Part shown: one piece after another, positions 1 through 64,000 of the stretch
How positions within the stretch are numbered: position 1 is the stretch's first letter
Layout of the letters: each line of letters begins with the position of its first letter
Assembly: GCA_050298595.1 (NCBI GenBank)
Contig: JBNKUM010000103.1
Location: forward strand, 2,150-66,149
DNA from: Gammaproteobacteria bacterium
GTDB lineage: Bacteria; Pseudomonadota; Gammaproteobacteria; GCA-001735895
Length of the DNA stretch: 64,000 nt
Direction: 5' to 3'
Program-made: the position numbers and the translations under genes
The notes under the pieces: model-generated
What the model saw: the letters and a program-made list of their open reading frames with translations, nothing else
Database searches by the model: none
What the model was told of the DNA's origin: nothing

Positions 1-782
1 GAGTTACGCGCATCCGCGTAGGAGTTAGCCAGGCCACTATCGTATTCGACCTTGCTTTTGGTGTGGAACAGATTAAGCCCTAACTCCACACTGTCATTCA
101 CTGGCAATTCGAAACCAGCAGTAATACTGTTATTTCGATAGCTGTCATCATCTGATTCGTAATTACGGTAATCTGAATTAGTGGTCGAGAAGCCGTCTAC
201 ATTTTCATGCTCCAGGTTGACATGATAGCGCCCGCTGCCAAGCGCCCCGCCGCCGCCGAGTACCGCCTTCTCAGTACCATAGCTGCCGGCTTTTAAACTG
301 GCATGCAAGCCGGTATCCTTGCGGGTAAATATCTGCACCACACCACCAATGGCTTCAGAGCCGTACAGTGTAGAGTTGGGTCCACGCACGACTTCAATAC
401 GATCGATCTGGTCTGGCGAAAGCGCGGACCAGTTGAAGCTACCGGAGGTTACCGAAGAGACACGCACTCCATCTACCAGTACCAGTACATGGTCACTGTT
501 GGTGCCGCGCATGTAGATGCTGGTATTACTGCCAGGTCCGCCATTGCGACTGATATCGATACCAACACTGTGGTTTTGCAGCAATTCCATCACACTATGA
601 CTCTGGCTTGCTTCTATCTGGTCCCGACTGATGACGGTGACCGCGGCAAGCGTTTCATCGGCAGTCTGTGCCATGCGGGTCGCGGTAACAACAATCGGAT
701 CAAGGGATTCATTGGCCGCATAAAGCGGTATGGAGACGCTCGTGAGTACGGCGCCCATTAATAACAACTGGGTTTGGTTCAT
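1..782 (-). CDS. btuB: TonB-dependent cobalamin outer-membrane receptor, N-terminal part; the gene runs off the left edge of the window
   Basis: Absent from the ORF track because it is open at the window edge. My minus-strand translation from the ATG at 782-780 gives MNQTQLLLMGAVLTSVSIPLYAANESLDPIVVTATRMAQTADETLAAVTVISRDQIE...IDRIEVVRGPNSTLYGSEAIGGVVQIFTRK. That shows a signal peptide, a TonB box (DPIVVTATR) and plug-domain motifs. The frame stays open to base 1. A cobalamin riboswitch lies directly upstream. Confidence 0.85.
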   Translation of the reverse strand, partial: MNQTQLLLMGAVLTSVSIPLYAANESLDPIVVTATRMAQTADETLAAVTVISRDQIEASQSHSVMELLQNHSVGIDISRNGGPGSNTSIYMRGTNSDHVLVLVDGVRVSSVTSGSFNWSALSPDQIDRIEVVRGPNSTLYGSEAIGGVVQIFTRKDTGLHASLKAGSYGTEKAVLGGGGALGSGRYHVNLEHENVDGFSTTNSDYRNYESDDDSYRNNSITAGFELPVNDSVELGLNLFHTKSKVEYDSGLANSYADARN

Positions 783-899
783 TAAATTTCCTCTGCGCTC
801 ACCCGCGCATCGATGAATAAATCAAGGTGAGGGGTAGAGGCCAGGGAAAACAATGCAGAAAGCGTCATTACCCTGGAGCAGCCCGCCGCAACACCGGTT

Positions 900-1095
900 A
901 ACACGTTCAGGCCGGTCTCCGGGCTCGCGGATGGGATAAATCCCTGGCAGATCGCCTTCCCGCGCGTGAGCGCAGTGGCTAAATGATCTACTGTATCCGC
1001 CTACCGTTGCGGGGGCAGCGTCGGAATTGCCATTAAGTGGCGCACCAACTTCCCGTTTCATTCCACAAAAAGACTTTTTCGTAGAACACCTGAAA
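900..1095 (-). promoter_or_regulatory. Cobalamin (B12) riboswitch aptamer in the btuB leader
   Basis: The minus strand reads ...GGGAAgttGGTGcgccacttaatggcaattCCgacgCTGCCCCCGCAACGGTAgg...GCCACTGcgctcacgcgcGGGAAGGC...AGCCCGGAGACCGGCC. The last element is the B12 box (plus-strand 910-926). Conserved blocks are in the order expected for this riboswitch class. The track ORF 822..1061 overlaps it and is rejected. Confidence 0.9.
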
Positions 1096-1147
1096 CGAGG
1101 CGCGAATGTAGCACGGTTAACAGGAAAAAATAAAGTGCCGGATTGAA

Positions 1148-1861
1148 TTAATATGCGATGAGTACGACCAATTCTGAAATTTCCACCAGAGCGCCTGCAG
1201 TATCACCCGTGGTACCACCGATACGAGCAACCATCAGCCAGCGCAACAACACAAAAACCATCACAACTGCACACAGCGCCCAAAATCCATTCAACAACAG
1301 CGCGAATATAGCACTAGCTGCAATGGACAGCACGCAGGCGCGGCTGGACATACCGTCAAAGGCTTTACCCAGGCCCTGTTTACGCACATATTTCGTCGTT
1401 AGAAATAGCAGGGGTAATACAGCTCGCCCAATGACTGATGCTAGCAGTAACCCTGACCAATCGTCACTACTGAGTAGTGACTCAAGCGCAACAAACTTCC
1501 CCAGCAATAACAGCACAAGTACTACGACCCCGGCTGGGCCACAATAAGGATCTTTCATGATAGCAAGTGTGCGTTCACGATCACCCTGACCACCAATCCA
1601 TGCATCTGCACTGTCAGCCAGTCCGTCCAGATGCAATGCACCTGTGATTATGACCCAGATTCCAAGCACCAGCATGGCCTGCACGGCAACTGGTAGCGTT
1701 TGCAGTAATCCTGCGCTCATCCACAGCACAATGCCGATCAACATACCCACCAGTGGATACCAGGGTAGTGAACGCGCAACCCCATCATGTGAAGGCGCCT
1801 CAGGCAGAGGAACGGGGAAACGGGTAAGAAACTGAACAGCAATCAGTAAGGGGTTTAACAT
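1148..1861 (-). CDS. cobS: Adenosylcobinamide-GDP ribazoletransferase (cobalamin synthase)
   Basis: 237-aa polytopic membrane protein with the N-terminus [18 protein letters not shown] typical of CobS/CobV. It lies in a cob operon and overlaps cobC by 7 nt. Confidence 0.9.
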   Translation of the reverse strand: MLNPLLIAVQFLTRFPVPLPEAPSHDGVARSLPWYPLVGMLIGIVLWMSAGLLQTLPVAVQAMLVLGIWVIITGALHLDGLADSADAWIGGQGDRERTLAIMKDPYCGPAGVVVLVLLLLGKFVALESLLSSDDWSGLLLASVIGRAVLPLLFLTTKYVRKQGLGKAFDGMSSRACVLSIAASAIFALLLNGFWALCAVVMVFVLLRWLMVARIGGTTGDTAGALVEISELVVLIAY

Positions 1862-2496
1862 AGTGCTTCTCCATCCGGAAATACCAGGCTCGGGTAGTGC
1901 TTGCCCTGGTCATCAAAGTCGATGCGCAGGCGACATTTTGCAGCATGCCCCAGGCCCAATCGCAACAGAGCGTTTAGCGGCATACCCAGACAATGGGCGA
2001 TGAGCAGGCGCATGCTGCCACCATGGATAACCAGCAGCAGATGCTGGCCTGGTGGTGCAGTTAGTAATGCCTGCCAGGCATTAAGCACACGCTGCTCAAA
2101 ATCCTGCAATGATTCTGCTCCGGGTGGGGTAAACCCGACCGGGTCTTGCCAATAGCGTTGCAGTGACTGTGGCTCGGTTTGCATAATGTCGCTGGCTGTT
2201 CGCCCTTCCCAGTCGCCGAAATCAATTTCACTAAAATCAGATTGCAGCTGAAATGGTAGTTGTAATCGACCTGCAAGCTTTTCGGCGAAGGCACGACAGC
2301 GCAGAGCGTTGGAGCTGATGATCGCATCCCAGGGCTGTGGTGGATCGACAGCTGCCCAAAGCTGCTGCCAGCCACGTTCTGTCAGGGGATCATCACGTCT
2401 ACCCCGAAAACAGCGCCCACCCTCGGGCTCACCATGGCGCAGCAGATCGATGATCAGATGCAGAGGTGGCTGCTCGGGCTGGGTGCTGTCGCTCAT
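1855..2496 (-). CDS. cobC: Alpha-ribazole phosphatase (histidine phosphatase family)
   Basis: RHGE catalytic motif ([10 protein letters not shown]) near the N-terminus, a later HGG motif, and position between cobT and cobS. Confidence 0.8.
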
Positions 2497-3548
2497 TCGC
2501 TCTTTTCCGAAACTCCGGCCTCGGCGAATGTGGCCATTTCATTATGTAACGCGCAAGCCTGACGCAGCAGGTAAACCGCAGTCGCGGCACCACTCGCCTC
2601 ACCCAGGCGCATGCCGAGATTCAGCAGGGGTTCGGCCTCCAGCGCCTGCAGGATACGGCTGTGCCCCGGCTCTGCAGAAGCGTGACCATACATAAACCAG
2701 TGCGTGCAATCAGGGTGCAAGCGCGTTGCCACCAGTGCGGCAACACTGGTAATAAATCCATCCACTAACACCGGCAGCCCCAGTTGTGCACAGGCGATAA
2801 AACTGCCAGTCAGTGCTGCGATTTCAAATCCACCAAGCAGACGCAGAACCTGATAGGCATCATCCAGTGCATCACCATGGAATGCCAGTGCCTGTTCGAT
2901 CACGCGGGCTTTATGCGTCACCCCATCCTTATCTAAACCGGTACCGGGACCAGCCAGTTCAGCAGGTGCCGCCTGTAACAAGGCACAGGCAAGAGCAGTC
3001 GCTGAAGTGGTATTGGCAATCCCCATATCCCCACCGATAAATAATTGCGCACCATCGTCTCTGGCGCGCTGAGCTGTCTGGCGTCCAACATCCAGCGCAC
3101 GTGCTAGCTGTTCTTCTGTCATCGCAGGCTCACGCAGAAAGTTACCCGAACAGGCCGCAATACGCTCGTCCACCACACCCGGCAATGGGCCGGGGTTATC
3201 GACGGTACCGAGATTCACCACCTCCAGCGTGGCACCAATCTGTCGACTCAATACGCTGATCGCTGCGCCACCACGGGCAAAATTGCGCACCATCTCTGTC
3301 GTAACCGCTTGAGGAAAAGCAGAAACACCTTCGTCAGCGATACCATGATCAGCGGCAAAAACAGCAATGCGAACCTGTTCCAGCACGGGCTTTTCCTGAC
3401 CCTGCATCGCTGCCAGGTCGATGGCAAGCGACTCAAGCCTGCCCAGTGCACCGGGAGGCTTGGTCAATACCTGCTGACGCTCAATCGCGGCAGTGCGGGC
3501 GGTTTCATTCAAGGTGGCGATGGGGGTATTTACCCACTCTGGTTTCAT
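2493..3548 (-). CDS. cobT: Nicotinate-nucleotide--dimethylbenzimidazole phosphoribosyltransferase
   Basis: 351 aa. Motifs [26 protein letters not shown] and [11 protein letters not shown] are characteristic of CobT. 4-nt overlaps with both neighbours. Confidence 0.92.
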
Positions 3549-4075
3549 ACAGGTTCTCCTTTGAGTACATGGGGAAGGCCGGCAACGGTCAGTATCACGC
3601 GGTCGCAGCGTTGCGCCAGCGCCTGATGCAAGCGTCCGGCCTCATCACAAAAACGGCGGCTGAGTTCACCGAGGGGTACCACCCCCATGCCGGTTTCATT
3701 GGCCACCATGATTAAGTGTCCCGGCAGTTGCGGGATCAAATCGAGCAGGGCCTCGCGTTCATCAGCCAGGCGCCCGGGGTCTTCGTTGAGTAACAGGTTG
3801 GTTAACCACAGGGTCAGGCAGTCAACCAGCAAACAGCGCTCGTCGCTGGCATGGCTGCGCAGGGTGTCAGCCAGCGCGAAGGGTTCTTCTACCAGATCCC
3901 AGTGCGCAGGGCGTTGAGCGCGATGATGATCAACACGATCCTGCATCTCCTGATCTTCTACCGTGGCAGTGGCGATATAGGTCACCGGCATCCCCGACTG
4001 CTGGGCAAGCCGCTCGGCCAGACTGCTCTTACCGGAGCGCATACCGCCCAGAATGAGTTCTTTCATTGCTTTCAT
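3545..4075 (-). CDS. cobU: Adenosylcobinamide kinase / adenosylcobinamide-phosphate guanylyltransferase
   Basis: 176 aa with a P-loop (GGMRSGKS) and operon context. Confidence 0.9.
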
Positions 4076-5592
4076 GACTTCGCTCCCTCTGCATTTGGGA
4101 CATCAAACTCAAGCAGTGCGGAGATTGCGTTCATATCCAGATACTGCTCCAGCATATCCGCCAGGCGCTCAATCTCGGACTCTCGCTGTACCTTATGATC
4201 ATGTGTTTCTGGGGCATCCAGCCCTGCCCAGCGTAGCAGGCTAGACAGTGCTTCGGGTTGCTCGAACAGGCCATGCAGGTAGCTGCCAGCTACCTGTCCA
4301 TCTTCAGATATTGCCCCATCTTGGGCTCCATCCGGGGCTCCATCCTGGGCACCGTCGTGAGCGTGATCGAGGATCACCGCAGGGTTTAGCAATGCGCTGC
4401 CCTGAGTGACTCCACAATGGATTTCGTAACCGCTAACGACCGTATCATCAAGCCACAGACGCCCCGTCACGTTGCGCAAATGCTTACCCGGCTGCAGCTC
4501 GGTGACCATAGACAACAGGCCCAGACCTGTGTCACTGCCCGCGCTACCTTCAATACCCTGCGGGTCATCGATACGCTCACCGAGCATCTGGTAACCACCG
4601 CAGATACCAAGCAGTTTTCCGCCATAGCGCAAATGACGCTGGATAGCCTCTTCCCAACCGTTATCACGTAACCAGCGTAGATCCTCTCGCACATTCTTAC
4701 TGCCAGGAATCACGATAAGGTCTGCTGGCGGAATCGGGCTATCGGTCGGTACATAAATCAACTCAACCTGCGGATGCAAGCGTAGAGGGTCAAAGTCGGT
4801 ATGGTTACTGATGCGTGGCAGTACCGGGACGACTACGCGCAGTCTTTCCCCTTCTCCCAGCACCTGCTTGGCCTGTATGGCATCCTCGGCATCGAGGTGC
4901 AAATCATGCAGATAAGGCAGCACACCAAACACTGGTTTGCCGGTTTCCTGTTCCAGCCATTCAAGCCCCGATTCGAGCAGCGCAATATCCCCGCGAAAAC
5001 GGTTAATCACAAATCCCGCGACACGTGCCTGTTCACTGCTACTTAACAGGGCCAGAGTGCCAACCAGATGTGCAAACACACCACCACGATCAATATCTGC
5101 GACCAGGATAACCGGGCAATCAGCCTCTTCGGCAAAACCCATGTTGGCGATATCGCCTTCACGCAGGTTGATTTCAGCAGGACTACCGGCGCCTTCTACA
5201 ACTACCAGTTGATACTGTTCGCCAAGACGATGGTAAGACTCGAATACCGCCTGTTTGGCGCGTTTCTTATAGCCATGGTAATCCTGTGCATCCATGGTGC
5301 TCAGCGCATGCCCCTGGATGATGACCTGAGCGCAGCGGTCGGAGCTGGGCTTGAGCAGCACCGGGTTCATGTCGGTGTGAGGGTCTAGTTGACAGGCTGC
5401 AGCCTGCAGCGCCTGCGCGCGCCCGATTTCCCCGCCATCAGCGGATACGGCACTGTTTAAAGCCATGTTCTGCGGTTTAAACGGTGCCACAGCAATCCCC
5501 TGGCGTAGAAATACCCGGCACAGGCCAGTGACCAGAATACTTTTACCAGCATCCGATGTAGTGCCCTGCACCATTAGCGTTTTGATTTTCAT
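4072..5592 (-). CDS. cobQ: Cobyric acid synthase
   Basis: 506 aa. N-terminal CobQ/CobB/MinD-type ATPase ([12 protein letters not shown]) and a C-terminal GATase with [10 protein letters not shown]. Contains an inserted DGAQ/DGAP tetrapeptide repeat (see findings). Confidence 0.92.
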
Positions 5593-6476
5593 GAGGGTTT
5601 TCTCTTGCTATGCCGCACTTCATCAAGTACCCGACACAATTGTTCGGCACCATCCAGCAGACGCGGTGTTGCCCGCTGTAGCAGATCGGGTGGGATAAAG
5701 AAAAGATGATCTGCCGATGCAGCTTTGAGTTGCGGCCAGTGGCGCCAGTTGTCCAGCCACTCGGGGCGCTCCTTATCCATTCCGCTTGCGATGATGGCAT
5801 CCGGATTGCTGGCGAGTACTGCCTCTCGGCTAACGGTGGGGGTGAGCGCAGACAATTCGTTGAAGACATTGTACCCACCACATAAATCAATCACGCGGCT
5901 GATCAAGTGATCACCATTAATCGTCATCAACGGTGGATCCCATATCTGGTAGAACACCGAAACTCTGGATTTATCCGCATACTTCTGTGTCAGCTTTTCC
6001 AGTCGCAGGCGAAAGCTCCGCGCCGCTTCGAGACCCTGAGTACTACCACTCAGGGCACCAATCTGTTCGAGGCTTAATGCTATATCCTTCAGGCTACTGG
6101 GTTCGCTGACATATACCGTAAGCCCGAGTCCACGCAGGCGCTCAACCAGTTCGGTTCCATTACCACTTAACCAGGCCACAACCAGATCGGGTTTGAGAGT
6201 CAGAATTCGTTCCAGATCCACCGCGCGATAGCCTCCGATACGCGGAATTTTGTGGGCGGCGGCGGGATAATCACTATAGTCTACGGTACCCACGATTCGG
6301 TCTCCGGCACCGGCAGCAAACAACAGTTCAGTGGTGTGCGGGGCCAGGCTGATAATGCGCTTTGCCGGTTGCTGGAGTGTGACGTTTAAGTCAGTGGCAT
6401 CAGTCACATTGATGTCGGCTTCGACTGCAGGTGAACATAAGGCAAGCACAACAACGAGATGGCCGAATATTCTCAC
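5589..6476 (-). CDS. btuF: Periplasmic cobalamin-binding protein of an ABC importer (Peripla_BP_2 family)
   Basis: [31 protein letters not shown] is typical of BtuF-like binding proteins. I prefer the GTG at 6476 as the start. It is preceded by GGGGAG and yields the signal peptide [20 protein letters not shown]. The track start at 6617 is a TTG that abuts the putative riboswitch terminator. Confidence 0.8.
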
Positions 6477-6619
6477 CAGTGTGCGCGCTCCCCGTGCAGA
6501 CGGCGTAAGTGAACCGCTTGCGCTTGAACGCGTGTGTAAATTAATGGACTTGCTAAACAAGGTATTTCCGCTGTCTGGTTGTTGAATAAGGGTCACGCAA
6601 TAAAGCGTGAATACCAAGC

Positions 6620-6676
6620 GGAAAAGGAGGCGGAGCGGCCTGTTACTGAAGGGCTGCCCATAGTGCCGCCCTCCGC
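6620..6676 (-). terminator. Putative riboswitch-controlled intrinsic terminator (expression platform of the second B12 riboswitch)
   Basis: The minus-strand RNA reads GGAGGGCGG-(loop)-CCGCCTCC followed directly by TTTTCC. This is a GC-rich stem with a short U tract, just 3' of the aptamer and 5' of btuF. Confidence 0.45.
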
Positions 6677-6684
6677 AACACAGT

Positions 6685-6892
6685 TATTCGCTTCAGGCCG
6701 GTCTCCGGGCTCGGGGACAGGATCGTTTCGATCCGGGCAAATCGCCTTCCCGCGTCTGAAACGCAGTGGCTTGTTAATTCGCCAATATCCACCTACCGTT
6801 GCGGGGGCAGCGTCGGAATTGCACCGTAATCCGGTGGCGCACCGACTTCCCGTTTCATTCCTGGGACAAAATGTCCATGGAACACCTGAAAC
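6685..6892 (-). promoter_or_regulatory. Cobalamin (B12) riboswitch aptamer preceding btuF-cobQUTCS
   Basis: Same conserved blocks as the btuB copy, with the B12 box at plus-strand 6696-6712. A 31-nt block, cctaccgttgcgggggcagcgtcggaattgc, is identical to the first copy. Track ORFs 6579..6938 and 6799..7047 overlap it and are rejected. Confidence 0.9.
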
Positions 6893-6984
6893 GCCGCGCT
6901 ATGGTGAGGGAATCAATAGAAAGTGTCAATGGTCGTGATACTCATGCCCGGGGAGTCATGTCCAGATACTGTGGCCGTAGCAGT

Positions 6985-7752
6985 TCAAACCGGCAGGTAA
7001 ACCTCACCGCTTTGCGTGCTCATTTGCCTGATTGGGTGTCCATATAAATCGGTCAACCTGTCTTCTTCGAGCAAGGAGTCAGTGGTTCCAGCCGCCCAGA
7101 CACCATCGCCGAACAGCATCAATACATGATCGCAGTAGCGTGCAGCCTGATTGACATCGTGTAGGACCATTAATGCGGCATGCTCTTGCTTGCACAAACT
7201 GCGGATATGTTCCAGTACCGCTACCTGATGACGCAGATCAAGGTGATTGGTTGGCTCGTCAAGCAGCAGCAGGGGCGTTTGCTGGGCCAACAGCGTTGCG
7301 ATCGATAGTCGCCGACGTTCGCCTCCCGACAGGGTATCGGTGCTGCGCTGTGTCAGGTCGGCGAGTTCCAGTTGAGCCAGCGCATCAAGCGCAATCTCAA
7401 AATCGTTTTCATTCTCCTGCGACCAACGCCCGAGGTGTGGATGACGGCCGGTGAGCACGGTATCCCAGACAGTGCTCGGGAAAATATCGTTGTAATCCTG
7501 TAATAACAGCCCCAGCTGGCAAGCGATGTGACGGCGTGAAAGCTCAAGCATGCTTTGCTCCTGCAGACGCAGCTGACCGCTCAGCGGATTACGCAGCCCT
7601 GCCAGGGTGTGCAGTAAGGTAGTTTTACCAGTGCCGTTTGCTCCCAGTATGGCCCAGCATTGCCCCTTGCAAATACTGAGATTCAGCTCGCGAACGACGT
7701 CCCGCTTTCCGATACGTATATCCAGATTGACTGCTTGCAGTAATGTCGTCAT
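6985..7752 (-). CDS. btuD: ABC transporter ATP-binding protein, iron-siderophore/cobalamin importer family
   Basis: Walker A (GANGTGKTT), ABC signature (LSGGERRR) and Walker B (LLLLDEP). Overlaps the permease gene by 4 nt. Confidence 0.85.
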   Translation of the reverse strand: MTTLLQAVNLDIRIGKRDVVRELNLSICKGQCWAILGANGTGKTTLLHTLAGLRNPLSGQLRLQEQSMLELSRRHIACQLGLLLQDYNDIFPSTVWDTVLTGRHPHLGRWSQENENDFEIALDALAQLELADLTQRSTDTLSGGERRRLSIATLLAQQTPLLLLDEPTNHLDLRHQVAVLEHIRSLCKQEHAALMVLHDVNQAARYCDHVLMLFGDGVWAAGTTDSLLEEDRLTDLYGHPIRQMSTQSGEVYLPV

Positions 7753-8729
7753 GCAGCTTTACTCCGGGCATTGCGTTGCAACAGGAACAGGAATACCGGT
7801 ACCCCGAGCATAGCAGTCAACACCCCGACCGGCAGTTGCTGCGGCGCGAGTACCGTACGTGCCAGAGTATCGGCAAGTACCAATAAGGCGGCACCGGCCA
7901 GACTCGCGGCTGGCAGCAACAGACGATGGTCACTACCGATCAGCAGGCGCATCAGATGGGGAGTGATGAGACCGACAAACCCGATACTGCCACCAATGGT
8001 AACCGCAGTTGCGGTCAACAACGAGGCGAGCAGGTAAAGCTGCAGACGCAGCCGTTTAACATTCACACCGAGGGAAGCGGCCTGCATCTCGCCACGCGCC
8101 AGCAGATTGAGGCTACGAGCCAGCGGCAAACTCAGCGCCAGTCCGATAACCAGCACCAGCAAACCACCCCAGGGCGAGGCAGAGTGTTGCAGGTCTCCCA
8201 TTAACCAGAACAGCATACTGCGCAAGTGCTGCTGGGGTGCCACGCTGAGCAAAAAGCTGATCAATGCACCCCAGCCAGCAGCGATGACCACACCGGTCAG
8301 CAGCAGGCGTGTTGGTGACCAACTGCCTTTGCCGTGGGCCAGGCCGAACACCAGCAGCATGGATGACAATGCACCGACGAAAGCACTACCACCGATGGCC
8401 AGCCCCCCCAGGCCGAATACTATAGCCAGTAGAGCCATGACCGCAGCGCCACCCGAGATGCCCAGGATATAAGGGTCAGCCAGCGGGTTACCGAGCAATA
8501 CCTGAAGCTGTGCTCCGGCAAGGGCCAGCATACCGCCGACTGCCAGCGCAGAAAGTACGCGTGGCAAACGCAGCTCCAGCACTACCGCACGTTGCATAGG
8601 TTCACCCTGCCCCAGCATTAGCTGCCATAACTCCGTCAGCGAAACATGAACACTGCCGACAGCAATACCCATTACGCTGATCATAATCAGCAGCAGGCTC
8701 AGAAGGATAAGTAGCGGAATCGGGCGCAT
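7749..8729 (-). CDS. btuC: FecCD/BtuC-family ABC importer permease
   Basis: 326-aa polytopic protein with FecCD-family features (ADPYILGISGGAA) and B12 uptake context. Confidence 0.85.
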   Translation of the reverse strand: MRPIPLLILLSLLLIMISVMGIAVGSVHVSLTELWQLMLGQGEPMQRAVVLELRLPRVLSALAVGGMLALAGAQLQVLLGNPLADPYILGISGGAAVMALLAIVFGLGGLAIGGSAFVGALSSMLLVFGLAHGKGSWSPTRLLLTGVVIAAGWGALISFLLSVAPQQHLRSMLFWLMGDLQHSASPWGGLLVLVIGLALSLPLARSLNLLARGEMQAASLGVNVKRLRLQLYLLASLLTATAVTIGGSIGFVGLITPHLMRLLIGSDHRLLLPAASLAGAALLVLADTLARTVLAPQQLPVGVLTAMLGVPVFLFLLQRNARSKAA

Positions 8730-8817
8730 CAGCGTTACAGGTTATTTTTGATAATCATGAGTAGTTTAGAATTTTCACATTCCAGCATTATCTATGGCTA
8801 AACCACTTCAGGTATTT

Positions 8818-9345
8818 TCACCTGCCCAGATTAACTGTCTCGCCTCTGGGTAGCAGGGAAGCAATCAGCATCAGCAGGCTCAGTAACAATAGCATAGGGT
8901 AAACAACGATCATCGCCTCTGCCATGCTTACACCAAAAGGCATTAAAGGCGTATAGCCACAGGATTCCATCACTCCAAATACTGCAGGAAACCATTCATC
9001 CAGTGCAAACCATGAAGGCAATCCAGAATCGACACCACATTCAGTCAGCACAAATCCTCTTTCGGTACCCAACAACATATAGGCACGTTCACAAAGCCAG
9101 ACCATGATGCCCGTATTGAGCAGGTGAAATATGCGTATCATCGGAACTGCTCGAATAACGAGGGCTGCACAGGCCACTAATATGAAGGCCAGTACCAGAA
9201 TCCGGGTATGAATACACAATGGACAGGGGCCGTATTCAAGAACGTATTGATAAAATAGTGCAACGCCTTCTGAAAAGAGCCCGAGCAGAATCAATATCCA
9301 CCAGTATAACTTGCCATGCGAGAGAGTTTTAATGAATGAAAACAT
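8818..9345 (-). CDS. dsbB: Disulfide bond formation protein B-like quinone oxidoreductase
   Basis: 175 aa with four TM segments. CPLC pair in the first periplasmic loop and a second Cys pair (TECG...ESCG) in the second loop. Confidence 0.7.
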   Translation of the reverse strand: MFSFIKTLSHGKLYWWILILLGLFSEGVALFYQYVLEYGPCPLCIHTRILVLAFILVACAALVIRAVPMIRIFHLLNTGIMVWLCERAYMLLGTERGFVLTECGVDSGLPSWFALDEWFPAVFGVMESCGYTPLMPFGVSMAEAMIVVYPMLLLLSLLMLIASLLPRGETVNLGR

Positions 9346-9652
9346 GATTGCTAATTACAGGAATAAAACCCGGAGAATAGCATAATGCTGAACCCCGTAT
9401 TAGCAGATTGCGTTGAATCAGAAAGATTTTGTATTTATTAACCAGATGCCTGACAGGGCTATTATGCGCCACATTTTTCAGTGAAAAGAATGGTTTTCTG
9501 CTATCTTATACTGTACCTTAACGTTCCCAATTCAGCATTTATCTGGTAATCAATAACATCCCTGATTAGCATGTAAGCCCTTGAATTTACAGGGACGTGG
9601 TGTTTGGTTTGATAAATGGTGCTGGTTAATTTGAACTGTCTGGTATTGTGTG

Positions 9653-10432
9653 ATGACATATTGTGTTTCTGTATCCACCGAAAGTGGCCTGGTTTTCTGT
9701 TCTGACTCTCGCACCAATGCGGGACCGGATATGCTATCTAGTTATAGTAAGATGCATATTTTCGATCCCTGTGAAGACCGTGTATTCGTCATGCTATCTG
9801 CGGGTAACCTGTCTACCACTCAGGCTATAGTTAATCGCATTGAATCGGATCTGGAAACTGCCGACTCCATCAATAGCCTGAGGCATGCGACCAAGCTGGT
9901 AGAGGCTGCACGCTATGTCGCACAAATCACCCGGGAAGAGCTTGATCATGCGCAGGCAACTACCGCTTCAACAGGTATCGACGCCAGTGTTTCATTGATA
10001 TTTGGTGGGCAGATTTCCGGTGGACCACACGGTATCTATATGATTTATTCAGCCGGTAACTTTATTACCGATTCCGATGAGACCCCTTTCCTGCAGATCG
10101 GTGAAAGTAAATATGGAAAACCGATCCTGGATCGTATTCTGAATCGCAATACCTCATTAGAAGATGCAGCCCGATGCTGTATTGTATCCATGGACTCAAC
10201 CATCAAGTCTAACGCTACAGTGGGTCCACCGATAGAAGTGCTGGTATACGAGAAGGATTCATTCACCACAAGTCATTACATCAAGCTGGAAGAAGACGCC
10301 CCCTATCTTCACGATATCAAGCAGGCATGGAATGAAGCGATGAATAGAGCGTTTCTACAATTACCGGCTTTTCAATGGGAAGGTCATCAGGTGGTCAATC
10401 TTCAGGTAGTTCAGGATCAGATTCAGGAATAA
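9653..10432 (+). CDS. Anbu-type proteasome-like peptidase (Ntn hydrolase, proteasome beta-subunit homologue)
   Basis: N-terminus M-TYCVSVSTESGLVFCSDSRTNAG places Thr at position 1 after Met removal. About 259 aa, as in the Anbu/COG3484 family as I recall it. Confidence 0.7.
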   Translation: MTYCVSVSTESGLVFCSDSRTNAGPDMLSSYSKMHIFDPCEDRVFVMLSAGNLSTTQAIVNRIESDLETADSINSLRHATKLVEAARYVAQITREELDHAQATTASTGIDASVSLIFGGQISGGPHGIYMIYSAGNFITDSDETPFLQIGESKYGKPILDRILNRNTSLEDAARCCIVSMDSTIKSNATVGPPIEVLVYEKDSFTTSHYIKLEEDAPYLHDIKQAWNEAMNRAFLQLPAFQWEGHQVVNLQVVQDQIQE

Positions 10433-10462
10433 GCGGCCTGCACCAGTGCCGCTATTGCTAAA

Positions 10463-11929
10463 TCACCTGTTCCAGAAAGCACTCGTAAACAGGATGAGGA
10501 AGGTATAAAACTCTAAACGCCCCGCGATCATGCAGAAGGAGAGCAGCCATTTTGCAAAAGCACTCAGCTCGGCATAATTCTGAGCTGGCCCTACCAGCCC
10601 CAGTCCGGGGCCTATATTAAACTGGCAGGCAATCACACTGGACACGGCTGTGACCAGATCCACACCAGTGGCCGATATCAACAAACTTGCAGTCAGCATG
10701 ACCAACACTGCGAGTAATATCAGGTTAAGTAATCCACTAACCGTGGGTTCAGGCAGCACTTCATCTCCGGCACGGATACGGAAGACACCCTGAGGTTCTG
10801 CAAGACGTCTAAAATCTCGATACACAGCTCGAAACATAAGTACCACACGGGCAACCTTCAGGCCACCAGCAGTCGAGCCAGTACAACCACCGACAAACAT
10901 GAGCATCACCAGGACAAATTGCAACACACTCGGCCACATGCCGTAATCAGCGGTTACAAAACCCGTAGTCGACAGTATCGATACCACCTGAAACAGAGCT
11001 GCTCGGATAACCGGTTCGTAAGCAGCATCACTGCCCGCAATCAAGGTCAATGAAATCAGCAGAGTGGCAGCAAGGGTAATCAAAAAATAGGCCCTGAATT
11101 CAAAACCACGAAATACAGCGCCTGCTTTATGCTCAACCCAGAAGTGATAATGCTGGATAAAACTCACCCCTGCCAGAAACATGAAAAGGATAATAATATA
11201 TTCGATCAAAGGACTGTTAAACCCGGCGATACTCGCCGTTCTGGTCGAAAACCCACCCGTACCCAAAGTAGAAAAGGCATGACAGACAGCTTCAAAAAGA
11301 TTCATCCCGGCGAAAACCAGCAATACAATTTCTACTACGGTAAATAACACATACAGTCGCCATAATGCACGTGCTGTCTCGACAATACGGGGTTGCATGC
11401 GCTCGGATGAAGCTCCGGAGAATTCGGACTGATACATAACATTTCCACTCTGTCCCAGTAATGGCAGAATGGCCAGACCCAGCAGGACTATGCCCATACC
11501 ACCTAACCAGTGACTGAAACAACGCCACAGGTGTATCGGTCGGGAAAGTCCATCCACATCAGAAATAACGGTAGCCCCGGTAGTGGTAAATCCCGAAGTT
11601 GCTTCGAAGAAGGCATCACTTACTGAGACATAACTGTCTGAGAAGTAAAAAGGCAATGCGCCAAAAGCGCAGATAACAATCCAGATCAGTGACACTAAAA
11701 GAATACTTTCACGATGTAACAAATCCCTGCGCTCACGCCTTCTTCCCAACACTAACAATATGCCTGCTACTGATCCGGTTATCAGCGCAGCATCCCACAT
11801 AGAGGATTGATCGACATGATCAGTAGCCAGTGCATACAGATAGGGCACCATCATACTGCCCCCCAGATAGGCCAGAAAACTGCCCAGCACCCAGGCGATA
11901 GTCCGTAGATTGACGATATGTATAAGCAT
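10463..11929 (-). CDS. trkH: Trk-type potassium uptake protein, membrane subunit
   Basis: 488-aa polytopic protein with repeated selectivity-filter-like TGF/TGG motifs (SGFTTTGAT, TLGTGGFS, STTGF, GSTAGGLK). Adjacent to trkA. Confidence 0.9.
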   Translation of the reverse strand: MLIHIVNLRTIAWVLGSFLAYLGGSMMVPYLYALATDHVDQSSMWDAALITGSVAGILLVLGRRRERRDLLHRESILLVSLIWIVICAFGALPFYFSDSYVSVSDAFFEATSGFTTTGATVISDVDGLSRPIHLWRCFSHWLGGMGIVLLGLAILPLLGQSGNVMYQSEFSGASSERMQPRIVETARALWRLYVLFTVVEIVLLVFAGMNLFEAVCHAFSTLGTGGFSTRTASIAGFNSPLIEYIIILFMFLAGVSFIQHYHFWVEHKAGAVFRGFEFRAYFLITLAATLLISLTLIAGSDAAYEPVIRAALFQVVSILSTTGFVTADYGMWPSVLQFVLVMLMFVGGCTGSTAGGLKVARVVLMFRAVYRDFRRLAEPQGVFRIRAGDEVLPEPTVSGLLNLILLAVLVMLTASLLISATGVDLVTAVSSVIACQFNIGPGLGLVGPAQNYAELSAFAKWLLSFCMIAGRLEFYTFLILFTSAFWNR

Positions 11930-11943
11930 CTAAGATCCTTTTA

Positions 11944-13308
11944 TTATCTGTTAGCCGAGAGTATTTTCTTTTCCAGTTGCCTGACCACATCAATATCGCT
12001 AAAAATCACCAGCGTATCGGATGCATTGATTATCGTTTCATCATCCGGTATCACGACACTACCGTCAGGGCGTGCTATGGCCCCTATCTGACTCCCTTCT
12101 GGCAGGTCTATCCCCCCCATAGGCTGACCGATATAATCTGAGTCATCAGCAACCTCCAGCTCAATGACTTCGACCTTATTCTCACCCAGTGTGCGCACAG
12201 AATGAACACCGCCCTTACGCACAAATTCGAGCAGGGCATCCGCCGCCTTGATTCGGGGATTAACCGTGGTATTGATCCCCAGACGTTGCACCAGCTCTAA
12301 ATAGGTTATGCTTGTAAACAGTGGTATGACCTTTTCGACACCCATACGCCGTGCTAACAGGCAGGCAATCAGGTTTGCATCCTCATCACCGGTTAACGAC
12401 ACAAAAGCATCAATACCTTCGACGTTGGACTCCATTAATACTTCCTGACTGGTTCCATCATCATGGATTACAACGGTATCCTTCAATTCAGCGGAAAGGA
12501 AATCACAGCGCTTTAGATCTTTTTCAAACAGTTTGACCGGGATTTTTTCCTCTTCCAGCGCACGTGACAGCTCCAGCCCCATTTCCCCTCCACCGACGAT
12601 AAAGACCTGACGTACCTGCTGCTGCTTGACAACACCGACCAGTTCAAACGTTTTATCCAGATTCTCGGTACTGGTTACGATATACACAATATCATCAGCT
12701 ACTAACACTTCATCATGGTGCGGAATAATCGCTTCATCTGCACGCAAAACAACACCGATAGTGGCTACGCCATCACCTACTAGCAAGTGGAAATCACCAA
12801 CCCGTGAGCCGACTAGCTGGCTGCCAGGTCGCAGCGCCATACTAAAAAGCTTTATTCTCTCGCCGGCAAAATTCCGAATATCCGAAACACCGGGGATTCT
12901 TATCACTCGCAGGATACGATTGACCACATCACTTTCAGGGTGGACAACTCGGTCAACTCTCAAACCCAGACGCTCGAAGGTTAGCTGCCACTGCATATAT
13001 TCGGGGGTACGTAAGCGGATAGCTTTCAATGCATCGGGGGCAAGATCATTAGCGATCATGCAGGCTAACACGTTGATCTCATCATTATGAGTACAGGCCA
13101 TAAACATATCCGACTCAGAGAGTCCTGCCCTGTTCCAGTCTGCAATACAGGACGCATCGCCCAGGAGAACCCGCGCATCGAGTTTTTCATTCAGATGCTG
13201 GCAACGTTCTTCGTCCCTTTCCATTACAACCACATCATGTCCTTCACGGGTCAGCCGTTTGGCTATATATTCGACGCACTGACCACCACCGGCAAAAAAG
13301 ATACGCAT
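11944..13308 (-). CDS. trkA: Trk system potassium uptake protein, NAD-binding peripheral subunit
   Basis: 454 aa with two RCK/TrkA-N Rossmann repeats (IFFAGGGQ..., FIVGGGEMG). Confidence 0.9.
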   Translation of the reverse strand: MRIFFAGGGQCVEYIAKRLTREGHDVVVMERDEERCQHLNEKLDARVLLGDASCIADWNRAGLSESDMFMACTHNDEINVLACMIANDLAPDALKAIRLRTPEYMQWQLTFERLGLRVDRVVHPESDVVNRILRVIRIPGVSDIRNFAGERIKLFSMALRPGSQLVGSRVGDFHLLVGDGVATIGVVLRADEAIIPHHDEVLVADDIVYIVTSTENLDKTFELVGVVKQQQVRQVFIVGGGEMGLELSRALEEEKIPVKLFEKDLKRCDFLSAELKDTVVIHDDGTSQEVLMESNVEGIDAFVSLTGDEDANLIACLLARRMGVEKVIPLFTSITYLELVQRLGINTTVNPRIKAADALLEFVRKGGVHSVRTLGENKVEVIELEVADDSDYIGQPMGGIDLPEGSQIGAIARPDGSVVIPDDETIINASDTLVIFSDIDVVRQLEKKILSANR

Positions 13309-13671
13309 CGTTTCAGTTTCCTCTTGATGACCTTATTGAGATGAATCCTTACAGTATTAGATGTGGTTTACAAGTCTGAAATAGCATATGCGATTAAAAT
13401 GGCAAATATTTATTGTGAGCGCCATGTAAGCCATGACAATGGCGAATAAACAGATCATCAGAGATCCAACCTAATTGATCAGAGGTGTCTCATAATTTGC
13501 ACTATTTCGCGCCCAGTCGGATAATTAACCTGCAAAGGAAAAACAGCTCTTGGCCATATTTGAGTAGTTCTGGTATCAAGGTTAACCTGATTGGTGATCT
13601 AGCAGCATACCTGGCTGCATACGAGTATTTCATCCATCTTAAGGTATGTAAAAAAGAATCGGAGAAATATT

Positions 13672-14166
13672 ATGGAAATAACAAACTTAGCATTTATTGC
13701 AGGTGTGATACTGGGGAGCCTGGCAATTGTATCGGTCTGCTGGGTCTGGTTGAGCAAACAGATGCTTGGCTTAGGTGGTGGAGTACTGAGCTTTGTAGGT
13801 GTCGTTCTGGTTGGTCTATCTCTTTGGAGCAAGGCCAGTGTTGAGGTCAGTCCGGATGGATTTCGAGCAGAGTTTGAGCGACTGGAAAACGAAGTCAAAA
13901 AAGTATCAGTCAGAAGTGAGCAGATTAGTAACGATGTTATAGCTGTTGCAGAATCGAACAAGGCGCTAAGTAATGAGGTCAAGGTAGTTGCTGAAAATAT
14001 CGATATCAACAAAGCTCAGTTTCTGCACCTCACCTCGGTTTTAAAGAGTAAACAGACGCTAAGCGTAGATCAGGTAAAAATGATCGATGAGCCAATCAAG
14101 AGAGCCCCTAGAATTAACCGGCAACTATTAGATTCGACGACTATCAGGCTCCCGACAAGAGAATAG
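13672..14166 (+). CDS. Hypothetical membrane protein (two TM segments plus a coiled-coil tail)
   Basis: ORF with a hydrophobic N-terminal third and a heptad-like charged C-terminus. I recognise no family. Confidence 0.45.
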   Translation: MEITNLAFIAGVILGSLAIVSVCWVWLSKQMLGLGGGVLSFVGVVLVGLSLWSKASVEVSPDGFRAEFERLENEVKKVSVRSEQISNDVIAVAESNKALSNEVKVVAENIDINKAQFLHLTSVLKSKQTLSVDQVKMIDEPIKRAPRINRQLLDSTTIRLPTRE

Positions 14167-14208
14167 AAAACCAGTTACCAGTATGCGGAGTAAACGACAG
14201 GACTCTGA

Positions 14209-15159
14209 CTATTGGTGGATCACGTTGTTTTGCACACGTTTACGGAATGCCGTAGGCGAACAGCCAAACAACTGACGAAAGCGTCGGCTAAAATGGCTCA
14301 GGTCAGTGAACCCGAGTTCAAAGCAGGCATAGCTAATCGACTTACCCTGCTCTATTTTTCTGGCGGCTTCTTTCAGGCGCATCTGCTGATAAAGCTCACC
14401 GGGGGTACAGGCAAAGTGCTTTTTGAATTCCTGATATAGTCTACTACGGCTCATACAGGCCGTCTTTGCCAGCTGATCGATACATAATGGCTGTGACAGG
14501 TGGTTACGGATAAACGAAAGCGCCGCATACAGTCCATTGTACTCGGGTTCTCGGCTGCAATGAGCTAAGACAAATTCACGATCCTTGTGGCGCAGCATGC
14601 GCACAATCAGCTCGGTTAATCCCAGGTCTATCAGCATATCGCGATCCGGGTCATTCTCAACGAAAACCCTGACCAGACGATCAAGCAGCCGTTGCGTTTC
14701 TGCACCGTGCTGTGTGTGTAGTACCGTGGATACACCCACTGCAGACAGCTGATTGAGCGAACCGAGATCACGCATACGCTCAACAACCTTACAAACTTTA
14801 TCTTTCGATATCTCAACGGTTAAACAGGTCGTGGGACTGGATTGACTGGCCTCAGGAAAGTCAATCTCAACCTTTTCGCCGGGAGCCATAATGAAAGACT
14901 CATGCGGTAGAAAGTTTTGAGGATTAATCAGATTTTGACTGTGCATGACCTTGCGGCCAGTGACCATGCCGCAAAACAATAACTGATCCGCAGCTAACGG
15001 TACTCTTTGTGCACTGGCATAGGTATCGTAGATACTCAATTCAGAATCCTGGCCTGTAAAACAGACCTGATTCTCTACCATTTTCAGAGGTTTACGTTGC
15101 TTATGTATGGCTGTGACAAATGACATCGCCTCATCTCCCGTGAGCTTCAGGTCAGCCAT
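14209..15159 (-). CDS. AraC/XylS-family transcriptional regulator
   Basis: C-terminal double HTH (CMSRSRLYQEFKKHFACTPGELY...GFTDLSHFSRRFRQLFGCSP). Divergent from the aldehyde dehydrogenase gene. Confidence 0.85.
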   Translation of the reverse strand: MADLKLTGDEAMSFVTAIHKQRKPLKMVENQVCFTGQDSELSIYDTYASAQRVPLAADQLLFCGMVTGRKVMHSQNLINPQNFLPHESFIMAPGEKVEIDFPEASQSSPTTCLTVEISKDKVCKVVERMRDLGSLNQLSAVGVSTVLHTQHGAETQRLLDRLVRVFVENDPDRDMLIDLGLTELIVRMLRHKDREFVLAHCSREPEYNGLYAALSFIRNHLSQPLCIDQLAKTACMSRSRLYQEFKKHFACTPGELYQQMRLKEAARKIEQGKSISYACFELGFTDLSHFSRRFRQLFGCSPTAFRKRVQNNVIHQ

Positions 15160-15322
15160 ACTGCACTGAGGCTGGACTCTCAGTCAAGTCATTGGGAACA
15201 ACAGACAAATGAAGTGGATTCTGGGTCAAGTCATTGGCATGTTTATACAACCTGACCAGCGCATCTAATCAGTAGCATATGAGACTCCAGATAAAACAAT
15301 TAAGATATGAGGAATACATCTA

Positions 15323-16843
15323 ATGCTATACGCAAATCCCGGTGAGACAGGCTCAGTCGTTTCATTTAACAACCGTTACGAAAACTATATAGGCGGCAAA
15401 TGGGTCGCCCCGGTACAGGGTCGTTACTTCAACAACACTAGCCCTGTTAACGGCACAAAAATCTGCGAAATCCCACAGTCATCAGCAGAAGATATAGAAC
15501 TTGCAATAGATGCCGCGCATCGGGCACAGGCTAGCTGGGGCAGTACCTCAGTAACTCAGCGCTCCAATATTCTGCTCAAGATTGCCGACCGAATCGAGCA
15601 GAATCTTGAAATGCTGGCCGTCGCAGAAACCTGGGACAATGGCAAAGCTGTGCGCGAAACACTGGCTGCTGATCTACCGCTTTCTGCAGATCATTTCCGC
15701 TATTTCGCAGGATGTATCCGTGCGCAGGAAGGCAGTATTGGAGAGATTGATGAACAGACAGTTGCCTATCACTTCCACGAACCACTAGGTGTAGTTGGTC
15801 AGATCATTCCCTGGAACTTCCCATTATTGATGGCCGCATGGAAAATTGCACCCGCTCTCGCTGCTGGTAATTCCATCGTACTTAAGCCTGCCGAGCAAAC
15901 CCCTGTATCAATCCTGAAACTGATGGAAGTCATAGGCGACCTGTTACCACCCGGCGTACTAAATATCGTCAATGGCTACGGCGCAGAAGCTGGACAGGCG
16001 TTAGCGAGTAATACTCGCATCGCGAAAATCGCCTTTACCGGATCAACACCTACCGGCTCTATGATCCTGAAAAATGCTGCGCAAAACATCATTCCTTCCA
16101 CTGTGGAACTAGGTGGTAAATCACCCAATATCTACTTCGATGATGTACTGGCATACGAAGATGAATACGTCAGTAAATGCATCGAAGGTGCTGTGTTAGC
16201 TTTTTTTAATCAGGGCGAAGTCTGCACCTGCCCTTCACGCCTGCTGGTTCAGGAATCCATGTATGACGAATTTATCGCAAAAGTCATTCAGCGCTCACAG
16301 CAAATCAAACGCGGCAATCCACTGGATACAGATACCATGGTCGGTGCACAGGCCTCAAAACAACAATTCGACAAGATTCTGAGTTATGTAGAAATCGGCA
16401 AAGCAGAGGGTGCTGAAGTATTAATCGGTGGTGATATCGATAATGTCGGCTGTGGCTTTGATGAGGGTTACTACATCCAGCCAACATTACTCAAAGGCAG
16501 CAATGAAATGCGCGTATTCCAGGAAGAGATCTTCGGGCCTGTCGTTTCAGTAACCACATTTAAAGACGAAGCCGAAGCGCTCGCCATAGCCAACGATACA
16601 GAATTTGGACTGGGCGCTGGTCTATGGACAAGAGACATGAACCGAGCCTACCGCATGGGACGCAAGATACAGGCCGGCCGGGTGTGGACCAACTGTTACC
16701 ATCATTACCCTGCACATGCTGCATTTGGTGGATATAAAAAATCGGGTATCGGTCGCGAGACGCATAAGATGATGTTGAACCATTACCAGCAAACTAAAAA
16801 TATGCTGGTCAGTTATGATATTAATCCGCTTGGTTTTTTCTAA
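15323..16843 (+). CDS. NAD(P)-dependent aldehyde dehydrogenase (506-aa AcoD/ExaC/AldB-like class)
   Basis: [11 protein letters not shown]-terminus, catalytic Glu/Cys region ELGGKSP ... [12 protein letters not shown], and the length typical of acetaldehyde dehydrogenases. Confidence 0.9.
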
Positions 16844-16856
16844 ACCAAAATAATAC

Positions 16857-16883
16857 ACGGGCGTTCTGGAGAACGCCCGTTTC
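16857..16883 (+). terminator. Rho-independent terminator after the aldehyde dehydrogenase gene
   Basis: Perfect 10-bp stem ACGGGCGTTC / GAACGCCCGT with loop TGGA, followed by TTCTCC. It lies 14 nt after the stop codon. Confidence 0.7.
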
Positions 16884-17246
16884 TCCCTCCCCTTCCTATC
16901 ACTTCTATAAATAAAATACTTGATCAAGTAAACAGGTTTGCCTATGGTAGAGTAAATTTAAAAAACTACACCTCATAATGCAGGTAAAGGACTCAAAAAA
17001 TGGAACTATCCCCCCAATCGCAATATCTCGATTATCAAACTGAAATTTCAGATCATTGACCCTTTCTTTGGATAAGTAGATATTGACCTGGGAATTCTTT
17101 AAGGATTATCAATTAAGTTAGGATATAAAGAAAATGGAAGAAATAATTAAAAAAGGTCAACCATCAAATATATATTCAAAGGTCGTTTACTTTTGAGTTA
17201 CAATGTTAGAGCTACAGGATTAAAACTTTAAAAAAGGAAGGAGAAA

Positions 17247-17861
17247 ATGATAAAAAAATTTAAGTCTCTATATATATTACTAATATTTTTTTCAGCTAAT
17301 TCACATGCAGGTCTAATATCTGTAGATGCGTCAGCTGATATGACAAGCGGTTTTTCTTTAGCAACTAGCTTACTGCCAATTGGAACAAATGTATCAGCAG
17401 ATATTAAATTCGATGTTGGGGTTGGTACAATTGGAATATCAAATTTCACAGATGTTTCAGGTATTTTTTCATGGTTTGACACCACCTTTGGTTTACAAAC
17501 ATTTAGTGCTGACAATGCTCAAATAACGACGATTAATTCCGCTGGATGGTTTGACTTAAACTTTACGGGTCTTGGCCCAGTAATTAATGGAATTACTGCT
17601 AATAGTTTTAGTATATTGTTTGATATTGGCACTAATCCATTTATATCACCAGGTAGCACGACTGAGCTTTACGATCTTATTTTAAATAGCTCTGTTAGCG
17701 GTATGAGAGTGGGTGCTCTACAAGGGGGGCTTACTCATTACGGCAACCTAAAATCAAATGTTACTGGGTCAGTTACTGCCGTTCCAGAACCAAATATTAT
17801 TATATTATTTCTATCTGGATTGTTAGGTTTTTTTGAATTAAAAAGAAGCTCTAACAATTAA
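17247..17861 (+). CDS. PEP-CTERM sorting-domain protein
   Basis: Signal peptide (LLIFFSANSHA/GLI). The C-terminus VPEPNIIILFLSGLLGFFELKRSSNN gives a PEP motif, a TM segment and basic residues. A strong RBS (AAGGAAGGAG) precedes the ATG. Confidence 0.8.
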   Translation: MIKKFKSLYILLIFFSANSHAGLISVDASADMTSGFSLATSLLPIGTNVSADIKFDVGVGTIGISNFTDVSGIFSWFDTTFGLQTFSADNAQITTINSAGWFDLNFTGLGPVINGITANSFSILFDIGTNPFISPGSTTELYDLILNSSVSGMRVGALQGGLTHYGNLKSNVTGSVTAVPEPNIIILFLSGLLGFFELKRSSNN

Positions 17862-18454
17862 ATACACTTGAAAAAAACACAGCTACATTCGTTCCGCATT
17901 TCGCTGTGTTTACCGACAATTTTAACCGTTAGATTTCATAGCCATGATAAAGGATCTTCGTTACTTATTACTGATATCGGCATTAATTTTTGCATAAGCG
18001 GAGTTGTACATTAATGGAATCATTTAGTTCAGGCAAATGGCTATATTTAATCGAGACTGTAATTAGTTATATTTCAGCATAAGACCTGCTCTGAAAAAAG
18101 AGATGGTCTAACAACTTGAGAAAGTGAAAAGCAACTTACTTGAAAAGAAAGATCTTTCCAAAAGTATTCTTGCCAATTATTTACCTTCTGTATCTGGAAT
18201 AAAAAGTAGTTAAGGACTCTGAGAATAGCTACATTTCATACGAAGATAACAGCAGGTTAGTCGCAATGCAAAAAGTATTCTCACCTGATGACGGTATAAA
18301 CGTTGAGGTTGAAAAATATCATTTTAAGAATCCGGAAAAAATACTGAAGCGAATGGCCTGAGTACGAAAGTTGAATGGTTTGATCAGTTGAAATAATTCA
18401 CTCTATTTAGTTCATATAGGCACAACCAACCCAAACCGGATATTACTGAAATTA

Positions 18455-18814
18455 ATGAATCGATTTCCAGTTAATTTTTTTATCACTATGCTCATCATGT
18501 TTCTGATCGAGGGATGTGTATTCGTTCCAAACTCGAAGCTGGATGAATCTGATTGCAAAATGTATACACCAGAATGGGAGCTAACTGTGACGGAATTATC
18601 TCATTACAATATGTGCAATGGCTCAGGAAAAGATGCTGGCGCCTGTCTTGTCACTGTGGGTATTGTGATTCCCCTTGGCTCAATGATTGTATCGGGCAGT
18701 GTAATTGTGATCGGAAATACTATTCACTGGATAGAGTATCAAGGACATTGCGATGAGGGGCTTGTTAAGAGATCCCTGTCAAAACTAACAAATAAAGCTA
18801 GTTCCAATCAATAA
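18455..18814 (+). CDS. Small Cys-containing putative lipoprotein/membrane protein
   Basis: N-terminal hydrophobic segment ending LIEGC (lipobox-like). No family recognised. Confidence 0.4.
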   Translation: MNRFPVNFFITMLIMFLIEGCVFVPNSKLDESDCKMYTPEWELTVTELSHYNMCNGSGKDAGACLVTVGIVIPLGSMIVSGSVIVIGNTIHWIEYQGHCDEGLVKRSLSKLTNKASSNQ

Positions 18815-19041
18815 GCTGCACAGTTTTAATTAGGGACTGTTCTGAAAAACGGTGATTATCAATATGGAAAAACTGAATGCCAGATTGACTCAGTGATGAA
18901 CACTAAGGTATTCTTAAATCCATTTCTGGGCAACAGGAAAGTTACGGGACTGGAATATCAATCGTTGCTGGATTTAACGACATATGCGGATATATCTCCT
19001 TAACTGGCTTCCCAGCCCCCCTTTTACCTTCTTCTGGATAA

Positions 19042-20697
19042 ATGGATCAATTCAAAACCTTATTAAACTCATTCGTCAACGGCGAAGCTGATCTCAGCGA
19101 TCTGACCCGTGCAATCAACCACCTTGACAAAGAGAATCCCGCTGCAGCAGAGGAAGCGCTACTGAGCTGTGAATCATTATTCGAAAAAGTGGATGCGGCG
19201 ACCAGAATTGATAGCCGGTTTAAACAGGAAATTGCAACAGCTGAGACTGTCGTATCTAGCTCCGCCCCTACCCTTATTCAAAAAACTGTCCAGGTTGACC
19301 CTACCGTTACTCAGCAGAAAACACGCATAAAAACTCAATCAGATGACTCACAGACCATACTTTCCAGAGAAGGCAAAAAAAGGAAAGCCCGAAACATACT
19401 TGAAATCGGATCCAAACTAAAAGACCGGTTTATTCTGGTAGAGGAATTAGGCCGGGGTGGTATGGGGGTGGTCTATAAGGCGCGAGATTATCGCAAGGAA
19501 GAAACACTGGACAATGAACCCTTTGTAGCCATTAAAGTCCTGTCGAAAGAGTTTCAGGAAATAAAAATGTCAGTTATCGCGCTACAGCGTGAAACTAAAA
19601 AAGCACAGAAACTTGCTCATCCAAACATTATTACCGTTTTTGATTTTGATCGAGATGGCGAAAATGTGTTTATGACCATGGAATACCTTGAAGGACAGCC
19701 GCTGGATGCCATCATTAAGAAAACACCGGGCAAGTCTGTTGACCAGAAATTAGCACTATCGATTATTGAACAGATGGGTCGAGCACTTTCCTATGCTCAT
19801 AAAGGAGGCATAGTCCATTCCGATTTAAAACCAGGCAATGTATTCCTCACAAAATCCGGCGTGGTCAAGGTTCTCGATTTTGGCATTGCAAGAGCAGCAA
19901 AAATGGATGATCCACAGCATAAACAGGACAAGGTATTTGATGCAGGTGATTTTCAGGCATTAACACCTGTTTATGCGAGCAAAGAGATGCTGGAAGGAAA
20001 GGACCCTGACCCTCGAGATGACATTTATGGTCTGGCTATAGTTGCCTCTCTATTATTGACTGGTCACCACCCTTTTCACAGGTTCCCTGCTACCAAGGCG
20101 CATGCTGCAGGATTTAAACCTCATCATATAGACAAACTACCACGTGCCATCAGAAATGCTTTAATCCATGCACTGGAGTTTGAAAGAGAAAAAAGAACCG
20201 CTAGTGCCAGCGAGTTCCTTCAGGAACTCAACCTTAGACCTAGAAGGAAAAAGAGTCTAAAACGTCGTCTATTTGAGATCGGCTTAATCTCTCTAGTCAT
20301 GCTCATTACTATCTTTAGTGTTAGACAGCTTTCTAATGGAGAGCAGCCCGTAACTATACTCGAAGATACTACTGCTATAAGCGATGCTGATATTCGCCAA
20401 AAAGTTGAAAACCTGCTTGAAATTGCCGATGTGCATATCATGGTTAACCGGCTGATGGATCCTCCCGGCAGCAGTGCTTTGTATGCCTATCAGCAGGTAC
20501 TTGAACTTCATAACAATAACAAACAGGCGATCGAAGGTTTACGTAAAATAGCTGATCACTATGAAAAAATTGCCAGAGAGAGTTTTAATAACGGTGATTA
20601 TGAGAGAGCCTTGCAACTGGTAGAAAAAGGGCTTATCGCTTTTCCTTCTCATGAAGGCCTTGATAATCTTAGAACCGTGATATCAAATCGTCGGTAA
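19042..20697 (+). CDS. Hanks-type Ser/Thr protein kinase with one TM segment and an extracytoplasmic TPR-like domain
   Basis: Kinase subdomains GRGGMGVVYKA, VAIKVL, HSDLKPGNVF, DFGIARA and TPVYASKE. TM segment LFEIGLISLVMLITIFSV, followed by a helical-repeat C-terminus. Confidence 0.88.
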   Translation: MDQFKTLLNSFVNGEADLSDLTRAINHLDKENPAAAEEALLSCESLFEKVDAATRIDSRFKQEIATAETVVSSSAPTLIQKTVQVDPTVTQQKTRIKTQSDDSQTILSREGKKRKARNILEIGSKLKDRFILVEELGRGGMGVVYKARDYRKEETLDNEPFVAIKVLSKEFQEIKMSVIALQRETKKAQKLAHPNIITVFDFDRDGENVFMTMEYLEGQPLDAIIKKTPGKSVDQKLALSIIEQMGRALSYAHKGGIVHSDLKPGNVFLTKSGVVKVLDFGIARAAKMDDPQHKQDKVFDAGDFQALTPVYASKEMLEGKDPDPRDDIYGLAIVASLLLTGHHPFHRFPATKAHAAGFKPHHIDKLPRAIRNALIHALEFEREKRTASASEFLQELNLRPRRKKSLKRRLFEIGLISLVMLITIFSVRQLSNGEQPVTILEDTTAISDADIRQKVENLLEIADVHIMVNRLMDPPGSSALYAYQQVLELHNNNKQAIEGLRKIADHYEKIARESFNNGDYERALQLVEKGLIAFPSHEGLDNLRTVISNRR

Positions 20698-20712
20698 TTT
20701 CTCAACCAGTTT

Positions 20713-21537
20713 CTAACTGCAGTAATTCTCAAGGCAATGCAAAAATTCCTGCCAGATATTTTGCCAGCAACAGGCATGGTCAAACTTTTCCCACATCAAC
20801 ACTTTGGCATGGGGTTGTCTCTGCAGGACCGGCTCAACCAGATAGTAAGGCATATTTTTGTCATCTTTTCCGATCAGGTGGTACTGATGGACTTCAGAAT
20901 CCAGAGCAGGCATATGTGCAGGATTAAGTGAGCCTTCAAGAGGTGAATAGCCGTGATAATCAGTCCAGGCCTCTATATCCAGATTGCCAGCAATAGTAAC
21001 AACGGCCCTGGTTGCGCTGATACGTTCTGCCAACAGCATAGCCAGAGTACCTCCACCACTATGGCCAATCAGTACCACTTCACTGTAGCCACCTCGCCGC
21101 ATATAGTCTCGTAACACCCGCTGCATACTTTCCACAACTCGCACTGAATATCTGCCTGAAGTCCATAACTCCGGAGCACAGGGTGCAATCGTTGAAAACC
21201 CATGATAGCAGGGCCTGCCAAGATAAATGCTGGGCGTGCTGTCTATAGCCATTAGATTTAGCATCAAGGGATCCAACGGTGTTGGATCTGCGGCTATCAG
21301 GTGATTACCAATCCAGGGCTGTCCATCACCATCAAGATAAACATGTAACATGGGGTTGTTATCGGCGCCATGCTGGATATAGATCATATGCTGAAACTCA
21401 CTCCCCTGAACGATTTCCCTGGCAAACCCCTGCTTGCTTGCCTCAATATCCAGCAATCTGGATCGCGAGGTACACCCTTGCAGAATGATAAGCGTTATCA
21501 AACAAAATATTTTAATGGCATTCATCCTTTGTGACAT
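20713..21537 (-). CDS. Alpha/beta-hydrolase lipoprotein
   Basis: Lipobox LIILQGC. Nucleophile elbow LIGHSGGG. Confidence 0.65.
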   Translation of the reverse strand: MSQRMNAIKIFCLITLIILQGCTSRSRLLDIEASKQGFAREIVQGSEFQHMIYIQHGADNNPMLHVYLDGDGQPWIGNHLIAADPTPLDPLMLNLMAIDSTPSIYLGRPCYHGFSTIAPCAPELWTSGRYSVRVVESMQRVLRDYMRRGGYSEVVLIGHSGGGTLAMLLAERISATRAVVTIAGNLDIEAWTDYHGYSPLEGSLNPAHMPALDSEVHQYHLIGKDDKNMPYYLVEPVLQRQPHAKVLMWEKFDHACCWQNIWQEFLHCLENYCS

Positions 21538-21695
21538 GGTAAGTGATCCTGGTTTTTATGATGACCAACATTTCAACAGCATGTTAACTCTCAGCTGTGA
21601 AATCGTTCTATTATCCCGTTGCCATATTGCATCATGATCTCCAATCAGGTACCATTTTTTCACGTTAACGTATCCCCGACATAAATTAAGGATGA

Positions 21696-23885
21696 ATGAT
21701 GTCTCACAATCACTCAGTTAAATCACTTCTGTCATTTCTTCTCAGCTATCTTTATTCTGGTGTAATTCTGCTATTGCTGCTATTAAACACCGGATGTCAG
21801 TTACAGCCAACCACAGATAAAAGTCAGGCTCTGGTTGAAGCAGGGAAAAAAGATCCGAATAAGTTACTGGTTGTTGATTGCCTGTTACCTGCCCAGATCC
21901 GAAAATTGGGATCTAAAATGACATACCTGGCTCAACGTAGACCTATCAAAACCTCTGCACTAGATTGTGAAATACGTGGTGGGGAATACGTTGCCTATGA
22001 TCGGGCTGATTACAGAACAGCGTTAAATGTCTGGTTACCACGCGCCAAAGAAGGGGACAGTGAGGCGCAAACCTATGTCGGTGAAATTTTTGAAAAAGGC
22101 CTGGGCATTCAGGCAGATTATCAATCAGCCGCTGCCTGGTACAGCAAAGCTGCCGAACAGAACAACTCACGAGCACAGATCAATCTTGGTTTCCTGTATG
22201 AGAAAGGCCTGGGCGTTGAAAAGGATCTCTCAAAAGCACTGAACCTGTACCGCATGGCCTCAGGTCTAGCCGATGATTCATTACAGTTTAACTCAACCAT
22301 ACTGGCATCGGCCGAAACCAGGCAGCAGGTAGAAACACTTAAGAGAGAAGTAGAACAGCAAAAACTAGAATCGGAAAAGCTCAAAGCACAGCTACAAAAC
22401 ACCCGTGCACAGTTAAAAACACAAAAAAAAGATCTATCTACTGCTGAAAAGCGATTGCAAAGTTTGCGCAAGGAAATTAACAGCAAATCATCACAAAGCC
22501 CTACCCCAGCAGGAACTGAAAATCTGGCCAAACTAACCATAGAACTTGGGAAACAGGAGAGTGAGGTCAAGGCACAACGCAACAAAATTGCCAACCTTGA
22601 ACACAACCTTAAGCTTCAGCGCACAACGCTGGATAACCAACTGGCCGCCGAGCGCAAAAAGAATGAATCCTTAATGTCTGACCTTAAGACACAAAAAAAA
22701 CAGGTATCTTCACTCAACAAGAAGCTTGAAAAAGCACTTGAATCGCAACAGATTAATAAAGAGATAGAGGGCCCTACAATCGAAATCCTGGACCCCCCCA
22801 TCGCATTAATGCGAGGGCTTCCAAGCATCCGCTTAAGATCAGCCACAAAAGAAAGAATCATCGTCGGTAAAGTCGTTGCTCCAGCCGGCCTGCTATCTTT
22901 CACGGTTAACGACAATTCTGAGGAAATAGACACCTCAGGTATCTTCAATGTAACCATTCCCGTTGAACGTGACCAGGTCCCAGTAAAAATGGTCGCTGTT
23001 GACAACTACGGAAAAAAAGCAACGATTGAATTTATGATCATCCCTCAGACCAGGAATATCTATGTTAAAAGTGCAAAAGCAACCTCGCCATCGACGGCTT
23101 TCAACAAAACCCTTGCTGGAGAGGTAGATTTCGGTACTTACCATGCCCTGATCATCGGTAACAATACTTACAAAAACTTCCCAGGATTGGACACAGCCAT
23201 AAATGATGCTAGAGATGCAGAAAAGGTATTGCGTGATAAGTATGGTTTCTCGACCAGGTTACTTATTGATGCAAATCGATATGAGATACTTTCAGTGCTT
23301 AATGAGTTAAGAGATCAACTGACCGAGAAAGATAATCTGCTTATTTATTACGCCGGCCATGGGGAACTTGACCGTCCTAACACACGAGGACACTGGATAC
23401 CTGTCGATGCTGACCGTGAAAACTCTGCAAACTGGATATCTAATATATCCATCACGGACATACTCAATGCAATGAAAGCAAAACATATACTGGTTGTTGC
23501 TGATTCCTGCTATTCAGGATCCATGTCTCTCGCATCTGTACCAAGGCTTGACGCGGAACCCGAAGATGTTGACGCTAAAATTAAACTCAAGTGGTTGAAA
23601 GTGATGGCAAAAGTGCGTTCTCGTACCGTGTTGACATCAGGAGGACTACAACCTGTCTTAGACCAGGGAAGTGGTAACCATTCAGTATTTGCCAATGCGT
23701 TCCTCTCCACCTTAAAGAACAACGATGGAGTACTTGAAGCATACAAACTCTACCGGGAAGTATTTACTGAAGTGCGCCAATCCGCAGGTAAATATGGTGT
23801 AGACCAGCAGCCAGAATATTCCGCTATCAAACATGGTGGACATGAGGCTGGTGAGTTTATTTTTGTGCCCGTACTTAAACTATAG
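21696..23885 (+). CDS. Exported Sel1-repeat / coiled-coil / caspase-like (peptidase C14) protein
   Basis: Lipobox LLNTGC. Sel1 repeats (AQTYVGEIFEKGLGIQADYQSAAAWYSKAAEQNNSRAQINLGFLYEKGLGVEKD). About 170 aa of heptad-rich coiled coil. C-terminal caspase fold with a His (YYAGHGE) and Cys (VVADSCYSG) dyad. Confidence 0.85.
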   Translation: MMSHNHSVKSLLSFLLSYLYSGVILLLLLLNTGCQLQPTTDKSQALVEAGKKDPNKLLVVDCLLPAQIRKLGSKMTYLAQRRPIKTSALDCEIRGGEYVAYDRADYRTALNVWLPRAKEGDSEAQTYVGEIFEKGLGIQADYQSAAAWYSKAAEQNNSRAQINLGFLYEKGLGVEKDLSKALNLYRMASGLADDSLQFNSTILASAETRQQVETLKREVEQQKLESEKLKAQLQNTRAQLKTQKKDLSTAEKRLQSLRKEINSKSSQSPTPAGTENLAKLTIELGKQESEVKAQRNKIANLEHNLKLQRTTLDNQLAAERKKNESLMSDLKTQKKQVSSLNKKLEKALESQQINKEIEGPTIEILDPPIALMRGLPSIRLRSATKERIIVGKVVAPAGLLSFTVNDNSEEIDTSGIFNVTIPVERDQVPVKMVAVDNYGKKATIEFMIIPQTRNIYVKSAKATSPSTAFNKTLAGEVDFGTYHALIIGNNTYKNFPGLDTAINDARDAEKVLRDKYGFSTRLLIDANRYEILSVLNELRDQLTEKDNLLIYYAGHGELDRPNTRGHWIPVDADRENSANWISNISITDILNAMKAKHILVVADSCYSGSMSLASVPRLDAEPEDVDAKIKLKWLKVMAKVRSRTVLTSGGLQPVLDQGSGNHSVFANAFLSTLKNNDGVLEAYKLYREVFTEVRQSAGKYGVDQQPEYSAIKHGGHEAGEFIFVPVLKL

Positions 23886-23964
23886 TTTTATGGGGCTGAT
23901 TATATTAAATTTTAACAGGGCTAATCAGTAATACCTGTTGTTTCAGGAATAAAAAGGGATAGAT

Positions 23965-26853
23965 ATGAAAACTTTGGATATGGGGCTATGGAATGGCGGT
24001 AAATACACTTCAAATTTATGGAAGATTCAACGATGGACCCTACTTTTATTGATGCTGGCTGGTTTCTGGACTAGTACTACCCAGGCAAATGTTTCAATCA
24101 CCAGTATCACTCAAGATCCTGCCAACAATGTTTCCGTGGATGTGCTTATTACCTATCGGGTTACTGTTTCCTACCCCGGAGGGGTCGATAGTGGTGAAAG
24201 TATCGAAATCAATATCTATGATAGCGATAATAACGTGACATCAAGTTTTTCTGCTGAAAATACTTCGTCTTGTTTTGAAGAAGGTAGTATCTGGTGCGAC
24301 TCAAGCTATCCAGACTCGAATAGCGATACTTTTATAATAACCTGGACCCCTTCAACGCCCAGAACCTATAACCTCGATTTTACAGTAAGCTGTGTCTACA
24401 CTCCCGAATGTATTGGAGACTCACAATCAATTACGACTATTGTTGCTAATACAGACTTACCGCCCCAACCGCCGACTGCTAATGCTGGTTCCGACCAAAA
24501 CATTCTGGACACCGATAACAACGGACTGGAATCAGTCACTCTGGATGGCAGTGGCTCTACCGACCTGGATAATGACATCACCAATTACGAATGGTATGAC
24601 AACTTTGAGACTTTAATAGCTACTGGAGTAACACCCACTGTGGAATTTGGTCCTGGATACCACGACCTGACCCTTATAGTCACCGATTCCATGCAAAACA
24701 CATCGTCTGATACAGTATATATTTCTATCAGGAGCCCTGATTTGGCGGCTGATGCCGGTCCTGATCAGAACGTTACTGACTCTGATAACGACGGTATCGA
24801 GACAGTCACTCTCGATGCAAGTGGATCCACCATTCCGTATGGCGCAGATGTAAGCTACCGTTGGACTGAAGGAGAGCAGATAATTGCTACGGTCGAAAAC
24901 CCCACGGTTGACCTTGGGGTCGGAACTCACCTGATCACACTTAGAATCTATCAAGGTGAAGTCATATCAGATTCTAACGTTAATATTTCCGTGCAGGAAG
25001 CTGTCACCGCGATTGTAGGCGCTGCAGATGCCGGCCCAGATCAGACCGTTACAGACACCAATAACGACGGGATTGAAAGAGTTACTCTGGATGGCAGTGG
25101 TTCCAGCGTCGATGGATATCAAATAGAAAGCTACGAATGGTTTGAAAACGGTGAACCACTCGGCACTGGTGTAGAGCTCTCCGTAAACCTGGCGGTAGGT
25201 AGCCCTCACAGCATTAGACTGAGAGTTCTCTATGCAGGAGGTGAAGGAGAGCTAACTGATGACGTGACCATTACAGTACAGAAACCAGCAAGCTCGAATA
25301 ACGAAGCAACTATAGAAACAGTCTCTGGAGATAACCAGCGCCTGCCTGAGGGTGATACTTCAGATCCACTTTCTATCCGAGTCCTGGGGCCAGATGGTCA
25401 GCCATTAGAAGGTGTTACTATTACCTGGATAGTCATACCTGCTGATGCTGCAACATTAAGTAGCGATACAACAACAACTGATTCCAATGGTGGATCTAAT
25501 AATACAGTTAGTCTGACTGCCGAAAGAACTGCAAGCCCATTTCAAGTGACGGCTTCAATCCTTGAAGGCGCATCTGCCAGATTCCAGATCAATCCAATTG
25601 CCGGTATAAGCGGTTTGACTCAAGCTCAACGATCAATTGCTCAGGCTCTTGATAATGCCTGTCCTGCGTTACAGTCACTTTCGCGTAATTTGACCACCGA
25701 GGAACAAAGTCTGGTATCCACCTGTGACTATCTTTCAACTGTCTCAGACCAGGAAATCATCTCAGCTCTACAGCAATTTTTACCTGATGAAATTGCTGCA
25801 CAGGGCAGGAATTCAATATCTCTCGCCCGCACCAGAAATAAAAACATTCTTCTCCGTCTCAATGACTTACGCAGAGGCGCAAATGGCCTCAGTCTTGAAA
25901 ATATCTCTGTATCGATTCAGGGAGAAAAGCTACCCTCAATCCTGATTAGCGAACTCACTAAATCACAAAGAGGCGGAGGCGCATCAGCCGATTCAACTGA
26001 GCTAGCCAGCCGTTTCGGTGTATTTGCTAATGGTAACATCAGTATCGGAGACACCGAAACAACTGAGAATGCAGCAGGTTTCGACTTCGAGACCAAAGGA
26101 CTGACACTTGGTATCGATTACCGGTTTTCAGACCAGTTTGTACTTGGCGGGGCATTCAATTACATCTCCACTAATTCCGATTACATAAACAAATCAAGCA
26201 CACTGGATATCGATGGTTACAGCCTGTCTTTGTATGGCAGTTATTACCTGTCAGAGCAGATATTCGCTGATAGTATATTGAGCATTGGCCTGAACAATTA
26301 CGACAGCCAACGTGAATTTACCACGGGTGGAATTAATCATCATTTTAATGGAGATACTGACGGGACTGAATATGCATTGAGCCTTGGTGGCGGATACGAA
26401 TTTAATTATCAAAATCTCACCTTCGTTCCCCAGGCTCGAATTAATTATTTGCGTGTTAAAGCAGATAGTTACGATGAAACCTCATCAGGTTCAGGGCTGA
26501 ACCTGAATATTGGAGATCAGGATATCGAATCATTGATAACCTCTGTTAGCGGAAACATGTCACTAGCATACAGTACCCAGTATGGCGTTTTTATGCCATA
26601 CCTGTCTATTGAGTGGGAACATGAGTTTCAAAACGATAGCAGGGCCATCATTGCACGTTTTGTCAACGACCCCACTAAGACAAACTTCTCTGTTCTAACA
26701 GATGAGCCAGATCAGGACTATTTCTATGTGGGACTGGGCTTAACCGCTGCACTGGCAAAAGGAAGATCTGCTTTTCTGTATTATGAAAAACTGCTGGAAC
26801 ACTCAGATACCAGTCAATACACAATTACAGCTGGGTTCCGTCTTGAATTTTAG
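23965..26853 (+). CDS. Autotransporter with a PKD-like repeat and Ig-like passenger and a C-terminal beta-barrel translocator
   Basis: Three repeats of about 92 aa (xAGxDQxxxDxxNxGxExVTLDxSGS). An invasin/Big_1-like segment. The last 280 aa or so have alternating beta-strand pattern and end in RLEF (terminal aromatic). Confidence 0.85.
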   Translation: MKTLDMGLWNGGKYTSNLWKIQRWTLLLLMLAGFWTSTTQANVSITSITQDPANNVSVDVLITYRVTVSYPGGVDSGESIEINIYDSDNNVTSSFSAENTSSCFEEGSIWCDSSYPDSNSDTFIITWTPSTPRTYNLDFTVSCVYTPECIGDSQSITTIVANTDLPPQPPTANAGSDQNILDTDNNGLESVTLDGSGSTDLDNDITNYEWYDNFETLIATGVTPTVEFGPGYHDLTLIVTDSMQNTSSDTVYISIRSPDLAADAGPDQNVTDSDNDGIETVTLDASGSTIPYGADVSYRWTEGEQIIATVENPTVDLGVGTHLITLRIYQGEVISDSNVNISVQEAVTAIVGAADAGPDQTVTDTNNDGIERVTLDGSGSSVDGYQIESYEWFENGEPLGTGVELSVNLAVGSPHSIRLRVLYAGGEGELTDDVTITVQKPASSNNEATIETVSGDNQRLPEGDTSDPLSIRVLGPDGQPLEGVTITWIVIPADAATLSSDTTTTDSNGGSNNTVSLTAERTASPFQVTASILEGASARFQINPIAGISGLTQAQRSIAQALDNACPALQSLSRNLTTEEQSLVSTCDYLSTVSDQEIISALQQFLPDEIAAQGRNSISLARTRNKNILLRLNDLRRGANGLSLENISVSIQGEKLPSILISELTKSQRGGGASADSTELASRFGVFANGNISIGDTETTENAAGFDFETKGLTLGIDYRFSDQFVLGGAFNYISTNSDYINKSSTLDIDGYSLSLYGSYYLSEQIFADSILSIGLNNYDSQREFTTGGINHHFNGDTDGTEYALSLGGGYEFNYQNLTFVPQARINYLRVKADSYDETSSGSGLNLNIGDQDIESLITSVSGNMSLAYSTQYGVFMPYLSIEWEHEFQNDSRAIIARFVNDPTKTNFSVLTDEPDQDYFYVGLGLTAALAKGRSAFLYYEKLLEHSDTSQYTITAGFRLEF
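24472..25290 (+). repeat. Three tandem, diverged repeats of about 275 nt inside the autotransporter gene (PKD-like modules)
   Basis: Repeat starts are visible near 24478, 24748 and 25024: gctaatgctggttccgaccaaaac / gctgatgccggtcctgatcagaac / gcagatgccggcccagatcagacc. Confidence 0.75.
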
Positions 26854-26971
26854 CCCTTAATTTACTAGCTGGATTTACTGAAAAATTCAGAAGTTATAAT
26901 TGGATTAACCTCATTCGACCTGCATAAGGTCAACAGGTTTGCACCCCTGATCACGATCTGGGCAAAGGAGC

Positions 26972-27461
26972 ATGAGCAGAACAACCTGTATATCCAGTAG
27001 GCGCTACCTTCTGGTCTTGTTTCCGATATTTATGTTTTCTCTCTCCGGCTACTCGGATTCTGAATCTGTACTGCTCACCTTACCTGAGCAAACACAGACT
27101 ACGTCTCCGAATTCGAGCTCACCCCCGACTCCGACACCAATGCCAGAATGAACATTTGTGCATCCGGGTATGTTGAACACAGAGGAAGAGTTTGCCCGAG
27201 TGCAGGAGAAGATTGCCCAGGAGGTGGCGCCATGGAAGTCTGGATGATATGTACTTGAAGCGGATACTCTGTCGAAGCTAGTGCGAGATCCTCTATATCG
27301 ATGACAAAGAAGCTGCGCGTAACGATGCATTAAAGATGAACCCCTATCAACTGGAGAAGACGACGCAAAACTGGCCAGGTTGTTCCCAATATGCCCACCA
27401 TAAGTTGCTTACTGGAAAAATCGATGACATTCGAATTTACAGCGGGCGCTATCAGAAATAG
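26972..27461 (+). pseudogene. Decayed gene remnant: signal peptide, polysaccharide (alginate-type) lyase N-terminal fragment and LamG-like C-terminal fragment
   Basis: One frame reads MSRTTCISSRRYLLVLFPIFMFSLSG...PMPE-TGA(27149)-TFVHPGMLNTEEEFARVQEKIAQEVAPWKSG-TGA(27245)-YVLEADTLSKLVRDPLYR-stop. A downstream fragment ends ...LLTGKIDDIRIYSGRYQK, the characteristic end of LamG/concanavalin-like domains. It contains in-frame stops and is far too short for an intact enzyme. Confidence 0.5.
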
Positions 27462-27808
27462 AAATATTAGATTTGGTATCGGTTAAGTAAACATAGTCCC
27501 CGGCCAGATCGGGGGCTTAAGTTTTGTGAGTCGCGCAACGCGCGCTTTACATCATTTTTTAACTGACTTCTATCGATGAGCTTCTTCCTACTGATAACGA
27601 ATATCATTGCTCATAACGTGATCATCTCTTCCAACTGCCAATACCAGATAGACTCTCGTCTAAAATATCCGGCGGCAAAATTTCGCTGCTTGCCTGAAAG
27701 CAGTCGAGCTATATGGATTGCCGCCTTTACCGTACAGCTATGCAATGGAGGATTATTGATTCTAACGAATCATCAACCCGACATCGGAATCTGATAAATT
27801 TGTCGTTC

Positions 27809-29143
27809 TTACTGTCGATAAATTGCTAACCCAGCTATTCTACGGTCAATTTCGTCTATGACACTTTTATAATCAGCTGATTCTCTATCTCGATATGATT
27901 TCTTGAACTGCTCCTCGCTCAGCCCTTCCTGCAAAAACTCAGTGTCGGGAAACATACCTGACTCACTGTTTAGTTGAAGTATATTATTTTGAACTAATTT
28001 AGCCGTTACCTGATTACCGGTGGCGAATTCGGCAAACCTGATCCCCGCTCGGTCGGCCGCAAGATCGACGAAACTGAAACCACTCCCCCCTTTTCCCGAG
28101 TCACTCACTTCCTTGATCTCACCGATTGAAACGGTTACACCCTGATTGGATAAAATGGTCAGGATGACGGAGTAGATAAAATGCAGGTTTAAATCATGCC
28201 TATTTGCCAGAATGACATTGTGGCTACGTTCAGACAGGTTCTTCACATGGACAACACTATTAATCGCACGCTTTAGTTCGTAGTCCCCGACCAATAATCC
28301 CAGTGCGAGTAATGCATATATATTTTCATCCTGTGCGTTTGTGTTATTCGATTTTTGCCCTGCTTTTTCCAGCACCAGCTTAAGATATTCAAACTGCGAA
28401 ACGGGTATCTTACTATCCAGCATCAGGCGAGTGGTGGTGAGGAGATGATCATAATAAAGCTGTACACCATAAAACTTACCCACAGGTACTATGGCATCCA
28501 GGGTTTGTCTGCCCTTCGACTTCAGATTCGCCAGCAATTCAGCAGTATTTAACTCGGGATTAAATCGTATCACCAGAGTATCCTGCACAACACTGATATC
28601 ATCAACCCAGTCACCATCAGGTTTGATGAACTCATCACCAGCGCGCCATTCGACGATTCTGGAGAGTAGTGCCACACAGACCCTGTTGCTAATACTGATG
28701 CTGCCGATAGTTGTTCGATCTATCTCCGAATTCGTATAATCATTTGAAATATAGGTATTGATATTGATAAAGCGGCCAAAGGGATTTTTCGGTAGTTCAA
28801 TAGAAGCACTGACAAGCAAGCTGCCTCCGTCACTGTTATGCCTGACGGAAATGTTTTTAAAGATATCGCTGATCAACGCAAAAATGGCAGTTAACTGCGC
28901 CTGATTAATCTCGATCACCTTGTTGCCACCGGGCTCTTTTAACTCGCCATTTATTGCCTTTACTGTTTGTTTTGCCAGTTTCAGTGATTGAGTTGTGGGC
29001 TTAATAATCTCCTGGACCCGTGCTACATCTTCGACCAGCATGGCGAGCAGTGAAACCGCACCGACACTACTAAACAGCAACAGCAGCACACAGATAATGA
29101 TAATTTTTCGCAATTTAACACCACCGAAAACAGGAAAAAACAT
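27809..29143 (-). CDS. Hypothetical N-terminally anchored exported protein (444 aa)
   Basis: Long ORF with a signal-anchor (IIIICVLLLLFSSVGAVSLLA). No motif I recognise. Confidence 0.55.
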   Translation of the reverse strand: MFFPVFGGVKLRKIIIICVLLLLFSSVGAVSLLAMLVEDVARVQEIIKPTTQSLKLAKQTVKAINGELKEPGGNKVIEINQAQLTAIFALISDIFKNISVRHNSDGGSLLVSASIELPKNPFGRFININTYISNDYTNSEIDRTTIGSISISNRVCVALLSRIVEWRAGDEFIKPDGDWVDDISVVQDTLVIRFNPELNTAELLANLKSKGRQTLDAIVPVGKFYGVQLYYDHLLTTTRLMLDSKIPVSQFEYLKLVLEKAGQKSNNTNAQDENIYALLALGLLVGDYELKRAINSVVHVKNLSERSHNVILANRHDLNLHFIYSVILTILSNQGVTVSIGEIKEVSDSGKGGSGFSFVDLAADRAGIRFAEFATGNQVTAKLVQNNILQLNSESGMFPDTEFLQEGLSEEQFKKSYRDRESADYKSVIDEIDRRIAGLAIYRQ

Positions 29144-29661
29144 TCTACCTGCTGACTGGATGAAACAGAAACATCATTTCAGAAAAATCATCAATAATTC
29201 CGCATCACTATCAATCAGCCACCTGAAACTCCGCTGCTTTCGAACAAAGTCCACTACTATAGATTCGGTGGAGCGCCAGCTCGAGCATCACAAACTGAGC
29301 ATCGATAAGGATGAACGCATCTGTCTGCAGGGGCGCAATCGTAAGGGAAATCAACCCTGATAAAACCGCTGGACAAAAAGATAAAACCCGACGAGAGTGA
29401 AGTCATCTATAGCCGCAATACACGTGTTAGCGAATCAGAAGATTAGGATATATGTCAGTCCGAATGAACATGAAAGACAATTTAATAAAATGAAAAAGTC
29501 GCTTACTGGGCGTACTAAGATTGATTGATCTCGGCACACTGAGTGTCCTATGCTAAAAAGGGTATATAGTTTTTCTGTCTAATCTGTTCTACTTATCTCA
29601 AGTGAGCATATAATGACTTGTAAAGTTTCAAAATGATAAAACCAAAAATAAAAGTGTAGGC

Positions 29662-30294
29662 ATGGTTAAAACAAAACGGATATTCATTCTTGTCATTTTC
29701 TCCATAACACTTTTTGGTTGTGGCGGAAACGATGGTGACACGACCCCTCCAGATCAAACTCCAGCGGAAAATATCACCATCACATTTAACTTAGATAGTC
29801 TTCCAACTTCTATTAATTACAACAGAGCTACCACTCCGGATGGATATGTTGAGTTCAACTGGAGTGCTACATTTGATATAAATGGAGACGGTGCAATTAA
29901 CCAGGGGGACATAGTCCTTCAAATCCTACATTTCAAATCCCCCGGTAGTACTGAGCAGTCAGGCACGATTAACGATTTATCTGCTGCATTGTGGGTATAT
30001 ACAACCGACACCGAAATTACAAGTACGGTAGGAATCAGTAAACAAATTTCAGGAAACAGCATAACCCTCACGGCAGACAAATCTTTACATCAATCACTAT
30101 CATCCATAACAGCATCAACCTTAGTATACTTTGAAACCTCTATACGAGATGATGTTACAAGTTCAACACTTTACGACTATCATCCTGGCTTTAATAATTA
30201 TTCAAACATCCCTACAGACTATAATTTTACGGACGATCAAGGTGACGTAGGGGCTACAGCAGTTGATATGATCTCAATACAAGTATCACTGTAA
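29662..30294 (+). CDS. Hypothetical lipoprotein
   Basis: Lipobox TLFGCGG. Thr/Ser-rich, beta-type composition. Confidence 0.55.
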   Translation: MVKTKRIFILVIFSITLFGCGGNDGDTTPPDQTPAENITITFNLDSLPTSINYNRATTPDGYVEFNWSATFDINGDGAINQGDIVLQILHFKSPGSTEQSGTINDLSAALWVYTTDTEITSTVGISKQISGNSITLTADKSLHQSLSSITASTLVYFETSIRDDVTSSTLYDYHPGFNNYSNIPTDYNFTDDQGDVGATAVDMISIQVSL

Positions 30295-30391
30295 TAAAAA
30301 AGAAAACTTAACCAAAAGTTTAAGTTCTGCTGGAATACCTGGCTGTTTTCCAGTCTTTAACTTAAACGTTAGCTCACAAAATGGAAAAGGA

Positions 30392-30682
30392 ATGGATAAT
30401 AAAAAAAATAGAATCTTAGTATTTTTAGCAATTGCCGCATTTTCTAATGGTGCAACAACACAATATTTCGAGCCAGAAATAATGTTTGCACTAACGAATT
30501 TCCTGTTTATGTTCATTGGGGTAATTTTATCTTTCTGGTTGTATTACCTTGATTCTGATCAAATAGAATTCAAAAGAAGTAAGTTACTAAATATAAGAGT
30601 CATAGCTACTGGACTCCTTGCCTTTCCTTATTATTTATTTCGCACTCGACATTTAAAGAAAAAATATATTGCTCAGAACTAA
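30392..30682 (+). CDS. Small hypothetical membrane protein
   Basis: 96 aa with three hydrophobic segments. Weak support. Confidence 0.35.
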   Translation: MDNKKNRILVFLAIAAFSNGATTQYFEPEIMFALTNFLFMFIGVILSFWLYYLDSDQIEFKRSKLLNIRVIATGLLAFPYYLFRTRHLKKKYIAQN

Positions 30683-30894
30683 TTTATAAGTCATTTAAAG
30701 ACGCTACTCATGAAAATCCAGGGGACTTGATAAAGCTTAAAAATCTTAACTGGAAATCTCATAGAAACTTTATTGAGTCAATTAAAGTAAATGGCATACC
30801 TTATGAAAAGGAAATGATCACGCCAATTGACCTTTCACGGGCACCACAATTGAACAAGATTTACTCAAATGGCATATGATCTAAACGGCTAGCC

Positions 30895-30907
30895 GGGGGG
30901 GGGGGGG
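30895..30907. repeat. Homopolymeric G13 tract flanked by GCTAGCC copies
   Basis: ggctagcc-G13-ca-gctagcc, read directly from 30887-30916. Intergenic. Confidence 0.9.
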
Positions 30908-31207
30908 CAGCTAGCCTCCACAATACCCCGCATACAGTAATACGTGTTTGTACAGACACGGACAGCAGCATTTTGCCTTCTACAATGCACGAATGCTAAC
31001 AAGCGGCTGCTAGTGACTTAATAAAGTTTGGCTTAAAAGGCAGCTATCCTACACCAAGCCCCAAAGCTGATCGTTGAGGCAGTAAAATATAATTCCGCAT
31101 ATAACTGTAAAATAATCAAACAATTTATCAAAAATTGTGTAAATTATTTTTACAACCCTTAACTCAATATTTACAAAAATTCAACAAATATAACAATTTT
31201 TATATTT

Positions 31208-31223
31208 CGGCAAGATTTTTGCT
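31208..31223 (+). promoter_or_regulatory. Candidate sigma-54 (-24/-12) promoter for the second PEP-CTERM gene
   Basis: cGGCAaGattTTTGCt against the consensus TGGCACG-N4-TTGCW. The GG (31209-10) and GC (31221-22) have the exact 10-nt spacing. It lies about 40 nt upstream of the start codon. Confidence 0.55.
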
Positions 31224-31265
31224 TTACAAAACCGTTTACTTAAACAATTTTCAATGGAGAGGAAG

Positions 31266-31784
31266 ATGAAAAAAATTATTTGTTTGTTTATTTGTATGTT
31301 TGCAGGAAATGTATACGCTGGCCTTATTGGTGACACTGTACATATTGCCCACAATTGGTCAACTCTTGGCTCAGAAATTTATTCCCCAATAGATGTGCTA
31401 GTAGAAGACGGAACAGGAGATCTGGCTACCGTATCTCCCCATTATTCAGTTAATGTGGATGACCTATCAGTATTCGTGGACTTTAGCGATGATGCGGCTT
31501 GGTCTCCTGGGTTATTTAATGGTTTAGTCATAAGCAATATAGATACAATTTTGTCAGACTTTGTCGTATCAACAAACATGACAGGCTGGGTTGATTCAAT
31601 GTTTACATACAGTGCCGACGCTTTAATGTTCAATTGGAGTGGCCTGACTTTTGATAGTGACACTACATTTCAACTTAATTTTAATGATGGTAATTCTTCT
31701 CAAGTACCCGAACCTACATCGCTTGCATTGATTGGGTTAGGATTAGCTGGAATTGGTTTTTCAAGGAAAAAGAAAACGGCGTAA
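31266..31784 (+). CDS. PEP-CTERM sorting-domain protein
   Basis: MKKIICLFICMFAGNVYA/GLI signal peptide. C-terminus VPEPTSLALIGLGLAGIGFSRKKKTA. The ATG at 31266 follows GGAGAGG; the track start at 31254 is also possible. Confidence 0.8.
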   Translation: MKKIICLFICMFAGNVYAGLIGDTVHIAHNWSTLGSEIYSPIDVLVEDGTGDLATVSPHYSVNVDDLSVFVDFSDDAAWSPGLFNGLVISNIDTILSDFVVSTNMTGWVDSMFTYSADALMFNWSGLTFDSDTTFQLNFNDGNSSQVPEPTSLALIGLGLAGIGFSRKKKTA

Positions 31785-31804
31785 TTAGCTAATTCAATTT
31801 CCAC

Positions 31805-31834
31805 AAAAGCCTCGCAATATTGCGAGGCTTTTTT
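31805..31834 (+). terminator. Rho-independent terminator
   Basis: AAAAGCCTCGCAA-TAT-TTGCGAGGCTTTTTT, a perfect stem with flanking A and T tracts, so it could act in both directions. Confidence 0.85.
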
Positions 31835-32331
31835 ATGCCGAATCATATAGCCTATGGTCTCTAAGCCTCTACTCCCCATGCATTTCTATACTGTCTAAAT
31901 CCATATAGGCTCTTTTTATCTTCTTGCTTTTTGCGTCCGGCATGAGCGCCATTGATAGGATCTCCTGAAAAAGCAATAAGGAAATACAGATATTGCAGGA
32001 CGCCTACATGGATAAGTAGGTAGTAGAACGAAGCAGGATGCCAGAGCCAGGCAATACAACCGTCCTTCATATATCTCCTCACGGATAAGCCCTTACCATT
32101 CGCTAGCAGTTGCCATCTAATAATCCCAGGTTATAGATGTTGTACTTCCTACTGAGGACTTTCACCTCATAAGCTGATGCCCATTTTGGGAATAAACAAT
32201 CAGCCAATGGAACAGCTCACCTCGATCGCTCTCTAAATAGTCTAGCTGTTAAATTTCTAAAAATTGATTTACCATGGGCGAAAAAAGCAGAAAGCAATTT
32301 ATAGTATAGAAGAATATCAAGGAGTTTCAGT

Positions 32332-32676
32332 ATGAGGTCTATCGTTTTAGTAATATATATCTTTCTACTATCTGCATGTATCCAGGATGACACATCTTCA
32401 AATTACGTAAAGGTATATAAAGATGATACTTCTGTTCAATGTGGAAACGCTGGAGTAGAGCTGAATGTAATGGGCATGGAATTAATAAATAAGGGAATTG
32501 ATGTTGTATGCTCTCAAAAAGGACATGATGGAATGGTGAGACCTGCATTATGTGATACCGATACAGGTGATATCAATATATACGAAATATATAGAGTGAA
32601 TTTACCTGATGCACAAGCTATGGGGTTCGACCCGATTAGCAACCTCACTGAATATCAAGATCAAAAATGTGAATAG
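32332..32676 (+). CDS. Small hypothetical lipoprotein
   Basis: Lipobox LLSAC, RBS AAGGAG upstream, six Cys residues. Confidence 0.5.
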   Translation: MRSIVLVIYIFLLSACIQDDTSSNYVKVYKDDTSVQCGNAGVELNVMGMELINKGIDVVCSQKGHDGMVRPALCDTDTGDINIYEIYRVNLPDAQAMGFDPISNLTEYQDQKCE

Positions 32677-33350
32677 GCTAAACTGGTAAATTTTCACTCA
32701 ATGTAAAATTAACTGGATACCAAACAACGCATCGTTTGCAAAGAGGATATAAAAAAGGACTCACTTAAATGCAGATACTGCCAACAGATTCAGACGAAAG
32801 CTGCAAATTTCTATATCAAGCCAGTCCTTAGTTACCTATATGTGGATTTTTTATATCATCTTCTCGTTTTCTCTGGAAGAACCTCTACGACCGGGTTTTG
32901 AAATTAATTCGTCAAGTATGTTTCTATCTGAATCTGGTCAAGGTCTTAACATACGCTGTACTGACCAGATCAAAAACTCACCACTTAAATGATGGAGTGA
33001 CTTTTCGTCACAGGCAGAATTTAAAAATTCTGCAGGTGTTACCATAGATGTACTTTATTCAGAACCCGTAGTTACCTATCTCCCCCTGTTTCATTTCGAA
33101 GGCATTGTGTCTGGTTCAGACAGTGCTACTAAAGATGAGTATAAATCTTGTGTGCTATCTACCACTAGTGCGTTAGATTACTAGTGCACCACCGATTAAT
33201 TCTGGACCGGTGTGTGGCGATATAGCCCTACTGTTTCGAGTATGTCAAAATAATCCTGTTATTACACGGTAGATTAAACATCATGACGCAAAGGAATACC
33301 TGTTACAAAAATCAGTCAGACCCTGCTCCATATAATCTAACGAACTATCT

Positions 33351-34421
33351 ATGATGAAATACCTGTTTTTAATATTGTTAGTAGCGGGATCATCCTATAC
33401 CGGCTACTGGTATCTGCAATCGTCCGAAGTCACACGGGTGAGCGTGATCAATCCCGAGCGAGGTGAGATCAAAAACGTCATCAATCTGACAGGGCAAGTC
33501 ATCAATGATCGCACCGTAACCCTTTCCGCTCTGGTCAATGGCCAGATCACAGAAATGAAGATCAGTAAGGGCCAGGTAGTAAAAGCAGATCAAATCCTGG
33601 CCCGCTTTGATCGGCGTGAAGCTGATGCTGAGCTGGAACGCCTGCAAGCCGAGCAGGAACTTGCTGAGGAAAAGATGAAACTGGCGCGCAATACACTCGA
33701 CCGGTTACAGGATATGGGCTCCAACAGTAGCGTATCACAACAGCAACTGGATGATGCCCGTACCGAATGGCGCATCTCTCAGGCTCAGCTTAAGGTTAGC
33801 AAGGCGGCTTACCGGATTGCCGCTATCCAACGTGAGAAATACGATGTAAGCGCACCCTTTGATGGTGTCATCACCGAGAAAACCACAGAAGTCGGGCAAT
33901 GGCTAGAAGCGGGAACCCCACTTTTTACCCTGGTGGCCGAACAGGGGCGTGAGATCGAAGTGAGTATCGACTCAAGTGACCGTGGACAAATCAAACTCGA
34001 TCAGCTTGCCAACCTGACGGCTGATGCCTGGCCAGATCAAAGCTGGAGCGAGCGGATTCAGTGGCTGGCGCCTGCGGTTTCGCAAAAAGACAAGGTTGCG
34101 CTCAATACCTTCAACGCCCGATTCTCACTGGGCCCAGAGGCTCCACCACTGATTCTCGGCCAGCAGGTGGATGTTGAACTGATTCTTGAGCAGAGAGAAG
34201 ATGTGCTCAGACTGCCCTATTCGGTTGTAATCGAAAAAGACGATAGCAAGCAGATGGCCGTGATCAACGATCAATCACAGATCGAGCTGATCGAAGTAGA
34301 AATGGGTATAGAAGATGTTCTTTATTTCGAGGTATTAAATGAGGGCATTAACGTCAATACACGTATCGCACAACCGCTGGAGCAGAATTTCACCAGCGGC
34401 CAGACAGTGCTTGTGGATTAA
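33351..34421 (+). CDS. Periplasmic adaptor (HlyD/MacA family) of a tripartite ABC efflux system
   Basis: N-terminal anchor, coiled-coil hairpin (EADAELERLQAEQELAEEKMKLARNTLDRLQ) and beta-barrel domains. Abuts the ATPase gene. Confidence 0.85.
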   Translation: MMKYLFLILLVAGSSYTGYWYLQSSEVTRVSVINPERGEIKNVINLTGQVINDRTVTLSALVNGQITEMKISKGQVVKADQILARFDRREADAELERLQAEQELAEEKMKLARNTLDRLQDMGSNSSVSQQQLDDARTEWRISQAQLKVSKAAYRIAAIQREKYDVSAPFDGVITEKTTEVGQWLEAGTPLFTLVAEQGREIEVSIDSSDRGQIKLDQLANLTADAWPDQSWSERIQWLAPAVSQKDKVALNTFNARFSLGPEAPPLILGQQVDVELILEQREDVLRLPYSVVIEKDDSKQMAVINDQSQIELIEVEMGIEDVLYFEVLNEGINVNTRIAQPLEQNFTSGQTVLVD

Positions 34422-35093
34422 ATGAATCCGGTCATCAGCCTCAGCCATGTTAATAAATCCTATGCTATGGGAGAGCTTAGGCTTCCCGTTCTGAAAGATA
34501 TCAGCCTGGATATTTTGCCAGCTGAATTCGTTGCCATCATGGGGGCCTCCGGTTCTGGTAAAACAACCTTAATGAATATCCTTGGCTGCCTCGACACAAT
34601 GGATAGCGGTCATTACCAGCTGACAGGGGAAGATATTAGTAACTCAAGCAGTGATACTCTGGCCCGTTTACGCAACCAGCATATTGGTTTTATCTTCCAG
34701 TCTTTTAACCTGTTGTCCCGTATCGATATCGTGCGTAACGTTGAACTACCGCTGATCTATGCTGCCGTTCCAGCACATAGAAGAAAACAGATGGCTATAG
34801 AGGCACTGCATCAGGTTGGTCTGGGGGATAGACTGGATCATCTGCCGAGCCAGATTTCAGGCGGACAGCAACAACGCGTAGCCATCGCCCGTGCCCTGAT
34901 TACCGAACCCGATGTGTTGCTGGCCGATGAGCCCACCGGTAGTCTGGACAGTGTCAATGGGCGCGAAATCATGCAACTGTTTGAGTCTCTCAACCAGCAG
35001 GGTAAAACCATCGTCATGGTCACCCACGAAGCAGAGATCGCTGACTATGCAAGCAGGCGAATTACCATGCAGGATGGTGAAATCAGGTGTTAA
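34422..35093 (+). CDS. ABC transporter ATP-binding protein (MacB/LolD family)
   Basis: Walker [10 protein letters not shown], signature [14 protein letters not shown], Walker [12 protein letters not shown]. Confidence 0.9.
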
Positions 35094-36319
35094 CCAGAAT
35101 ATTTGATTATTTCGCCGAAGCTCTGCGCGCTTTACGCGATAACCGAACCCGCACCCTGCTCAGCATCCTGGGTATCATGATTGGCATTGCTGCGGTGATC
35201 GCTGTCAGCACCATCAGCAAGGGTGGCAATCACCTGATCTTTCGCGAACTGGAAACCTTTGGATTGAAATCGGTCTGGGTATATCGCCATAACAGTAACA
35301 AGGATCCGAACCGTAAAACACGGCCTGGAACGGGTATAGACGAAGATGATCTAAGGCTGCTGGCAAAGTGCTGCGATGCCGTGCACAGTCTGTCACCGGT
35401 AGTACGCCCTGCTAAAACACCAATCATTCAAAATCACAACCGCTATAGCAATGCGCAAATTCGCGGTGTGAACGCTCATTTTTCACTCATCGCCAACGAT
35501 AAACTGCAACAGGGACGTTTCCTGCAGCAAAGCGATATCGATCAACACCGGGCTGTAGTGGTGATCGGTCCAACTGTGGCGAAGGATCTATTTGGTGCTT
35601 CCAATGCACTCAACCGTTTCATCCGTATCGATCAGCATAAATATCTGGTTGTCGGCCTGCTTAAGGAGAAGAGCCGAGATTTTCTATCCAGCATTGGTTC
35701 GTCGGGTGGCCAGGATGCCAATAACCGTATCCTGTTGCCCTACACGACCCTGCTGAAAACCAATGGCAACGATCAGATAAATTTTTTGCGTATTGAGGCG
35801 AATTCACTGCAGGTGGCTGATCGCTCCGCATTACAGATAGAGACCCTGCTCAAGCGCATACATAAAGGACAGTTCGACTACATGCACGAAACCATGGCCT
35901 CTTACATCAAGACCACCAACACGATTTTACGCGGCGTTGAGATTATCGGTATAGTCGCTGCCTCTATTTCACTGCTGGTCGGGGGTATGGGTATCATGAA
36001 CATCATGGGTACCTCGGTACTGGAACGAACTCGCGAAATAGGCCTGCGCAAGGCTCTGGGCGCCAGGAAAATTGATATCCTGTGGCAGTTCCTGATCGAA
36101 GCGACAATGATCGCGCTGATCGGTGGTAGCGCTGGTTTACTGCTCGGCGGACTGCTCAGCATCCTGCTGGCACAGATCACTGGCTTCCCGCTCACACCCA
36201 GCCTGTTCATTATCGTACTGGGATTTGCAGTATCGGTTCTAACAGGTATACTTTCTGGATATCTGCCGGCTAAACGAGCGGCGTTACTACCCCCGGTGGA
36301 TGCACTTCGCCATGAGTGA
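35087..36319 (+). CDS. FtsX/MacB-type ABC permease with a large periplasmic domain
   Basis: 410 aa with MacB_PCD-like topology and a C-terminal FtsX domain (REIGLRKALGARKIDIL). Overlaps the ATPase gene. Confidence 0.88.
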   Translation: MLTRIFDYFAEALRALRDNRTRTLLSILGIMIGIAAVIAVSTISKGGNHLIFRELETFGLKSVWVYRHNSNKDPNRKTRPGTGIDEDDLRLLAKCCDAVHSLSPVVRPAKTPIIQNHNRYSNAQIRGVNAHFSLIANDKLQQGRFLQQSDIDQHRAVVVIGPTVAKDLFGASNALNRFIRIDQHKYLVVGLLKEKSRDFLSSIGSSGGQDANNRILLPYTTLLKTNGNDQINFLRIEANSLQVADRSALQIETLLKRIHKGQFDYMHETMASYIKTTNTILRGVEIIGIVAASISLLVGGMGIMNIMGTSVLERTREIGLRKALGARKIDILWQFLIEATMIALIGGSAGLLLGGLLSILLAQITGFPLTPSLFIIVLGFAVSVLTGILSGYLPAKRAALLPPVDALRHE

Positions 36320-36484
36320 ATAACAACAAAAAAATCGCTGAGCACCTCTGACCAACTTCATTTCAGGGAGGATTATGCTTACAAAACGACAGCAAAAACT
36401 TTATGACTCCTTCTATGCCCTTTGAGTGCTTCGGGTTGTGGCTAAAAATGTACCCTCGTTGCTAGCTAGATGGACGTAGGTAAG

Positions 36485-36508
36485 GAGCGGGAGCTTTGCT
36501 CGTCGCTC
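36485..36508. other. Hairpin between the convergent efflux and cytochrome operons
   Basis: GAGCGGGAGC-TTT-GCTCGTCGCTC, about 10 bp with one bulge, 9 nt past the stop of the 885-aa cytochrome gene. No U tract. Confidence 0.35.
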
Positions 36509-36516
36509 ATTTGTAA

Positions 36517-39174
36517 TCAATGTATGTAATCTACCCCGATATCCCGACTCAATTTATCATGATAATATTTATACTTAATCTGTGTTTCTATGCCGTGACA
36601 ATCGACGCAGAAGGTGTTCTTAACATCCTTTAGGCGTAAAAAGCTGTTTAACACATTGCCCTGTTTATTTTTTTCTTCTGGATTTAACCGAGGATTTCTG
36701 GAGCTATCTTCTCCAGCTTGCCAGTGATGTGGCTCATGGCAGGTAATGCAGGCAATGGCTCCAAATTCTGAGATTTTTTCTTCATCATCCAGTAACGGCA
36801 TCACTTCTGGATCAGATCTTAAAACCAGATCCTTAGCCGGGTGCGAAAAATGTTCCACAACCATCTTATCCGCCACACACTTTTCCAGATGACAATCTAG
36901 ACAGAGTTGATCACGCTGGAATACTTTTTCGTTTTCTGTATACGCTGATATTACTCCTGAAAACAGAAAAGGTGCCTCTCCTTCTCCTCGATGCATGCTA
37001 TGGCAGCTACCACAGGCTCCACTTTGTTCGGCGGTCTGCTCAAACCTATTCATGCTTTTTTCTGCTGTAATGCGTAAATCATGATCACTATTTACAATGG
37101 CATTATTTCCTTTGTGGCAGTGGCTACATAGCTCGCCATTCTTATCGTCTTCGCGTAATACGGCTGTATCAGGTTTTCCAGCATGTACGCTATGACAACT
37201 CAGGCAGGTCATTGCGGTGATTTCTTCACCATCTATCTTAACGGCCTCTTCAAGTTTCATATTCACCGCATGCACACCTTTTTTACGCGCATCCCTTTCG
37301 TTTGTCGCATGTTGTCGTGGATGGCAGCTAGCGCATAACTTTTCGATATCTGCTGTAGTACGAGTTAACAGCTTTGAGTTTTCTCTACCGCTGTGTGCTG
37401 AATGACAAACCAGACAGGTTACCTGCTTAACCTTTACACCATTAAGCTCCACCGCCTCTTCCATTTCAATATCTACCGGATGGATACCTTTGTGATGCGC
37501 CTGTTTTTTATCCTTGCTGTGTAATTCTTGATGGCAACTTTCGCATAACTCATTGCTGTCAAAACCCGCTGGCAAAAGCTGCTCCCCAGATGCTCCATGT
37601 ATCTGGTGACAACTTTGACAGATCAACTGCTGATCAGAGCCTACACTGGCCCCTGCAAGCTTTAGTTCATTGGGTAATCCTTTTTGCAGGCTTTCAGTTC
37701 GTGCATAGCGTTCAGGATCATTTGCCGGCTCAGGTGTTTGTAAATATAGCCCTACCGGATGGTTGATCCCGCGTACAGGGTGTTGATCATCCAGCACACT
37801 ATCCAGTTTGGATTCATGACATTGCTGACATAAATCACCCTCCTTATTCAAAATTCTCAACCAGGGATTAGAATGAGATTCATACAGGGTATCTGACTCT
37901 TTTATATCTGCGGTATGCGGGGTGTGACAACTGCCGCAATAAAGTTGATCATCCCCTATCAAGGGAAACTCTGCAGGTACCTTATCCTGTTCTTCAGTTT
38001 TTGTCTTTCTGGATGGGTCTCGTTGATGATGAATATCCGGGTGCTGCTTGCCACTACCAATGCTTACACGCGAATCAATCACTGCGCCGTGGTGACAGCT
38101 ATAGCACATTTTCTGTGATGCTACGGGAAGCACGCCATCCTGATCTTTCTGCTCGCTGCGTGAGGATACAGCCCAGGAGTAGTGACAGGTATCGCAGTTT
38201 TTACGCGAGGTTTTAATGTTACCTGTGCCAGGTTTTTTTTCGAGCAGTATGCCTTTATCATCATCGCCAGATTTAAATACTTCCACGCGATTACTAATCA
38301 CATCGACCACATATAGTTTATCGTTGCGCCATGCAAGTCCAACGGGGGCTTCAAATTTCCTGGCAGTATCATCATCAACCGAGAGATAACCGCTGAACCG
38401 ACCATCGATAAAAATAGATACCTTCCCCAGATAGCTATCGCTGATAAACATTCTCCCATCATCGGCAAATGCAATTCCGTTGGGTCGGTATAATTCACCA
38501 TCGGCGATGCCAAAATGCGCAATCTTTAAATAAAGCCTTCCTTTCGGGTTAAATGCTTTAATCCGCCCATTTAAAACATCAACGACATACAGATAACCAT
38601 CCCGGTCTGCGGCGATGTGGAATGGAAATTGAAATTCTGCATCTCCCTCTCCCCGCTTACCCCAGCACTGCATGGTGGTCCCTGTAGATAGTCGAGTCTG
38701 GCACAGTGAATGATTTTTTCTGTCACTCCAGCTGATGACATCATCTTTAACACTCAACCCCACCGGCTCTGGTGGCTGTGCTGGAAATTGTTGATTGACC
38801 AGTGCAATGTTTTCTATAAATCGTCCCTTTTTGTCAAATACTGCAATTCTATGATTCGTAGTATCGGCGATAAATACTTTATCATCTGCAATCGTAATCG
38901 CCATCGGCAGATGCAATTCACCAGAGCCTCGCCCCTGTTTACCAAAGGTAAATAATCGCCTGCCTTTGGCTGAAAGTACGACAACCCGATGCTGAGCCCC
39001 ATCGAGAATGTAGAGTTGTTCTTTTTCTGAAATTACAATATCCGAGGGTTGATCCAAACCAGAACGATAACTTGCTATTTGTCTCGCATGCTGACTAACT
39101 GCTTCAACATTTTGTACTACGAGATTCAGAACACAAAAAGCTATCGATAAAAAAGTGAATCTGCTAACTGGCAT
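36517..39174 (-). CDS. NHL-repeat beta-propeller fused to a multiheme cytochrome c (14 CXXCH)
   Basis: Signal peptide. The first 300 aa or so carry NHL-type repeats (NHRIAVFDKKGRF, LNGRIKAFNPKGR, SNRVEVF). I then counted 14 CXXCH motifs in the provided translation, many arranged as paired-CXXCH modules. Confidence 0.88.
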   Translation of the reverse strand: MPVSRFTFLSIAFCVLNLVVQNVEAVSQHARQIASYRSGLDQPSDIVISEKEQLYILDGAQHRVVVLSAKGRRLFTFGKQGRGSGELHLPMAITIADDKVFIADTTNHRIAVFDKKGRFIENIALVNQQFPAQPPEPVGLSVKDDVISWSDRKNHSLCQTRLSTGTTMQCWGKRGEGDAEFQFPFHIAADRDGYLYVVDVLNGRIKAFNPKGRLYLKIAHFGIADGELYRPNGIAFADDGRMFISDSYLGKVSIFIDGRFSGYLSVDDDTARKFEAPVGLAWRNDKLYVVDVISNRVEVFKSGDDDKGILLEKKPGTGNIKTSRKNCDTCHYSWAVSSRSEQKDQDGVLPVASQKMCYSCHHGAVIDSRVSIGSGKQHPDIHHQRDPSRKTKTEEQDKVPAEFPLIGDDQLYCGSCHTPHTADIKESDTLYESHSNPWLRILNKEGDLCQQCHESKLDSVLDDQHPVRGINHPVGLYLQTPEPANDPERYARTESLQKGLPNELKLAGASVGSDQQLICQSCHQIHGASGEQLLPAGFDSNELCESCHQELHSKDKKQAHHKGIHPVDIEMEEAVELNGVKVKQVTCLVCHSAHSGRENSKLLTRTTADIEKLCASCHPRQHATNERDARKKGVHAVNMKLEEAVKIDGEEITAMTCLSCHSVHAGKPDTAVLREDDKNGELCSHCHKGNNAIVNSDHDLRITAEKSMNRFEQTAEQSGACGSCHSMHRGEGEAPFLFSGVISAYTENEKVFQRDQLCLDCHLEKCVADKMVVEHFSHPAKDLVLRSDPEVMPLLDDEEKISEFGAIACITCHEPHHWQAGEDSSRNPRLNPEEKNKQGNVLNSFLRLKDVKNTFCVDCHGIETQIKYKYYHDKLSRDIGVDYIH

Positions 39175-39176
39175 GT

Positions 39177-39959
39177 TTATCTCAACAGATCACTCATTTT
39201 TAATCGATCACCTTTCTTTTTATAGCGCGTAAAGAAATGTGCGATGCTGTTATTGGTAATTGAGTGGGTCAGCCTTTCACTTGCACCCAGATAGGAATAA
39301 TCCAGTAACTTCTGTTTTTCATCATGACAATGCTGACAACTAATCCCCTTTTTATTCAGAGGAGCATGCAGTTTTACCTTGAGTTTAGCTTTCTCTTCAT
39401 CCGCCGAATTTTTCCACTGCTGTTTCACTTCAGAAGAAAATGGATCATCCTTAAAAACAACCAGGACCTGCCCCCGGTAAACAGGTGCAATTTTTAATCC
39501 GGGCCGGGGTAATAACGAGGTTTTAGTCTTATCAGCCAGGGTATGAATCGATTGAGACACATCGATAATTTCTCCGGTATTTGGATAATCATAAGCCAGC
39601 CATTGATAATCCAGATCTAAGCCCTCGGTATTAAAGTGACAGGTCTCGCAGCTTATGTAATTGCTGTGCATATTCAAAAAGCTTCGATTCAACTCGTTAG
39701 CCTGATGAGGCTTATCCAGATGACAATTTAGACAAAAATCCTGTTTCAGTGATGCATGAGTTTCAACGCGATGATGAAAGGGATTTACATTCAGGCCATT
39801 TTTAAGCTGAATATCTTTATGCGCTTTAAGTTGTTTGCTGGCATCAGCTAGTTCGTTATCGGTAACCTGATGTGAATTAACACGATCATTAAACAGGTTC
39901 TCGGCTAAAACCGGCCAACAAAAGCTAAGCGTGAAAATGATAAAGCAAAACCTAATCAT
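39177..39959 (-). CDS. Periplasmic triheme cytochrome c
   Basis: Signal peptide MIRFCFIIFTLSFCWPVLA/EN. CLNCH, CETCH and CQHCH. Confidence 0.8.
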   Translation of the reverse strand: MIRFCFIIFTLSFCWPVLAENLFNDRVNSHQVTDNELADASKQLKAHKDIQLKNGLNVNPFHHRVETHASLKQDFCLNCHLDKPHQANELNRSFLNMHSNYISCETCHFNTEGLDLDYQWLAYDYPNTGEIIDVSQSIHTLADKTKTSLLPRPGLKIAPVYRGQVLVVFKDDPFSSEVKQQWKNSADEEKAKLKVKLHAPLNKKGISCQHCHDEKQKLLDYSYLGASERLTHSITNNSIAHFFTRYKKKGDRLKMSDLLR

Positions 39960-42198
39960 CTTTTTTATCTCCCTCTTTGTTATCCTGTTTAATACTTTCT
40001 GGAGTAGATTTTGTTCTGCTTTTAGCTGGATTATCAGGTAGTTTTTTATTCACGGACGACTTATCCTTACGTGGCGAGCGGCCCAGAACTTTTTTCTGAA
40101 AATGATCGCCTCCAACCACTGCAAAGATAACTGACTTTTTCTTACCGAATATTTTCCACAGCAACGAGCCTCCACCTAGAATTAGAATAACCGGTAATAA
40201 GGCAATAATTGCCTTAACCCAGCTTGACTCCATGCGCGACTGGTCGAGCGGGGAATCAGGATCGAGAATTGGAATGATGTCGATATCGTGTAGATCGGTT
40301 TTAACAAAGCCGTCATTCAGCGGGTTAGTAGTAAAGCCATGGCATTGCGATGCGGCACAGGTTTCTGCAAGATTCTGCGGATGCGTTGCCGCATCGGTTT
40401 CAGTATGACGCTTAATGCCATGATTAAAACCATCAGGAGCATGACAGTCTATGCAGGATGCGCCCTCCTCTACACCTGTTTTTAACAAGCGTCCATGCAG
40501 ACTCATTTCATAGCTATCACTGGCGAGAATAAATTTCGAGCCTGCTTTATGTTTCTCTCCGCTGATCGTGTCTTCAATCTCAACCGTAGCCATGCGCTTA
40601 TGATCCGCATGGCATGCATTACACATTTCATTCTTGTCAGACTTATTCCAGCGTGAGCCTATAAACCGTCGTAATATATGGCCGCCAAATTGATTCAACC
40701 ATACCTCGCCCTGATGACAGCTGCCACACTCTGTTTCCAGATGAGCGAAAGAGTCCTTAAATTTAGGGATGTCTTTTTCATTGATATATAACTCATTATC
40801 GTGACAGGCGCGGCAGGAAGGGTTTACATCCAGAGACTCTTCAAGACGATTTCCGCCAGTCAAACCTTTCGTCCAGCCGTTGCCATGTGCAGATTCCTTA
40901 AACTCATCAACCACTTCTTTATGTGTGTACGCGCCTTCACCAGAGGGTTCTTCGACATGGCATGACTCAGCACAATCCACCTCCCCGTTTTCAACCTTAT
41001 GCGGATATTGTTCTATCTTACGATGACAATCTTTACAGGGGACACTACCATGCAATGAACTGAAGTAATGCGATTCATCAATACTTGCATCACGTAACAC
41101 GCCATTTTCATCGATATACGATAACCCCTTTAAAGCATGGCAGGAAAAACAGCCATCAGGATCAGGATGTCGTTCGGAGGCAAAAACCTGTGTAACCACG
41201 ATAACCATTAAAATAAAACCAAAAAACACACCTACCGCAACGCGCTGCCAGCTGCTCACCTTCCATAGCTGTTTTTCTATGCTATGAACAGCTTTCCAGT
41301 CTGGATGAGGAAAGTATTCCACACCCTTCTTTTTTCGTTTGGGTTCAACTGAGCGGGGCACCGAAACCCAGTCTATAGCATGCCAGTCACAGACATCGAC
41401 ACACTCATGACAGGACATGCAGGAATGCTGATCGACCACTGCAATTTTATCTATCATGGTAATTGCACCGGTCATACATTTTCGTGCACAGATATTGCAT
41501 CCGGTACAACGGCTACGCTCAACTCGAATATGCCGCGTAAACCTAAACGATGAGCCCAGGCGATTGACCAGGCCATCGATTGCACCAATGGGACATAGAA
41601 ACTGACAATATCCACGCCCTTTTACCGCAAAAAAACCAAGCAGAAATAAAAGTGCCAGATTCACCAGACCGACGGCTGAAAGGATAAAGGCAATCCCCAT
41701 CAAGTCGCCACTAAACGCCTGAAAGATGCGAGGTACCGTTACAAAGTTACATAAGGTACAGGCACTAACCCCGAACATCGGCATCACAACCAGATATACG
41801 CTGAAATAACCATAACGGATGGGAACCTGAGGCAGACCACGATATTCTATTTTCCAGCGATCAGGAATCATGCGGCTGATGATTTCAGGCAAGCCACCCA
41901 TTGGACAAAGATAACCACACCACATGCGACCAAAAAAGAAACTGGTTAACAGAATAATGCTCAGTGCAATCACTCCAATCCAGGCAACGCTCATCTGGTT
42001 ACCCAGATCTTCCAGAGACATACCTGGAAAATACAGAAAAAAACGTCTCACACATACCTTACCGCAGAGATCAGGATTACCCACAATACTGGGTAAAAAG
42101 ACCCACGGGGCAAGAATGGCACAGCTTGTAAGAATGATCAGAAAGAATCGGTATTTCTGCCCGTTCGGTATTGCCTTGATGTTTTCGAAGAGTTTCAT
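39952..42198 (-). CDS. Fusion of a NapH/polyferredoxin-type membrane iron-sulfur protein and a multiheme cytochrome c
   Basis: Two CX3CP motifs (WCGYLCPMG, YCQFLCPIG). Two 4Fe-4S motifs (CTGCNICARKC, CMSCHECVDVC). After a further TM segment come six CXXCH plus one CX3CH (CAESCH) and one CX4CH (CAASQCH), then a C-terminal TM and a Lys-rich tail. I place the start at the ATG at 42198 (MKLFENIK), 5 nt after the upstream stop. The track start at 42273 would overlap the upstream gene. Confidence 0.85.
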   Translation of the reverse strand: MKLFENIKAIPNGQKYRFFLIILTSCAILAPWVFLPSIVGNPDLCGKVCVRRFFLYFPGMSLEDLGNQMSVAWIGVIALSIILLTSFFFGRMWCGYLCPMGGLPEIISRMIPDRWKIEYRGLPQVPIRYGYFSVYLVVMPMFGVSACTLCNFVTVPRIFQAFSGDLMGIAFILSAVGLVNLALLFLLGFFAVKGRGYCQFLCPIGAIDGLVNRLGSSFRFTRHIRVERSRCTGCNICARKCMTGAITMIDKIAVVDQHSCMSCHECVDVCDWHAIDWVSVPRSVEPKRKKKGVEYFPHPDWKAVHSIEKQLWKVSSWQRVAVGVFFGFILMVIVVTQVFASERHPDPDGCFSCHALKGLSYIDENGVLRDASIDESHYFSSLHGSVPCKDCHRKIEQYPHKVENGEVDCAESCHVEEPSGEGAYTHKEVVDEFKESAHGNGWTKGLTGGNRLEESLDVNPSCRACHDNELYINEKDIPKFKDSFAHLETECGSCHQGEVWLNQFGGHILRRFIGSRWNKSDKNEMCNACHADHKRMATVEIEDTISGEKHKAGSKFILASDSYEMSLHGRLLKTGVEEGASCIDCHAPDGFNHGIKRHTETDAATHPQNLAETCAASQCHGFTTNPLNDGFVKTDLHDIDIIPILDPDSPLDQSRMESSWVKAIIALLPVILILGGGSLLWKIFGKKKSVIFAVVGGDHFQKKVLGRSPRKDKSSVNKKLPDNPAKSRTKSTPESIKQDNKEGDKKDD

Positions 42199-42202
42199 AT
42201 TT

Positions 42203-43066
42203 CTATTGATCAAATTGGTGACAGGCCAGACAAAGCGTTCCATCCTTTGCAGGTAGACGCAGTAACACTTCAAACTCGAGGCGCTGGTAAGAAATAGTCA
42301 GGTTCTGATCCGTATCCTTATTCAGCTCATCCAGACGTTTTTGCTTATCCCTTTGCACGACTTCGTTCCAGTCATGATCCTGATAAGCGATACCCTTTGC
42401 CAAATCCCTGTCCTGAACCTGCTGGGATGCTTGCTTAGTTTCTATGACACCTTTTTCGTGACTGCTATGACAGGTAACACAGAGGATTTTTTTACCATCC
42501 AGTGGCAATACAAGCTGCTGCTTCTGTTCTGTCTCATGTAGCTGTTGCAACATATCGTCATCTACTTCTACCAGATGATTGAAAGCATTCAGATGAGGCG
42601 ACTTCAGGTGGCAACCAATACATAACTTCTGTGGAGGGAGACGCAAATCCAGTTCTTCGAGTGTATAGGATCGGTCTCGCTCAGGCGTTTTGACATGACA
42701 AAACTGACATTGATCTTCTTTAATATCACCCTGCTCATCCAGTAGGATATGGATGTTATTACGCTGGTACTGTTTTTCGTCATGACACTGGTAACAGAAA
42801 TCACTTAGCTCTGGATAAGGCCCCTGAATAAAGAAGTTCGCATCTTTTTTGTCCACTTCTTCATATGGAATATCTGCAATATCCTTAATGCCATGACAGG
42901 TCTTACAATCTATCTGATCCTTATCATTCAGAAGGAAATTTTTCGGGATAGTCATAGCATCGGGGACAGCCACCTGCACAACATGATGTAATGGTGGCAG
43001 CTTATTATCGGCAGAAATAGCAAGGGGCAAAAATAATGATAGTAATATCGGTAGCTTCATCATCAC
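42203..43066 (-). CDS. Periplasmic hexaheme cytochrome c
   Basis: Signal peptide MMMKLPILLSLFLPLAIS/AD. CKTCH, CYQCH, CQFCH, CIGCH, CVTCH and CLACH. Confidence 0.85.
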   Translation of the reverse strand: MMMKLPILLSLFLPLAISADNKLPPLHHVVQVAVPDAMTIPKNFLLNDKDQIDCKTCHGIKDIADIPYEEVDKKDANFFIQGPYPELSDFCYQCHDEKQYQRNNIHILLDEQGDIKEDQCQFCHVKTPERDRSYTLEELDLRLPPQKLCIGCHLKSPHLNAFNHLVEVDDDMLQQLHETEQKQQLVLPLDGKKILCVTCHSSHEKGVIETKQASQQVQDRDLAKGIAYQDHDWNEVVQRDKQKRLDELNKDTDQNLTISYQRLEFEVLLRLPAKDGTLCLACHQFDQ

Positions 43067-44028
43067 ATCCCTGCCTGTATGGATTCACCATGGCTATGGC
43101 ATTGCTTACAATCGCCGGTAATCTGATGCAACCCTGACAATCCATTGCCGGTATCCAGATCTGACTGATCGGCGGTTACCGACATCTGATGGCACATCAC
43201 ACACAACTGTGCATTATTGGTTGCGGTATTATCTATGCTGTAGGATTTATTCCTGATTGCGGGATCAAGCCGGCTCAGACCCTTTTCTGAACTATCAATG
43301 ACCAGCCCGGCATTATTAGTCCCATGCATTGCATGACAATCGGTACATTCAACCACGGTCTGATATTCATAGCCTTCCCGCAATCCGGAGAAACTATGGC
43401 TACCGGTACCTGAGGTTTCGCCATGTTTGTCAACATATTTAAAGTAATCTTCACTGCCAATCAGTGCACTGGCGTAGTCAGCTGTAATATTAAAATCTGT
43501 CTGCTGATGATCGCGGTTATGACAACGTAAACAAAATTCAGAAACTGAGCTGTATTCTGAATACAGTCCATGCGCATCTGTAAAGCGAGTTAAATCTCGA
43601 TTATTATCGAATACACCATCCATATCCGAAGCCAGATGGCAGTCTATACATGCTTCATCCTTCATCTGTGCATCATTGCCAGTGATGAAACTGTGCGTAT
43701 GCAGCCCTGTCTGTATTGGCGAAGCTGTCAGATCAGAATCGTTATGGCAAATTAAACACTGACGTGCTTCTGAGGTACCGTTGCTACCATGGCAGCCAGT
43801 ACAGCTTGCATAGCCTTTGCTTTGTACGATTGAACGAATGCTATCAGCCTGTTGATGAATCAGATTCAAACCGTGGCAACTATCACACTCGGAAAGCCCC
43901 CAGGCCAGACCGCTGCCTCCATGTGATGAAGTTAATATTAGATTGCCACTTTGAGACGAGACCGTTTCTGTCTTATCTGAATCCACGCAACCCGCCAGCA
44001 ATAAAATACTCAGCAAAAGAATTCTCAT
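43063..44028 (-). CDS. Lipoprotein octaheme cytochrome c
   Basis: Start at the ATG at 44028 (ATGA overlap with the upstream stop) gives MRILLLSILLLAGC, a lipobox. Eight CXXCH motifs. Confidence 0.85.
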   Translation of the reverse strand: MRILLLSILLLAGCVDSDKTETVSSQSGNLILTSSHGGSGLAWGLSECDSCHGLNLIHQQADSIRSIVQSKGYASCTGCHGSNGTSEARQCLICHNDSDLTASPIQTGLHTHSFITGNDAQMKDEACIDCHLASDMDGVFDNNRDLTRFTDAHGLYSEYSSVSEFCLRCHNRDHQQTDFNITADYASALIGSEDYFKYVDKHGETSGTGSHSFSGLREGYEYQTVVECTDCHAMHGTNNAGLVIDSSEKGLSRLDPAIRNKSYSIDNTATNNAQLCVMCHQMSVTADQSDLDTGNGLSGLHQITGDCKQCHSHGESIQAGM

Positions 44029-44642
44029 GGTTTTGCTCTCCGGTGACAATCGGAGCAATACGACACATTATGACAACGTCCGCAGGACTGGGTATTGATG
44101 CGCGCATCTAAGCCATGAGCAATCAGGTAACCCGGTTGATGCTTGTTGTATTTCGTCGTGTCACGCTTGAAATGACAGTCAGTACAGAATGACATATCGA
44201 GGTGACAGGTCTGACACTGCCCATCATCCAGACGGGAGTCTTCTGCATGCTGATTGATGTAATCAAAGTCATGATCAACCGGCCAGATAGCAGTCTTATC
44301 GACATGACAAAGGTCGCACTTGAAAGCTGCTTTCTGTTTATCAACGTGACAATCGTGACAGATCGCTTCCATCGGTTCGTTGGAAATGGTAGTAATTAAT
44401 TTTATATCATCGGGCTTAACAACCTTATTAGCCCCAAAGGAATGACATAACAAACAGGGATCACCTTCCTGCTCCATCGCTTTGAAATGAATCTTATGCG
44501 GATAGAAAATATCAGGGCGATCATGTCGTTTTTGCCACCAGCTATCTTTTTTAGATGAGTCATTGTCAGTATCAACTGGAGTGTCTGCGGCAGACACCCA
44601 TGCTGCAAACAGTCCAGTAAGCACAAACAGTAATCTATTCAT
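44025..44642 (-). CDS. Periplasmic heptaheme cytochrome c (c3/c7-like)
   Basis: Start at 44642 gives MNRLLFVLTGLFAAWVSA/AD. Seven CXXCH. The FYPHKIHFKA...CLLCH arrangement resembles c3/c7-type heme units. Confidence 0.85.
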   Translation of the reverse strand: MNRLLFVLTGLFAAWVSAADTPVDTDNDSSKKDSWWQKRHDRPDIFYPHKIHFKAMEQEGDPCLLCHSFGANKVVKPDDIKLITTISNEPMEAICHDCHVDKQKAAFKCDLCHVDKTAIWPVDHDFDYINQHAEDSRLDDGQCQTCHLDMSFCTDCHFKRDTTKYNKHQPGYLIAHGLDARINTQSCGRCHNVSYCSDCHRRAKP

Positions 44643-45894
44643 CAGACCACCATTTGTTGGATGCATCAAACTGGTAACTGAGCTTTAATCCGAACTGATA
44701 CTCATCGTGTAAATGTGTATTCCAGATGCTAGACATTGAAAAGGTAAAATAAAGCCCCGAACCCAACATGCGCTCCACATTGGCTTCTACGCCCACGGCC
44801 TGATTACTACCAGTTAACCACTTATATTGAGATTGAATTGCGGCACCGAAGCGGGATTTCACCAGTGGTGAAAATGAGTAATTACTGTTTGCATAGAGTG
44901 AGATAAATTCATCTTGATCCAGCTGCAAATAGTCTATCTGTAACTGATACTCTCCACCTGTATATTCATGCACCTGTGATGCGAGAGATAATCCATAACC
45001 GCGTTTCCCATACTCACGTAATACCGTGCGCGCTTTTGCTATCCATTGCGTACTGGTGTTTTGCCTAAAGTAATAACTGCCCGTAAAAGCACTTTGGCGA
45101 CCCAATTCATATACCGAATAGAACTGTTGTGTGAAAGATAATGCTGGCTCAGTTAAGGTAAAGGTTTCATAGTCAAACTGAACTCTATCGGTTTCAGTAA
45201 TATCACTGAAAATCTTGAGCTGAACCTGTTCGGCATACTCTTCACTCATCAGATAAGTCGCATTAAGGCCCACAGCAAAATCATAGCTGGACGAATTGTG
45301 GATTTTTCCATCACCCGTAAAACCCAGGTTTAAACGTGTTTCATCATCTGCTTCATCGTTAATTTTCTGCACACCAAATCTGGCAATAGCTGTATCAAAA
45401 TAGACGACAGAAAATAATGGAGAAATGTTTATCTCCGAGAAGTGAAGATCCAAGCCATATAGAGCATCACCATGAATCGCACTGTAATCATCTACACGAG
45501 AAGGCTGACCGGCATATAAATTCAGTAGCACATTATCGTTTTTGGCTTTGATCAAAGCGCCATCCAGTGTGTACATGCCCAGACTGTCATAACGCTCCAT
45601 GCGCCCAATGCGATATGATTTAACTAAACCATCCAGCTGCTTTTCAAAGTACAGCTGATACAGGTTTTCTTCATTATCGTCACCCTGCCGTAGTGCAAAA
45701 CTCAAACCAGATTCAATGCCTCTTTGCTGATCAATGATTCTTATGTCTGCATATTCTTCGATAAAACCATTCTCATCAACCAGTCGATTTCCAGCCTGCA
45801 CTCGGCTTTCTAGTCGCCCATAGAAACCAGCCTGTACACTGTTCAGGGTGAGCAACAACATGAGTATTAATAACGTGCTGAAAAGGTCTTTCAA
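44635..45894 (-). CDS. Outer-membrane beta-barrel protein (putative porin of a porin-cytochrome complex)
   Basis: TTG start overlapping the upstream stop (TTGA). Signal peptide KDLFSTLLILMLLLTLNSVQA/G. About 400 aa of alternating hydrophobic/polar beta-strand pattern, no Cys and no heme motifs. Lies between cytochrome genes. Confidence 0.7.
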   Translation of the reverse strand: MKDLFSTLLILMLLLTLNSVQAGFYGRLESRVQAGNRLVDENGFIEEYADIRIIDQQRGIESGLSFALRQGDDNEENLYQLYFEKQLDGLVKSYRIGRMERYDSLGMYTLDGALIKAKNDNVLLNLYAGQPSRVDDYSAIHGDALYGLDLHFSEINISPLFSVVYFDTAIARFGVQKINDEADDETRLNLGFTGDGKIHNSSSYDFAVGLNATYLMSEEYAEQVQLKIFSDITETDRVQFDYETFTLTEPALSFTQQFYSVYELGRQSAFTGSYYFRQNTSTQWIAKARTVLREYGKRGYGLSLASQVHEYTGGEYQLQIDYLQLDQDEFISLYANSNYSFSPLVKSRFGAAIQSQYKWLTGSNQAVGVEANVERMLGSGLYFTFSMSSIWNTHLHDEYQFGLKLSYQFDASNKWWSDE

Positions 45895-46142
45895 AGCCTT
45901 TTATTGCTATGGGAATCCGCTGCGAATTGTTGTTTGTCACCCTTTCTCAAAACAGCCCATGACACCAGCGCTATCAGAGCAACTGCACAGCTACCACAGG
46001 TATTACAGCGACCCTCCCTGGTCACTGTACAGTTTGTTGACATGGCTATATGGGTCACAGCGAGAGAAGCACCCGCAACCCATGGCGCCAGCAGTTTCAG
46101 CTGTTTTGTGGTTTTCGAGTGTTTACTTTCTGACCTGTCCAT
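45891..46142 (-). CDS. Small Cys-rich membrane protein (83 aa), function unknown
   Basis: The ORF exactly fills the gap between the 984-aa cytochrome gene (stop 46145-47) and the barrel gene (its stop overlaps that start). Contains C-x9-C-x2-C-x2-C followed by a TM segment (AVALIALVSWAVL). Confidence 0.5.
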   Translation of the reverse strand: MDRSESKHSKTTKQLKLLAPWVAGASLAVTHIAMSTNCTVTREGRCNTCGSCAVALIALVSWAVLRKGDKQQFAADSHSNKRL

Positions 46143-46144
46143 GC

Positions 46145-49099
46145 TCAACCTCTAAATGGACTCAGTCTATTTTTTCTGACCAGTGTCAGTAACATGATAT
46201 TTAGAAAGATAAAGAACAGCCCAATACTGCCACCACTACGACTCACTGCTGATCCACTAGACCCTGAAGTCGCCGTTGATCCAGCAGTCTTAGCCGCAAC
46301 TTCAGTCGTTGTGTAGTAGCTAAAGTGGCTGGTTTTAAACACGATATAGCCATCCTGCATATCTGTTGCTGCTCGTACTAGCTGGATATCTGCAGGATCA
46401 ACTTTTGTCCAGGACTCACCATCTATAGAGGTAATGACATTGACCTGATCAGCAGAGCTACTACTGCCTCTATAAGGTAGTTTTACCCATACCGGAGCAG
46501 CAAATGTTGCTAATGTCGAGCCAGACTGCTTTTTGATTTTCAGTGCAAAAACTTCTGCTCCTGTCGATAAACTACCAAACCCGGCTGCAGCGGCTTTGGT
46601 CATTTCAGGGGTATCTCCCAGCTCGACCTGTAGTACATAACCGGCGAAATCATCATCACCGGATATGACCGCAACCTGTCGAATAGACTCATCACCCTGT
46701 CTAACCTGAAACATATGAGCCTTACTATTCCTGAACTGATCTGCCAGCTGAGCAGCATCATCAGCATTCGAAATGCCTAAGCCGGACATACCCTCTTCAA
46801 TAGTCGCAACATTGGTATAGGTTTTTGCTATTGAGGTAGCTTCTACAGCGATTGCAGAACGTAGCGCCGACATAGAGGGATTAACAATACTATCGGCCAG
46901 AATATCGGAGACATTGGCTGTTACCACACCTGTTTCAGCATCCATTTTCATATAAGGAGCATCAAACGTTACAATGCCCTCAGTAACCAGACGTGGATCA
47001 GGAACTGTGGTAACCACATAGCTGTTATTTTTTCCGAAGATTCCATCATCAGATACCAGCGCACTAATGGTTGTTCCATCAGACTTATAGTTATGACATT
47101 GCTCACATTGCACCGATGATACTGCGGGTCTTGTATTGTGTGATAACAGGTACTGGTTGATTTCTGACCACACCAGAATAGCATCGGAATTTTCTATACC
47201 GCTGATTTTAAACACCTTGTCATAAGCCTGTTTCAGACCTTTAAAACCTTCATAACTATCCGGGTCATTAAACCTGACACTACCATGTGAAAATCCTGCA
47301 GTCACCTCACCTAGTACCGCCCCTGTTTCAGGGTCAACTATCTGGCCTCCGGTCACGGTGCCATGGCTATCCTTAACCGGTTGAAAGACACTGTTTCGTT
47401 GAGTTCTATTGAGAACGATCCCACTGTTTTTATCCTTCCAGTAATATCGTGCCTTTGGTTTGTAAGGTACGATTGTTTTATCGCCATTTTCAGCTTCACG
47501 ATAACGATATACAGGATCGAAAGATACTCCTTTTATTGCCTTGCCTGTGATATGGCAGGCCTGACAACTCACCACGTCCAGATGCGTTTGAGTAATCTGT
47601 TCCAGAGTACTTTGAGGGTAACCGGACATGTCACCATTTAAAGTCCAGACCTTCTTATGCGCAGTCAACATGTCTGCATCACCCGATGGATTTGCCAATT
47701 CTGCAGCCTGTGGCGATTGCTCGTGACAGTATTCACAGGATTTGGCATTGGGGTTGTAATCCATATCATTATGTACATCCATATCAGAGTTCCCTTTCAG
47801 AAAATCATGACTGGCATCTACATCAGCACTGGCTGAAGGTGGATTAAAATAATTACGCGCATGGCAGGCATTACAGTTTTCTATGGTGCGCTCTTCTCCA
47901 TTATCTTCACGCCAGATTTTCCCTTTATGTACATCGTCCTGATAATCCTCTACCAACACACCTGTTTCTTCTTCTGCAATGGCTTCAGCCCCTTCACCAA
48001 AACCATAAAATCCTCGACGTGAGTTACTGGTCAAATGACATATCATACAGTTGTCATTCGCAGGGAAACGTAACATTGGAATCTCAGCTTTTCCATCGCT
48101 ATTAAAAGCATCGGAATTCCAGGTGACATGGGGCTTTAAATTTCCATTTTTATCTTCCTTATAGAGCAGTTCTTCAGGTGTAATAATTCCATCAGCCGGT
48201 ACTGCTGTTCCAGACATATGATCGAAAGATGCCTTATCTTCACGATCAAATGACAGCAGGGTTTTATCCAGTGACTCATCATCGCTAAGATTTAGATTCA
48301 ATATTTCTAGGATGGTGGAATTCGCTTCACGAAAATGTCCCTGACTGATTAACGCGGTTATACGCATAGTCCTCAACATAGTAGAGGCAGCTCCTGTCAC
48401 CTCAAGCTCTGGATCTACAATCTTCAATGCTGTGATATCAACATGACATAACAAACAGTCATTTTCCACCACACCAGATTTTTTCCAGTCCCACTGACTG
48501 ACTACCGAACTTGCTGCAATATTATTATTTTCATCGGTGCCTCGGTTGTAATATTCTCCATCAAATTCCGTCACCGTAGCTGGATCAACTTCATCGAAAC
48601 GATTTCCATTTCGATCTTTTTCCATCCAGCCTCCGCCTGAATGACAATAGGCGCAACCCTTAACCATACCGGGAGTTCCAAGATCAGCAAAATCATGAGG
48701 ATTAGTATTTGATTTTTTTGCCTGCCAGGATGGATTATTACCCCCCATACAGTTGTAACCACCTGCATAACCAGGAGAAATCAATAATGAGATGCCATGC
48801 TTTTCTCCATAGCTATCGCTCATTTCATCGCGACCAGCTTCTATATGGAAAGCATGAGTGATGACATTGTAATCATGACAACCGCCACAGGTTTGTTTTG
48901 AGCTATAGGGCTGACCGCTGTCCAGAACGTTATTGCCCTCTTCATCCAGAATGGGGAAAGCAGGTTTATGAATATAAGGTTCATCATAAACATTTGCCTG
49001 TACAGGTCCTGCAAATGCAAAAAACACATACACGGTAATAAACCGTAGCAGAGTATTGTTAATAGCTTTAAATACTGCGTCATGGGTTGGTAAAGTCAT
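46145..49099 (-). CDS. Large secreted octaheme cytochrome c with a non-heme C-terminal domain and a GlyGly-CTERM-like sorting tail
   Basis: Signal peptide (...FFAFAGPVQA/NV). Eight widely spaced CXXCH in the first 665 aa or so, then about 270 aa without heme motifs. The tail is SGSSGSAVSRSGGSIGLFFIFLNIMLLTLVRKNR. Confidence 0.85.
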   Translation of the reverse strand: MTLPTHDAVFKAINNTLLRFITVYVFFAFAGPVQANVYDEPYIHKPAFPILDEEGNNVLDSGQPYSSKQTCGGCHDYNVITHAFHIEAGRDEMSDSYGEKHGISLLISPGYAGGYNCMGGNNPSWQAKKSNTNPHDFADLGTPGMVKGCAYCHSGGGWMEKDRNGNRFDEVDPATVTEFDGEYYNRGTDENNNIAASSVVSQWDWKKSGVVENDCLLCHVDITALKIVDPELEVTGAASTMLRTMRITALISQGHFREANSTILEILNLNLSDDESLDKTLLSFDREDKASFDHMSGTAVPADGIITPEELLYKEDKNGNLKPHVTWNSDAFNSDGKAEIPMLRFPANDNCMICHLTSNSRRGFYGFGEGAEAIAEEETGVLVEDYQDDVHKGKIWREDNGEERTIENCNACHARNYFNPPSASADVDASHDFLKGNSDMDVHNDMDYNPNAKSCEYCHEQSPQAAELANPSGDADMLTAHKKVWTLNGDMSGYPQSTLEQITQTHLDVVSCQACHITGKAIKGVSFDPVYRYREAENGDKTIVPYKPKARYYWKDKNSGIVLNRTQRNSVFQPVKDSHGTVTGGQIVDPETGAVLGEVTAGFSHGSVRFNDPDSYEGFKGLKQAYDKVFKISGIENSDAILVWSEINQYLLSHNTRPAVSSVQCEQCHNYKSDGTTISALVSDDGIFGKNNSYVVTTVPDPRLVTEGIVTFDAPYMKMDAETGVVTANVSDILADSIVNPSMSALRSAIAVEATSIAKTYTNVATIEEGMSGLGISNADDAAQLADQFRNSKAHMFQVRQGDESIRQVAVISGDDDFAGYVLQVELGDTPEMTKAAAAGFGSLSTGAEVFALKIKKQSGSTLATFAAPVWVKLPYRGSSSSADQVNVITSIDGESWTKVDPADIQLVRAATDMQDGYIVFKTSHFSYYTTTEVAAKTAGSTATSGSSGSAVSRSGGSIGLFFIFLNIMLLTLVRKNRLSPFRG

Positions 49100-49551
49100 T
49101 TTTATTAGCCCTATAATTATTAGTACGCTTGATGCTGACTTATAAAGACAACCAGCATTTAATATTCAGGCGAGCATTATCATTAATAAATAATCGGCGT
49201 GAATGTGACAAATTGACACAGTTTGTAGGGTTATTAATTCTTTAAAGTTTGCTAAAGGTAAGCAAATTAAGGGTTGCAGGCGTATTTGTATTGTATTGAT
49301 CATAAATTGACCCAGATCAGGTCAAACTATGTTAGAAGTGATTCAGGACAGTTCACAAAAGTATTGCTTAACCTTTTGTACTCCTTTTACCCTGACACTA
49401 TTTTTACAAGAATGCCTGTTCATCGCCCTTCTGATCTGGGGCCTGTCCATGGAATAATCTGTCACATTAGCCAGGTTATTACTTTATTTTAATGGGACAA
49501 CCTTTTTTGATAGTTGAAAAATCGCCTGAAGTTTTAAGATAAACATATTAA

Positions 49552-49708
49552 CCTCTGTGTCCTCGGTAACAGCTCCTGCGTTATTCTTACCCGACAATTG
49601 CTCCTGCATTGCTCTACCTTCGACCATCCATAGTCTCGTACTTACGGGTGTCCTCGACTCTAGCTTCCTGCTTCGCCCTACCTCCTCCTTCCCTGGAGTC
49701 GAGCCCTA
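49552..49708. repeat. Cluster of short degenerate repeats in the cytochrome-operon leader
   Basis: A 20-nt motif occurs three times: gctcctgcgttattcttacc (49572-91), gctcctgcattgctctacc (49600-18) and gcttcctgcttcgccctacc (49663-82). tgtcctcg occurs twice. Bounded by cctctgtgtcctcgg ... ctgtggtg. An internal stem pairs ctcgactc (49653-60) with gagtcgag (49697-704). Confidence 0.6.
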
Positions 49709-49988
49709 ATCTGTGGTGAAATTATTCTAAATATTGAAATGGCTTAAACTTAGGTGTAATCAAGAAAAGGTTTACCTAAAAAACACTCGGATTTTGAATA
49801 TCAGGCTTGTAAACTGAGCTTTACCTGCCAGATTACAGTCTATACATAACGGTCTTTGCAGGCGACTTCACCTCTTGCTATTCTAGGGCCTGTAAACAGG
49901 CCCTGATAAGGCCAACCATGTAGTTTTTTGCAAACGACAACCGATTATCTAAACCTTGTCATCAAGCTCAGGTTTGTGCAAATGGCCG

Positions 49989-50819
49989 ATGATCAATAAA
50001 CATCCATTTCCTATTCACAACAGAAAATATTTCAGGCATTTGATAGTGGTAGATAATTTTAACAAACGAACTAAGGAAGCATTGGTACGGGGCACCGTGT
50101 GGGCATTTATTGGCAGCCTGTATGGCATGTTATTCATTTTTTTCTATAGCCTGTCTGAGCACTACTCGCTCCCAGTAAGCTCTTTTCTAGTTGCCGGAAC
50201 CCTGGCCGGAACCTTAGCTGCCTTAATCTATAGCAGCATGAGTCTTGCCGTCATTATCGCTTCAGTTTCATCGGTCACCAGTTTGATCATTGCGGTTTCC
50301 AACGATGGTAATATCGACCTGCTAAATCTGGTTTTAATCACTGCTTTCGTCGGTGCTCTGGTCGGCGCATGGTATGGCATATTTGCCAAACACTCTCGTG
50401 TATATCGAGCAGATGCCAAAACCCTGACAGGTATTTGCTCCGGCGGACTGGTTTCTCTGTTCATCTCCATCGTTAATTTTCTAATACCGTCTACGCCCAT
50501 GATGCTCACTATTGGAGCAAGTTGTCTCCTGACAGGATCATTGTATGTTGTGCTCGTGCCTGTTTTTGTCCAACGTTATGATGAGATACTTCCCCCTGTA
50601 GGTGATGGCGCTATGGTAGGAGCAGGTACCAGTGTGTTTATCGCCTTACTTTTTTTTGTCATGATCAGCGGCGTCACACCAGAATCAGCGGGAGATTTAC
50701 AGATACTTACAGAGCATATTAGAGACACCTTCCTACAGGCTTCTGTAGGTGGTATGTTGGGCGGAGGGATTGCCGGATTTATGTCTGGAATGATGTTGAA
50801 AGAATGGCAGGATTTGTGA
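49989..50819 (+). CDS. Hypothetical polytopic membrane protein (Gly-rich TM segments)
   Basis: About 7 hydrophobic segments. The track start is a TTG at 49956; the first ATG is at 49989. Confidence 0.55.
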   Translation: MINKHPFPIHNRKYFRHLIVVDNFNKRTKEALVRGTVWAFIGSLYGMLFIFFYSLSEHYSLPVSSFLVAGTLAGTLAALIYSSMSLAVIIASVSSVTSLIIAVSNDGNIDLLNLVLITAFVGALVGAWYGIFAKHSRVYRADAKTLTGICSGGLVSLFISIVNFLIPSTPMMLTIGASCLLTGSLYVVLVPVFVQRYDEILPPVGDGAMVGAGTSVFIALLFFVMISGVTPESAGDLQILTEHIRDTFLQASVGGMLGGGIAGFMSGMMLKEWQDL

Positions 50820-50873
50820 TCTGGAAATGAGCTTTCTCACCCAGATTTCAGAGTTTAAAACATTTCTATCACT

Positions 50874-51019
50874 GAGCGCACAGAGAACACGGAGGCTAAA
50901 ATTTTTATACTGGATATTTTCCGTAGATGCATAAAGTTTCAAGTAAGAAATCCATTTTAATATTATAATCGTCAGACTAACTGGTTCCCTCTGAGTCCTC
51001 TGTGTGCTCTGTGGTGAGT
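50874..51019. repeat. MITE-like element: imperfect terminal inverted repeats around an AT-rich core
   Basis: The reverse complement of gagcgcacagagaacacggaggct (50874-97) matches cctctgtgtgctctgtggtg (50998-51017) at about 16 of 18 core positions. The same motif starts the repeat cluster at 49552. Confidence 0.5.
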
Positions 51020-51059
51020 AACTTTTTCTATCAAATAACCCCACTGGCATTTAATAATC

Positions 51060-51602
51060 GTGGCTCTCAAATCAACTATCTTCAAAGCAACGGTTCAAAT
51101 AGCCGATATGAATCGCGGTTATTATGAAGAGCATGCATTAACACTTGCTCGCCATCCATCCGAAACAGATCGACGCATGATGTTGCGATTGCTGGCTTTT
51201 TGCATCGATGCAAACGAAGCACTGACCTTTTGCAAAGGCATCTCAACCGATGACGAGCCCGATTTATGGCAGCATGAATTACATGGTGCTATCAATAAAT
51301 GGATTGAGCTCGGTCAACCCGATGAAAAACGTATCCGCAAAGCCTGTAACCAGGCCGAGCAGGTAATTCTTTATGCATATAATGATCGCAGTGTTGATAT
51401 CTGGTGGGATCAGATCAACAGCAAATTAACCCGCTTTGAAAACCTTACCATCGCCAAAATCTCAGATGCCGAATTAGATGCTCTGGAAGCCTTGGCCAAA
51501 CGCTCTATGCAGTTACAATGCACCATACAGGATGCAGACATCTGGCTGAGTGATAGTGAGCATAGTGCACATATCAATTTGAATTATTTAGCCCGTATCT
51601 AA
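51060..51602 (+). CDS. yaeQ: YaeQ family protein
   Basis: MALKSTIFKATVQIADMNRGYYEEHALTLARHPSETDRRMMLRLLAF matches the conserved YaeQ N-terminus. 180 aa. GTG start. Confidence 0.85.
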   Translation: MALKSTIFKATVQIADMNRGYYEEHALTLARHPSETDRRMMLRLLAFCIDANEALTFCKGISTDDEPDLWQHELHGAINKWIELGQPDEKRIRKACNQAEQVILYAYNDRSVDIWWDQINSKLTRFENLTIAKISDAELDALEALAKRSMQLQCTIQDADIWLSDSEHSAHINLNYLARI

Positions 51603-51668
51603 TCGATGCTTGTTTATAGTCAGCTATGCAGAGGGGGATACCAAAGATCCCCCCATCCAATCTCAACA

Positions 51669-54600
51669 TCAATATCCAGAAGCCATTTTTTTAGCCTGCA
51701 CATAATCGGTTTTACCTGAGCCAAGCCTGGGCAAACTATCCACAGTAATAATCTCAGTCGGTATCAACAGGGGGTTGATGCCTTTTTCCAGCATAGCTTG
51801 TTTCAATGACTTCAATTCTATTGATTGCTCAGTGAGTAACACCACTCTTTCACCTTTTTTATCATCGGGTAGATTAATGGCAATCACTTCTGCATCGTCA
51901 TTATCAAGGCTATTCGCAACTGCCTGTTCAACCTCGCCCAGACTGATCATTTCACCACCGATCTTGGCAAAACGCGAATAACGATCGACGATAGTTAGAT
52001 AGCCATCTTCATCCAGATGACCCTTGTCACCGGTCGCGTACCAACGGATACCTTCGACCTGATGAATGGCTGCCGCAGTTTTTTCAGCATTATCAAGATA
52101 ACCCTGCATCACCTGGGGTCCAGCGATCAATACCAGGCCATCGCAAGCTGTTTCCAGTTCCTCAAGAGTTTGAGGATCAACAACCTTGAAGCTGGTGCCA
52201 GGTAATGGCAATCCCACAGTACCCGGTTTATGACCCTGTAACTGTTTCCAGTTTGAGCGGTCAATATTGTCCGGCAGATTGACACTGGCTACTGGAGCTG
52301 TTTCGGTCGCTCCATAGCCTTCATAGATATCCTTGCCAAACTTGAGCTTGAAGGCATCGCGAACCTCTGGGTTCAGACGTTCAGCGCCGGATACTACCAG
52401 GCGCAAGCTGTCCATCATCAGAGGCTTAACTTTACTGTCCCTGGTATACAGACGCAGAAAGGTCGATGTTGCACACATAATCGTAGCCTTATATTTCGCG
52501 ACTGCTTTGGCGACACCCAGGCTATCGGTAGGGTCAGCGTGACAGATCACCGGTAAACCTTCAATCAAGGGTAGGAACTGGGTCACCGTCAAACCAAAGG
52601 CATGAAATAAAGGTAGCGAAGCCAAAACACGATCACCACCTTCCGCATTTAACACCTCAGCAACCTGTTTCAGGTTGGCAATAATATTATGGTGACTGAG
52701 CTGAATACCCTTAGGTAAACCTTCGCTACCACTGGAAAACAGGATGGCTGCTGTTTGCTCCGCATCATGATTTTTAGAATATAGTGCTCGCAACAACCAG
52801 CAGGGTAATACGCGGCTACTCAGCCATACAGCAAACATTTCTGTCTTGCTAATCGATTGCTTCAGGTCTTCGAGAAATACTACTTCAACCGATTGCAACA
52901 GCTCAGAAAAATCCAGCCCTCGTTTGGACAGCTTATCCAGAAAGCGCTGTGAGGTATAAACTGTACGAATCCCCGCCTGTTGCAATGCCGACGCAAATGC
53001 CTGACTACTCGCGCTATAGTTCAGGTTGACCAGAGTCTTACCAGCCAGTAATCCAGCCATATTGGTTATAATGCCAGCACTACTGGTCGGTAGCAGCAAT
53101 CCGATATTCTGTTCTGGAGACAGCTGACTTATGCGCCTGGAAAAAACGATCGAAGCAGTCAGCAGCTTATATGACGACAGCGGCTGCCCCATTGTATCCG
53201 CTAATGCCATCTTTAACGGATTCCGTTTGATGGCCTCAATCCAGCTATCGGCTAATGAAGGCTGCTCACTTACGAATGACTGCCATGCCAGTATCGATAA
53301 ATCGAATACACGACGTTTGAGGATTTCGGCACCGGTAGTGCGATCCAGCACTTCGCCAAAAGTGACAGACAGATCACGTCTTTGACCCGTTTTACGCATG
53401 TTCTTGAAATGCGGGTTAGCACGCGAAAACTGACTGCCCCATAAACCGTGCAGATAAAACGGTACGATCACAACATCATCGTTGGCGGCCAGGGCTGCCT
53501 TTTCATAACCATGTTTGAATTCCGATAACTGGCCGTTACGACTGATGGTACCTTCAGGGAACAGACAAACCACCTCGCCATCGTTAAGTAGCTGAGTCAT
53601 CTGTTCCAGCGCCTTTTTGCTGCCGATTCCAGACTCAATTGGGATACAGCCAAACATTTTAAAAAACCAGTTCAAGTACCAGCGCTCATAGATATTACGG
53701 ATCATCACGAAACGCACCGAGCGAGGACAGGCAATCTGTACAATGGCCCAGTCCAACCAGCTAATATGGTTACCCAGTAATAAAACACCGCCCGTAGATG
53801 GCAAATTTTGCATACCTTCCACACGTACCCGGTAACGCGCACTCATCACATAAGACAGAATAAAACGCACCAGACTCTGTGGCAGTTGATAAACCGAATA
53901 GCCAAAGCCGATCAGGGCAACCAGCGAGATCAGGTACAACAGCTGGCTACTTTCAAATTCAGCCAGTGAAAATAATACCGTCACCATCAAAAACAGCAGC
54001 ATTGAAATATTCTGGATCAGGTTGTTGGCGGCGAGTACCCGCCCCATCTGATGGCTGCCCGCATGGAATTGAATCAGTGAATTTAAGGGCACAATCAACA
54101 GTCCGCCCATGGCTCCGATAAACATAAAATCCAGCCCCATCAAAAGCGGATCATACAAACCGGGCAGAAAAAACAGGCCCGCAGCAATACCCGCTGCAGC
54201 AACTGGAATCAGGCCGGTCTCGATATAGTTTCTAGAGGCGCGCGCTGCAATCATTGAGCCCAGGGCAATACCGATGCCAGAAACCGCCATAATGATCTGA
54301 ATGATGACGGTATTGGTTTCACCAGTTTGTTGTTTGGCAAATGAGGGAAAGGCCGCCAGCATAACCTGGCCGATAGACCAGAACAGAGACAGCCCGATGA
54401 TTGACTGAAAAATCACATGGCTTTTAACAACAGGCCGAAGGTTATCTTTTGTCATTTGCCCTTTGGCAAATTCACTCATATCAAACCTTTGCTGATGATC
54501 GGTTTGTTCCAGCTGTGGTAAGCGATACATCATGATCAGTTCCAGAATACTGGTAGCAATCAGGATATAACCAACCGGAATAAGCGTAACCAGAATTTCC

Positions 54601-55121
54601 GATTTACTTAAAGCACCATCTGGATAGAAAGACTCGAACAGTATAGAGAACAATAAGGTGCCAGAGAGAATGCCGATGATAGAAATCGCCTGTACCAGTC
54701 CATTACCCTGTGCCAGATTTTCCTTACCGAATAGCGACTTGATATAACCGTATTTGGCCGGCGAATAAATCGCTGACTGTGCAGCGAGCAGAAAGGTCAT
54801 GCCAAATGCAGGCCAGAACCAGCCCAGTGAATAAAACACCGTGATGCCACAGGTCAAACCGACCGCCACCCAGGCAGCGCCTTTCATCACTGAACTCTTG
54901 GCATATTTATCAGACAGAAAACCCGCTGTACTGAACATCAGAATAAAAGGCAGCAGGATGAGCGCATTGACGGTCGCGGTCAGGAAGACCTGCTCACTAC
55001 CGTCGTATACCTTGAAGATGGTGTTCTGGATAACGATTTTGTGCCCGAGGTCAACGACCGTATTGAGAAACACGGCTGTGAGAAATGGGATAGCCCCAAT
55101 GATGTTAAACAGTTTTTTCAT
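51669..55121 (-). CDS. aas: Triple fusion: LplT-like MFS lysophospholipid transporter, PlsC-type acyltransferase and acyl-ACP synthetase (Aas)
   Basis: About 400 aa of MFS. HX4D acyltransferase motif (GNHISWLDW). AMP-binding motifs (LFSSGSEGLPKG, YGATET, GDKG...DR.KD-like). Confidence 0.85.
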   Translation of the reverse strand: MKKLFNIIGAIPFLTAVFLNTVVDLGHKIVIQNTIFKVYDGSEQVFLTATVNALILLPFILMFSTAGFLSDKYAKSSVMKGAAWVAVGLTCGITVFYSLGWFWPAFGMTFLLAAQSAIYSPAKYGYIKSLFGKENLAQGNGLVQAISIIGILSGTLLFSILFESFYPDGALSKSEILVTLIPVGYILIATSILELIMMYRLPQLEQTDHQQRFDMSEFAKGQMTKDNLRPVVKSHVIFQSIIGLSLFWSIGQVMLAAFPSFAKQQTGETNTVIIQIIMAVSGIGIALGSMIAARASRNYIETGLIPVAAAGIAAGLFFLPGLYDPLLMGLDFMFIGAMGGLLIVPLNSLIQFHAGSHQMGRVLAANNLIQNISMLLFLMVTVLFSLAEFESSQLLYLISLVALIGFGYSVYQLPQSLVRFILSYVMSARYRVRVEGMQNLPSTGGVLLLGNHISWLDWAIVQIACPRSVRFVMIRNIYERWYLNWFFKMFGCIPIESGIGSKKALEQMTQLLNDGEVVCLFPEGTISRNGQLSEFKHGYEKAALAANDDVVIVPFYLHGLWGSQFSRANPHFKNMRKTGQRRDLSVTFGEVLDRTTGAEILKRRVFDLSILAWQSFVSEQPSLADSWIEAIKRNPLKMALADTMGQPLSSYKLLTASIVFSRRISQLSPEQNIGLLLPTSSAGIITNMAGLLAGKTLVNLNYSASSQAFASALQQAGIRTVYTSQRFLDKLSKRGLDFSELLQSVEVVFLEDLKQSISKTEMFAVWLSSRVLPCWLLRALYSKNHDAEQTAAILFSSGSEGLPKGIQLSHHNIIANLKQVAEVLNAEGGDRVLASLPLFHAFGLTVTQFLPLIEGLPVICHADPTDSLGVAKAVAKYKATIMCATSTFLRLYTRDSKVKPLMMDSLRLVVSGAERLNPEVRDAFKLKFGKDIYEGYGATETAPVASVNLPDNIDRSNWKQLQGHKPGTVGLPLPGTSFKVVDPQTLEELETACDGLVLIAGPQVMQGYLDNAEKTAAAIHQVEGIRWYATGDKGHLDEDGYLTIVDRYSRFAKIGGEMISLGEVEQAVANSLDNDDAEVIAINLPDDKKGERVVLLTEQSIELKSLKQAMLEKGINPLLIPTEIITVDSLPRLGSGKTDYVQAKKMASGY

Positions 55122-55266
55122 GAGTGAGCCCTTTGTCCTGTTGATTGTCTATAGGGGCTGATAATGTGTCTATAATCCATTCCCCGCAACTTGAAAACGA
55201 AATATAGCAATAATCGGCACTTCAAGTATCATTTAATAATACTTCTCTACTGCTGGAGCAAAAAAC

Positions 55267-56001
55267 ATGGCTCAGATAGCGCTATTGATCGAAATCGTCA
55301 AGAAGCAACTTAAGGCTCAGGGCAAGACCTACTCCGATGTCGCTAGCGCTCTGGATTTGAGCGAAGCCTCGGTTAAGCGTCTGTTCGCTGAGCAAAATTT
55401 CACCCTGCAACGTCTTGAAGCTATCGGCGAATTGCTCGGTTACGACCTGACCGAGTTACTGCAACTGGTGGCAAACCAGCAGCGCCAGCTTACTCGACTG
55501 AGTGTTGAACAGGAGCAGGAGATAGCCTCAGATATTGCCTTGCTACTGATTACGGTATCGGTGATGAATGGATATAGCTTCAACGACCTTATAGATGAAT
55601 ACACCCTGACAGAAGCCGAATGCATACGCAAACTGGCCAAACTCGACCGCCTGAAGATTATCGAGCTATTACCCAACAACCGCATCAAACTACTGATCGC
55701 ACCCAATTTTAAATGGCTACCACGCGGACCTATTCAGCAATTTTTCCAGCAAAAGATTCAGCAGGATTTCTTCAAGTCCAGCTTCGATAAAGACAGTGAC
55801 TCCCTTTCGGTACTCAATGGCCTGTTAAGCCCGGCTTCCATACGTGAATTGCATCAACGCCTGCAGCGACTAACCAGTGAGTTCAATCAATTGATTCAGC
55901 ATGACAGAGAGCTGCCTATCAATGAAAAAACCGGTATTACGCTGGTGCTTGCGCAGCGCCAGTGGGCTTACAGCATCTTCGATCAATTTAATAAGAAGTA
56001 A
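55267..56001 (+). CDS. XRE-family HTH transcriptional regulator
   Basis: N-terminal HTH (GKTYSDVASALDLSEASVKRLFAEQNFTLQRLEAI). Confidence 0.7.
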   Translation: MAQIALLIEIVKKQLKAQGKTYSDVASALDLSEASVKRLFAEQNFTLQRLEAIGELLGYDLTELLQLVANQQRQLTRLSVEQEQEIASDIALLLITVSVMNGYSFNDLIDEYTLTEAECIRKLAKLDRLKIIELLPNNRIKLLIAPNFKWLPRGPIQQFFQQKIQQDFFKSSFDKDSDSLSVLNGLLSPASIRELHQRLQRLTSEFNQLIQHDRELPINEKTGITLVLAQRQWAYSIFDQFNKK

Positions 56002-56135
56002 AAAGTACCGCCATTCAATACCCGCTGTCTTAACAAACGCGACTTGTTGCGTTTAGCTTTAATCCCCTTCTGATTCGAACCAGACTCCTGACATACCTGC
56101 TATCTGCTGCAGGTTTTCACAATAGGAGATAAACC

Positions 56136-58181
56136 ATGAAAACACAGACTCAAAAAAACAAACTCGGCTGGATGTCATTACTGACAGTGCTAGCCCTGTT
56201 TTTTTCAGTAGGAAGTCAAGCCGCAGGATTACTCAAGCCGGCCAACAGCGGATTACCCGATCTACAGATCCGCGAACATCATGTCGATGTAGTGATCGAT
56301 AACGGTTACATCACAACCCAGATTGATCAAATATTCCATAATCCCAATGCACAACAGCTGGAAGCGATTTATTCATTTCCAGTCCCGGAGAAAGCGGCCG
56401 TGGGTGAATTCACCTACTGGATTGATGGTAAGCCGATCACTGCCGAAGTGGTCGAGAAGCAAAAGGCGAAACAGATCTATCAACAGGAAAAGCAGGCCGG
56501 GCGCGAAGCTGCACTGGTAGAAAAGGATGTCTATAAAACCTTCGATATCAGCGTGACTCCGGTATTGCCCAGCAGCGATGTTCATATTCGCCTGGTGTAT
56601 ATCCAGTCTGCTGATATCGATCACAGTATCGGCCGTTATGTTTATCCATTAGAAGAAGGTGGTGTGGACGAAGAGAAACTCAGCTTCTGGACACGCAATG
56701 AAGCGGTCACCGAAAAATTCAGCTTCAACATGAGACTTCGTTCGGGTTACCCACTGGATAGCATCCGCCTGCCTAAACACCCTCAGGCGGTGATCAACTC
56801 TAACGGTGATCAGGAATGGGAAGTATCTCTGGTCAATCAACAGCAACTGCAGGAAGAAGGTTCTGTGAGCAATGGCACTACTGTAGCCACGCTGGATCAG
56901 GACATAGTCGTTTACTGGCGCCTGAAAGAAAACCTGCCCGGCACGCTGGATATGGTGAGTTATCGTGAAGAAGGTCAATCACAGGGTACCTTCATGCTCA
57001 CGCTAACCCCCGGCGACGATCTACCGGTGATGACACAGGGTGGAGACTGGATATTTGTACTTGATGTGTCAGGTTCGATGTCGGGTAAATATGCAACCCT
57101 CGCTCAGGGCGTGCGTCAGGCGGTACAGAAATTACGTCCACAGGATCGCTTCCGCATTGTCGTTTTCAACGAGTCAGCTTCAGATATCAGCAATGGTTTT
57201 CAGTTTGCCTCACCGGAAAACATCAAGCACATGCTAAGCACCATGGAAAACTATAAACCCGGTGGTGGCACCAACCTGTATTCAGGATTAGAAAAGGCGA
57301 TGACAAAACTTGATGCCGACCGCTCTGCTTCTATCATCCTGGTCACCGATGGCGTTGCCAATGTCGGCGTTACCGAAAAAAAGGCCTTTATCAAACTACT
57401 GAAAAAGAATGATATCCGCCTGTTCACCTTTATCATGGGCAATAGCGCGAACCGTCCTATGCTTGAGGAGATGACCGATGTTTCGCAGGGCTTTGCGGTT
57501 TCTGTTTCCAATGCAGATGACATTGTCGGCAAGATCATGCAGGCCAGCAGCAAGATGACTCATATGGCGCTGCACGATGTGAAGCTGGATATCGATGGCG
57601 TATCGGTTAAACAAATCACCCCGGAACACATCGGCAGCCTGTATCGCGGCCAGCAACTGGTGCTATTCGGTCATTATTTTAAAGCCGGTACAGCAACGGT
57701 TACCTTAAGCGGCAAGGTCGGTAGTGAAAAACGGATTTACAGCACGCAGGTGAATTTTCCCGATACCGCCGTTGATCACCCTGAACTGGAACGTCTATGG
57801 GCCTATGGCTTTATCGAACACCTACAATCGCAGCTAGACTATTTCGGTGCTGACGCAGATATCGAACAGGCGATTACCGATGTTGCTATCCAGTACGGCC
57901 TGGTGACTGACTATACCTCTATGCTGGTAGTGAGAGATGAAGTGTTTCAGCAATTGAATATCCAGCGTAGCAATAAACAGCGAGTAGAAAAGGAACAGCA
58001 GGCACGTCAGGCCCGAGCACAGCAGCCGCTTACCAGCAAGCGTGTCGATAGTCAGCAACCGATGTTTACTAAACCGAGATCGAGCCTGGGTGGAGGAAGT
58101 GGAGCGATGGATATGTGGCTGATGACAGCACTACTGCTGTTACTGGCTACGGGATATATTAGGCGCCGTAACCTGAATTGA
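56136..58181 (+). CDS. VIT plus von Willebrand factor A domain surface protein with a GlyGly-CTERM-like tail
   Basis: Signal peptide. VIT-like N-terminus. vWA MIDAS (IFVLDVSGSMSG). The tail is SSLGGGSGAMDMWLMTALLLLLATGYIRRRN. Confidence 0.85.
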   Translation: MKTQTQKNKLGWMSLLTVLALFFSVGSQAAGLLKPANSGLPDLQIREHHVDVVIDNGYITTQIDQIFHNPNAQQLEAIYSFPVPEKAAVGEFTYWIDGKPITAEVVEKQKAKQIYQQEKQAGREAALVEKDVYKTFDISVTPVLPSSDVHIRLVYIQSADIDHSIGRYVYPLEEGGVDEEKLSFWTRNEAVTEKFSFNMRLRSGYPLDSIRLPKHPQAVINSNGDQEWEVSLVNQQQLQEEGSVSNGTTVATLDQDIVVYWRLKENLPGTLDMVSYREEGQSQGTFMLTLTPGDDLPVMTQGGDWIFVLDVSGSMSGKYATLAQGVRQAVQKLRPQDRFRIVVFNESASDISNGFQFASPENIKHMLSTMENYKPGGGTNLYSGLEKAMTKLDADRSASIILVTDGVANVGVTEKKAFIKLLKKNDIRLFTFIMGNSANRPMLEEMTDVSQGFAVSVSNADDIVGKIMQASSKMTHMALHDVKLDIDGVSVKQITPEHIGSLYRGQQLVLFGHYFKAGTATVTLSGKVGSEKRIYSTQVNFPDTAVDHPELERLWAYGFIEHLQSQLDYFGADADIEQAITDVAIQYGLVTDYTSMLVVRDEVFQQLNIQRSNKQRVEKEQQARQARAQQPLTSKRVDSQQPMFTKPRSSLGGGSGAMDMWLMTALLLLLATGYIRRRNLN

Positions 58182-58191
58182 ACCTTAGATC

Positions 58192-58227
58192 GACATCGGG
58201 ATAACCAGCAATGGTTTTCCCGATGTC
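58192..58227. terminator. Hairpin between the convergent vWA and fabF genes
   Basis: GACATCGGGA-(16 nt)-TCCCGATGTC, a perfect 10-bp stem. No clear U tract. Confidence 0.45.
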
Positions 58228-58270
58228 ATACAGCATTTATTCAAATATTGCGCCGAAATAATTTAATACA

Positions 58271-59536
58271 TTAAATCTTGCTGAAAATCAGCGCCGCATT
58301 AACACCACCAAAGCCAAAACCATTACACAGAGCATGTTTTACAGTTTTTGATCTAGCTGTATTAGGCACAAAATCAAGACCCTGCATCGACTCATCAACG
58401 TTATCCAGATTGATGGTTGGCGGCAGCAGATCATTCATCACTGCCATAGCTGAAAATATAGATTCAATACCACCCGCAGCACCCAGAAGATGCCCGGTGG
58501 CTGACTTTGTTGAAGAAACGGGTACGTTAGGTAAGTTATCTCCAAATATACTGCGTAATGATGCAATTTCTGCCGCGTCACCAACTGGTGTTGATGTGGC
58601 ATGAGCATTTACATAATCGATTTCATCGGCGTTAAGACCTGCCATTTTTAAAGCGGCTCTCACTGCGGCTGCAGCACCCGAGCCATCTTCCAGACCAGAG
58701 GTTATATGATAGGCATCGGCACTGGTTCCGTATCCACTAATAACAGCAAGCGGTGTAGCACCACGTTTTTGTGCATGTTCCAGAGTTTCAATCACCATCA
58801 GACCAGAGCCTTCGCCCATAACGAAGCCATTGCGATCTTTATCAAATGGACGCGATGCTTTAGTTGGCTCTTCACTTTCTGCAGATAATGCCTTCAGGGC
58901 ATTAAAGCTGGCCAGAGATAAAGGCGTTACACAGGCTTCTGTACCACCCACCAGAGCAATCTCTGCTTCGCCATTACGAATGATACGCATACCGTCACCA
59001 ATAGCCTGCAGACTCGCAGCACAGGCCGTAACCGGACAGGATAAAGGCCCCTTAAAGCCATACTTGATAGAAAGGTTACCCGCGGCCATGTTGGCCAGGA
59101 AAGCTGGCGCAGTAAAGGGTGAAATTCTTTTATAACCGCGAGTTTCCAACGTTTTCTGGGCATCGGTAATGGTATTAAAGCCGCCGATACCGGTAGCGAT
59201 AATAGTCGCAGTAGCCAGTTGGTCCTCGTAAGACTCGGGAAACCAGTTTGCCTGCTCAAGCGCTTCTTTGGCCGCAGCCAATGCATACACAGTAAAAAGG
59301 TCTAATTTTTTACGTTCTTTAGGTTCTATAACCTGATCGATATCGAAACCGGCCTCAGTATCTTCTTCAATGCTCGGCACTAGACCTGCAATTTTGATCG
59401 GTTCTTCGGTCGTATCGAAACGATCAATTTGACGAATTCCCGACTGACCCGCAGTTAAACGCTGCCATACCGGTTTGACACCAGTCCCCAGAGGGCAAAT
59501 CATACCCATTCCGGTAATAACGATTGGTGAGTTCAT
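58271..59536 (-). CDS. fabF: 3-oxoacyl-ACP synthase II
   Basis: KAS II motifs: active-site Cys region SCPVTACAAS, the HATSTP and GHLLGAAG His motifs, and C-terminal NGFGFGGVNA. The ATG at 59536 follows GGAGA; the track start at 59584 adds 16 unlikely residues. Confidence 0.9.
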   Translation of the reverse strand: MNSPIVITGMGMICPLGTGVKPVWQRLTAGQSGIRQIDRFDTTEEPIKIAGLVPSIEEDTEAGFDIDQVIEPKERKKLDLFTVYALAAAKEALEQANWFPESYEDQLATATIIATGIGGFNTITDAQKTLETRGYKRISPFTAPAFLANMAAGNLSIKYGFKGPLSCPVTACAASLQAIGDGMRIIRNGEAEIALVGGTEACVTPLSLASFNALKALSAESEEPTKASRPFDKDRNGFVMGEGSGLMVIETLEHAQKRGATPLAVISGYGTSADAYHITSGLEDGSGAAAAVRAALKMAGLNADEIDYVNAHATSTPVGDAAEIASLRSIFGDNLPNVPVSSTKSATGHLLGAAGGIESIFSAMAVMNDLLPPTINLDNVDESMQGLDFVPNTARSKTVKHALCNGFGFGGVNAALIFSKI

Positions 59537-59634
59537 TGGTTCTCCACTAGCTTCAAGTAAACAAGCTAAACTATCATCTGACATGATATGATCAAGATAA
59601 TATCCTGCTTAAATAATGATACATAAGGTGAAAC

Positions 59635-60285
59635 ATGCCCTACCCAAAAGAACATAAAGCAAAATCAAAAGATCTCATTCTCAATTCGGCGGTTGAATTA
59701 TTTTCTCGTTACGGCTTCGATAAGGTTTCTATCGGTCAAATCATGCAGTCTGCAAAAATGACCCACGGGGCTTTCTATGCACATTTTGAATCAAAGGAAG
59801 CGCTGTACCGCGCTTCATTCTTTGAAACCCTGAAAAATAGCCGAGCTGCCCGACTGGTCAAAGGCCCATTATCCATCAAACACCTGACCAAACTGGTCAC
59901 TAACTACTGGAACCTGAGCGAACTGGAGCAAAAAAGCAAACCTGGCCTGGAAACCATACTGTTTAATGAAATCGGCAATCAAAACACCAATATCAAACAA
60001 CTCTTCGAAGAGTCTTACGACAAGCTGAAAAAAATGATCGAAACCCGTATTTCTGCCTTGATCAAGCTCAAACAGTTACCACTGGAATCCGACCGCGAAC
60101 TGATAGCCGATAAAGCACGCACCATCCTGGTATCTATGGTTGGTGCCGTCGCTATTGCCAAGAACATGTCGCGTGAAGAAGAACGCTGCAAAATATTAGA
60201 ATCCACACAAAAGCAAATCCTGTTGATGCTGGGCGTCAAGGATAGCGAGCTCGTGAATGGCTGGATGGATGACAAACGACTTTAG
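59635..60285 (+). CDS. TetR/AcrR-family transcriptional regulator
   Basis: N-terminal HTH (ILNSAVELFSRYGFDKVSIGQIMQSAKMTHGAFYAHFESKEALY). Divergent from fabF. Confidence 0.85.
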   Translation: MPYPKEHKAKSKDLILNSAVELFSRYGFDKVSIGQIMQSAKMTHGAFYAHFESKEALYRASFFETLKNSRAARLVKGPLSIKHLTKLVTNYWNLSELEQKSKPGLETILFNEIGNQNTNIKQLFEESYDKLKKMIETRISALIKLKQLPLESDRELIADKARTILVSMVGAVAIAKNMSREEERCKILESTQKQILLMLGVKDSELVNGWMDDKRL

Positions 60286-60698
60286 AATCACTCTATTCAG
60301 AAAGCCATCAAAACTAATATCAGGCCTAAGTTTAGCTCTCTTAAACAGGTTAGAAGTTCCCCTTCTGTTACAGAATCTTTCACCAAAACCTGATTTAGCT
60401 ACTGAATAATTGCCTGTTTTTGAACATGCCACAATTACTCAGCGTGGTCATTAGATGAATATCAGCAAAATCACAGAAAACCGCGACCAAAGCAATCTCC
60501 TGCTCAGCCTTAGCCTGCTGGTAGGAGTGGCACTTATTTGCTTTTTCTTTAATATGGGTCATTTCCGCTATTTGATATCAATGAACCTTAAAAAATCAGT
60601 CGAACTTGCCTGGCATCAAAACTAGCATTGGATTTTCTTGGTGTTGAGCTGTTATGAACTTATGTCGGAGTTTATAGAATCGTTTGGTTTTAGCCCCA

Positions 60699-60983
60699 TT
60701 AATTCCTGCGTTCGTTAGCAATGAAATACAGATTACGTGCATATATGAATACACCAGTCAATTGTCCGAGAATAAATACGGGATCCTGGCGATAGATGGC
60801 ATACGACAACAGAACTACGCCACCAGCTATGCTGAAATACCAGAAAGCTACTGGGATCACGCTGCGCTTCTGCTTTTCGCTAGACAACCACTGGATGAGG
60901 AAACGCGCCGAAAACAGCGCCTGCCCGGTAAAGCCTACAATCAGCCAGATTACCTCGGATGTACTTAATTCACTCCAGTTCAT
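60699..60983 (-). CDS. Lipid-A-biosynthesis N-terminal (LAB_N) domain membrane protein
   Basis: From the ATG at 60983: MNWSELSTSEVIWLIVGFTGQALFSARFLIQWLSSEKQKRSVIP.AFWYFSIAGG..LL.YAIYR.DPVFILGQ, the typical LAB_N pattern. Confidence 0.7.
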   Translation of the reverse strand: MNWSELSTSEVIWLIVGFTGQALFSARFLIQWLSSEKQKRSVIPVAFWYFSIAGGVVLLSYAIYRQDPVFILGQLTGVFIYARNLYFIANERRN

Positions 60984-61695
60984 TTTCAACCTCTGCGTCA
61001 CAGGGACGACTTTGTAACCAGCGAACGCCAAATATATCAACAATGCCCACCCATAAGCGATTTCCTACACCATACTTGGATTGACCGAGCATACGTGGTC
61101 GATGATTCACAGGTAAGTTCACGATGCGTGAGCCAGCACGTTTGAATAGTGCGGGTAAAAAACGATGTAAATGATTAAAGTGAGGTAATCGTAGGAAAAC
61201 GTCTCGTGGGAATAACTTCAGACCGCAGCCGGTATCAGAGCAATCATCCTGCAACAGGCCCCGACGAACAGAATTTGCGATACGCGATGATAGTTTGCGT
61301 ATCCAGGTGTCCTGTCGCTTGTTTCGGTTTCCGGCTATCAGGAGAGGCCTGTCTTCGCTAAATTGACGCTTGTATTCTGCAAGCAATGCTGGGATATCAG
61401 CGGGGTCGTTCTGTCCATCACCATCCAGGGTTGCTATCAAGTCACCTTGTGCAGCGCGTACGCCCGAAAGTATTGCTGCACTTTGCCCGTAGTTTCCGCG
61501 ATGTCTTACTATGCGTAGTATAGGTAAATCGGTACGTAATTCCTGCATACGCTCACGAGTACCATCTTTACTACCATCATCTACTGCCACAATTTCAAAT
61601 TCTACCTGCCCGTTTACAGCATTGTGAACTTCCTGTAATAAAGGACCGACATTCTCTACTTCGTTGTAAAAAGGAATCACGACCGAGAGTTCCAT
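60970..61695 (-). CDS. Family-2 glycosyltransferase, polyprenyl-phosphate sugar synthase type (ArnC/DPM1-like)
   Basis: The ATG at 61695 follows GGAGG. MELSVVIPFYNE..., VDDGSKDGT and a DGDGQNDP (DXD) motif. Confidence 0.85.
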   Translation of the reverse strand: MELSVVIPFYNEVENVGPLLQEVHNAVNGQVEFEIVAVDDGSKDGTRERMQELRTDLPILRIVRHRGNYGQSAAILSGVRAAQGDLIATLDGDGQNDPADIPALLAEYKRQFSEDRPLLIAGNRNKRQDTWIRKLSSRIANSVRRGLLQDDCSDTGCGLKLFPRDVFLRLPHFNHLHRFLPALFKRAGSRIVNLPVNHRPRMLGQSKYGVGNRLWVGIVDIFGVRWLQSRPCDAEVENELE

Positions 61696-61779
61696 TTTAC
61701 CTCCAGTTAAAAAAAATATTAAAAAATTGCCACCTTGCAGCGTGAAAATACAGCACACTTTTCTGGCAGCTATGAAAGT

Positions 61780-62454
61780 TTACCTATCGTTGCCAGCTCT
61801 GGTCTGTTCGCATATTTCAAGACGAGGAAAAAGCCAATATCTGACAACCAAAAGCGTAGTCAATCCTCCAATAAACGCACCACCGGTAACATCGACCGGA
61901 TAGTGTGCGGATAGAGCTATCCTTGTCAACCCAATCAAAACTGCGAAAGCCAATATGATAATTCGTAAATATAGGTTTGGAAGCAGCATCGCAACAAATA
62001 TTGCACTAGTAAAAAGGTCAGCGGTATGTCCGGATGGGAAAGAGTTGAATGAGCTCTCCAAACTCGGTCCGTTCCAGCTGTTGATCAATGCGGGGTCCTG
62101 TATATTTGGTCGCGCATGCCCGGTCATTATTTTAAGGATACGAACTATGAGCGCGGCTCCAGCCAATTGCGCTATAAAGTATGCCCAACCAAGTAAGCGT
62201 AAGTATTTATCTCGACGAATCCAGCCGACAATGAGCACAGCTATAAACAGGATATAGAAAGGGTACATACTGTATCTGGTCAAGGTTTCGATAGCTCCAT
62301 GTTGTTCGATTATCCAGGCTGAGCGAGTTATTGCTTCAACAATCTCAACGTTGCCAAATAATATTGTCAAAATAGCACCAAGCGTGACCAGGCTCAGCCA
62401 CAACCAGGTAATTACCCCGAGTCTTGTCTTGAGGTTAACAACCTGATAGAACAT
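61780..62454 (-). CDS. PAP2-family membrane phosphatase
   Basis: PAP2 motifs: KxxxxxxRP-like (KIMTGHARP), PSGH (FPSGHTA) and SRxxxxxHxxxD-like (SAHYPVDV). The ATG at 62454 follows AAGGA. Confidence 0.75.
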   Translation of the reverse strand: MFYQVVNLKTRLGVITWLWLSLVTLGAILTILFGNVEIVEAITRSAWIIEQHGAIETLTRYSMYPFYILFIAVLIVGWIRRDKYLRLLGWAYFIAQLAGAALIVRILKIMTGHARPNIQDPALINSWNGPSLESSFNSFPSGHTADLFTSAIFVAMLLPNLYLRIIILAFAVLIGLTRIALSAHYPVDVTGGAFIGGLTTLLVVRYWLFPRLEICEQTRAGNDR

Positions 62455-63982
62455 GATATTCCTTAAGTTCAATAGAAAAGATTTGATGAATTTTACACGA
62501 GGAAGGTATTCCCTTTTCTCCAAATACGGCACTGATTTCGTCTGTCTGTATGATCAGGATCGAATCGTTGCGTGCCTGCCACCAGTCCAGGGTTTCTCCC
62601 GTCTCCAATTCCTGCATAGTTCGACCTGAATAATAATTCAGAATTCCACGGGTAGTTTTTACCACGCCAATTTCAAGTTGATCAGGCTGGGCCGCAATAA
62701 ATTCTCCCAGGGACCTAGCCGAAAAAAGTGGGTTTAGCATATATAAAACTGCTCCAAATACTAACCAGGACAAAACCACAGAAAACCCCATCCAACTGAA
62801 CATCCAGTTACGGGTATTAGCCCAGAAAAGAGCTACTCCCAAAGCAGTCAGTAAAACAAGGCCAGCTACAGTAATAGAGGCTAGTTTGAAATCGACAGGA
62901 TAGTTTAGTGACACCCAGAATATCGCTGCTGCAAAAATCAATGATACTAGCACGGAAGGCCACGACAGCCAGCGTGATACGGTATTGTGGTTTTCACTTT
63001 GTGCTGCTGCTAACCCTGCGACTACAGCCAGTGCGGGTATCAGGGGTTCCATGTAAATAAATAACTTCCCAGATACTAGCGAAATACCGATCAGGGGTAC
63101 CAGGCTGAAGCTGAGCAGGAGTCTCCATTTCTCATTGCTCTGCTTCCTGACGGAATGAAATCCCTGTGCCACCAGAGCAGTCCAGGGATGCAGCAAGATA
63201 GGCGTTAGCATCAGATAAAAATAAAATGGTTCTTTGTGGCTCCAGGAATTGATGGCTCGTCCAACGAGTTGCTGGTGCCAGATAGTCTTAAGGTATTGTT
63301 CCTGACCCTGCATCACAACCATAAGAATCCACAGCGCAACCATCGCCACCAATATTGAAATACCGGTTGCTAGCCTTAATGAAAGGAAGCCGCGCCAGCC
63401 GTCGCTCCATAGGCTCCAGGTTATTGCGGGAATAACTGTAAACAGCAGTGCTATAGGACCCTTGACTGCAACCGCCAGAGCACAAATACACCAGAACCAG
63501 ATCAGATCCGTTATTTTTTTATTTTCTTTAAAGCGCAACAGCGCACTTAGGGAGAATACAGTTAGTGCGGTTAATAGCATATCCATGCGGTTAATCTGGC
63601 CGACAACCTGAGTCAAAAAGCATGTGGAGAAGATTGCTGTAGCCCAGAATGCTTCGCGAACTCCGAACAGACTACGTCCAAGTCTGTATACACCGATAGT
63701 CGCTATCAATGTAGACAGCAAAGAAACCAGACGAAAGGCTAGCTCTCCAGGGCCAAGTAAGGCACTGAAAGCCGCAACTATCCAGAAATACATGGGTGGT
63801 TTGTCAGGGTAAGGATGGGCGTTCAGATGTGGGACCAACCAGTCCCCAGTTGCCATCATCTCACGAAGAACTTCGCCATAACGTGCTTCATCCTGTACCC
63901 ATAGATCACGGGGTATTAGCAAGTTCAAACAAAACACACCAATAAAAAGGATTATCAAAATACTGACATGGTTAAGTTGCAA
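62435..63982 (-). CDS. ArnT/PMT-family (GT39/GT83-like) polyprenyl-phosphate-sugar-dependent glycosyltransferase; the N-terminus may extend past the right window edge
   Basis: Polytopic. DEARYGEVLREMMATGDWLVPHLNAHPYPDKPPMYFW is the conserved ArnT-family first-loop motif. The track start is a TTG at 63982 and the frame remains open to 64000. Confidence 0.8.
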   Translation of the reverse strand: MQLNHVSILIILFIGVFCLNLLIPRDLWVQDEARYGEVLREMMATGDWLVPHLNAHPYPDKPPMYFWIVAAFSALLGPGELAFRLVSLLSTLIATIGVYRLGRSLFGVREAFWATAIFSTCFLTQVVGQINRMDMLLTALTVFSLSALLRFKENKKITDLIWFWCICALAVAVKGPIALLFTVIPAITWSLWSDGWRGFLSLRLATGISILVAMVALWILMVVMQGQEQYLKTIWHQQLVGRAINSWSHKEPFYFYLMLTPILLHPWTALVAQGFHSVRKQSNEKWRLLLSFSLVPLIGISLVSGKLFIYMEPLIPALAVVAGLAAAQSENHNTVSRWLSWPSVLVSLIFAAAIFWVSLNYPVDFKLASITVAGLVLLTALGVALFWANTRNWMFSWMGFSVVLSWLVFGAVLYMLNPLFSARSLGEFIAAQPDQLEIGVVKTTRGILNYYSGRTMQELETGETLDWWQARNDSILIIQTDEISAVFGEKGIPSSCKIHQIFSIELKEYHVLSGC

Positions 63983-64000
63983 ACCAGCCAGTTTATAAGT

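Follow-up and report, generated by a model that had tools for sequence, protein, structure and literature searches.

The minus-strand block at positions 36517–49099 of the window (the whole 64,000-nucleotide stretch analysed here) comprises nine overlapping or abutting genes, seven of which encode multiheme cytochromes, and raises the question of whether these genes together provide a route for electrons across the cell envelope. [quoted passage not shown] All nine ORFs, which lie on the minus strand, were found at the coordinates given in an earlier sequence-only reading, and the junctions, computed with start codons backed by homologues, are as described there: 4-nt overlaps at 46145/46142, 45894/45891, 44028/44025, and 43066/43063, 8-nt overlaps at 44642/44635 and 39959/39952, and gaps of 4 nt at 42203/42198 and 2 nt at 39177/39174. 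A promoter and terminator scan of this region gave output at chance level. In blastn comparisons with related loci, nucleotide similarity to the closest metagenome-assembled genomes (MAGs) stops at 49335 (locus L006, 94.6% identity) or 49371 (L007, 87.8%) on the upstream side, which includes a conserved non-coding leader/promoter region 5' of orf1 (49100..49371, minus strand), and at 36516, one base beyond the stop codon of orf9, on the downstream side. The block common to the window and these MAGs thus coincides exactly with the operon borders.

The numbers of CXXCH motifs from orf1 to orf9 are 8, 0, 0, 7, 8, 6, 7, 3, and 14, and orf7 additionally contains one CX3CH and one CX4CH. In orf7, the seventh CXXCH (C285–H289) is located within the second CX2CX2CX3C [4Fe-4S] motif, so that six are assigned to orf7 and 52 to the operon, in agreement with the previous count of canonical and atypical sites; 54 hemes are predicted in total. 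This richness is far beyond chance: 53 CXXCH strings occur in the 4238 aa of the cluster versus none in the window's remaining 36 ORFs, which amount to 13518 aa, and when the residues of the cluster proteins were shuffled 500 times, the motif occurred 0.18 times on average and at most twice. The signal peptides, lipobox, or TM segments ascribed to the products were also found, including Sec signals on four cytochromes, and are conserved in orthologues. Conserved non-motif His residues equal the heme number in orf1 (seven invariant, and H85 nearly so), orf4 (seven), orf5 (eight), and orf6 (six), which is a signature of bis-His hemes, and the heme counts of orf1 and orf4 to orf9 are constant in the family (8/7/8/6/8/3/12–16 in the loci tabulated). 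Both features suggest that the hemes serve electron transfer rather than catalysis; the catalytic motifs CXXCK and CX15CH do not occur in the cluster proteins. The Pfam model of the MtrC/MtrF pentaheme domain (PF22113, domain II/IV) scored above its gathering threshold in four proteins, namely orf1 (37 bits, threshold 30), orf5 (42.8 bits, threshold 30), orf7, and orf9 (50.8 bits), a point of likeness to MtrC/MtrF.

The predicted inner-membrane component is orf7 (39952..42198; about 748 aa), which combines a NapH-like module (nt ~41254–42198; four TM helices, a pair of CX3CP motifs, and a 2x[4Fe-4S] domain on the cytoplasmic side) with an octaheme domain after TM5 (nt ~40213–41184; six CXXCH, one CX3CH, and one CX4CH), followed by TM6 and a Lys-rich cytoplasmic tail. 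Since a single one of the TM helices (43–61, 96–114, 157–175, 183–201, 345–363, and 688–706) lies between them, the Fe-S clusters must be cytoplasmic and the hemes periplasmic. In addition to the heme motifs, the cysteines C119/C123, C223/C227, C256–C266, and C285–C295 are conserved. The protein matched PF12801 (Fer4_5; 57.4 bits) in two stretches and TIGR02163 (NapH/MauN) with 67.2 bits against a cut-off of 213, while its PDB sequence matches were only ferredoxin and RnfB-type Fe-S domains. Of the initial description as a polyferredoxin-type inner-membrane protein, the inner-membrane Fe-S character stands, but the type is refined to a NapH-like Fer4_5 module fused to an octaheme domain. Conservation within the cluster is highest for this gene, with 63–88% identity where the barrel protein shows 30–67%. 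It is split in locus L020, fused in the window, and extended in six homologue clusters by orf8 (39177..39959; 260 aa), a predicted periplasmic triheme cytochrome with three CXXCH and a signal peptide, which in the fusions is joined to the orf7 C-terminus, its original signal peptide then acting as a seventh TM helix. Such Rosetta-stone fusions connect three units, NapH-like module, octaheme domain, and triheme protein, with one another, and orf8 is likely a partner of the orf7 heme domain.

Two further cytochromes may act between the membranes. orf6 (42203..43066; 287 aa) is a predicted periplasmic hexaheme cytochrome with six CXXCH and a signal peptide, and matched the DmsE/MtrA family only weakly (33.4 bits, below the cut-off of 192.2). 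The secreted protein orf9 (36517..39174; 885 aa) consists of an N-terminal NHL beta-propeller (nt ~38260–39057) and a domain with 14 CXXCH, of which orthologues have 12–16. Its NHL region matched the solved NHL domains of Thin (E 2e-44) and TRIM71 (E 5e-30), and its profile scores, besides that for PF22113, were 92 bits for PF09699 and 52 bits for PF01436 (NHL).

At the upstream end, orf1 (46145..49099; 984 aa) is a secreted octaheme cytochrome with eight CXXCH and a signal peptide ending in VQA before N. Its C-terminal side contains a non-heme beta-rich region, a Ser/Gly/Thr linker, and a GlyGly-CTERM sorting signal (aa 955–984, nt 46148–46237; TIGR03501, 16.8 bits, cut-off 15.5); genes for rhombosortase or cytochrome maturation were not found within the window. 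All eight CXXCH are invariant in an alignment of 35 sequences. A sequence search of the PDB with orf1 gave no matches, and its AlphaFold2 model, in which confidence is low in the central heme-binding region (residues ~356–471), had no significant match to any fold, including known outer-membrane cytochromes and octaheme enzymes of the PDB. The neighbouring orf2 (45891..46148; 83–85 aa) is a small membrane protein with two hydrophobic segments around a C-x7-C-x2-C-x2-C loop; it matched no family in Pfam or NCBIfam, and is present in every related locus at 43–95% identity, with C40, C48, C51, and C54 invariant.

The eight hemes of orf1 are spread over ~600 residues with large non-heme regions, as in octaheme enzymes, and the protein weakly matches the octaheme tetrathionate reductase family (E 2e-8). 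These features speak for a different explanation, in which the cluster serves as a redox system for the respiration or detoxification of a soluble or colloidal substrate (polysulfide/elemental sulfur, thiosulfate/tetrathionate, nitrite/hydroxylamine, or selenite/tellurite), with orf1 or orf9 as catalytic terminal enzyme and the barrel as a channel for substrate or product. The beta-propeller of orf9, a fold often binding substrates, the barrel, which is as similar to substrate porins as to anything else, and the hosts, mostly sulfur oxidisers with intracellular symbionts among them, would also fit. We nevertheless consider this explanation rather unlikely, because the tetrathionate reductase model gave 33.6 bits, with a cut-off at 375, both catalytic motifs are absent, conserved distal His residues pair one to one with the orf1 hemes, the orf1 model is unlike any PDB octaheme enzyme, and such a system would not need 54 hemes together with a lipoprotein cytochrome and a surface-sorted cytochrome. 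Within an EET conduit, orf1 is proposed to be the cell-surface terminal cytochrome; its poorly modelled centre, the missing fold match, and the lack of rhombosortase and cytochrome-maturation genes in the window count against the EET reading.

The outer membrane would be crossed at orf3 (44635..45894), a cysteine-free protein of 419 aa with a signal peptide ending in VQA before G. [quoted passage not shown] No family in Pfam or NCBIfam was matched, and in a set of 1.84 billion proteins just 86 representatives belong to the orf3 family, with full-length members of about 380–500 aa. Two cytochrome genes follow. orf4 (44025..44642; about 205 aa), whose start overlaps the orf3 stop by 8 nt, encodes a small periplasmic cytochrome with a signal peptide and seven CXXCH, roughly one heme per 27 residues, and has seven hemes in all 14 related loci tabulated. 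orf5 (43063..44028; about 321 aa) encodes an octaheme lipoprotein with eight CXXCH and the lipobox LLAGC, of which Cys24 is invariant in orthologues; a PDB sequence search with it gave no matches.

In the fold comparison, usher translocation pores (FimD and PapC, E down to 5e-10) and general porins, not MtrB, came out on top for orf3, which counts against an MtrB-like conduit, and the orf3 gene sits between those of the surface and lipoprotein cytochromes. It may therefore be asked whether the barrel's main role is export or assembly, with orf1 and/or orf5 taken to the surface through it in an usher or two-partner manner; cytochrome secretion by porin-cytochrome barrels has been speculated for Geobacter (PMC12307469). 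We regard this as improbable, since orf3 does not have the usher plug or the N-terminal and C-terminal domains (419 aa versus about 800 for FimD), target-normalised TM-scores are only 0.27–0.31, and GlyGly-CTERM proteins and lipoproteins use sorting routes of their own. The translational coupling of the heptaheme protein to the barrel gene instead suits a conducting sheath, and we propose that orf3 serves as the sheath where a cytochrome passes through the outer membrane, that orf4 inserts into this sheath, and that orf5 is the outer-membrane-anchored cytochrome of the same porin-cytochrome unit.

The conservation of gene order in other genomes, which the previous reading had proposed to survey, proved to be strict: the nine genes are collinear in 14/14 distinct full-length related loci, i.e. 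in every locus long enough, all of them from MAGs or metagenomes and none from an isolate. The hosts are uncultured Gammaproteobacteria, Candidatus Thiodiazotropha, a siboglinid tubeworm symbiont, and 'Deltaproteobacteria' MAGs, and the gene set is found in many marine sulfur-oxidising bacteria, including tubeworm and clam symbionts. Several of these hosts (Ca. Thiodiazotropha and the siboglinid symbionts) are intracellular symbionts, for which a mineral or electrode partner is not obvious, a point against the EET reading. Barrel identity among the loci falls from 97% to 23%, and the flanking genes are unrelated to one another. The strict conservation of nine genes and their heme counts over distant lineages with unrelated flanks shows that they form one functional unit. 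The idea that unrelated cytochrome genes came to lie side by side by chance or for historical reasons only, without sharing a function, has nothing positive to support it, the promoter and terminator scan being uninformative, and is effectively refuted by this synteny from Gammaproteobacteria to 'Deltaproteobacteria' MAGs, by the overlapping start and stop codons, and by the fusion of neighbouring genes in some loci.

No description of this cluster was found in the literature, and in profile searches none of the nine proteins reached the curated cut-offs for MtrA, MtrB, NapC, or tetrathionate reductase. The impression that no component resembles a decaheme MtrA or NapC/CymA was borne out, the top MtrA/DmsE score being 48.9 bits versus 192.2 and the NapC/NirT model reaching no more than 25.7 bits, in one stretch of orf5; the MtrB/PioB profile had no match among the nine proteins, and a PDB sequence search yielded no significant relative among cytochromes or barrels for any component. 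The layout of Shewanella MtrCAB/CymA and MtoAB/PioAB, with an inner-membrane quinol-linked cytochrome, periplasmic hemes, a cytochrome in a barrel, and a surface cytochrome, is similar, but the decaheme MtrA/DmsE protein, the MtrB/PioB barrel (24–32 transmembrane regions versus 22 strands in 419 aa here), and the NapC/CymA-type tetraheme protein are not present in the operon. The order orf3-orf4-orf5 mirrors Geobacter ombB-omaB-omcB, which encode a porin-like protein, an octaheme located in the periplasm, and an outer-membrane cytochrome (PMC5566968; PMC4245776). Like the Geobacter Pcc systems (OmbB-OmaB-OmcB, Ext), the operon has an adjacent barrel (about 400–450 aa), small periplasmic multiheme cytochrome, and outer-membrane lipoprotein cytochrome, with extra cytochrome genes attached and atypical CX3-4CH motifs. 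The heme numbers differ (7 and 8 here versus 8 and 12 in OmaB and OmcB), Geobacter-derived NCBIfam models scored far below cut-off (GSU2203 family <=55 bits versus 325; ExtS 15.5 versus 100), and the present operon, unlike Geobacter Pcc, has its own inner-membrane module, NHL-14-heme protein, Cys4 mini-protein, and GlyGly-CTERM cytochrome; its hosts are sulfur-oxidising Gammaproteobacteria, whereas Geobacter are metal reducers.

The Uet cluster (uetABCDEFGHIJ) of Candidatus Tenderia electrophaga (Tenderiales) is likewise conserved and horizontally spread in marine chemolithoautotrophic Gammaproteobacteria, and also has NHL beta-propellers beside a barrel and several multiheme cytochromes, with an NHL-pentaheme protein in a second Tenderia cluster. 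Its parts (tetraheme, undecaheme, three c7-type trihemes, PPIase, cupredoxin, 28-strand barrel, and stand-alone NHL proteins) are, however, absent here except for the NHL fold, which is joined to 14 hemes, and Uet does not have an inner-membrane Fe-S/heme protein. PCC3 and PCC4 of neutrophilic iron oxidisers are also predicted, uncharacterised porin-cytochrome clusters with a dedicated inner-membrane protein, but these proteins have five predicted TM helices and two WX3HX13H motifs (about 300 aa in PCC3) instead of a NapH-like Fe-S module, and PCC3 has one 21–27-heme periplasmic and one 10–35-heme extracellular cytochrome instead of seven smaller ones. In its N-terminal half, orf7 resembles NapH in the number of TM helices (four), CX3CP motifs (two), and cytoplasmic [4Fe-4S] clusters (two), but in contrast to NapGH/NosR/MauN it is far below the NapH cut-off and has no NapG or NapA partner in the operon. 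Dester_0351 and Theam_0871 show the same pattern of six CX2CH and two atypical motifs as the orf7 heme domain, although Dester_0351 has a cytochrome b anchor. CbcL-type proteins are similarly anchored by cytochrome b rather than by a NapH-like module. What distinguishes orf7 from these inner-membrane quinol oxidoreductases (CbcL, ImcH, MtoC, Dester_0351/Theam_0871) is that the heme domain is in the same polypeptide as the NapH-like module, with the triheme added in some lineages.

The inner-membrane module, the NHL cytochrome, and the GlyGly-CTERM cytochrome had been considered to lie outside described systems. This holds for their combination and fusion, but not for every element: NHL-repeat proteins are known as cytochrome-cluster accessories (UetH/UetI and the NHL-pentaheme protein of Ca. 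Tenderia), and a NapH gene with an 8-heme cytochrome behind it has been pointed out in an ANME-2c genome, where the pair may be a quinol:cytochrome c oxidoreductase, so that these elements are not wholly unprecedented. The novelty is the fusion of elements and their present combination.

As the sequence-only reading had supposed, predicted components are available for the inner membrane (orf7), the periplasm (Sec-signal cytochromes), the outer membrane (orf3 barrel and orf5 lipoprotein Cys), and the cell surface (orf1 GlyGly-CTERM), and we infer the EET role, the subunit contacts, and the direction of flow from this arrangement. The NapH-like module of orf7 would exchange electrons with the quinone pool (or perhaps, via its two [4Fe-4S] clusters, with a partner in the cytoplasm) and pass them to its own periplasmic octaheme domain, on which triheme orf8 would dock. 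Hexaheme orf6 and the NHL-propeller 14-heme protein orf9 may bridge the periplasm to a trans-outer-membrane unit of heptaheme orf4 inside the 22-strand barrel orf3, touching the octaheme lipoprotein orf5, and octaheme orf1 would be the surface-exposed terminal cytochrome. NapH-type modules canonically oxidise quinol, and for this reason we lean towards outward flow, in which quinol would supply an extracellular acceptor; in these sulfur-oxidising hosts, inward flow with reduced minerals as the source would be nearly as plausible.

The nine minus-strand genes of the cytochrome/porin operon (orf1–orf9), which the sequence-only reading had placed at 36517–49099 of the window, are all present and as tightly packed as it had described. 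With the start codons backed by orthologue alignments, 4-nt overlaps are found at four junctions (orf1/orf2, orf2/orf3, orf4/orf5, and orf5/orf6) and 8-nt overlaps at two (orf3/orf4 and orf7/orf8), and gaps of 4 and 2 nt separate orf6/orf7 and orf8/orf9, respectively. In a scan of the operon for consensus promoters and terminators, counts were at the background level of shuffled sequence, and Rfam yielded no match within or near the operon. The translated ORFs contain 8 (orf1), 7 (orf4), 8 (orf5), 6 (orf6), 7 (orf7), 3 (orf8), and 14 (orf9) CXXCH motifs, i.e. 53 strings in 4238 residues, whereas none occurs in the 13518 residues of the other 36 ORFs of the window, and shuffling the residues of the cluster proteins produces 0.18 on average. 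The heme-motif density of the cluster is beyond chance, and the feature is real and highly non-random. The orf7 product additionally carries one CX3CH and one CX4CH motif, and one of its CXXCH strings (C285MSCH) belongs to an iron-sulfur motif, CX2CX2CX3C; eight heme sites are therefore assigned to orf7 and 54 are predicted in the operon.

The first gene, orf1 (46145–49099), encodes a protein of 984 aa with a signal peptide and eight heme motifs distributed over ~600 residues, followed by a C-terminal region that is rich in beta structure and free of hemes, and by a Ser/Gly/Thr linker. Its tail matches the GlyGly-CTERM model TIGR03501 (16.8 bits; cut-off, 15.5), shows the C-terminal Gly-Gly, hydrophobic helix, and basic tail of rhombosortase substrates, and is preserved as a motif in gammaproteobacterial orthologues; no rhombosortase gene was identified among the window ORFs scanned. 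Three different C-terminal sorting signals are present in this one 64-kb window, in a PEP-CTERM protein (31254–31784, plus strand), in the GlyGly-CTERM tail of orf1 (46148–46237, minus strand), and in a VWA-domain protein of the marine proteobacterial sortase-target type (56136–58181, plus strand). The adjoining orf2 (45891–46148, minus strand) specifies a conserved 85-aa membrane protein in which two hydrophobic segments surround a loop with the invariant pattern C-x7-C-x2-C-x2-C. No matching family was found in Pfam or NCBIfam, even at E <= 10, and the protein may serve as a small subunit with an Fe-S, metal-binding, or thiol-redox function.

A system of this heme content might instead be an enzyme system acting on a soluble substrate, which we consider unlikely. 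Identification of orf1 as an octaheme tetrathionate reductase was rejected, because its match to TIGR04315 covers a single 200-residue stretch and its score (33.6 bits) is far below the threshold of 375. Octaheme enzymes were found for orf1 neither by PDB sequence search nor by fold search. The orf1 model likewise has no MtrC-like fold match and no cytochrome match; its sole match is a small C-terminal beta-sandwich (ZU5-like, E ~2e-3), and its central heme-binding region (residues ~356–471) is of low confidence because AlphaFold2 includes no hemes. The enzyme reading is weakened further by the absence of catalytic heme motifs and by distal histidines that match the hemes one-to-one. In an alignment of 35 orf1 sequences, the eight motifs and seven other histidines are invariant and an eighth histidine (H85) is nearly so, and orf4, orf5, and orf6 likewise have as many conserved non-motif histidines as hemes, which fits the need of bis-His electron-transfer hemes.

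The three genes orf3 (44635–45894), orf4 (44025–44642), and orf5 (43063–44028) are consecutive and translationally coupled, and encode a cysteine-free protein of 419 aa, a Sec-exported heptaheme protein of ~190 mature residues, and an octaheme lipoprotein with an invariant lipobox cysteine, respectively. The orf3 product had been predicted to be an outer-membrane beta-barrel, and structure modelling agrees with this: an AlphaFold2 model built from 11 orthologues has 22 strands (pLDDT 73, pTM 0.64), and the Foldseek matches listed are outer-membrane barrels throughout, led by FimD/PapC usher pores, MOMP, and OccK porins. No family was assigned to orf3 in Pfam or NCBIfam at E <= 0.01 (Pfam at E <= 10 returned only a spurious DUF match), and a profile of the 11 orthologues found no PDB chain. 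PDB sequence searches with orf1, orf4, orf5, and orf6, and with profiles of orf1 and orf3, gave nothing significant. The usher matches would suit a function of orf3 as an export pore, but the protein lacks usher accessory domains, and we regard this function as very improbable. In TonB-dependent transporters, barrels of the 22-strand class accommodate a plug domain of ~150 residues, and the size of orf3 is therefore compatible with the ~190-residue heptaheme protein encoded by orf4.

On the inner-membrane side, the orf7 product (39952–42198) opens with a NapH-like module containing four TM helices (43–61, 96–114, 157–175, and 183–201), two CX3CP motifs (C119-x3-C123-P and C223-x3-C227-P), and two [4Fe-4S] motifs whose ligands (C256/259/262/266 and C285/288/291/295) are all conserved, and continues through a fifth helix, an octaheme domain, and a sixth helix to a lysine-rich tail. 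It matches PF12801 (Fer4_5) twice (57.4 bits) and, with these helices, its CX3CP pair, and its two [4Fe-4S] motifs on the cytoplasmic side, shows the hallmarks of NapH/NosR/MauN proteins, but scores below the curated cut-offs for NapH-type proteins (TIGR02163 for NapH/MauN, 67.2 versus 213; NF007013, 58 versus 234; NosR, 44.5 versus 1000), and no nap or nos partner genes (NapG/NapA, NosZ) are found in the cluster or the window. The attachment of c-type hemes takes place in the periplasm. As a single helix lies between the two domains of orf7, its Fe-S clusters are predicted to be cytoplasmic, in line with the accepted topology of NapH (PMC9012536). The remaining products are a periplasmic hexaheme protein (orf6, 42203–43066), a periplasmic triheme protein (orf8, 39177–39959), and a protein composed of an NHL beta-propeller (residues ~40–305; E 2e-44 against a solved NHL domain) followed by 14 hemes (orf9, 36517–39174). 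Three states of orf7 were observed in a comparison that covered the related loci L019 (10001–12907) and L020 (9085–11293) and proteins P0078, P0084, P0086, P0088, P0092, and P0099: split NapH and octaheme parts (L020), the fused form of the window, and a further fusion with orf8 in six homologue clusters, in which the former orf8 signal peptide has become a seventh TM helix. These states tie the triheme protein functionally to both the octaheme domain and the NapH-like module.

Homologues of the barrel numbered only ten in a word-indexed search, but 86 of 1.84 billion representatives were recovered by an exhaustive profile search; full-length members are ~380–500 aa long, which points to a compact and dedicated family. 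Contigs encoding these homologues and a scan of GTDB species genomes provided related loci from uncultured Gammaproteobacteria and from Chromatiales and Sedimenticola MAGs, and wherever a locus is long enough to tell, the nine genes are collinear. The detectable families of orf7 and orf1 are much larger, with at least 232 clusters for orf7 and at least 343 for orf1 when grouped at 90% identity. Named members include those of Ca. Thiodiazotropha taylori, Ca. Venteria ishoeyi, Thiolapillus, and Ca. Polarisedimenticolaceae, of the endosymbionts of Galathealinum brachiosum, Lamellibrachia anaximandri, and Seepiophila jonesi, of a Methylococcaceae MAG, and of ‘Deltaproteobacteria’ MAGs. Even in distant loci (Thiodiazotropha, the Galathealinum symbiont, two ‘delta’ MAGs, and a JGI metagenome), gene order is kept and heme counts are unchanged (8/7/8/6/8/3/12–16). 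Identity ranges from 63–88% in orf7, the slowest evolving, to 30–67% in the barrel, the fastest. Chance juxtaposition of cytochrome genes is excluded by this synteny.

The flanking genes, in contrast, differ at every locus, and neighbours are inconsistent across lineages (L003 has an Rnf operon, L004 and L018 have rhodanese). Nucleotide similarity to the two closest MAGs breaks off precisely at the borders of the operon, at 36516 and 49335/49371. Comparison of window segments 33219–36331 and 49795–50928 with these MAGs (L007 1–4278, and L006) placed the MacAB efflux genes of L007 (88–91% nucleotide identity) upstream of orf1 and not downstream of orf9, and showed L006 (94.6% identity) to diverge on both sides within 2–3 kb of the operon. 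Because similarity ends at the borders and MacAB lies on the other side, the 12.8-kb operon appears to behave as a relocatable block, unless the MAGs are misassembled.

In the window, the ORFs adjoining the cluster include no sulfur-oxidation, cytochrome-maturation, rhombosortase, or regulator gene. Several ORFs of 180–444 aa have no Pfam or NCBIfam family (49956–50819, 51060–51602, and 55267–56001 on the plus strand; 17247–17861, 20713–21537, 27809–29143, and 29662–30294); in the closest MAG, the two of these that lie directly upstream of the operon are not kept beside it. A pair of cobalamin riboswitches (893–1108 and 6679–6904, minus strand; each scoring 113 bits) precede genes at 1148–8729 for cobalamin salvage (CobS, CobT, CobU, and CobQ) and a periplasmic binding protein, and adjoin a FecCD/ABC B12-type importer; the GC content of this 1–8 kb stretch is 52–58%, compared with 36–48% for most of the window. 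A 260-aa ORF at 9650–10432 (plus strand) has a weak match to a proteasome-subunit Pfam family (E 5.6e-9) and may be an Anbu-type bacterial proteasome homologue. The gene run at 19042–26853 (plus strand) encodes a Ser/Thr protein kinase resembling those of eukaryotes, a protein that combines a caspase domain (Peptidase_C14) with Sel1 repeats, and an autotransporter of 962 aa that includes a PKD-like domain.

Porin-cytochrome conduits are the known route for electrons across the Gram-negative envelope, and the MtrB/PioB barrels among them are ~700 aa long. These barrels have 24–32 transmembrane regions (PMC5566968), whereas orf3, with 22 strands in 419 aa and neither a family match nor a PDB chain, does not belong to this family. 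The reported absence of a decaheme MtrA also holds: scores against TIGR03508 (orf9, 48.9; orf6, 33.4; orf8, 20.1 bits) are all below the cut-off of 192.2, and none of the nine products has 10 hemes. The MtrC/OmcA architecture, a decaheme surface lipoprotein with two pentaheme and two beta-barrel domains, is found in no operon protein; orf1, orf5, orf7, and orf9 match PF22113 (MtrC domain II/IV) at 36.5–50.8 bits (gathering score, 30), and the likeness to MtrC appears to be at the domain level only.

In layout the operon resembles the Geobacter-type porin-cytochrome complexes (OmbB-OmaB-OmcB, Ext), whose architecture recurs in the barrel, the Sec-exported heptaheme protein, and the octaheme lipoprotein. 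The order orf3-orf4-orf5 is that of ombB-omaB-omcB, a likeness of architecture. On sequence homology to OmbB, OmaB, or OmcB, for which the criterion of Shi et al. (2014) is BLAST E < 0.01, the evidence is indirect: scores against the Geobacter-derived NCBIfam models NF041028 and NF040971 are far under their cut-offs, and the 86 barrel representatives drawn from 1.84 billion have full-length members of ~380–500 aa. The Uet system of Tenderiales, whose hosts are likewise marine chemolithoautotrophic Gammaproteobacteria, consists of the undecaheme UetJ, the tetraheme UetA, three c7 trihemes, the PPIase UetB, the cupredoxin UetF, and the 28-strand UetC, whereas the operon has heme counts of 8/7/8/6/8/3/14, a 22-strand barrel, and no PPIase or cupredoxin domain detectable with Pfam or NCBIfam. 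An NHL beta-propeller is common to both, stand-alone in Uet but fused to 14 hemes in the operon. PCC3/PCC4 combine periplasmic cytochromes of 21–27 hemes, extracellular cytochromes of 10–35 hemes, and a five-TM inner-membrane protein with WX3HX13H motifs (~300 aa in PCC3); in the operon, the largest cytochrome has 14 hemes, and a NapH-like Fe-S/heme fusion with six TM helices takes the inner-membrane place. Partial precedents for orf7 are seen in an ANME-2c genome, in which NapH is followed by an 8-heme cytochrome (PMC9012536), and in Desulfurobacterium/Thermovibrio, in which inner-membrane cytochromes that carry two atypical motifs besides six typical ones lie beside porin-cytochrome clusters (PMC4245776); the latter are a lead as possible orf7 homologues. 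A full-text literature search returned no description of the nine-gene cluster. Apparent ‘NapH’ hits in PMC13343851 and PMC11323493 refer to strain NaphS2 and naphthoate, a Methylobacter extracellular electron transfer (EET) cluster is of the MtrAB type, a published survey of outer-membrane multiheme cytochromes mentions neither NHL nor ferredoxin nor the present hosts, and the literature on inactive chimneys and iron-oxide respiration offers general context only.

On the basis of localisation signals, translational coupling, fusions, and barrel size, orf7 and orf8 would form an entry module, quinone-linked or possibly cytoplasm-linked; orf6 and orf9 would act as relays in the periplasm; orf3, orf4, and orf5 would constitute a trans-outer-membrane porin-cytochrome unit; and orf1 would be the cytochrome at the cell surface. 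The original interpretation as an inner-membrane-to-surface electron pathway stands as the best hypothesis for its function. Outward flow would be favoured by the canonical oxidation of quinol by NapH-type modules (PMC9012536), but the hosts, mostly autotrophic sulfur oxidisers, might equally draw electrons from reduced minerals through the conduit.

The operon is a family-level variation on a known conduit type and not categorically new; of note are its undescribed composition, its completeness within one mobile operon, and how widely it occurs among thiotrophs and chemosynthetic symbionts. To our knowledge, all characterised porin-cytochrome conduits are from metal reducers and iron oxidisers, and EET lies outside the accepted physiology of marine sulfur oxidisers and chemosynthetic symbionts, in which this cluster is concentrated; its carriers include symbionts of lucinid clams and siboglinid tubeworms. 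We tentatively entertain, as a somewhat less than even prospect, that it represents an unrecognised, horizontally mobile family of trans-envelope conduits, with a NapH-octaheme fusion and its own barrel family, and that EET is a widespread, overlooked trait of thiotrophs and animal chemosymbioses, with minerals, conductive sulfide chimneys, other cells, or host-derived acceptors as possible partners. With its NapH-like and octaheme parts in one protein, orf7 would offer such pathways an inner-membrane entry of a new type, and completeness in a single operon makes the pathway attractive for heterologous expression. If functional, the conduit would provide sulfur oxidisers with an anaerobic electron sink or make solid reduced minerals usable as donors, and would bear on sulfide-mineral weathering, sediment electro-ecology, and the survival of symbionts inside and outside their hosts.

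Follow-up and report, generated by a model that had tools for sequence, protein, structure and literature searches.

The locus described here raises the question of what task is performed by a single gene in which a NapH-like polyferredoxin is joined to a multihaem cytochrome domain, and where in the electron transport of the cell its product would stand. The gene lies in a window (the whole stretch of DNA analysed) of 64,000 nucleotides from a gammaproteobacterium. We propose, with a probability of about 0.7, that the fusion serves, at the inner membrane, as electron gate to a multihaem-cytochrome conduit across the envelope, encoded by nine conserved genes and used for extracellular electron transfer. 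The features of the gene and of its neighbours are the following:

39952..42198, minus strand: g6, the whole fusion ORF (748 aa), with NapH-like polyferredoxin, linking TM helix, octahaem domain, TM anchor and basic tail
41623..42147, minus strand: four-helix membrane module with two Fer4_5 repeats, from hydropathy, charge bias and AlphaFold helices
42052..42066, minus strand: CGKVC (C45, C49) in the predicted periplasmic TM1-TM2 loop, 99% conserved in 111 homologues
41902..41919, minus strand: first CX3CP motif, CGYLCP, at aa 94-99, where TM2 reaches the cytoplasm, 99% conserved
41749..41760, minus strand: CTLC (C147, C150) at the outer end of TM3, 100% conserved in 111 homologues
41590..41607, minus strand: second CX3CP motif, CQFLCP, at aa 198-203, where TM4 reaches the cytoplasm, 100% conserved
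41374..41529, minus strand: predicted cytoplasmic 2x[4Fe-4S] ferredoxin domain, aa 224-275, from Pfam Fer4 families
41179..41262, minus strand: linking helix TM5, aa 313-340, laid out as a Sec signal peptide (KVSSWQR, hydrophobic core, TQVFA/SE)
40225..41178, minus strand: predicted periplasmic octahaem c-type cytochrome domain, aa 341-658, from invariant sites and Pfam MtrC/MtrF
40147..40224, minus strand: C-terminal TM anchor TM6, aa 659-684, from hydropathy and a long helix in both models
39955..40146, minus strand: predicted cytoplasmic basic tail, aa 685-748, Lys-rich, with a GGxxF motif at aa 696-700
39177..39959, minus strand: g7, downstream trihaem cytochrome (260 aa), overlapping the fusion gene by 8 nt
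36517..39174, minus strand: g8, NHL beta-propeller plus 14-haem cytochrome (885 aa), syntenic in nearly all loci
42203..44669, minus strand: upstream g5 (6 haems), g4 (8-haem lipoprotein, LAGC lipobox) and g3 (7 haems), syntenic
44635..45894, minus strand: g2 (419 aa), with a signal peptide, a presumed outer-membrane beta-barrel, syntenic
45891..49099, minus strand: g1, a 984-aa 8-haem cytochrome with a GlyGly-CTERM tail, followed by g1b, syntenic

The fusion ORF is counted from an ATG, and an alternative, longer TTG start at 42273 would bring it into overlap with the upstream gene. The motifs listed in the original prediction were all found again in the translation, on the minus strand, which had been left unstated, and the domain order claimed there holds. 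A sequencing or assembly frameshift at 41150-41300, uniting two genes, had also been considered. Although a survey of 78 genomes at species level, produced by numerous independent studies, did contain split versions, divided exactly at the junction in 18 of them, the ORF was uninterrupted in 57/78, more than 110 full-length homologues (protein clusters, 49-88% identical to the fusion) were found, and the junction could be aligned without indels in five independent assemblies, the changes falling mostly at third positions. The uninterrupted frames and the indel-free junction refute the artefact, whose probability is negligible, and the fusion is real. In the literature, no paper characterising it was found, in agreement with the earlier statement that no characterised example was known.

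Pfam domain calls, proposed at the outset as a check, reported Fer4_5 twice (57.6 bits against a cut-off of 22), the Fer4 families, and MtrC/MtrF domain II/IV (36.5 bits against a cut-off of 30). The membrane module comprises TM1 (aa 18-36), TM2 (aa 71-89), TM3 (aa 125-150) and TM4 (aa 169-192), and its two Fer4_5 repeats are pseudo-symmetric, each contributing one inner and one outer Cys pair. The two CX2CX2CX3C motifs start at aa 231 and aa 260, and the ferredoxin-domain cysteines (231, 234, 237, 241, 260, 263, 266 and 270) are 100% conserved in 111 full-length homologues, the PDB profile matches of this domain being the ferredoxin domains of RnfB, MvhB and HdrA. The C-terminal half contains six CXXCH motifs (aa 350, 388, 462, 491, 526 and 582) and two non-standard haem sites, CAESCH at aa 409 (CX3CH) and CAASQCH at aa 614 (CX4CH); a seventh CXXCH (CMSCH, aa 260) was rejected as a haem site, since it belongs to the second Fe-S motif. 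Among the same 111 homologues, 32 of the 33 cysteines of the fusion are at least 99% conserved. Because all 16 haem-site Cys and all eight proximal His are 99-100% conserved, the multihaem domain stands as originally described, with its range of 6-8 haems narrowed to eight. Moreover, eight further His (383, 400, 426, 438, 507, 568, 593 and 637) are invariant, so that each of the eight sites has a matching invariant distal His. Judged by such conservation, the cofactor sites are under strong selection.

The predicted two-sided topology, with Fe-S clusters in the cytoplasm and haems in the periplasm, agrees with the charge distribution and with the AlphaFold helices. The K/R-rich parts are the N-terminus, loops 90-131 and 188-319, and the tail (19 K/R in 67 aa), while the haem domain is acidic (56 D/E vs 32 K/R). 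Such a topology fits the rules of biogenesis, c-haem attachment being confined to the outside of the cytoplasm and the Fe-S domain lacking a Tat signal, and the positive-inside pattern agrees with it. The AlphaFold model of the octahaem domain, built on a 113-sequence alignment, had a pLDDT of 86.4, that of the full-length fusion being poor (56.6); a fold match for the octahaem domain was looked for in the PDB and none was found. The TM6 anchor is kept in stand-alone and cytochrome-b-fused relatives and, in the tail, G696 and F700 are invariant and G697 is at least 90% conserved in a 24-sequence alignment.

The linking helix (hydrophobic segment, aa 320-338) looks like a cleavable Sec signal peptide in its n-h-c layout, with Ala at -1 in 104/111 sequences and V, A, L, S or T at -3 in 106/111, and in split homologues a genuine N-terminal signal peptide aligns with it. 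Because of this resemblance, the protein may be cut after Ala340 by signal peptidase, giving two membrane-anchored subunits; the single polypeptide first envisaged stands as one ORF, and is uncertain as one mature chain. The FbcH protein of Bradyrhizobium japonicum, a polyprotein of cytochromes b and c1 that is cut at an internal signal peptide, is likewise translated as one chain in which a signal-peptide-like helix connects a redox protein of the membrane to a c-type cytochrome, although its partner domains are unrelated and cleavage in the fusion is a prediction.

Nine syntenic genes, with the fusion gene in sixth place, contain 54 haem motifs, lie on a single strand with overlaps of 4-8 nt, and keep their order in nearly all of the 78 genomes. 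The GlyGly-CTERM tail of g1 scored 16.3 bits against a cut-off of 15.5, g1b is a conserved 85-aa Cys-rich membrane protein, and g2, with no family match in Pfam or NCBIfam, is presumed to be a porin from its position and published annotation. In six relatives (P0069, P0074, P0076, P0078, P0082 and P0088) the homologue carries g7 as a C-terminal fusion; together with the 18 junction splits, this pattern of gene fusion and fission indicates functional linkage. The hosts comprise Chromatiales, Sedimenticola, Thiodiazotropha, tubeworm symbionts, Beggiatoaceae, Methylococcales and an Oleiphilaceae genome (L023, the sole host record among those listed without MAG or Candidatus in its title), as well as MAGs labelled Magnetococcales and Deltaproteobacteria.

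The octahaem module is also found in other architectures. In Desulfobacterota, the octahaem-plus-TM module is joined to an FdnI/HydC cytochrome b instead of the NapH-like part, with an identical order of CXXCH, CX3CH and CX4CH sites; these genes adjoin NHL, g7-like and g8-like genes, and the g7-type cytochrome again comes after the octahaem module. In Methylococcus, a complete CysJ-like flavodoxin/FAD/NADPH reductase (TIGR01931, 698 bits) replaces the basic tail at the cytoplasmic end of TM6 (L070, L072, L074 and P0121), which points to cytoplasmic NADPH input, a variant absent from the original prediction. Also missed there was that a homologous operon is already known, namely the copper-responding cluster 1 of M. 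capsulatus, MCA0424-MCA0434 (Larsen and Karlsen 2016, PMC4831470), whose gene order is as here by way of strain Texas (L072), the Bath locus-tag correspondence being inferred from gene and haem counts. The Texas cluster has 11 genes and 8 cytochromes, 58 CXXCH being counted against 58 reported (PMC4831470). The large g1 cytochrome is present in two copies, g6 is 52% identical to the fusion, and the module is divided between a NapH-like protein of 349 aa and one of 981 aa that comprises the octahaem, TM and CysJ-like reductase parts. The operon, of unknown function, is copper-repressed and induced under copper limitation, supplies two cytochromes at the cell surface and has a putative Fur box, its Fe-S protein and flavoprotein fusion having been left undiscussed (PMC4831470). 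In addition, M. capsulatus produces anodic current and reduces ferrihydrite, the only mutant in which the current was tested being one deleted for MCA0421, a gene outside the homologous operon (PMC6281684).

Among known systems, E. coli NapH (b2204) is 25% identical over 220 aa (E=3e-11). The fusion shares four TM helices with it and with the wider Fer4_5/COG0348 group (MauN, NosH, NosR, PceC, CcoG), and shares with NapH the CX3CP motifs after TM2 and after TM4, common to both in the alignment, and two cytoplasmic C-terminal CX2CX2CX3C motifs. Nevertheless, it scores 63 bits against the 213-bit cut-off of the NapH/MauN model, it has Cys 45, 49, 147 and 150, on the predicted outer side, which are absent from E. 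coli NapH, and it adds a fifth helix and the octahaem domain; near it, no nap genes or NapG-like partner were found. For these reasons the earlier term NapH-type is kept for the architecture and given up for NapH proper, and quinol-dehydrogenase activity would be an analogy with NapH. To our knowledge, the mode of quinol handling is not settled for NapH itself.

NosR/PceC-type proteins also have an Fe-S membrane module covalently tied to an extracytosolic redox domain, and, for NapH-like proteins, transmembrane electron transfer by way of Fe-S clusters has been proposed (Meheust et al. 2021, bioRxiv 10.1101/2021.01.07.425746). They carry, however, an N-terminal flavinylated FMN-binding domain and have a soluble reductase as partner, whereas the fusion carries a C-terminal eight-haem c-type cytochrome, has no FMN_bind by Pfam, and is partnered by a porin-cytochrome operon. 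CbcL of Geobacter sulfurreducens consists of a nine-haem periplasmic domain and a HydC/FdnI dihaem cytochrome b, with all haems bis-His (PMC9129911). Its likeness is in architecture, a periplasmic multihaem domain being attached to a redox module of the inner membrane from which extracellular electron transfer starts, but its membrane module is a cytochrome b instead of being Fe-S based, the domain order is reversed, the membrane module coming first in the fusion, and its nine CXXCH differ from eight haems with two non-standard sites. The octahaem domain shows 30-38% identity (E down to 1e-33) with a wider octahaem set, including the Desulfobacterota cytochrome-b-fused proteins, and is homologous to that of proteins with CbcL-like architecture; Geobacteraceae/Desulfuromonadales proteins of CbcL-like length gave distant matches only (24-28% identity) to the cytochrome-b relatives. 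CymA/NapC/NirT and ImcH resemble the fusion in the role proposed for it, as a link between the redox pool of the inner membrane and the cytochromes of the periplasm, and differ in membrane anchoring and cofactors, no NapC/NirT domain being matched in the fusion. The place of CymA, CbcL or ImcH, to which the protein had been assigned, is the one it occupies within the conserved porin-plus-multihaem-cytochrome operon.

We infer the cofactor occupancy, partners, donor and direction of the proposed gate as follows. The NapH-type module would hold two [4Fe-4S] clusters and a CX3CP-bound centre on the cytoplasmic face, the fifth helix would lead to the periplasm, and eight bis-His c-haems would be kept at the membrane by the C-terminal anchor. 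Electrons from the reducing pool of the cell would pass through the NapH-like module to the eight haems, from these to the trihaem g7 and the NHL-14-haem g8, then to other periplasmic cytochromes, and finally to the cytochromes around the presumed porin, one a lipoprotein and the other secreted (GlyGly-CTERM). As immediate donor in the source organism, quinol oxidised at the membrane module comes near to an even chance, and a cytoplasmic reductant entering via the Fe-S domain is a tentative option.

A strict NapH/CymA analogue, in line with the original prediction, would oxidise quinol in the membrane module and pass electrons directly to the haems, with the Fe-S domain as an accessory. This is plausible, if somewhat short of an even chance: the layout of four TM helices, two CX3CP motifs and two [4Fe-4S] sites is that of E. 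coli NapH, and the cytochrome b replacing the NapH-like part in Desulfobacterota belongs to the quinone-reactive FdnI/HydC family, but the score lies far below the NapH cut-offs, NapG-like partner and nap genes are missing, and all 16 cytoplasmic-face Cys are 99-100% conserved. Furthermore, Methylococcus has its NADPH-diflavin reductase on the cytoplasmic face, where Fe-S clusters as mere bystanders would make little sense. That same reductase argues for a quinone-independent transmembrane wire, in which a cytoplasmic reductant would feed the two [4Fe-4S] clusters, the CX3CP centre, possibly an outer-Cys centre, and haem 1. In Methylococcus the loader would be NADPH, acting via the CysJ-like domain, and in other lineages ferredoxin, flavodoxin or a docking flavoprotein. 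The invariant ferredoxin domain, the outer-side cysteines, invariant here and lacking in E. coli NapH, the inner and outer Cys pairs of the pseudo-symmetric repeats, and the published transmembrane Fe-S proposal (bioRxiv 10.1101/2021.01.07.425746) are consistent with it. Nevertheless, such a wire seems rather unlikely, as the flavoprotein domain is missing from most lineages, this window included, a periplasmic-side Fe-S cluster would be unusual in a Sec-inserted membrane protein, where the outer Cys could be disulfides, and the CysJ-like domain could reduce quinone via the Fe-S clusters instead.

Regarding direction, the electrons more probably flow outwards, which would give the cell an electron sink at times of oxygen or nitrate shortage. 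An inward conduit would draw electrons from outside the cell, be it from Fe(II), reduced minerals, a partner cell or a cathode, and lead them through the outer cytochromes and the octahaem/NapH-like module to the quinone pool or cytoplasmic acceptors. It is equally conceivable for the sulfur-oxidising chemolithoautotrophs that make up most hosts, and electrode-oxidising bacteria occur in related orders, though with different clusters. Inward movement would, however, oppose the membrane potential, and the low potential of NADPH as a donor makes the Methylococcus variant a better fit to outward flow. Related porin-cytochrome systems are regarded as reversible (PMC10734462), but M. capsulatus produces anodic current (PMC6281684), and inward operation is judged unlikely. 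Finally, the fusion could be a helper and not a respiratory gate, either a thiol-reducing/cytochrome-maturation device, whose outer CX3C/CX2C pairs would keep the apocytochrome cysteines of the operon reduced, or a cupric/ferric reductase for metal acquisition like CcoG. A CXXC is indeed present among the outer Cys pairs, CcoG, a member of COG0348, is a cupric reductase, and the M. capsulatus operon is repressed by copper with a putative Fur box. Such a role is nevertheless very improbable, since eight invariant bis-His haems together with porin, lipoprotein and secreted cytochromes exceed the needs of a maturation factor, and the octahaem module is paired with cytochrome b in other lineages.

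The operon in which the proposed inner-membrane gate is encoded recurs in many sulfur-oxidising symbionts, giant sulfur bacteria and methanotrophs. Should electrons cross the membrane independently of quinone, the fusion would be a bacterial counterpart, in logic, of the NOX/FRE NADPH oxidoreductases.

The gene g6 (minus strand, 39952..42198) encodes a fusion protein of 748 amino acids, and its ATG start is located 4 nt past the stop codon of the upstream gene. The ATG at 42198 was preferred to an alternative TTG start at 42273, because the latter would create a 71-nt overlap with g5 and because alignment with most homologues begins at MKLF; in the homologue alignment, longer called N-termini are carried by the related proteins P0001 and P0040. 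All the features on which the original prediction was based were located by script in this reading frame.

Features of g6 (minus strand; amino-acid positions)
aa 94 and 198, minus strand: CX3CP motifs (motif script)
aa 231 and 260, minus strand: CX2CX2CX3C motifs (motif script)
aa 320-338, minus strand: hydrophobic helix (hydropathy)
aa 350, 388, 462, 491, 526 and 582, minus strand: CXXCH haem sites (motif script)
aa 409, minus strand: CAESCH haem site (motif script)
aa 614, minus strand: CAASQCH haem site (motif script)
about aa 659-684, minus strand: final helix (hydropathy)
C-terminal tail, minus strand: 19 Lys/Arg in 67 residues (composition)

The Pfam calls were in line with this reading, since Fer4_5 (PF12801; COG0348 polyferredoxin superfamily) was found in two stretches (57.6 bits, cut-off 22), the MtrC/MtrF domain II/IV (PF22113) reached 36.5 bits (cut-off 30) and several 4Fe-4S dicluster families were matched. 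In the NapH-like part, hydropathy, K/R bias, the AlphaFold helices and a column-wise alignment with E. coli NapH predict four transmembrane helices, the two termini of the module and each CX3CP motif lying on the cytoplasmic side, while the haem domain is bounded by a signal-peptide-like helix and a transmembrane anchor. Basic regions are found at the N-terminus, in loops 90-131 and 188-319 and in the tail, and the 324-residue haem domain is acidic, a charge pattern which fits an N-in topology with cytoplasmic Fe-S motifs and a periplasmic haem domain. Cytoplasmic Fe-S clusters combined with periplasmic haems are the sole arrangement allowing both Fe-S insertion and c-haem attachment.

The protein search retrieved more than 110 full-length relatives (49-88% identity), named solely "4Fe-4S binding protein", "polyferredoxin" or similar. 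In the alignment of 111 full-length homologues, 32 of the 33 Cys of g6 are conserved at 99% or above. Outside the haem sites, 16 Cys are kept at 99-100%: eight in the two CX2CX2CX3C ferredoxin motifs, four in the two CX3CP motifs, and the four outer Cys C45, C49, C147 and C150. The eight haem sites are also kept, the third always as CX3CH and the eighth always as CX4CH, so that the multihaem domain foreseen with 6-8 haems stands, with the count refined to eight invariant sites. Moreover, invariant His are found at the eight proximal positions and at eight others, a pattern suggestive of eight bis-His haems. Conserved haem sites, candidate axial His and a predicted exported domain are thus combined in g6, as in a multihaem c-type cytochrome. 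The motif script, the Pfam matches and this conservation bear out, overall, the features originally read from the sequence.

An artificial joining of two genes by a frameshift or assembly error around 41150-41300 had been considered from the start. When one genome per species was scanned, 78 loci were obtained, and the frame was uninterrupted over its contig-borne part in 57, split precisely at this junction in 18 and disrupted elsewhere in 3, so that both fused and split forms occur in other genomes. In addition, the junction DNA has no indels across five assemblies, its changes falling mainly on third codon positions. The uninterrupted frames and the indel-free junction exclude the artefact.

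The split forms are informative as to how the halves are joined. Seven related MAGs of Gammaproteobacteria have a NapH-like protein that stops before the linking helix (TM5, aa 313-340) and a cytochrome that begins with an ordinary signal peptide, while in Methylococcales the NapH-like protein retains a C-terminal helix and the cytochrome has a signal peptide of its own. In fact, the split homologues (loci L057-L063 and L069-L074) carry a true signal peptide at the position aligned with the linking helix. In the fused forms, this helix (41179-41262, minus strand) is laid out in n, h and c regions like a Sec signal peptide; position -1 is Ala in 104 of 111 sequences, and position -3 is occupied by V, A, L, S or T (...TQVFA/SERHPDPDGC). 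Because of this layout, the fusion may be a polyprotein cut by signal peptidase at the linking helix. FbcH of B. japonicum is a known polyprotein cut in this way.

Nine overlapping genes on one strand (36517-49099), g6 being the sixth, make up the operon; together they contain 54 haem motifs and are found in the same order at nearly all 78 loci (tblastn).

Other genes of the operon
46145-49099, minus strand: g1, 984 aa, 8 haems, GlyGly-CTERM tail
45891-46148, minus strand: g1b, 85-aa Cys-rich membrane protein
g2: 419 aa, without family match
g3: 7-haem cytochrome
g4: 8-haem lipoprotein (lipobox present)
g5: 6-haem cytochrome
g7: 3-haem cytochrome
g8: NHL propeller and 14 haems

The neighbours of g6, both in the window and in the 78 genomes, are multihaem cytochromes and a presumed porin, g2 being presumed to be an outer-membrane barrel by analogy with the annotation of MCA0427 (PMC4831470). 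The last ~30 codons of g1 encode a Ser/Gly-rich linker, then GG, a hydrophobic helix and finally a basic stub. Given its match to TIGR03501 (GlyGly-CTERM; 16.3 bits, cut-off 15.5), this tail resembles a rhombosortase-type sorting signal, here on a presumed extracellular cytochrome. The small g1b, with a CNTCGSC motif, a single hydrophobic helix and no family match, is conserved at almost all of the 78 related loci, where it separates g1 from the presumed porin gene. The hosts comprise Chromatiales, Thiotrichaceae, Sedimenticola, Candidatus Thiodiazotropha and tubeworm endosymbionts, the Beggiatoaceae Ca. Venteria, Parabeggiatoa, Halobeggiatoa, Thioploca and Thiomargarita, as well as Methylococcales, one Oleiphilaceae genome and MAGs labelled Magnetococcales and Deltaproteobacteria.

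Several other regions of the window were also annotated. A cobalamin salvage and uptake operon (1148-8729, minus strand) encodes CobS, a histidine phosphatase, CobT, CobU and CobQ, together with a periplasmic binding protein, an ABC ATPase and a FecCD permease; the GC content is 0.49-0.58 over bases 1-10000, against 0.36-0.50 in the remainder. A 260-aa protein (9650-10432, plus strand) with a weak match to a proteasome subunit (PF00227, E=5.6e-9) may be, judging from its sequence, an Anbu-type bacterial proteasome homologue. Three neighbouring genes (19042-26853, plus strand) encode a Ser/Thr protein kinase, a Sel1-repeat and caspase (Peptidase_C14) protein and a 962-aa PKD/Big_1 autotransporter, while a 1150-aa triple fusion of MFS transporter, acyltransferase and AMP-binding enzyme (51669-55121, minus strand) has a lysophospholipid transporter/Aas-like architecture.

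As regards the known families, g6 shares with NapH the two CX3CP and the two CX2CX2CX3C motifs, but it is only 25% identical to the E. coli protein, scores below the cut-offs of the NapH/MauN models (63.1 bits against 213.05 for TIGR02163 and 58.3 against 234 for NF007013) and has no napA or napB and no napG, the gene for the periplasmic Fe-S partner of NapH, beside it, either in the window or at the 78 related loci. On these sequence criteria g6 is NapH-like, not NapH. The interpretation initially put forward is partly supported: the predicted two-sided topology and the reality of the fusion were upheld, an equation with NapH itself was not. Unlike E. coli NapH, g6 possesses the four outer Cys, one pair per Fer4_5 repeat, which may form disulfides, a thiol relay or the ligands of an extra centre. 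The design of NosR and PceC, in which a NapH-like module is combined with a redox domain outside the cytosol, is shared by g6, this domain being a C-terminal cytochrome in g6 and an N-terminal FMN domain in NosR/PceC; no FMN_bind domain was matched in g6 by Pfam or NCBIfam. g6 resembles CbcL in its proposed role and in its domain architecture, with Fe-S clusters in g6 in place of b-haems, and neither the HydC/FdnI dihaem cytochrome b domain (PF01292) nor the tetrahaem NapC/NirT domain (PF03264) of the CymA family was matched in g6 by Pfam.

At the structural level, the full-length AlphaFold model was poor (pLDDT 56.6, from a 24-sequence alignment) and returned only noise in Foldseek, while the model of the haem domain was good (pLDDT 86.4) and had no structural neighbour in the PDB (best E-value 3.8). 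The PDB profile search with g6 returned generic 2x[4Fe-4S] ferredoxin domains only; apart from these, there is no solved structure like either half of g6. Four described systems were rejected as equivalents: in the Tenderiales, the Uet cluster encodes NHL proteins and other cytochromes, without an Fe-S membrane protein; the inner-membrane proteins of PCC3/PCC4 of iron oxidisers are hypotheticals of about 300 aa with five transmembrane helices; the Methylobacter MtrAB-like cluster (2026) is different; and the resemblance of the DFE_0448-0465 clusters of Desulfovibrio ferrophilus is limited to the NHL-cytochrome pairing. An ANME paper mentions a NapH homologue beside an 8-haem cytochrome in one ANME-2c genome, describing neither a fusion nor a characterisation. 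The literature search found no study of a NapH-like-octahaem fusion, in agreement with the earlier statement that no characterised example was known, and g6 is an uncharacterised, widely distributed combination of known modules.

An exhaustive search using the haem domain as query revealed that these modules are recombined in nature. The octahaem and anchor module occurs, with identical motif order, as stand-alone proteins of about 340-470 aa, joined to an FdnI/HydC-type cytochrome b in Desulfobacterota (PF01292, present in the relatives P0128, P0135, P0142 and P0144), or joined to this cytochrome b plus a g7-like trihaem domain; the haem domain of g6 is homologous to the octahaem-cytochrome-b proteins of Desulfobacterota (E about 1e-31, 32% identity). 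Two Desulfobacterota metagenome contigs (L080, 6368-16363; L082, 3234-17421) carry two copies of the module, one stand-alone beside a cytochrome b with a g7-like tail and the other fused to cytochrome b, alongside NHL-propeller and g8-like cytochromes. Since the cytochrome-b versions adjoin NHL, g7-like and g8-like genes, the periplasmic set (octahaem, trihaem, NHL and 14-haem) is constant and the membrane module exchangeable. Furthermore, g7 is fused to the C-terminus of six g6 relatives via one additional helix. In the case of Methylococcus and relatives (L070, L072, L074 and P0121), a complete flavodoxin/FAD/NAD(P)-binding reductase (TIGR01931 cysJ, 698 bits; PF00258, PF00667 and PF00175) stands in place of the basic tail. 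In L072 (Methylococcus capsulatus str. Texas; 11058-14003), as in the other three, the C-terminal anchor of the octahaem cytochrome runs into this whole CysJ-like NADPH-diflavin reductase, predicted to be cytoplasmic, and one chain would therefore carry periplasmic c-haems and cytoplasmic FMN and FAD.

The L072 cluster comprises 11 genes, 8 of them for cytochromes, with 58 CXXCH counted, and Larsen and Karlsen (2016) gave the same totals for the operon MCA0424-MCA0434 of strain Bath (PMC4831470). Copper limitation induces this operon, upstream of which a putative Fur box is located; of its products, MCA0424 and MCA0426 were found at the cell surface, and MCA0427 is called a beta-barrel protein by the authors (PMC4831470). 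Anodic current and ferrihydrite reduction have both been shown in M. capsulatus, the only mutant tested for current being that of MCA0421, outside the MCA0424-0434 operon (PMC6281684).

Taken as a whole, the best-supported reading is that g6 is the inner-membrane gate of a trans-envelope cytochrome conduit. Electrons would be exchanged between its NapH-like module and its eight haems and would then travel outwards by way of g7 and g8. As to the donor, a quinol is favoured by the analogy with NapH and by the fact that a cytochrome b from a quinone-reactive family can stand in for the NapH-like module. A cytoplasmic donor, at least in Methylococcus, is favoured by the strictly conserved cytoplasmic ferredoxin domain and by the CysJ-like reductase attached on that side of the membrane. 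The NADPH-linked variant and the electrochemistry of M. capsulatus make outward flow the likelier direction, inward uptake being possible in the sulfur oxidisers. A more radical proposal, which we consider rather unlikely, is that the NapH-like module acts as a quinone-independent Fe-S transmembrane wire. A cytoplasmic reductant (NADPH via the CysJ-like domain in Methylococcus; ferredoxin or a docking partner in the window organism) would load the two [4Fe-4S] clusters of g6, and electrons would cross a CX3CP-bound centre at the inner face and then a centre made by the four invariant outer Cys, ending at haem 1 of the octahaem chain.

Outside Shewanella and Geobacter, no part of extracellular electron transfer is understood as poorly as the inner-membrane step. 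For this step the g6 module is a concrete, widely conserved candidate in several groups of ecological importance: symbionts of lucinid clams and tubeworms, Sedimenticola, giant sulfur bacteria and aerobic methanotrophs. The fused, split, CysJ-fused and cytochrome-b-swapped forms constitute a ready-made natural experiment on the function of the module, and its role can be tested in cultured M. capsulatus, which has the gene and in which markerless gene deletion has been achieved (PMC6281684). A cytoplasmic Fe-S entry point, if true, would bear on the mechanism of the whole NapH/NosR/PceC class. Should the Fe-S wire prove true, it would be the first Fe-S route over a bacterial inner membrane feeding an extracellular electron conduit, and would suggest a purpose for the puzzling cytoplasmic clusters of the NapH, NosR and PceC proteins.

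Follow-up and report, generated by a model that had tools for sequence, protein, structure and literature searches.

How is an outer-surface cytochrome attached to its cell when the N-terminus carries no lipobox? The well-studied outer-surface EET cytochromes MtrC, OmcA and OmcB are N-terminal lipoproteins. The stretch of gammaproteobacterial DNA analysed here (64 kb, referred to as the window) encodes a multihaem cytochrome for which a first-pass annotation had proposed attachment by the rhombosortase route. Our analysis suggests, with a probability of about 0.5, that this protein is an octahaem surface cytochrome, the outermost one of an electron conduit, which is held non-covalently on a lipid-anchored peptide through self-cleavage of a MAIN domain.

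The cytochrome and its haem sites

The gene and its parts are located as follows (window positions, strand in brackets).

46145..49099 (-), whole gene with stop codon, 984-aa octahaem c-type cytochrome of the MCA0424 family (ORF, motifs, homologues)
48995..49099 (-), putative Sec signal peptide, aa 1-35, predicted cut after VQA, no lipobox cysteine (inspection and homologues)
47030..48994 (-), haem-binding region, aa 36-690, eight CXXCH (motifs and homologue alignments)
46292..46741 (-), MAIN/GAIN-B/ZU5-like beta-sandwich, aa 787-936 (AF2, Foldseek, domain profile)
46319..46327 (-), HFS motif H925-F926-S927 with the predicted autoproteolytic site F926↓S927 (DSSP, homologues)
46238..46291 (-), disordered Ser/Gly/Thr/Ala-rich linker, aa 937-954 (pLDDT <50 over 937-959)
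46166..46237 (-), GlyGly-CTERM sorting domain, aa 955-978 (TIGR03501, hydropathy peak, AF2 helix 959-977)

The ORF starts with ATG and has the length of 984 aa reported before. Its N-terminus, MTLPTHDAVFKAINNTLLRFITVYVFFAFAGPVQA followed by NVYDEP, has the appearance of a Sec signal peptide, as judged by eye and from the (L/A/V)QA↓N site kept in homologues, and the AF2 model of the cytochrome has an N-terminal helix at 8-29; a signal peptide had also been noted in the first-pass annotation. The eight CXXCH motifs which it had placed about 50-150 aa apart were all found, at residues 71, 149, 215, 351, 409, 455, 512 and 665 (spacing 46-153 aa). All of them are invariant across 62 homologues and 99-100% conserved across 174, the sole exceptions being alignment gaps; site 1 is CX4CH, not CXXCH, in most relatives. 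The same 174 homologues share eight conserved non-motif histidines in the haem region (44, 85, 391, 431, 481, 506, 605 and 654) and an invariant C117-M118 pair. At least 344 proteins belong to the family.

As C117 is the sole cysteine outside the CXXCH motifs, a lipobox cysteine is absent from the N-terminus, and the earlier claim to this effect is borne out by the first cysteine, C71, which sits in haem motif 1. No haem motif is present in residues of about 670-940, in agreement with the heme-free C-terminal domain of about 270 aa described before; however, that description had overlooked the domain discussed in the following section.

A MAIN/GAIN-like domain with an HFS motif

MAIN proteins consist of a signal peptide, passenger domains, the MAIN domain and a cell-surface anchor, an architecture typical of surface-displayed proteins; their HF↓S cleavage has been mapped by Edman, and nearly all experimentally tested MAIN domains self-cleave at this site (Brogan and Rudner, bioRxiv 2026, 10.64898/2026.05.12.724683). 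The cytochrome has a matching architecture with signal peptide, passenger, HFS beta-sandwich and putative anchor, and by sequence and, more modestly, by predicted structure its C-terminus resembles a MAIN/GAIN-like domain with an HFS autocleavage motif.

In detail, AF2 models of the domain (aa 787-936) reached pLDDT values of 83 and 88, and the top Foldseek matches were ZU5 (4d8o, 3kbu, 6m3r) and GAIN (8vy2, 8ikj, 8vti) structures, the similarity being modest (E 2e-3 to 0.4, TM 0.3-0.5). DSSP on the AF2 model places HFS at the turn that joins the penultimate strand (918-925) to the last one (928-933); HF↓S and SF↓S autocleavage of ZU5-like domains takes place at this point. A domain profile (A3) matched about 25 haem-free proteins with library-wide E values of 5e-5 to 9e-4. 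The full-length matches all end in GYxxFxTxHFSxY and are sortase- or SLH-anchored non-cytochrome proteins, and HFS was found in 22 of 22 non-cytochrome copies of the domain.

Within the cytochrome family, HFS occurs in most anchored orthologues and together with every anchor type (GlyGly, JDVT, two-helix), while it is absent from both anchor-less clades, a correlation which reflects only two or three independent losses. Thirteen anchored orthologues (about 9%) are without HFS, among them that of Ca. Venteria ishoeyi, which has HFG. Because the C-terminal domain is MAIN/GAIN-like and has the HFS autocleavage motif, the body of the cytochrome is probably not itself covalently lipidated.

The GlyGly-CTERM tail

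Strong hydropathy is confined to residues 955-977 of the cytochrome. The tail comprises an SGGSIG motif, the helix LFFIFLNIMLLTLV and an RKNR basic cluster, with no cysteine in the motif; a tripartite motif without cysteine is the criterion of Haft and Varghese 2011 (PMC3237569) for GlyGly-CTERM. The order of Gly/Ser-GG stretch, TM helix and basic cluster was thus described correctly before, only the six last residues, LSPFRG, had been omitted: the full tail reads SRSGGSIG-LFFIFLNIMLLTLV-RKNR and then LSPFRG before the stop codon. The proposed search with TIGR03501 supported the assignment. Scanned alone, the tail scored 16.8, 17.7 and 18.9 bits against a curated cut-off of 15.5 bits, which is marginal, and the model was not listed when the full-length cytochrome was scanned.

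A GlyGly-type tail is present in most sulfur-oxidiser orthologues, and the SGG(G) motif ahead of the helix is strictly conserved; several orthologous tails score at or below the cut-off. In three orthologues the tail is replaced by JDVT-CTERM (two identified by HMM, the third by eye; NF033191 43-45 bits, cut-off 27 bits). Exchange for JDVT-CTERM or loss of the tail was observed in lineages outside the sulfur-oxidiser branch, and such swapping or loss among lineages is the behaviour expected of modular sorting tags. Deltaproteobacterial orthologues have a C-terminal tail of two helices that may fix them permanently in the inner membrane.

A second GlyGly-like tail exists in the window, on a VIT-VWA protein (56136-58181), where it stands in the place in which a relative has an LPQTA signal and a sortase gene.

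Rhombosortase genes in relatives

Neither a rhombosortase gene nor a type II secretion (T2SS) gene is found within the 64-kb window, and five rhombosortase contigs compared by tetranucleotide signature were all from other organisms. Dedicated rhombosortases tend to adjoin their single target (Haft and Varghese 2011, PMC3237569). In Ca. Venteria ishoeyi, a TIGR03902 rhombosortase (127 bits, cut-off 84 bits) is located 190 bp upstream of the cytochrome orthologue, the tail of which gave no match in the TIGR03501 scan despite this adjoining gene. In a second MAG (L097), a rhombosortase homologue with 76% identity to an NCBI-named rhombosortase is found 455 bp beyond the 3' end of the orthologous operon, and MAG JAKITT01 contains a named rhombosortase (P0205) and the cytochrome locus (L032) on separate contigs. 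VesB of Vibrio cholerae has been shown to be cleaved by rhombosortase, modified with glycerophosphoethanolamine and displayed on the surface in a T2SS-dependent manner (Gadwal 2018, PMC6219818). The earlier proposal of surface attachment by the rhombosortase route is sustained in part, namely by the TIGR03501 score above cut-off, the conservation and modular exchange of the tail, the rhombosortase genes in the genomes of three relatives and the surface fraction of M. capsulatus described below, but not with respect to the cytochrome body, which is probably not covalently lipidated.

The orthologue in Methylococcus capsulatus

The sigma-54 and IHF strings published upstream of MCA0424 were found at L082 9769 and 9659, just before the cytochrome match, which identifies MCA0424 as the M. 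capsulatus orthologue. Orthology extends over the full length (43% identity over residues 36-931), and operon synteny is conserved between the window locus and the M. capsulatus locus. The copper-repressed operon MCA0424-0434 of M. capsulatus (Bath) likewise encodes multiple cytochromes, with MCA0424 as the first gene (PMC4831470; Ward 2004, PMC517821); the cytochrome gene is tandemly duplicated there (MCA0424/MCA0426). When M. capsulatus was limited for copper, its surface fraction contained MCA0424, as found by mass spectrometry, and MCA0426 (Larsen and Karlsen 2016, PMC4831470). By analogy the window cytochrome is probably located at the surface as well, the support coming from a 43%-identical protein that has neither tail nor HFS. 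The methanotroph proteins end right after the last beta strand, without GlyGly-CTERM and HFS, whereas the window cytochrome has both.

The operon as a putative electron conduit

The cytochrome is the first gene of a nine-gene operon with about 53 CXXCH motifs, in which neighbouring genes overlap by 4-71 bases or are separated by a 2-base gap and the order of which is shared with distant relatives. The other eight genes are given here.

45891..46142 (-), conserved 83-aa small protein with two hydrophobic segments around C-x8-C-x2-C-x2-C (overlaps the cytochrome stop codon)
44635..45861 (-), 408-aa haem-free secreted protein, putative outer-membrane porin (signal peptide, no cysteine motifs)
44025..44666 (-), 213-aa secreted heptahaem cytochrome (domain scan, operon survey)
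43063..44028 (-), 321-aa octahaem lipoprotein, lipobox LLAG↓C (domain scan, operon survey)
42203..43063 (-), 286-aa hexahaem cytochrome (operon survey)
39952..42243 (-), 763-aa fusion of a NapH-like membrane polyferredoxin and a multihaem domain (operon survey)
39177..39959 (-), 260-aa trihaem cytochrome (operon survey)
36517..39174 (-), 885-aa fusion of an NHL beta-propeller and a 14-haem domain, last gene of the operon (operon survey)

This operon looks like a trans-envelope electron conduit. The 763-aa fusion protein likely links it to the quinone pool. The 408-aa protein, whose position is conserved in all loci examined, would by this position be the outer-membrane porin of the conduit; its barrel nature is only presumed, since domain scans gave no family match for it. 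The 83-aa protein had no family match in these scans either.

Comparison with known cytochromes and anchoring systems

A resemblance to MtrC/UndA or to the Otr/ONR/MccA families, as suggested by the first-pass annotation from the wide haem spacing, could not be substantiated. PF22113 (MtrC/MtrF domain II/IV) matched residues 349-521 only, over four haems, with 37 bits and hence barely above its gathering score of 30 bits. TIGR04315 (octahaem tetrathionate reductase) matched residues 350-546 with 33.6 bits (E = 2e-8), far below its cut-off of 375 bits. A search of the PDB with the family profile (A1) returned no cytochrome chain, the sole match being an unrelated gp41 construct (E = 0.57), and the 50 best Foldseek matches included no cytochrome. 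Neither the profile nor these Foldseek matches revealed a relationship to the structures of MtrC, UndA or Otr.

What the window cytochrome has in common with MtrC, OmcA and UndA of Shewanella and OmcB/Pcc of Geobacter is the proposed place at the extracellular end of a conduit and the PF22113 match. It differs from MtrC, OmcA and UndA, which have ten or eleven haems, a four-domain fold and a lipobox, in having eight haems, no lipobox and a predicted C-terminal anchor. Members of the octahaem tetrathionate reductase family also have eight haems, but apart from the weak local similarity over residues 350-546 the window cytochrome is twice as long and its gene context differs.

With the VesB system the cytochrome shares the tripartite tail, the N-terminal signal peptide and, in relatives, the adjacent rhombosortase; unlike in the VesB route, the cargo is a multihaem cytochrome and a domain of the autoproteolytic type is placed between cargo and tail. 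With MAIN proteins such as YfkN of Bacillus subtilis it shares the HFS-domain architecture, the kin by sequence being sortase- or SLH-anchored proteins and YfkN a counterpart by description. In contrast to MAIN proteins, the host is gammaproteobacterial, the anchor is GlyGly-CTERM (JDVT-CTERM or two-helix in relatives) and not sortase or SLH, and the passenger is a redox protein instead of a hydrolase, adhesin or toxin.

The MAIN preprint (10.64898/2026.05.12.724683) makes no mention of a gammaproteobacterial host, of GlyGly, JDVT or two-helix anchors or of a redox passenger, and the words 'cytochrome' and 'heme' are both absent from the founding paper on GlyGly-CTERM (PMC3237569). Our literature search found no paper linking GlyGly-CTERM or rhombosortase to multihaem cytochromes and no description of an electron-transfer protein tethered by a rhombosortase anchor and a self-cleaving domain.

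A model for processing and the alternatives

From the observed sequence architecture and its conservation, two model matches, the gene context and the rhombosortase linkage in relatives, we infer the following processing steps, localisation and direction of electron flow. The protein, with the order Sec signal peptide, octahaem domain, MAIN beta-sandwich, flexible linker and GlyGly-CTERM, would be exported by Sec and receive its haems while the C-terminal helix keeps it in the inner membrane. The MAIN domain would cleave itself between F926 and S927, and the pieces would stay associated because the last beta strand (S927-E933) remains within the sandwich. Rhombosortase would act on the GlyGly-CTERM by cutting at SGG, close to G957, and by analogy with VesB the new C-terminus would be joined to a glycerophosphoethanolamine lipid. 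The complex would then be carried to the cell surface, the carrier in Vibrio being the type II secretion system. The end product would be an octahaem cytochrome that is bound non-covalently to a lipid-anchored peptide (about 31 residues) and so can be released. In the conduit, electrons may pass from the inner-membrane NapH-like quinol module through periplasmic multihaem cytochromes and the putative porin to the surface cytochromes, and the cytochrome may pass them from the conduit to minerals, electrodes or partner cells outside the cell, or the other way round.

What was observed on GlyGly-CTERM, rhombosortase and the surface fraction would hold equally if the cytochrome itself were covalently lipid-anchored on the surface by rhombosortase, with HFS merely a structural element of a stalk domain that undergoes no autoproteolysis. 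The roughly 9% of anchored orthologues without HFS, including that of Venteria beside its rhombosortase, fit such a protein. However, the presence of HFS in every one of the non-cytochrome copies, its location in the canonical turn that precedes the last strand and the self-cleavage of nearly all MAIN domains tested experimentally speak against it, and we regard covalent attachment of the cytochrome itself as unlikely. It is likewise unlikely that the tail is a plain C-terminal transmembrane helix with a cytoplasmic basic cluster, which escapes rhombosortase and leaves the protein in the periplasm. The marginal HMM score, missing from the full-length scan, the window without rhombosortase or T2SS genes and the deltaproteobacterial two-helix C-terminus resembling a permanent anchor are consistent with a periplasmic protein, and the lipoprotein cytochrome of the operon could then serve as the surface partner. 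Against this stand the rhombosortase genes adjoining the orthologue or its operon in two genomes, the strict conservation of SGG(G) before the helix, the exchange of the tail for JDVT-CTERM, which is another cleaved sorting signal, the presence of MCA0424 in the surface fraction and the MAIN architecture, typical of surface-displayed proteins.

A different function, that of an enzymatic octahaem protein (a reductase or oxidase of sulfur or nitrogen compounds like Otr, ONR or MccA) and not of an electron wire, might be read from the local TIGR04315 match, the invariant C117-M118 and the hosts, which are mostly sulfur oxidisers and methanotrophs. We consider this very improbable: the TIGR04315 score is far below the cut-off, neither the profile search nor the 50 best fold matches yield a related cytochrome in the PDB, the eight conserved non-motif histidines for eight haems are consistent with all-bis-His ligation, and the gene sits in an operon of putative porin and cytochromes. 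The releasable surface cytochrome remains our preferred reading.

Carriers and significance

Members of the family are found widely among uncultured sulfur-oxidising Gammaproteobacteria. Its carriers include Sedimenticola, lucinid symbionts (Thiodiazotropha), tubeworm symbionts, large sulfur bacteria (Beggiatoaceae) and methanotrophs, groups whose electron-exchange capabilities are still largely unexplored. Tentatively, and at somewhat less than even odds, the family may provide the first example of a redox protein attached through a GAIN-type autoproteolytic tether as well as the first link of MAIN domains to Gram-negative C-terminal sorting (rhombosortase/GlyGly-CTERM, JDVT-CTERM), with the octahaem body acting as a releasable extracellular electron carrier.

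Surface cytochromes would then be attached not only as N-terminal lipoproteins but also at the C-terminus, through a lipid anchor of the rhombosortase type that works together with a self-cleaving MAIN domain. MAIN domains, newly described in Gram-positive hydrolases and adhesins, would then occur in Gram-negative redox proteins too, and rhombosortase would gain a new class of clients. If this is true, the octahaem body would after the F926↓S927 cut be held only by one beta strand on the lipid-anchored peptide. Under applied force, sulfur-oxidising sediment bacteria and symbionts could then leave the cytochrome behind on minerals or partner cells, or detach themselves from a surface. It thereby becomes testable whether cells release surface cytochromes on purpose and whether such shedding accounts for the 'free' extracellular cytochromes in sediments and biofilms.

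The octahaem cytochrome and its operon

The open reading frame at 46145-49099 (-) comprises 984 codons from an ATG start, and its translation carries eight CXXCH motifs at residues 71, 149, 215, 351, 409, 455, 512 and 665. Relatives of 900-1050 aa number at least 344, and all eight haem sites are invariant in an alignment of 62 sequences and essentially invariant in one of 174, where gaps are the only exceptions. Judged from its sequence, the ORF is not due to chance, and the octahaem cytochrome recognised in the first-pass annotation is confirmed by the frame itself, its eight motifs, its relatives and their conserved haem sites. In most relatives a plain count of CXXCH gives seven, since their first site is CX4CH.

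The N-terminus (…LLRFITVYVFFAFAGPVQA↓NVYDEP) has no lipobox cysteine; it resembles a Sec signal peptide, as judged by eye and by the xQA↓N junction that homologues conserve. Strong hydrophobicity is confined to one segment, 955-977. The sole cysteine outside the haem motifs, C117, lies within GGYNCMGGNNP (residues 113-123, nt about 48731-48763), in which the unpaired Cys117 and Met118 are invariant in 174/174 family members; the pair may serve as a haem ligand or form a redox-active site.

Nine genes, headed by that of the cytochrome, follow one another with overlaps of 4-71 bases or gaps of 2 bases, and this gene order is maintained in distant relatives.

Genes of the cytochrome operon
Gene 1, 46145-49099 (-): octahaem cytochrome
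Gene 2, 45891-46142 (-): conserved 83-aa protein with two hydrophobic segments and four cysteines
Gene 3: 408-aa secreted haem-free protein without family match, putative porin
Gene 4: heptahaem cytochrome
Gene 5: octahaem lipoprotein (LLAG↓C)
Gene 6: hexahaem cytochrome
Gene 7, 39952-42243 (-): NapH-like polyferredoxin fused to a multihaem domain
Gene 8: trihaem cytochrome
Gene 9: NHL-propeller protein with 14 haems

The small protein encoded by gene 2 gave no family match; its hydrophobic segments flank N-C-(T/S)-x6-C-x2-C-G-S-C, and a protein of 70-83 aa stands between the cytochrome and the putative porin in the relative loci L004, L005, L006, L010 and L033 as well. The C-terminal multihaem domain of gene 7 has seven CXXCH motifs together with CX3CH and CX4CH variants, and the NapH-type fusion is an unusual candidate for an inner-membrane quinol-to-cytochrome module. 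In Ca. Venteria ishoeyi (L005) the operon is interrupted by apparent insertions, namely RhuM/P22_AR_N, GmrSD and HEPN genes after the cytochrome (13043-15697) and a VapBC pair before the NapH-like gene (19870-20570).

The C-terminal sorting tail

The tail quoted in the first-pass annotation is correct as far as it goes, but six more residues, LSPFRG, follow its RKNR. Scanned alone, the last 26-54 residues reach 16.8-18.9 bits with the GlyGly-CTERM model TIGR03501 (curated cut-off 15.5 bits), so that the proposed GlyGly-CTERM assignment holds, with a margin that is thin because the match is not listed in a scan of the full-length protein. We regard the conservation of the tail as stronger evidence than this score: in nearly every orthologue from sulfur-oxidising Gammaproteobacteria the C-terminus consists of an S/G-rich stretch with GG(G), followed by a hydrophobic helix and then a cluster of R/K.

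Across the family the tail acts as an exchangeable sorting module would. Three orthologues (L012, L071 and protein P0041) carry JDVT-CTERM instead of GlyGly-CTERM, recognised in two by the HMM (NF033191, 43-45 bits vs 27) and in the third by eye; their tails read GGC…DPLLP…RRR, and all three retain HFS. Inspection by eye of the ORFs of at least 100 aa within about 3 kb to either side of the JDVT orthologues revealed no obvious protease of the CPBP/MrtJ type. In one Sedimenticola clade the cytochrome terminates in CxLPESCGN, in methanotroph orthologues the chain terminates directly past the last beta strand, and deltaproteobacterial orthologues have a two-helix C-terminal extension.

A MAIN-like domain ahead of the predicted anchor

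The C-terminal domain had been described as haem-free, and indeed no haem motif is present; what had been missed is its probable GAIN/ZU5-like fold with an HFS motif. For the full model, and for residues 690-940 modelled on their own (pLDDT 88), the top Foldseek matches were ankyrin ZU5 and adhesion-GPCR GAIN domains (E about 2e-3; TM about 0.5 on ZU5). Autoproteolysis is known in both folds. In the cytochrome, H925-F926-S927 sits in the turn that connects strands 918-925 and 928-933, the last two of the domain.

When 1.84 billion representative proteins were searched with a profile of residues 787-936, there were 86 matches, including about 25 haem-free proteins of 197-7583 aa from outside the family. 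The domain terminates in …GY(V/L)xFxTxHFSxY in all 22 full-length non-cytochrome matches, and a sortase-type signal often follows or SLH domains are present. This HFS-ending domain matches the module named MAIN (Microbial Autoproteolysis INducing) by Brogan and Rudner, a GAIN-like, Bacillota-enriched domain located between passenger domains and a surface anchor, in which cleavage between F and S of HFS was mapped by Edman sequencing and the products remain associated; force-dependent release was proposed by these authors, and cytochromes, GlyGly-CTERM, rhombosortase and Proteobacteria are not mentioned in their preprint (bioRxiv 2026, 10.64898/2026.05.12.724683). Pfam gave no match to the C-terminal region in 19 family members, PDB profile searches with the C-terminal 250 aa and with a merged MAIN-like alignment returned nothing relevant, and a protein search with a Firmicutes copy of the domain, made for a Pfam label, yielded one unannotated match.

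Within the cytochrome family H[FL]S is found with every anchor type; it is present in about 130 of the 143 anchored sequences and missing from both anchor-less clades (30 sequences, with one exception that has HFT), a correlation that reflects two or three independent transitions only. The exception is the anchor-less protein of a Methylococcaceae MAG (L063), in which a long Lys-rich and probably amphipathic C-terminal extension replaces the membrane anchor.

Search for rhombosortase in relatives and in the window

In Ca. Venteria ishoeyi a 191-aa protein matching the rhombosortase model TIGR03902 (127 bits, cut-off 84) is encoded on the strand of the orthologous cytochrome, 190 bp upstream of it. 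On the MAG contig L097, whose three operon proteins share 60%, 40% and 41% identity with those of the window, the orthologous operon is followed, 455 bp after its final gene, by a rhombosortase homologue (P0167) that is 76% identical to an NCBI-named rhombosortase (P0205). P0205 lies on contig JAKITT010000047 of a Polarisedimenticolaceae MAG that also has L032 (JAKITT010000069), a locus whose cytochrome bears the tail. In these relatives rhombosortase and cytochrome are linked directly. Rhombosortases that have one client only tend to be encoded next to it (Haft and Varghese 2011, PMC3237569). In a tblastn search of 86 fetched loci with the Venteria rhombosortase Venteria alone matched; therefore this adjacency is not general.

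Among window ORFs of at least 150 aa there is neither a rhombosortase nor a T2SS gene. Five homologues of the Venteria rhombosortase (P0133, P0142, P0207, P0147 and P0137), candidates for the enzyme of the window organism, lie on contigs from other assemblies; by tetranucleotide signature these contigs come from different organisms, their correlation with the window being 0.47-0.70 vs 0.87-0.94 for the window's own chunks.

An indirect hint at rhombosortase in the window organism comes from a VIT-VWA protein at 56136-58181 (+), whose terminus SSLGGGSGAMDMWLMTALLLLLATGYIRRRNLN is GlyGly-like (SSLGGGSG, a helix and RRR), sub-threshold on the models used (13.9 vs 19.7). No sortase gene follows it, whereas its counterpart on L006 ends in LPQTA, a helix and RRR and is followed by a sortase gene, a swap of the kind described by Haft and Varghese (PMC3237569). 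The protein is probably a second rhombosortase client in the window genome. It also resembles the 'marine proteobacterial sortase target' family, under the cut-off of that family.

Other features of the window

Two small PEP-CTERM proteins are encoded at 17247-17861 (+) and 31254-31784 (+) (TIGR02595, 19.3 and 28.7 bits vs 16), so that the organism probably has an exosortase system as well. A cluster for cobalamin salvage and transport (cobS, cobC, cobT, cobU, cobQ, btuF, btuD, btuC) occupies 1-8729; with a G+C content of 52-58% against about 36-50% in the remaining window it may have been acquired horizontally. Three consecutive genes at 19042-26853 (+) code for a Ser/Thr kinase, for a protein of 729 aa that contains an EACC1-associated caspase-like domain, and for an autotransporter of 962 aa whose passenger region is M36-like.

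Distribution and comparison with known systems

Two NCBI MAGs and four DNA runs from one 2025 study contain the window cytochrome, with weaker matches in salt-marsh and sediment metagenomes; the gene was present in none of the RNA runs searched. Among the carriers of the family are Sedimenticola, Thiodiazotropha, an Escarpia endosymbiont, Beggiatoaceae, an Oleiphilaceae isolate and Methylococcales.

The Uet cluster of Tenderiales, PCC3 and the DFE clusters of D. ferrophilus differ in gene content and were rejected as the same system. A paper on Desulfobacterota EET contains none of the features sought, and the module described in a Methylobacter anode paper is MtoAB-like and differs from the present operon. 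Multihaem EET cytochromes, GlyGly-CTERM and MAIN are each known already; no description of their combination was found in the literature, where 'GlyGly-CTERM' occurs with 'cytochrome' in four papers but in no title or abstract, and 'rhombosortase' with 'multiheme' in no paper.

Alternative readings and proposed maturation

The wide haem spacing had been likened to MtrC/UndA-type proteins or enzymatic octahaems, and one rival reading is an octahaem enzyme. This likeness was not borne out: PF22113 (MtrC/MtrF domain II/IV) matches residues 349-521 barely over the Pfam threshold, the NCBIfam octahaem tetrathionate reductase family TIGR04315 falls far under threshold, a PDB search with the family profile gave no relevant chain (the sole match, E = 0.57, is an unrelated gp41 construct), and no cytochrome was among the best 50 Foldseek matches shown for the AlphaFold2 model (mean pLDDT 83, pTM 0.81). 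Conservation of eight histidines outside the motifs in 89-100% of 174 family sequences fits bis-His ligation of all eight haems and would favour electron transfer over catalysis. Covalent anchoring of the cytochrome without autocleavage is a further rival; 13 anchored orthologues, including that of Venteria, do not have the H[FL]S motif, which the window protein and most anchored relatives possess.

The cytochrome might also be periplasmic, under permanent anchoring in the inner membrane by its single hydrophobic segment. A surface location can reasonably be inferred from its Methylococcus capsulatus orthologue, which is 43% identical. The match in strain Texas is immediately preceded by the sigma-54 and IHF strings that were published upstream of MCA0424, and the orthologue is therefore MCA0424. 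In copper-limited cells, mass spectrometry detected both MCA0424 and its tandem paralogue MCA0426 in the surface-extracted fraction, and the MCA0424 operon comprises eleven genes, eight of them for cytochromes, with 58 haem motifs (Larsen and Karlsen 2016, PMC4831470). M. capsulatus reduces iron oxide and produces current via outer-membrane cytochromes, the knockout in that case being MCA0421, not MCA0424. In strain Texas the tandem pair (L082, 10001-15814) has neither anchor nor HFS. The 94-kDa, seven-motif ORF3 of Bergmann et al. 1999 is presumably MCA0424.

Beyond the sequence architecture, we infer every step of the following scheme. The cytochrome would be exported by Sec and receive its haems while the C-terminal helix holds it at the inner membrane, and its MAIN domain would cleave itself between F926 and S927. 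Rhombosortase would then cut at the SGG motif, with lipidation of the new C-terminus in analogy with VesB (Gadwal 2018, PMC6219818), and the cleaved complex would be carried to the cell surface. There the octahaem body would be attached non-covalently to the peptide S927-G957 and would exchange electrons with extracellular acceptors or donors via the conduit encoded by the operon.
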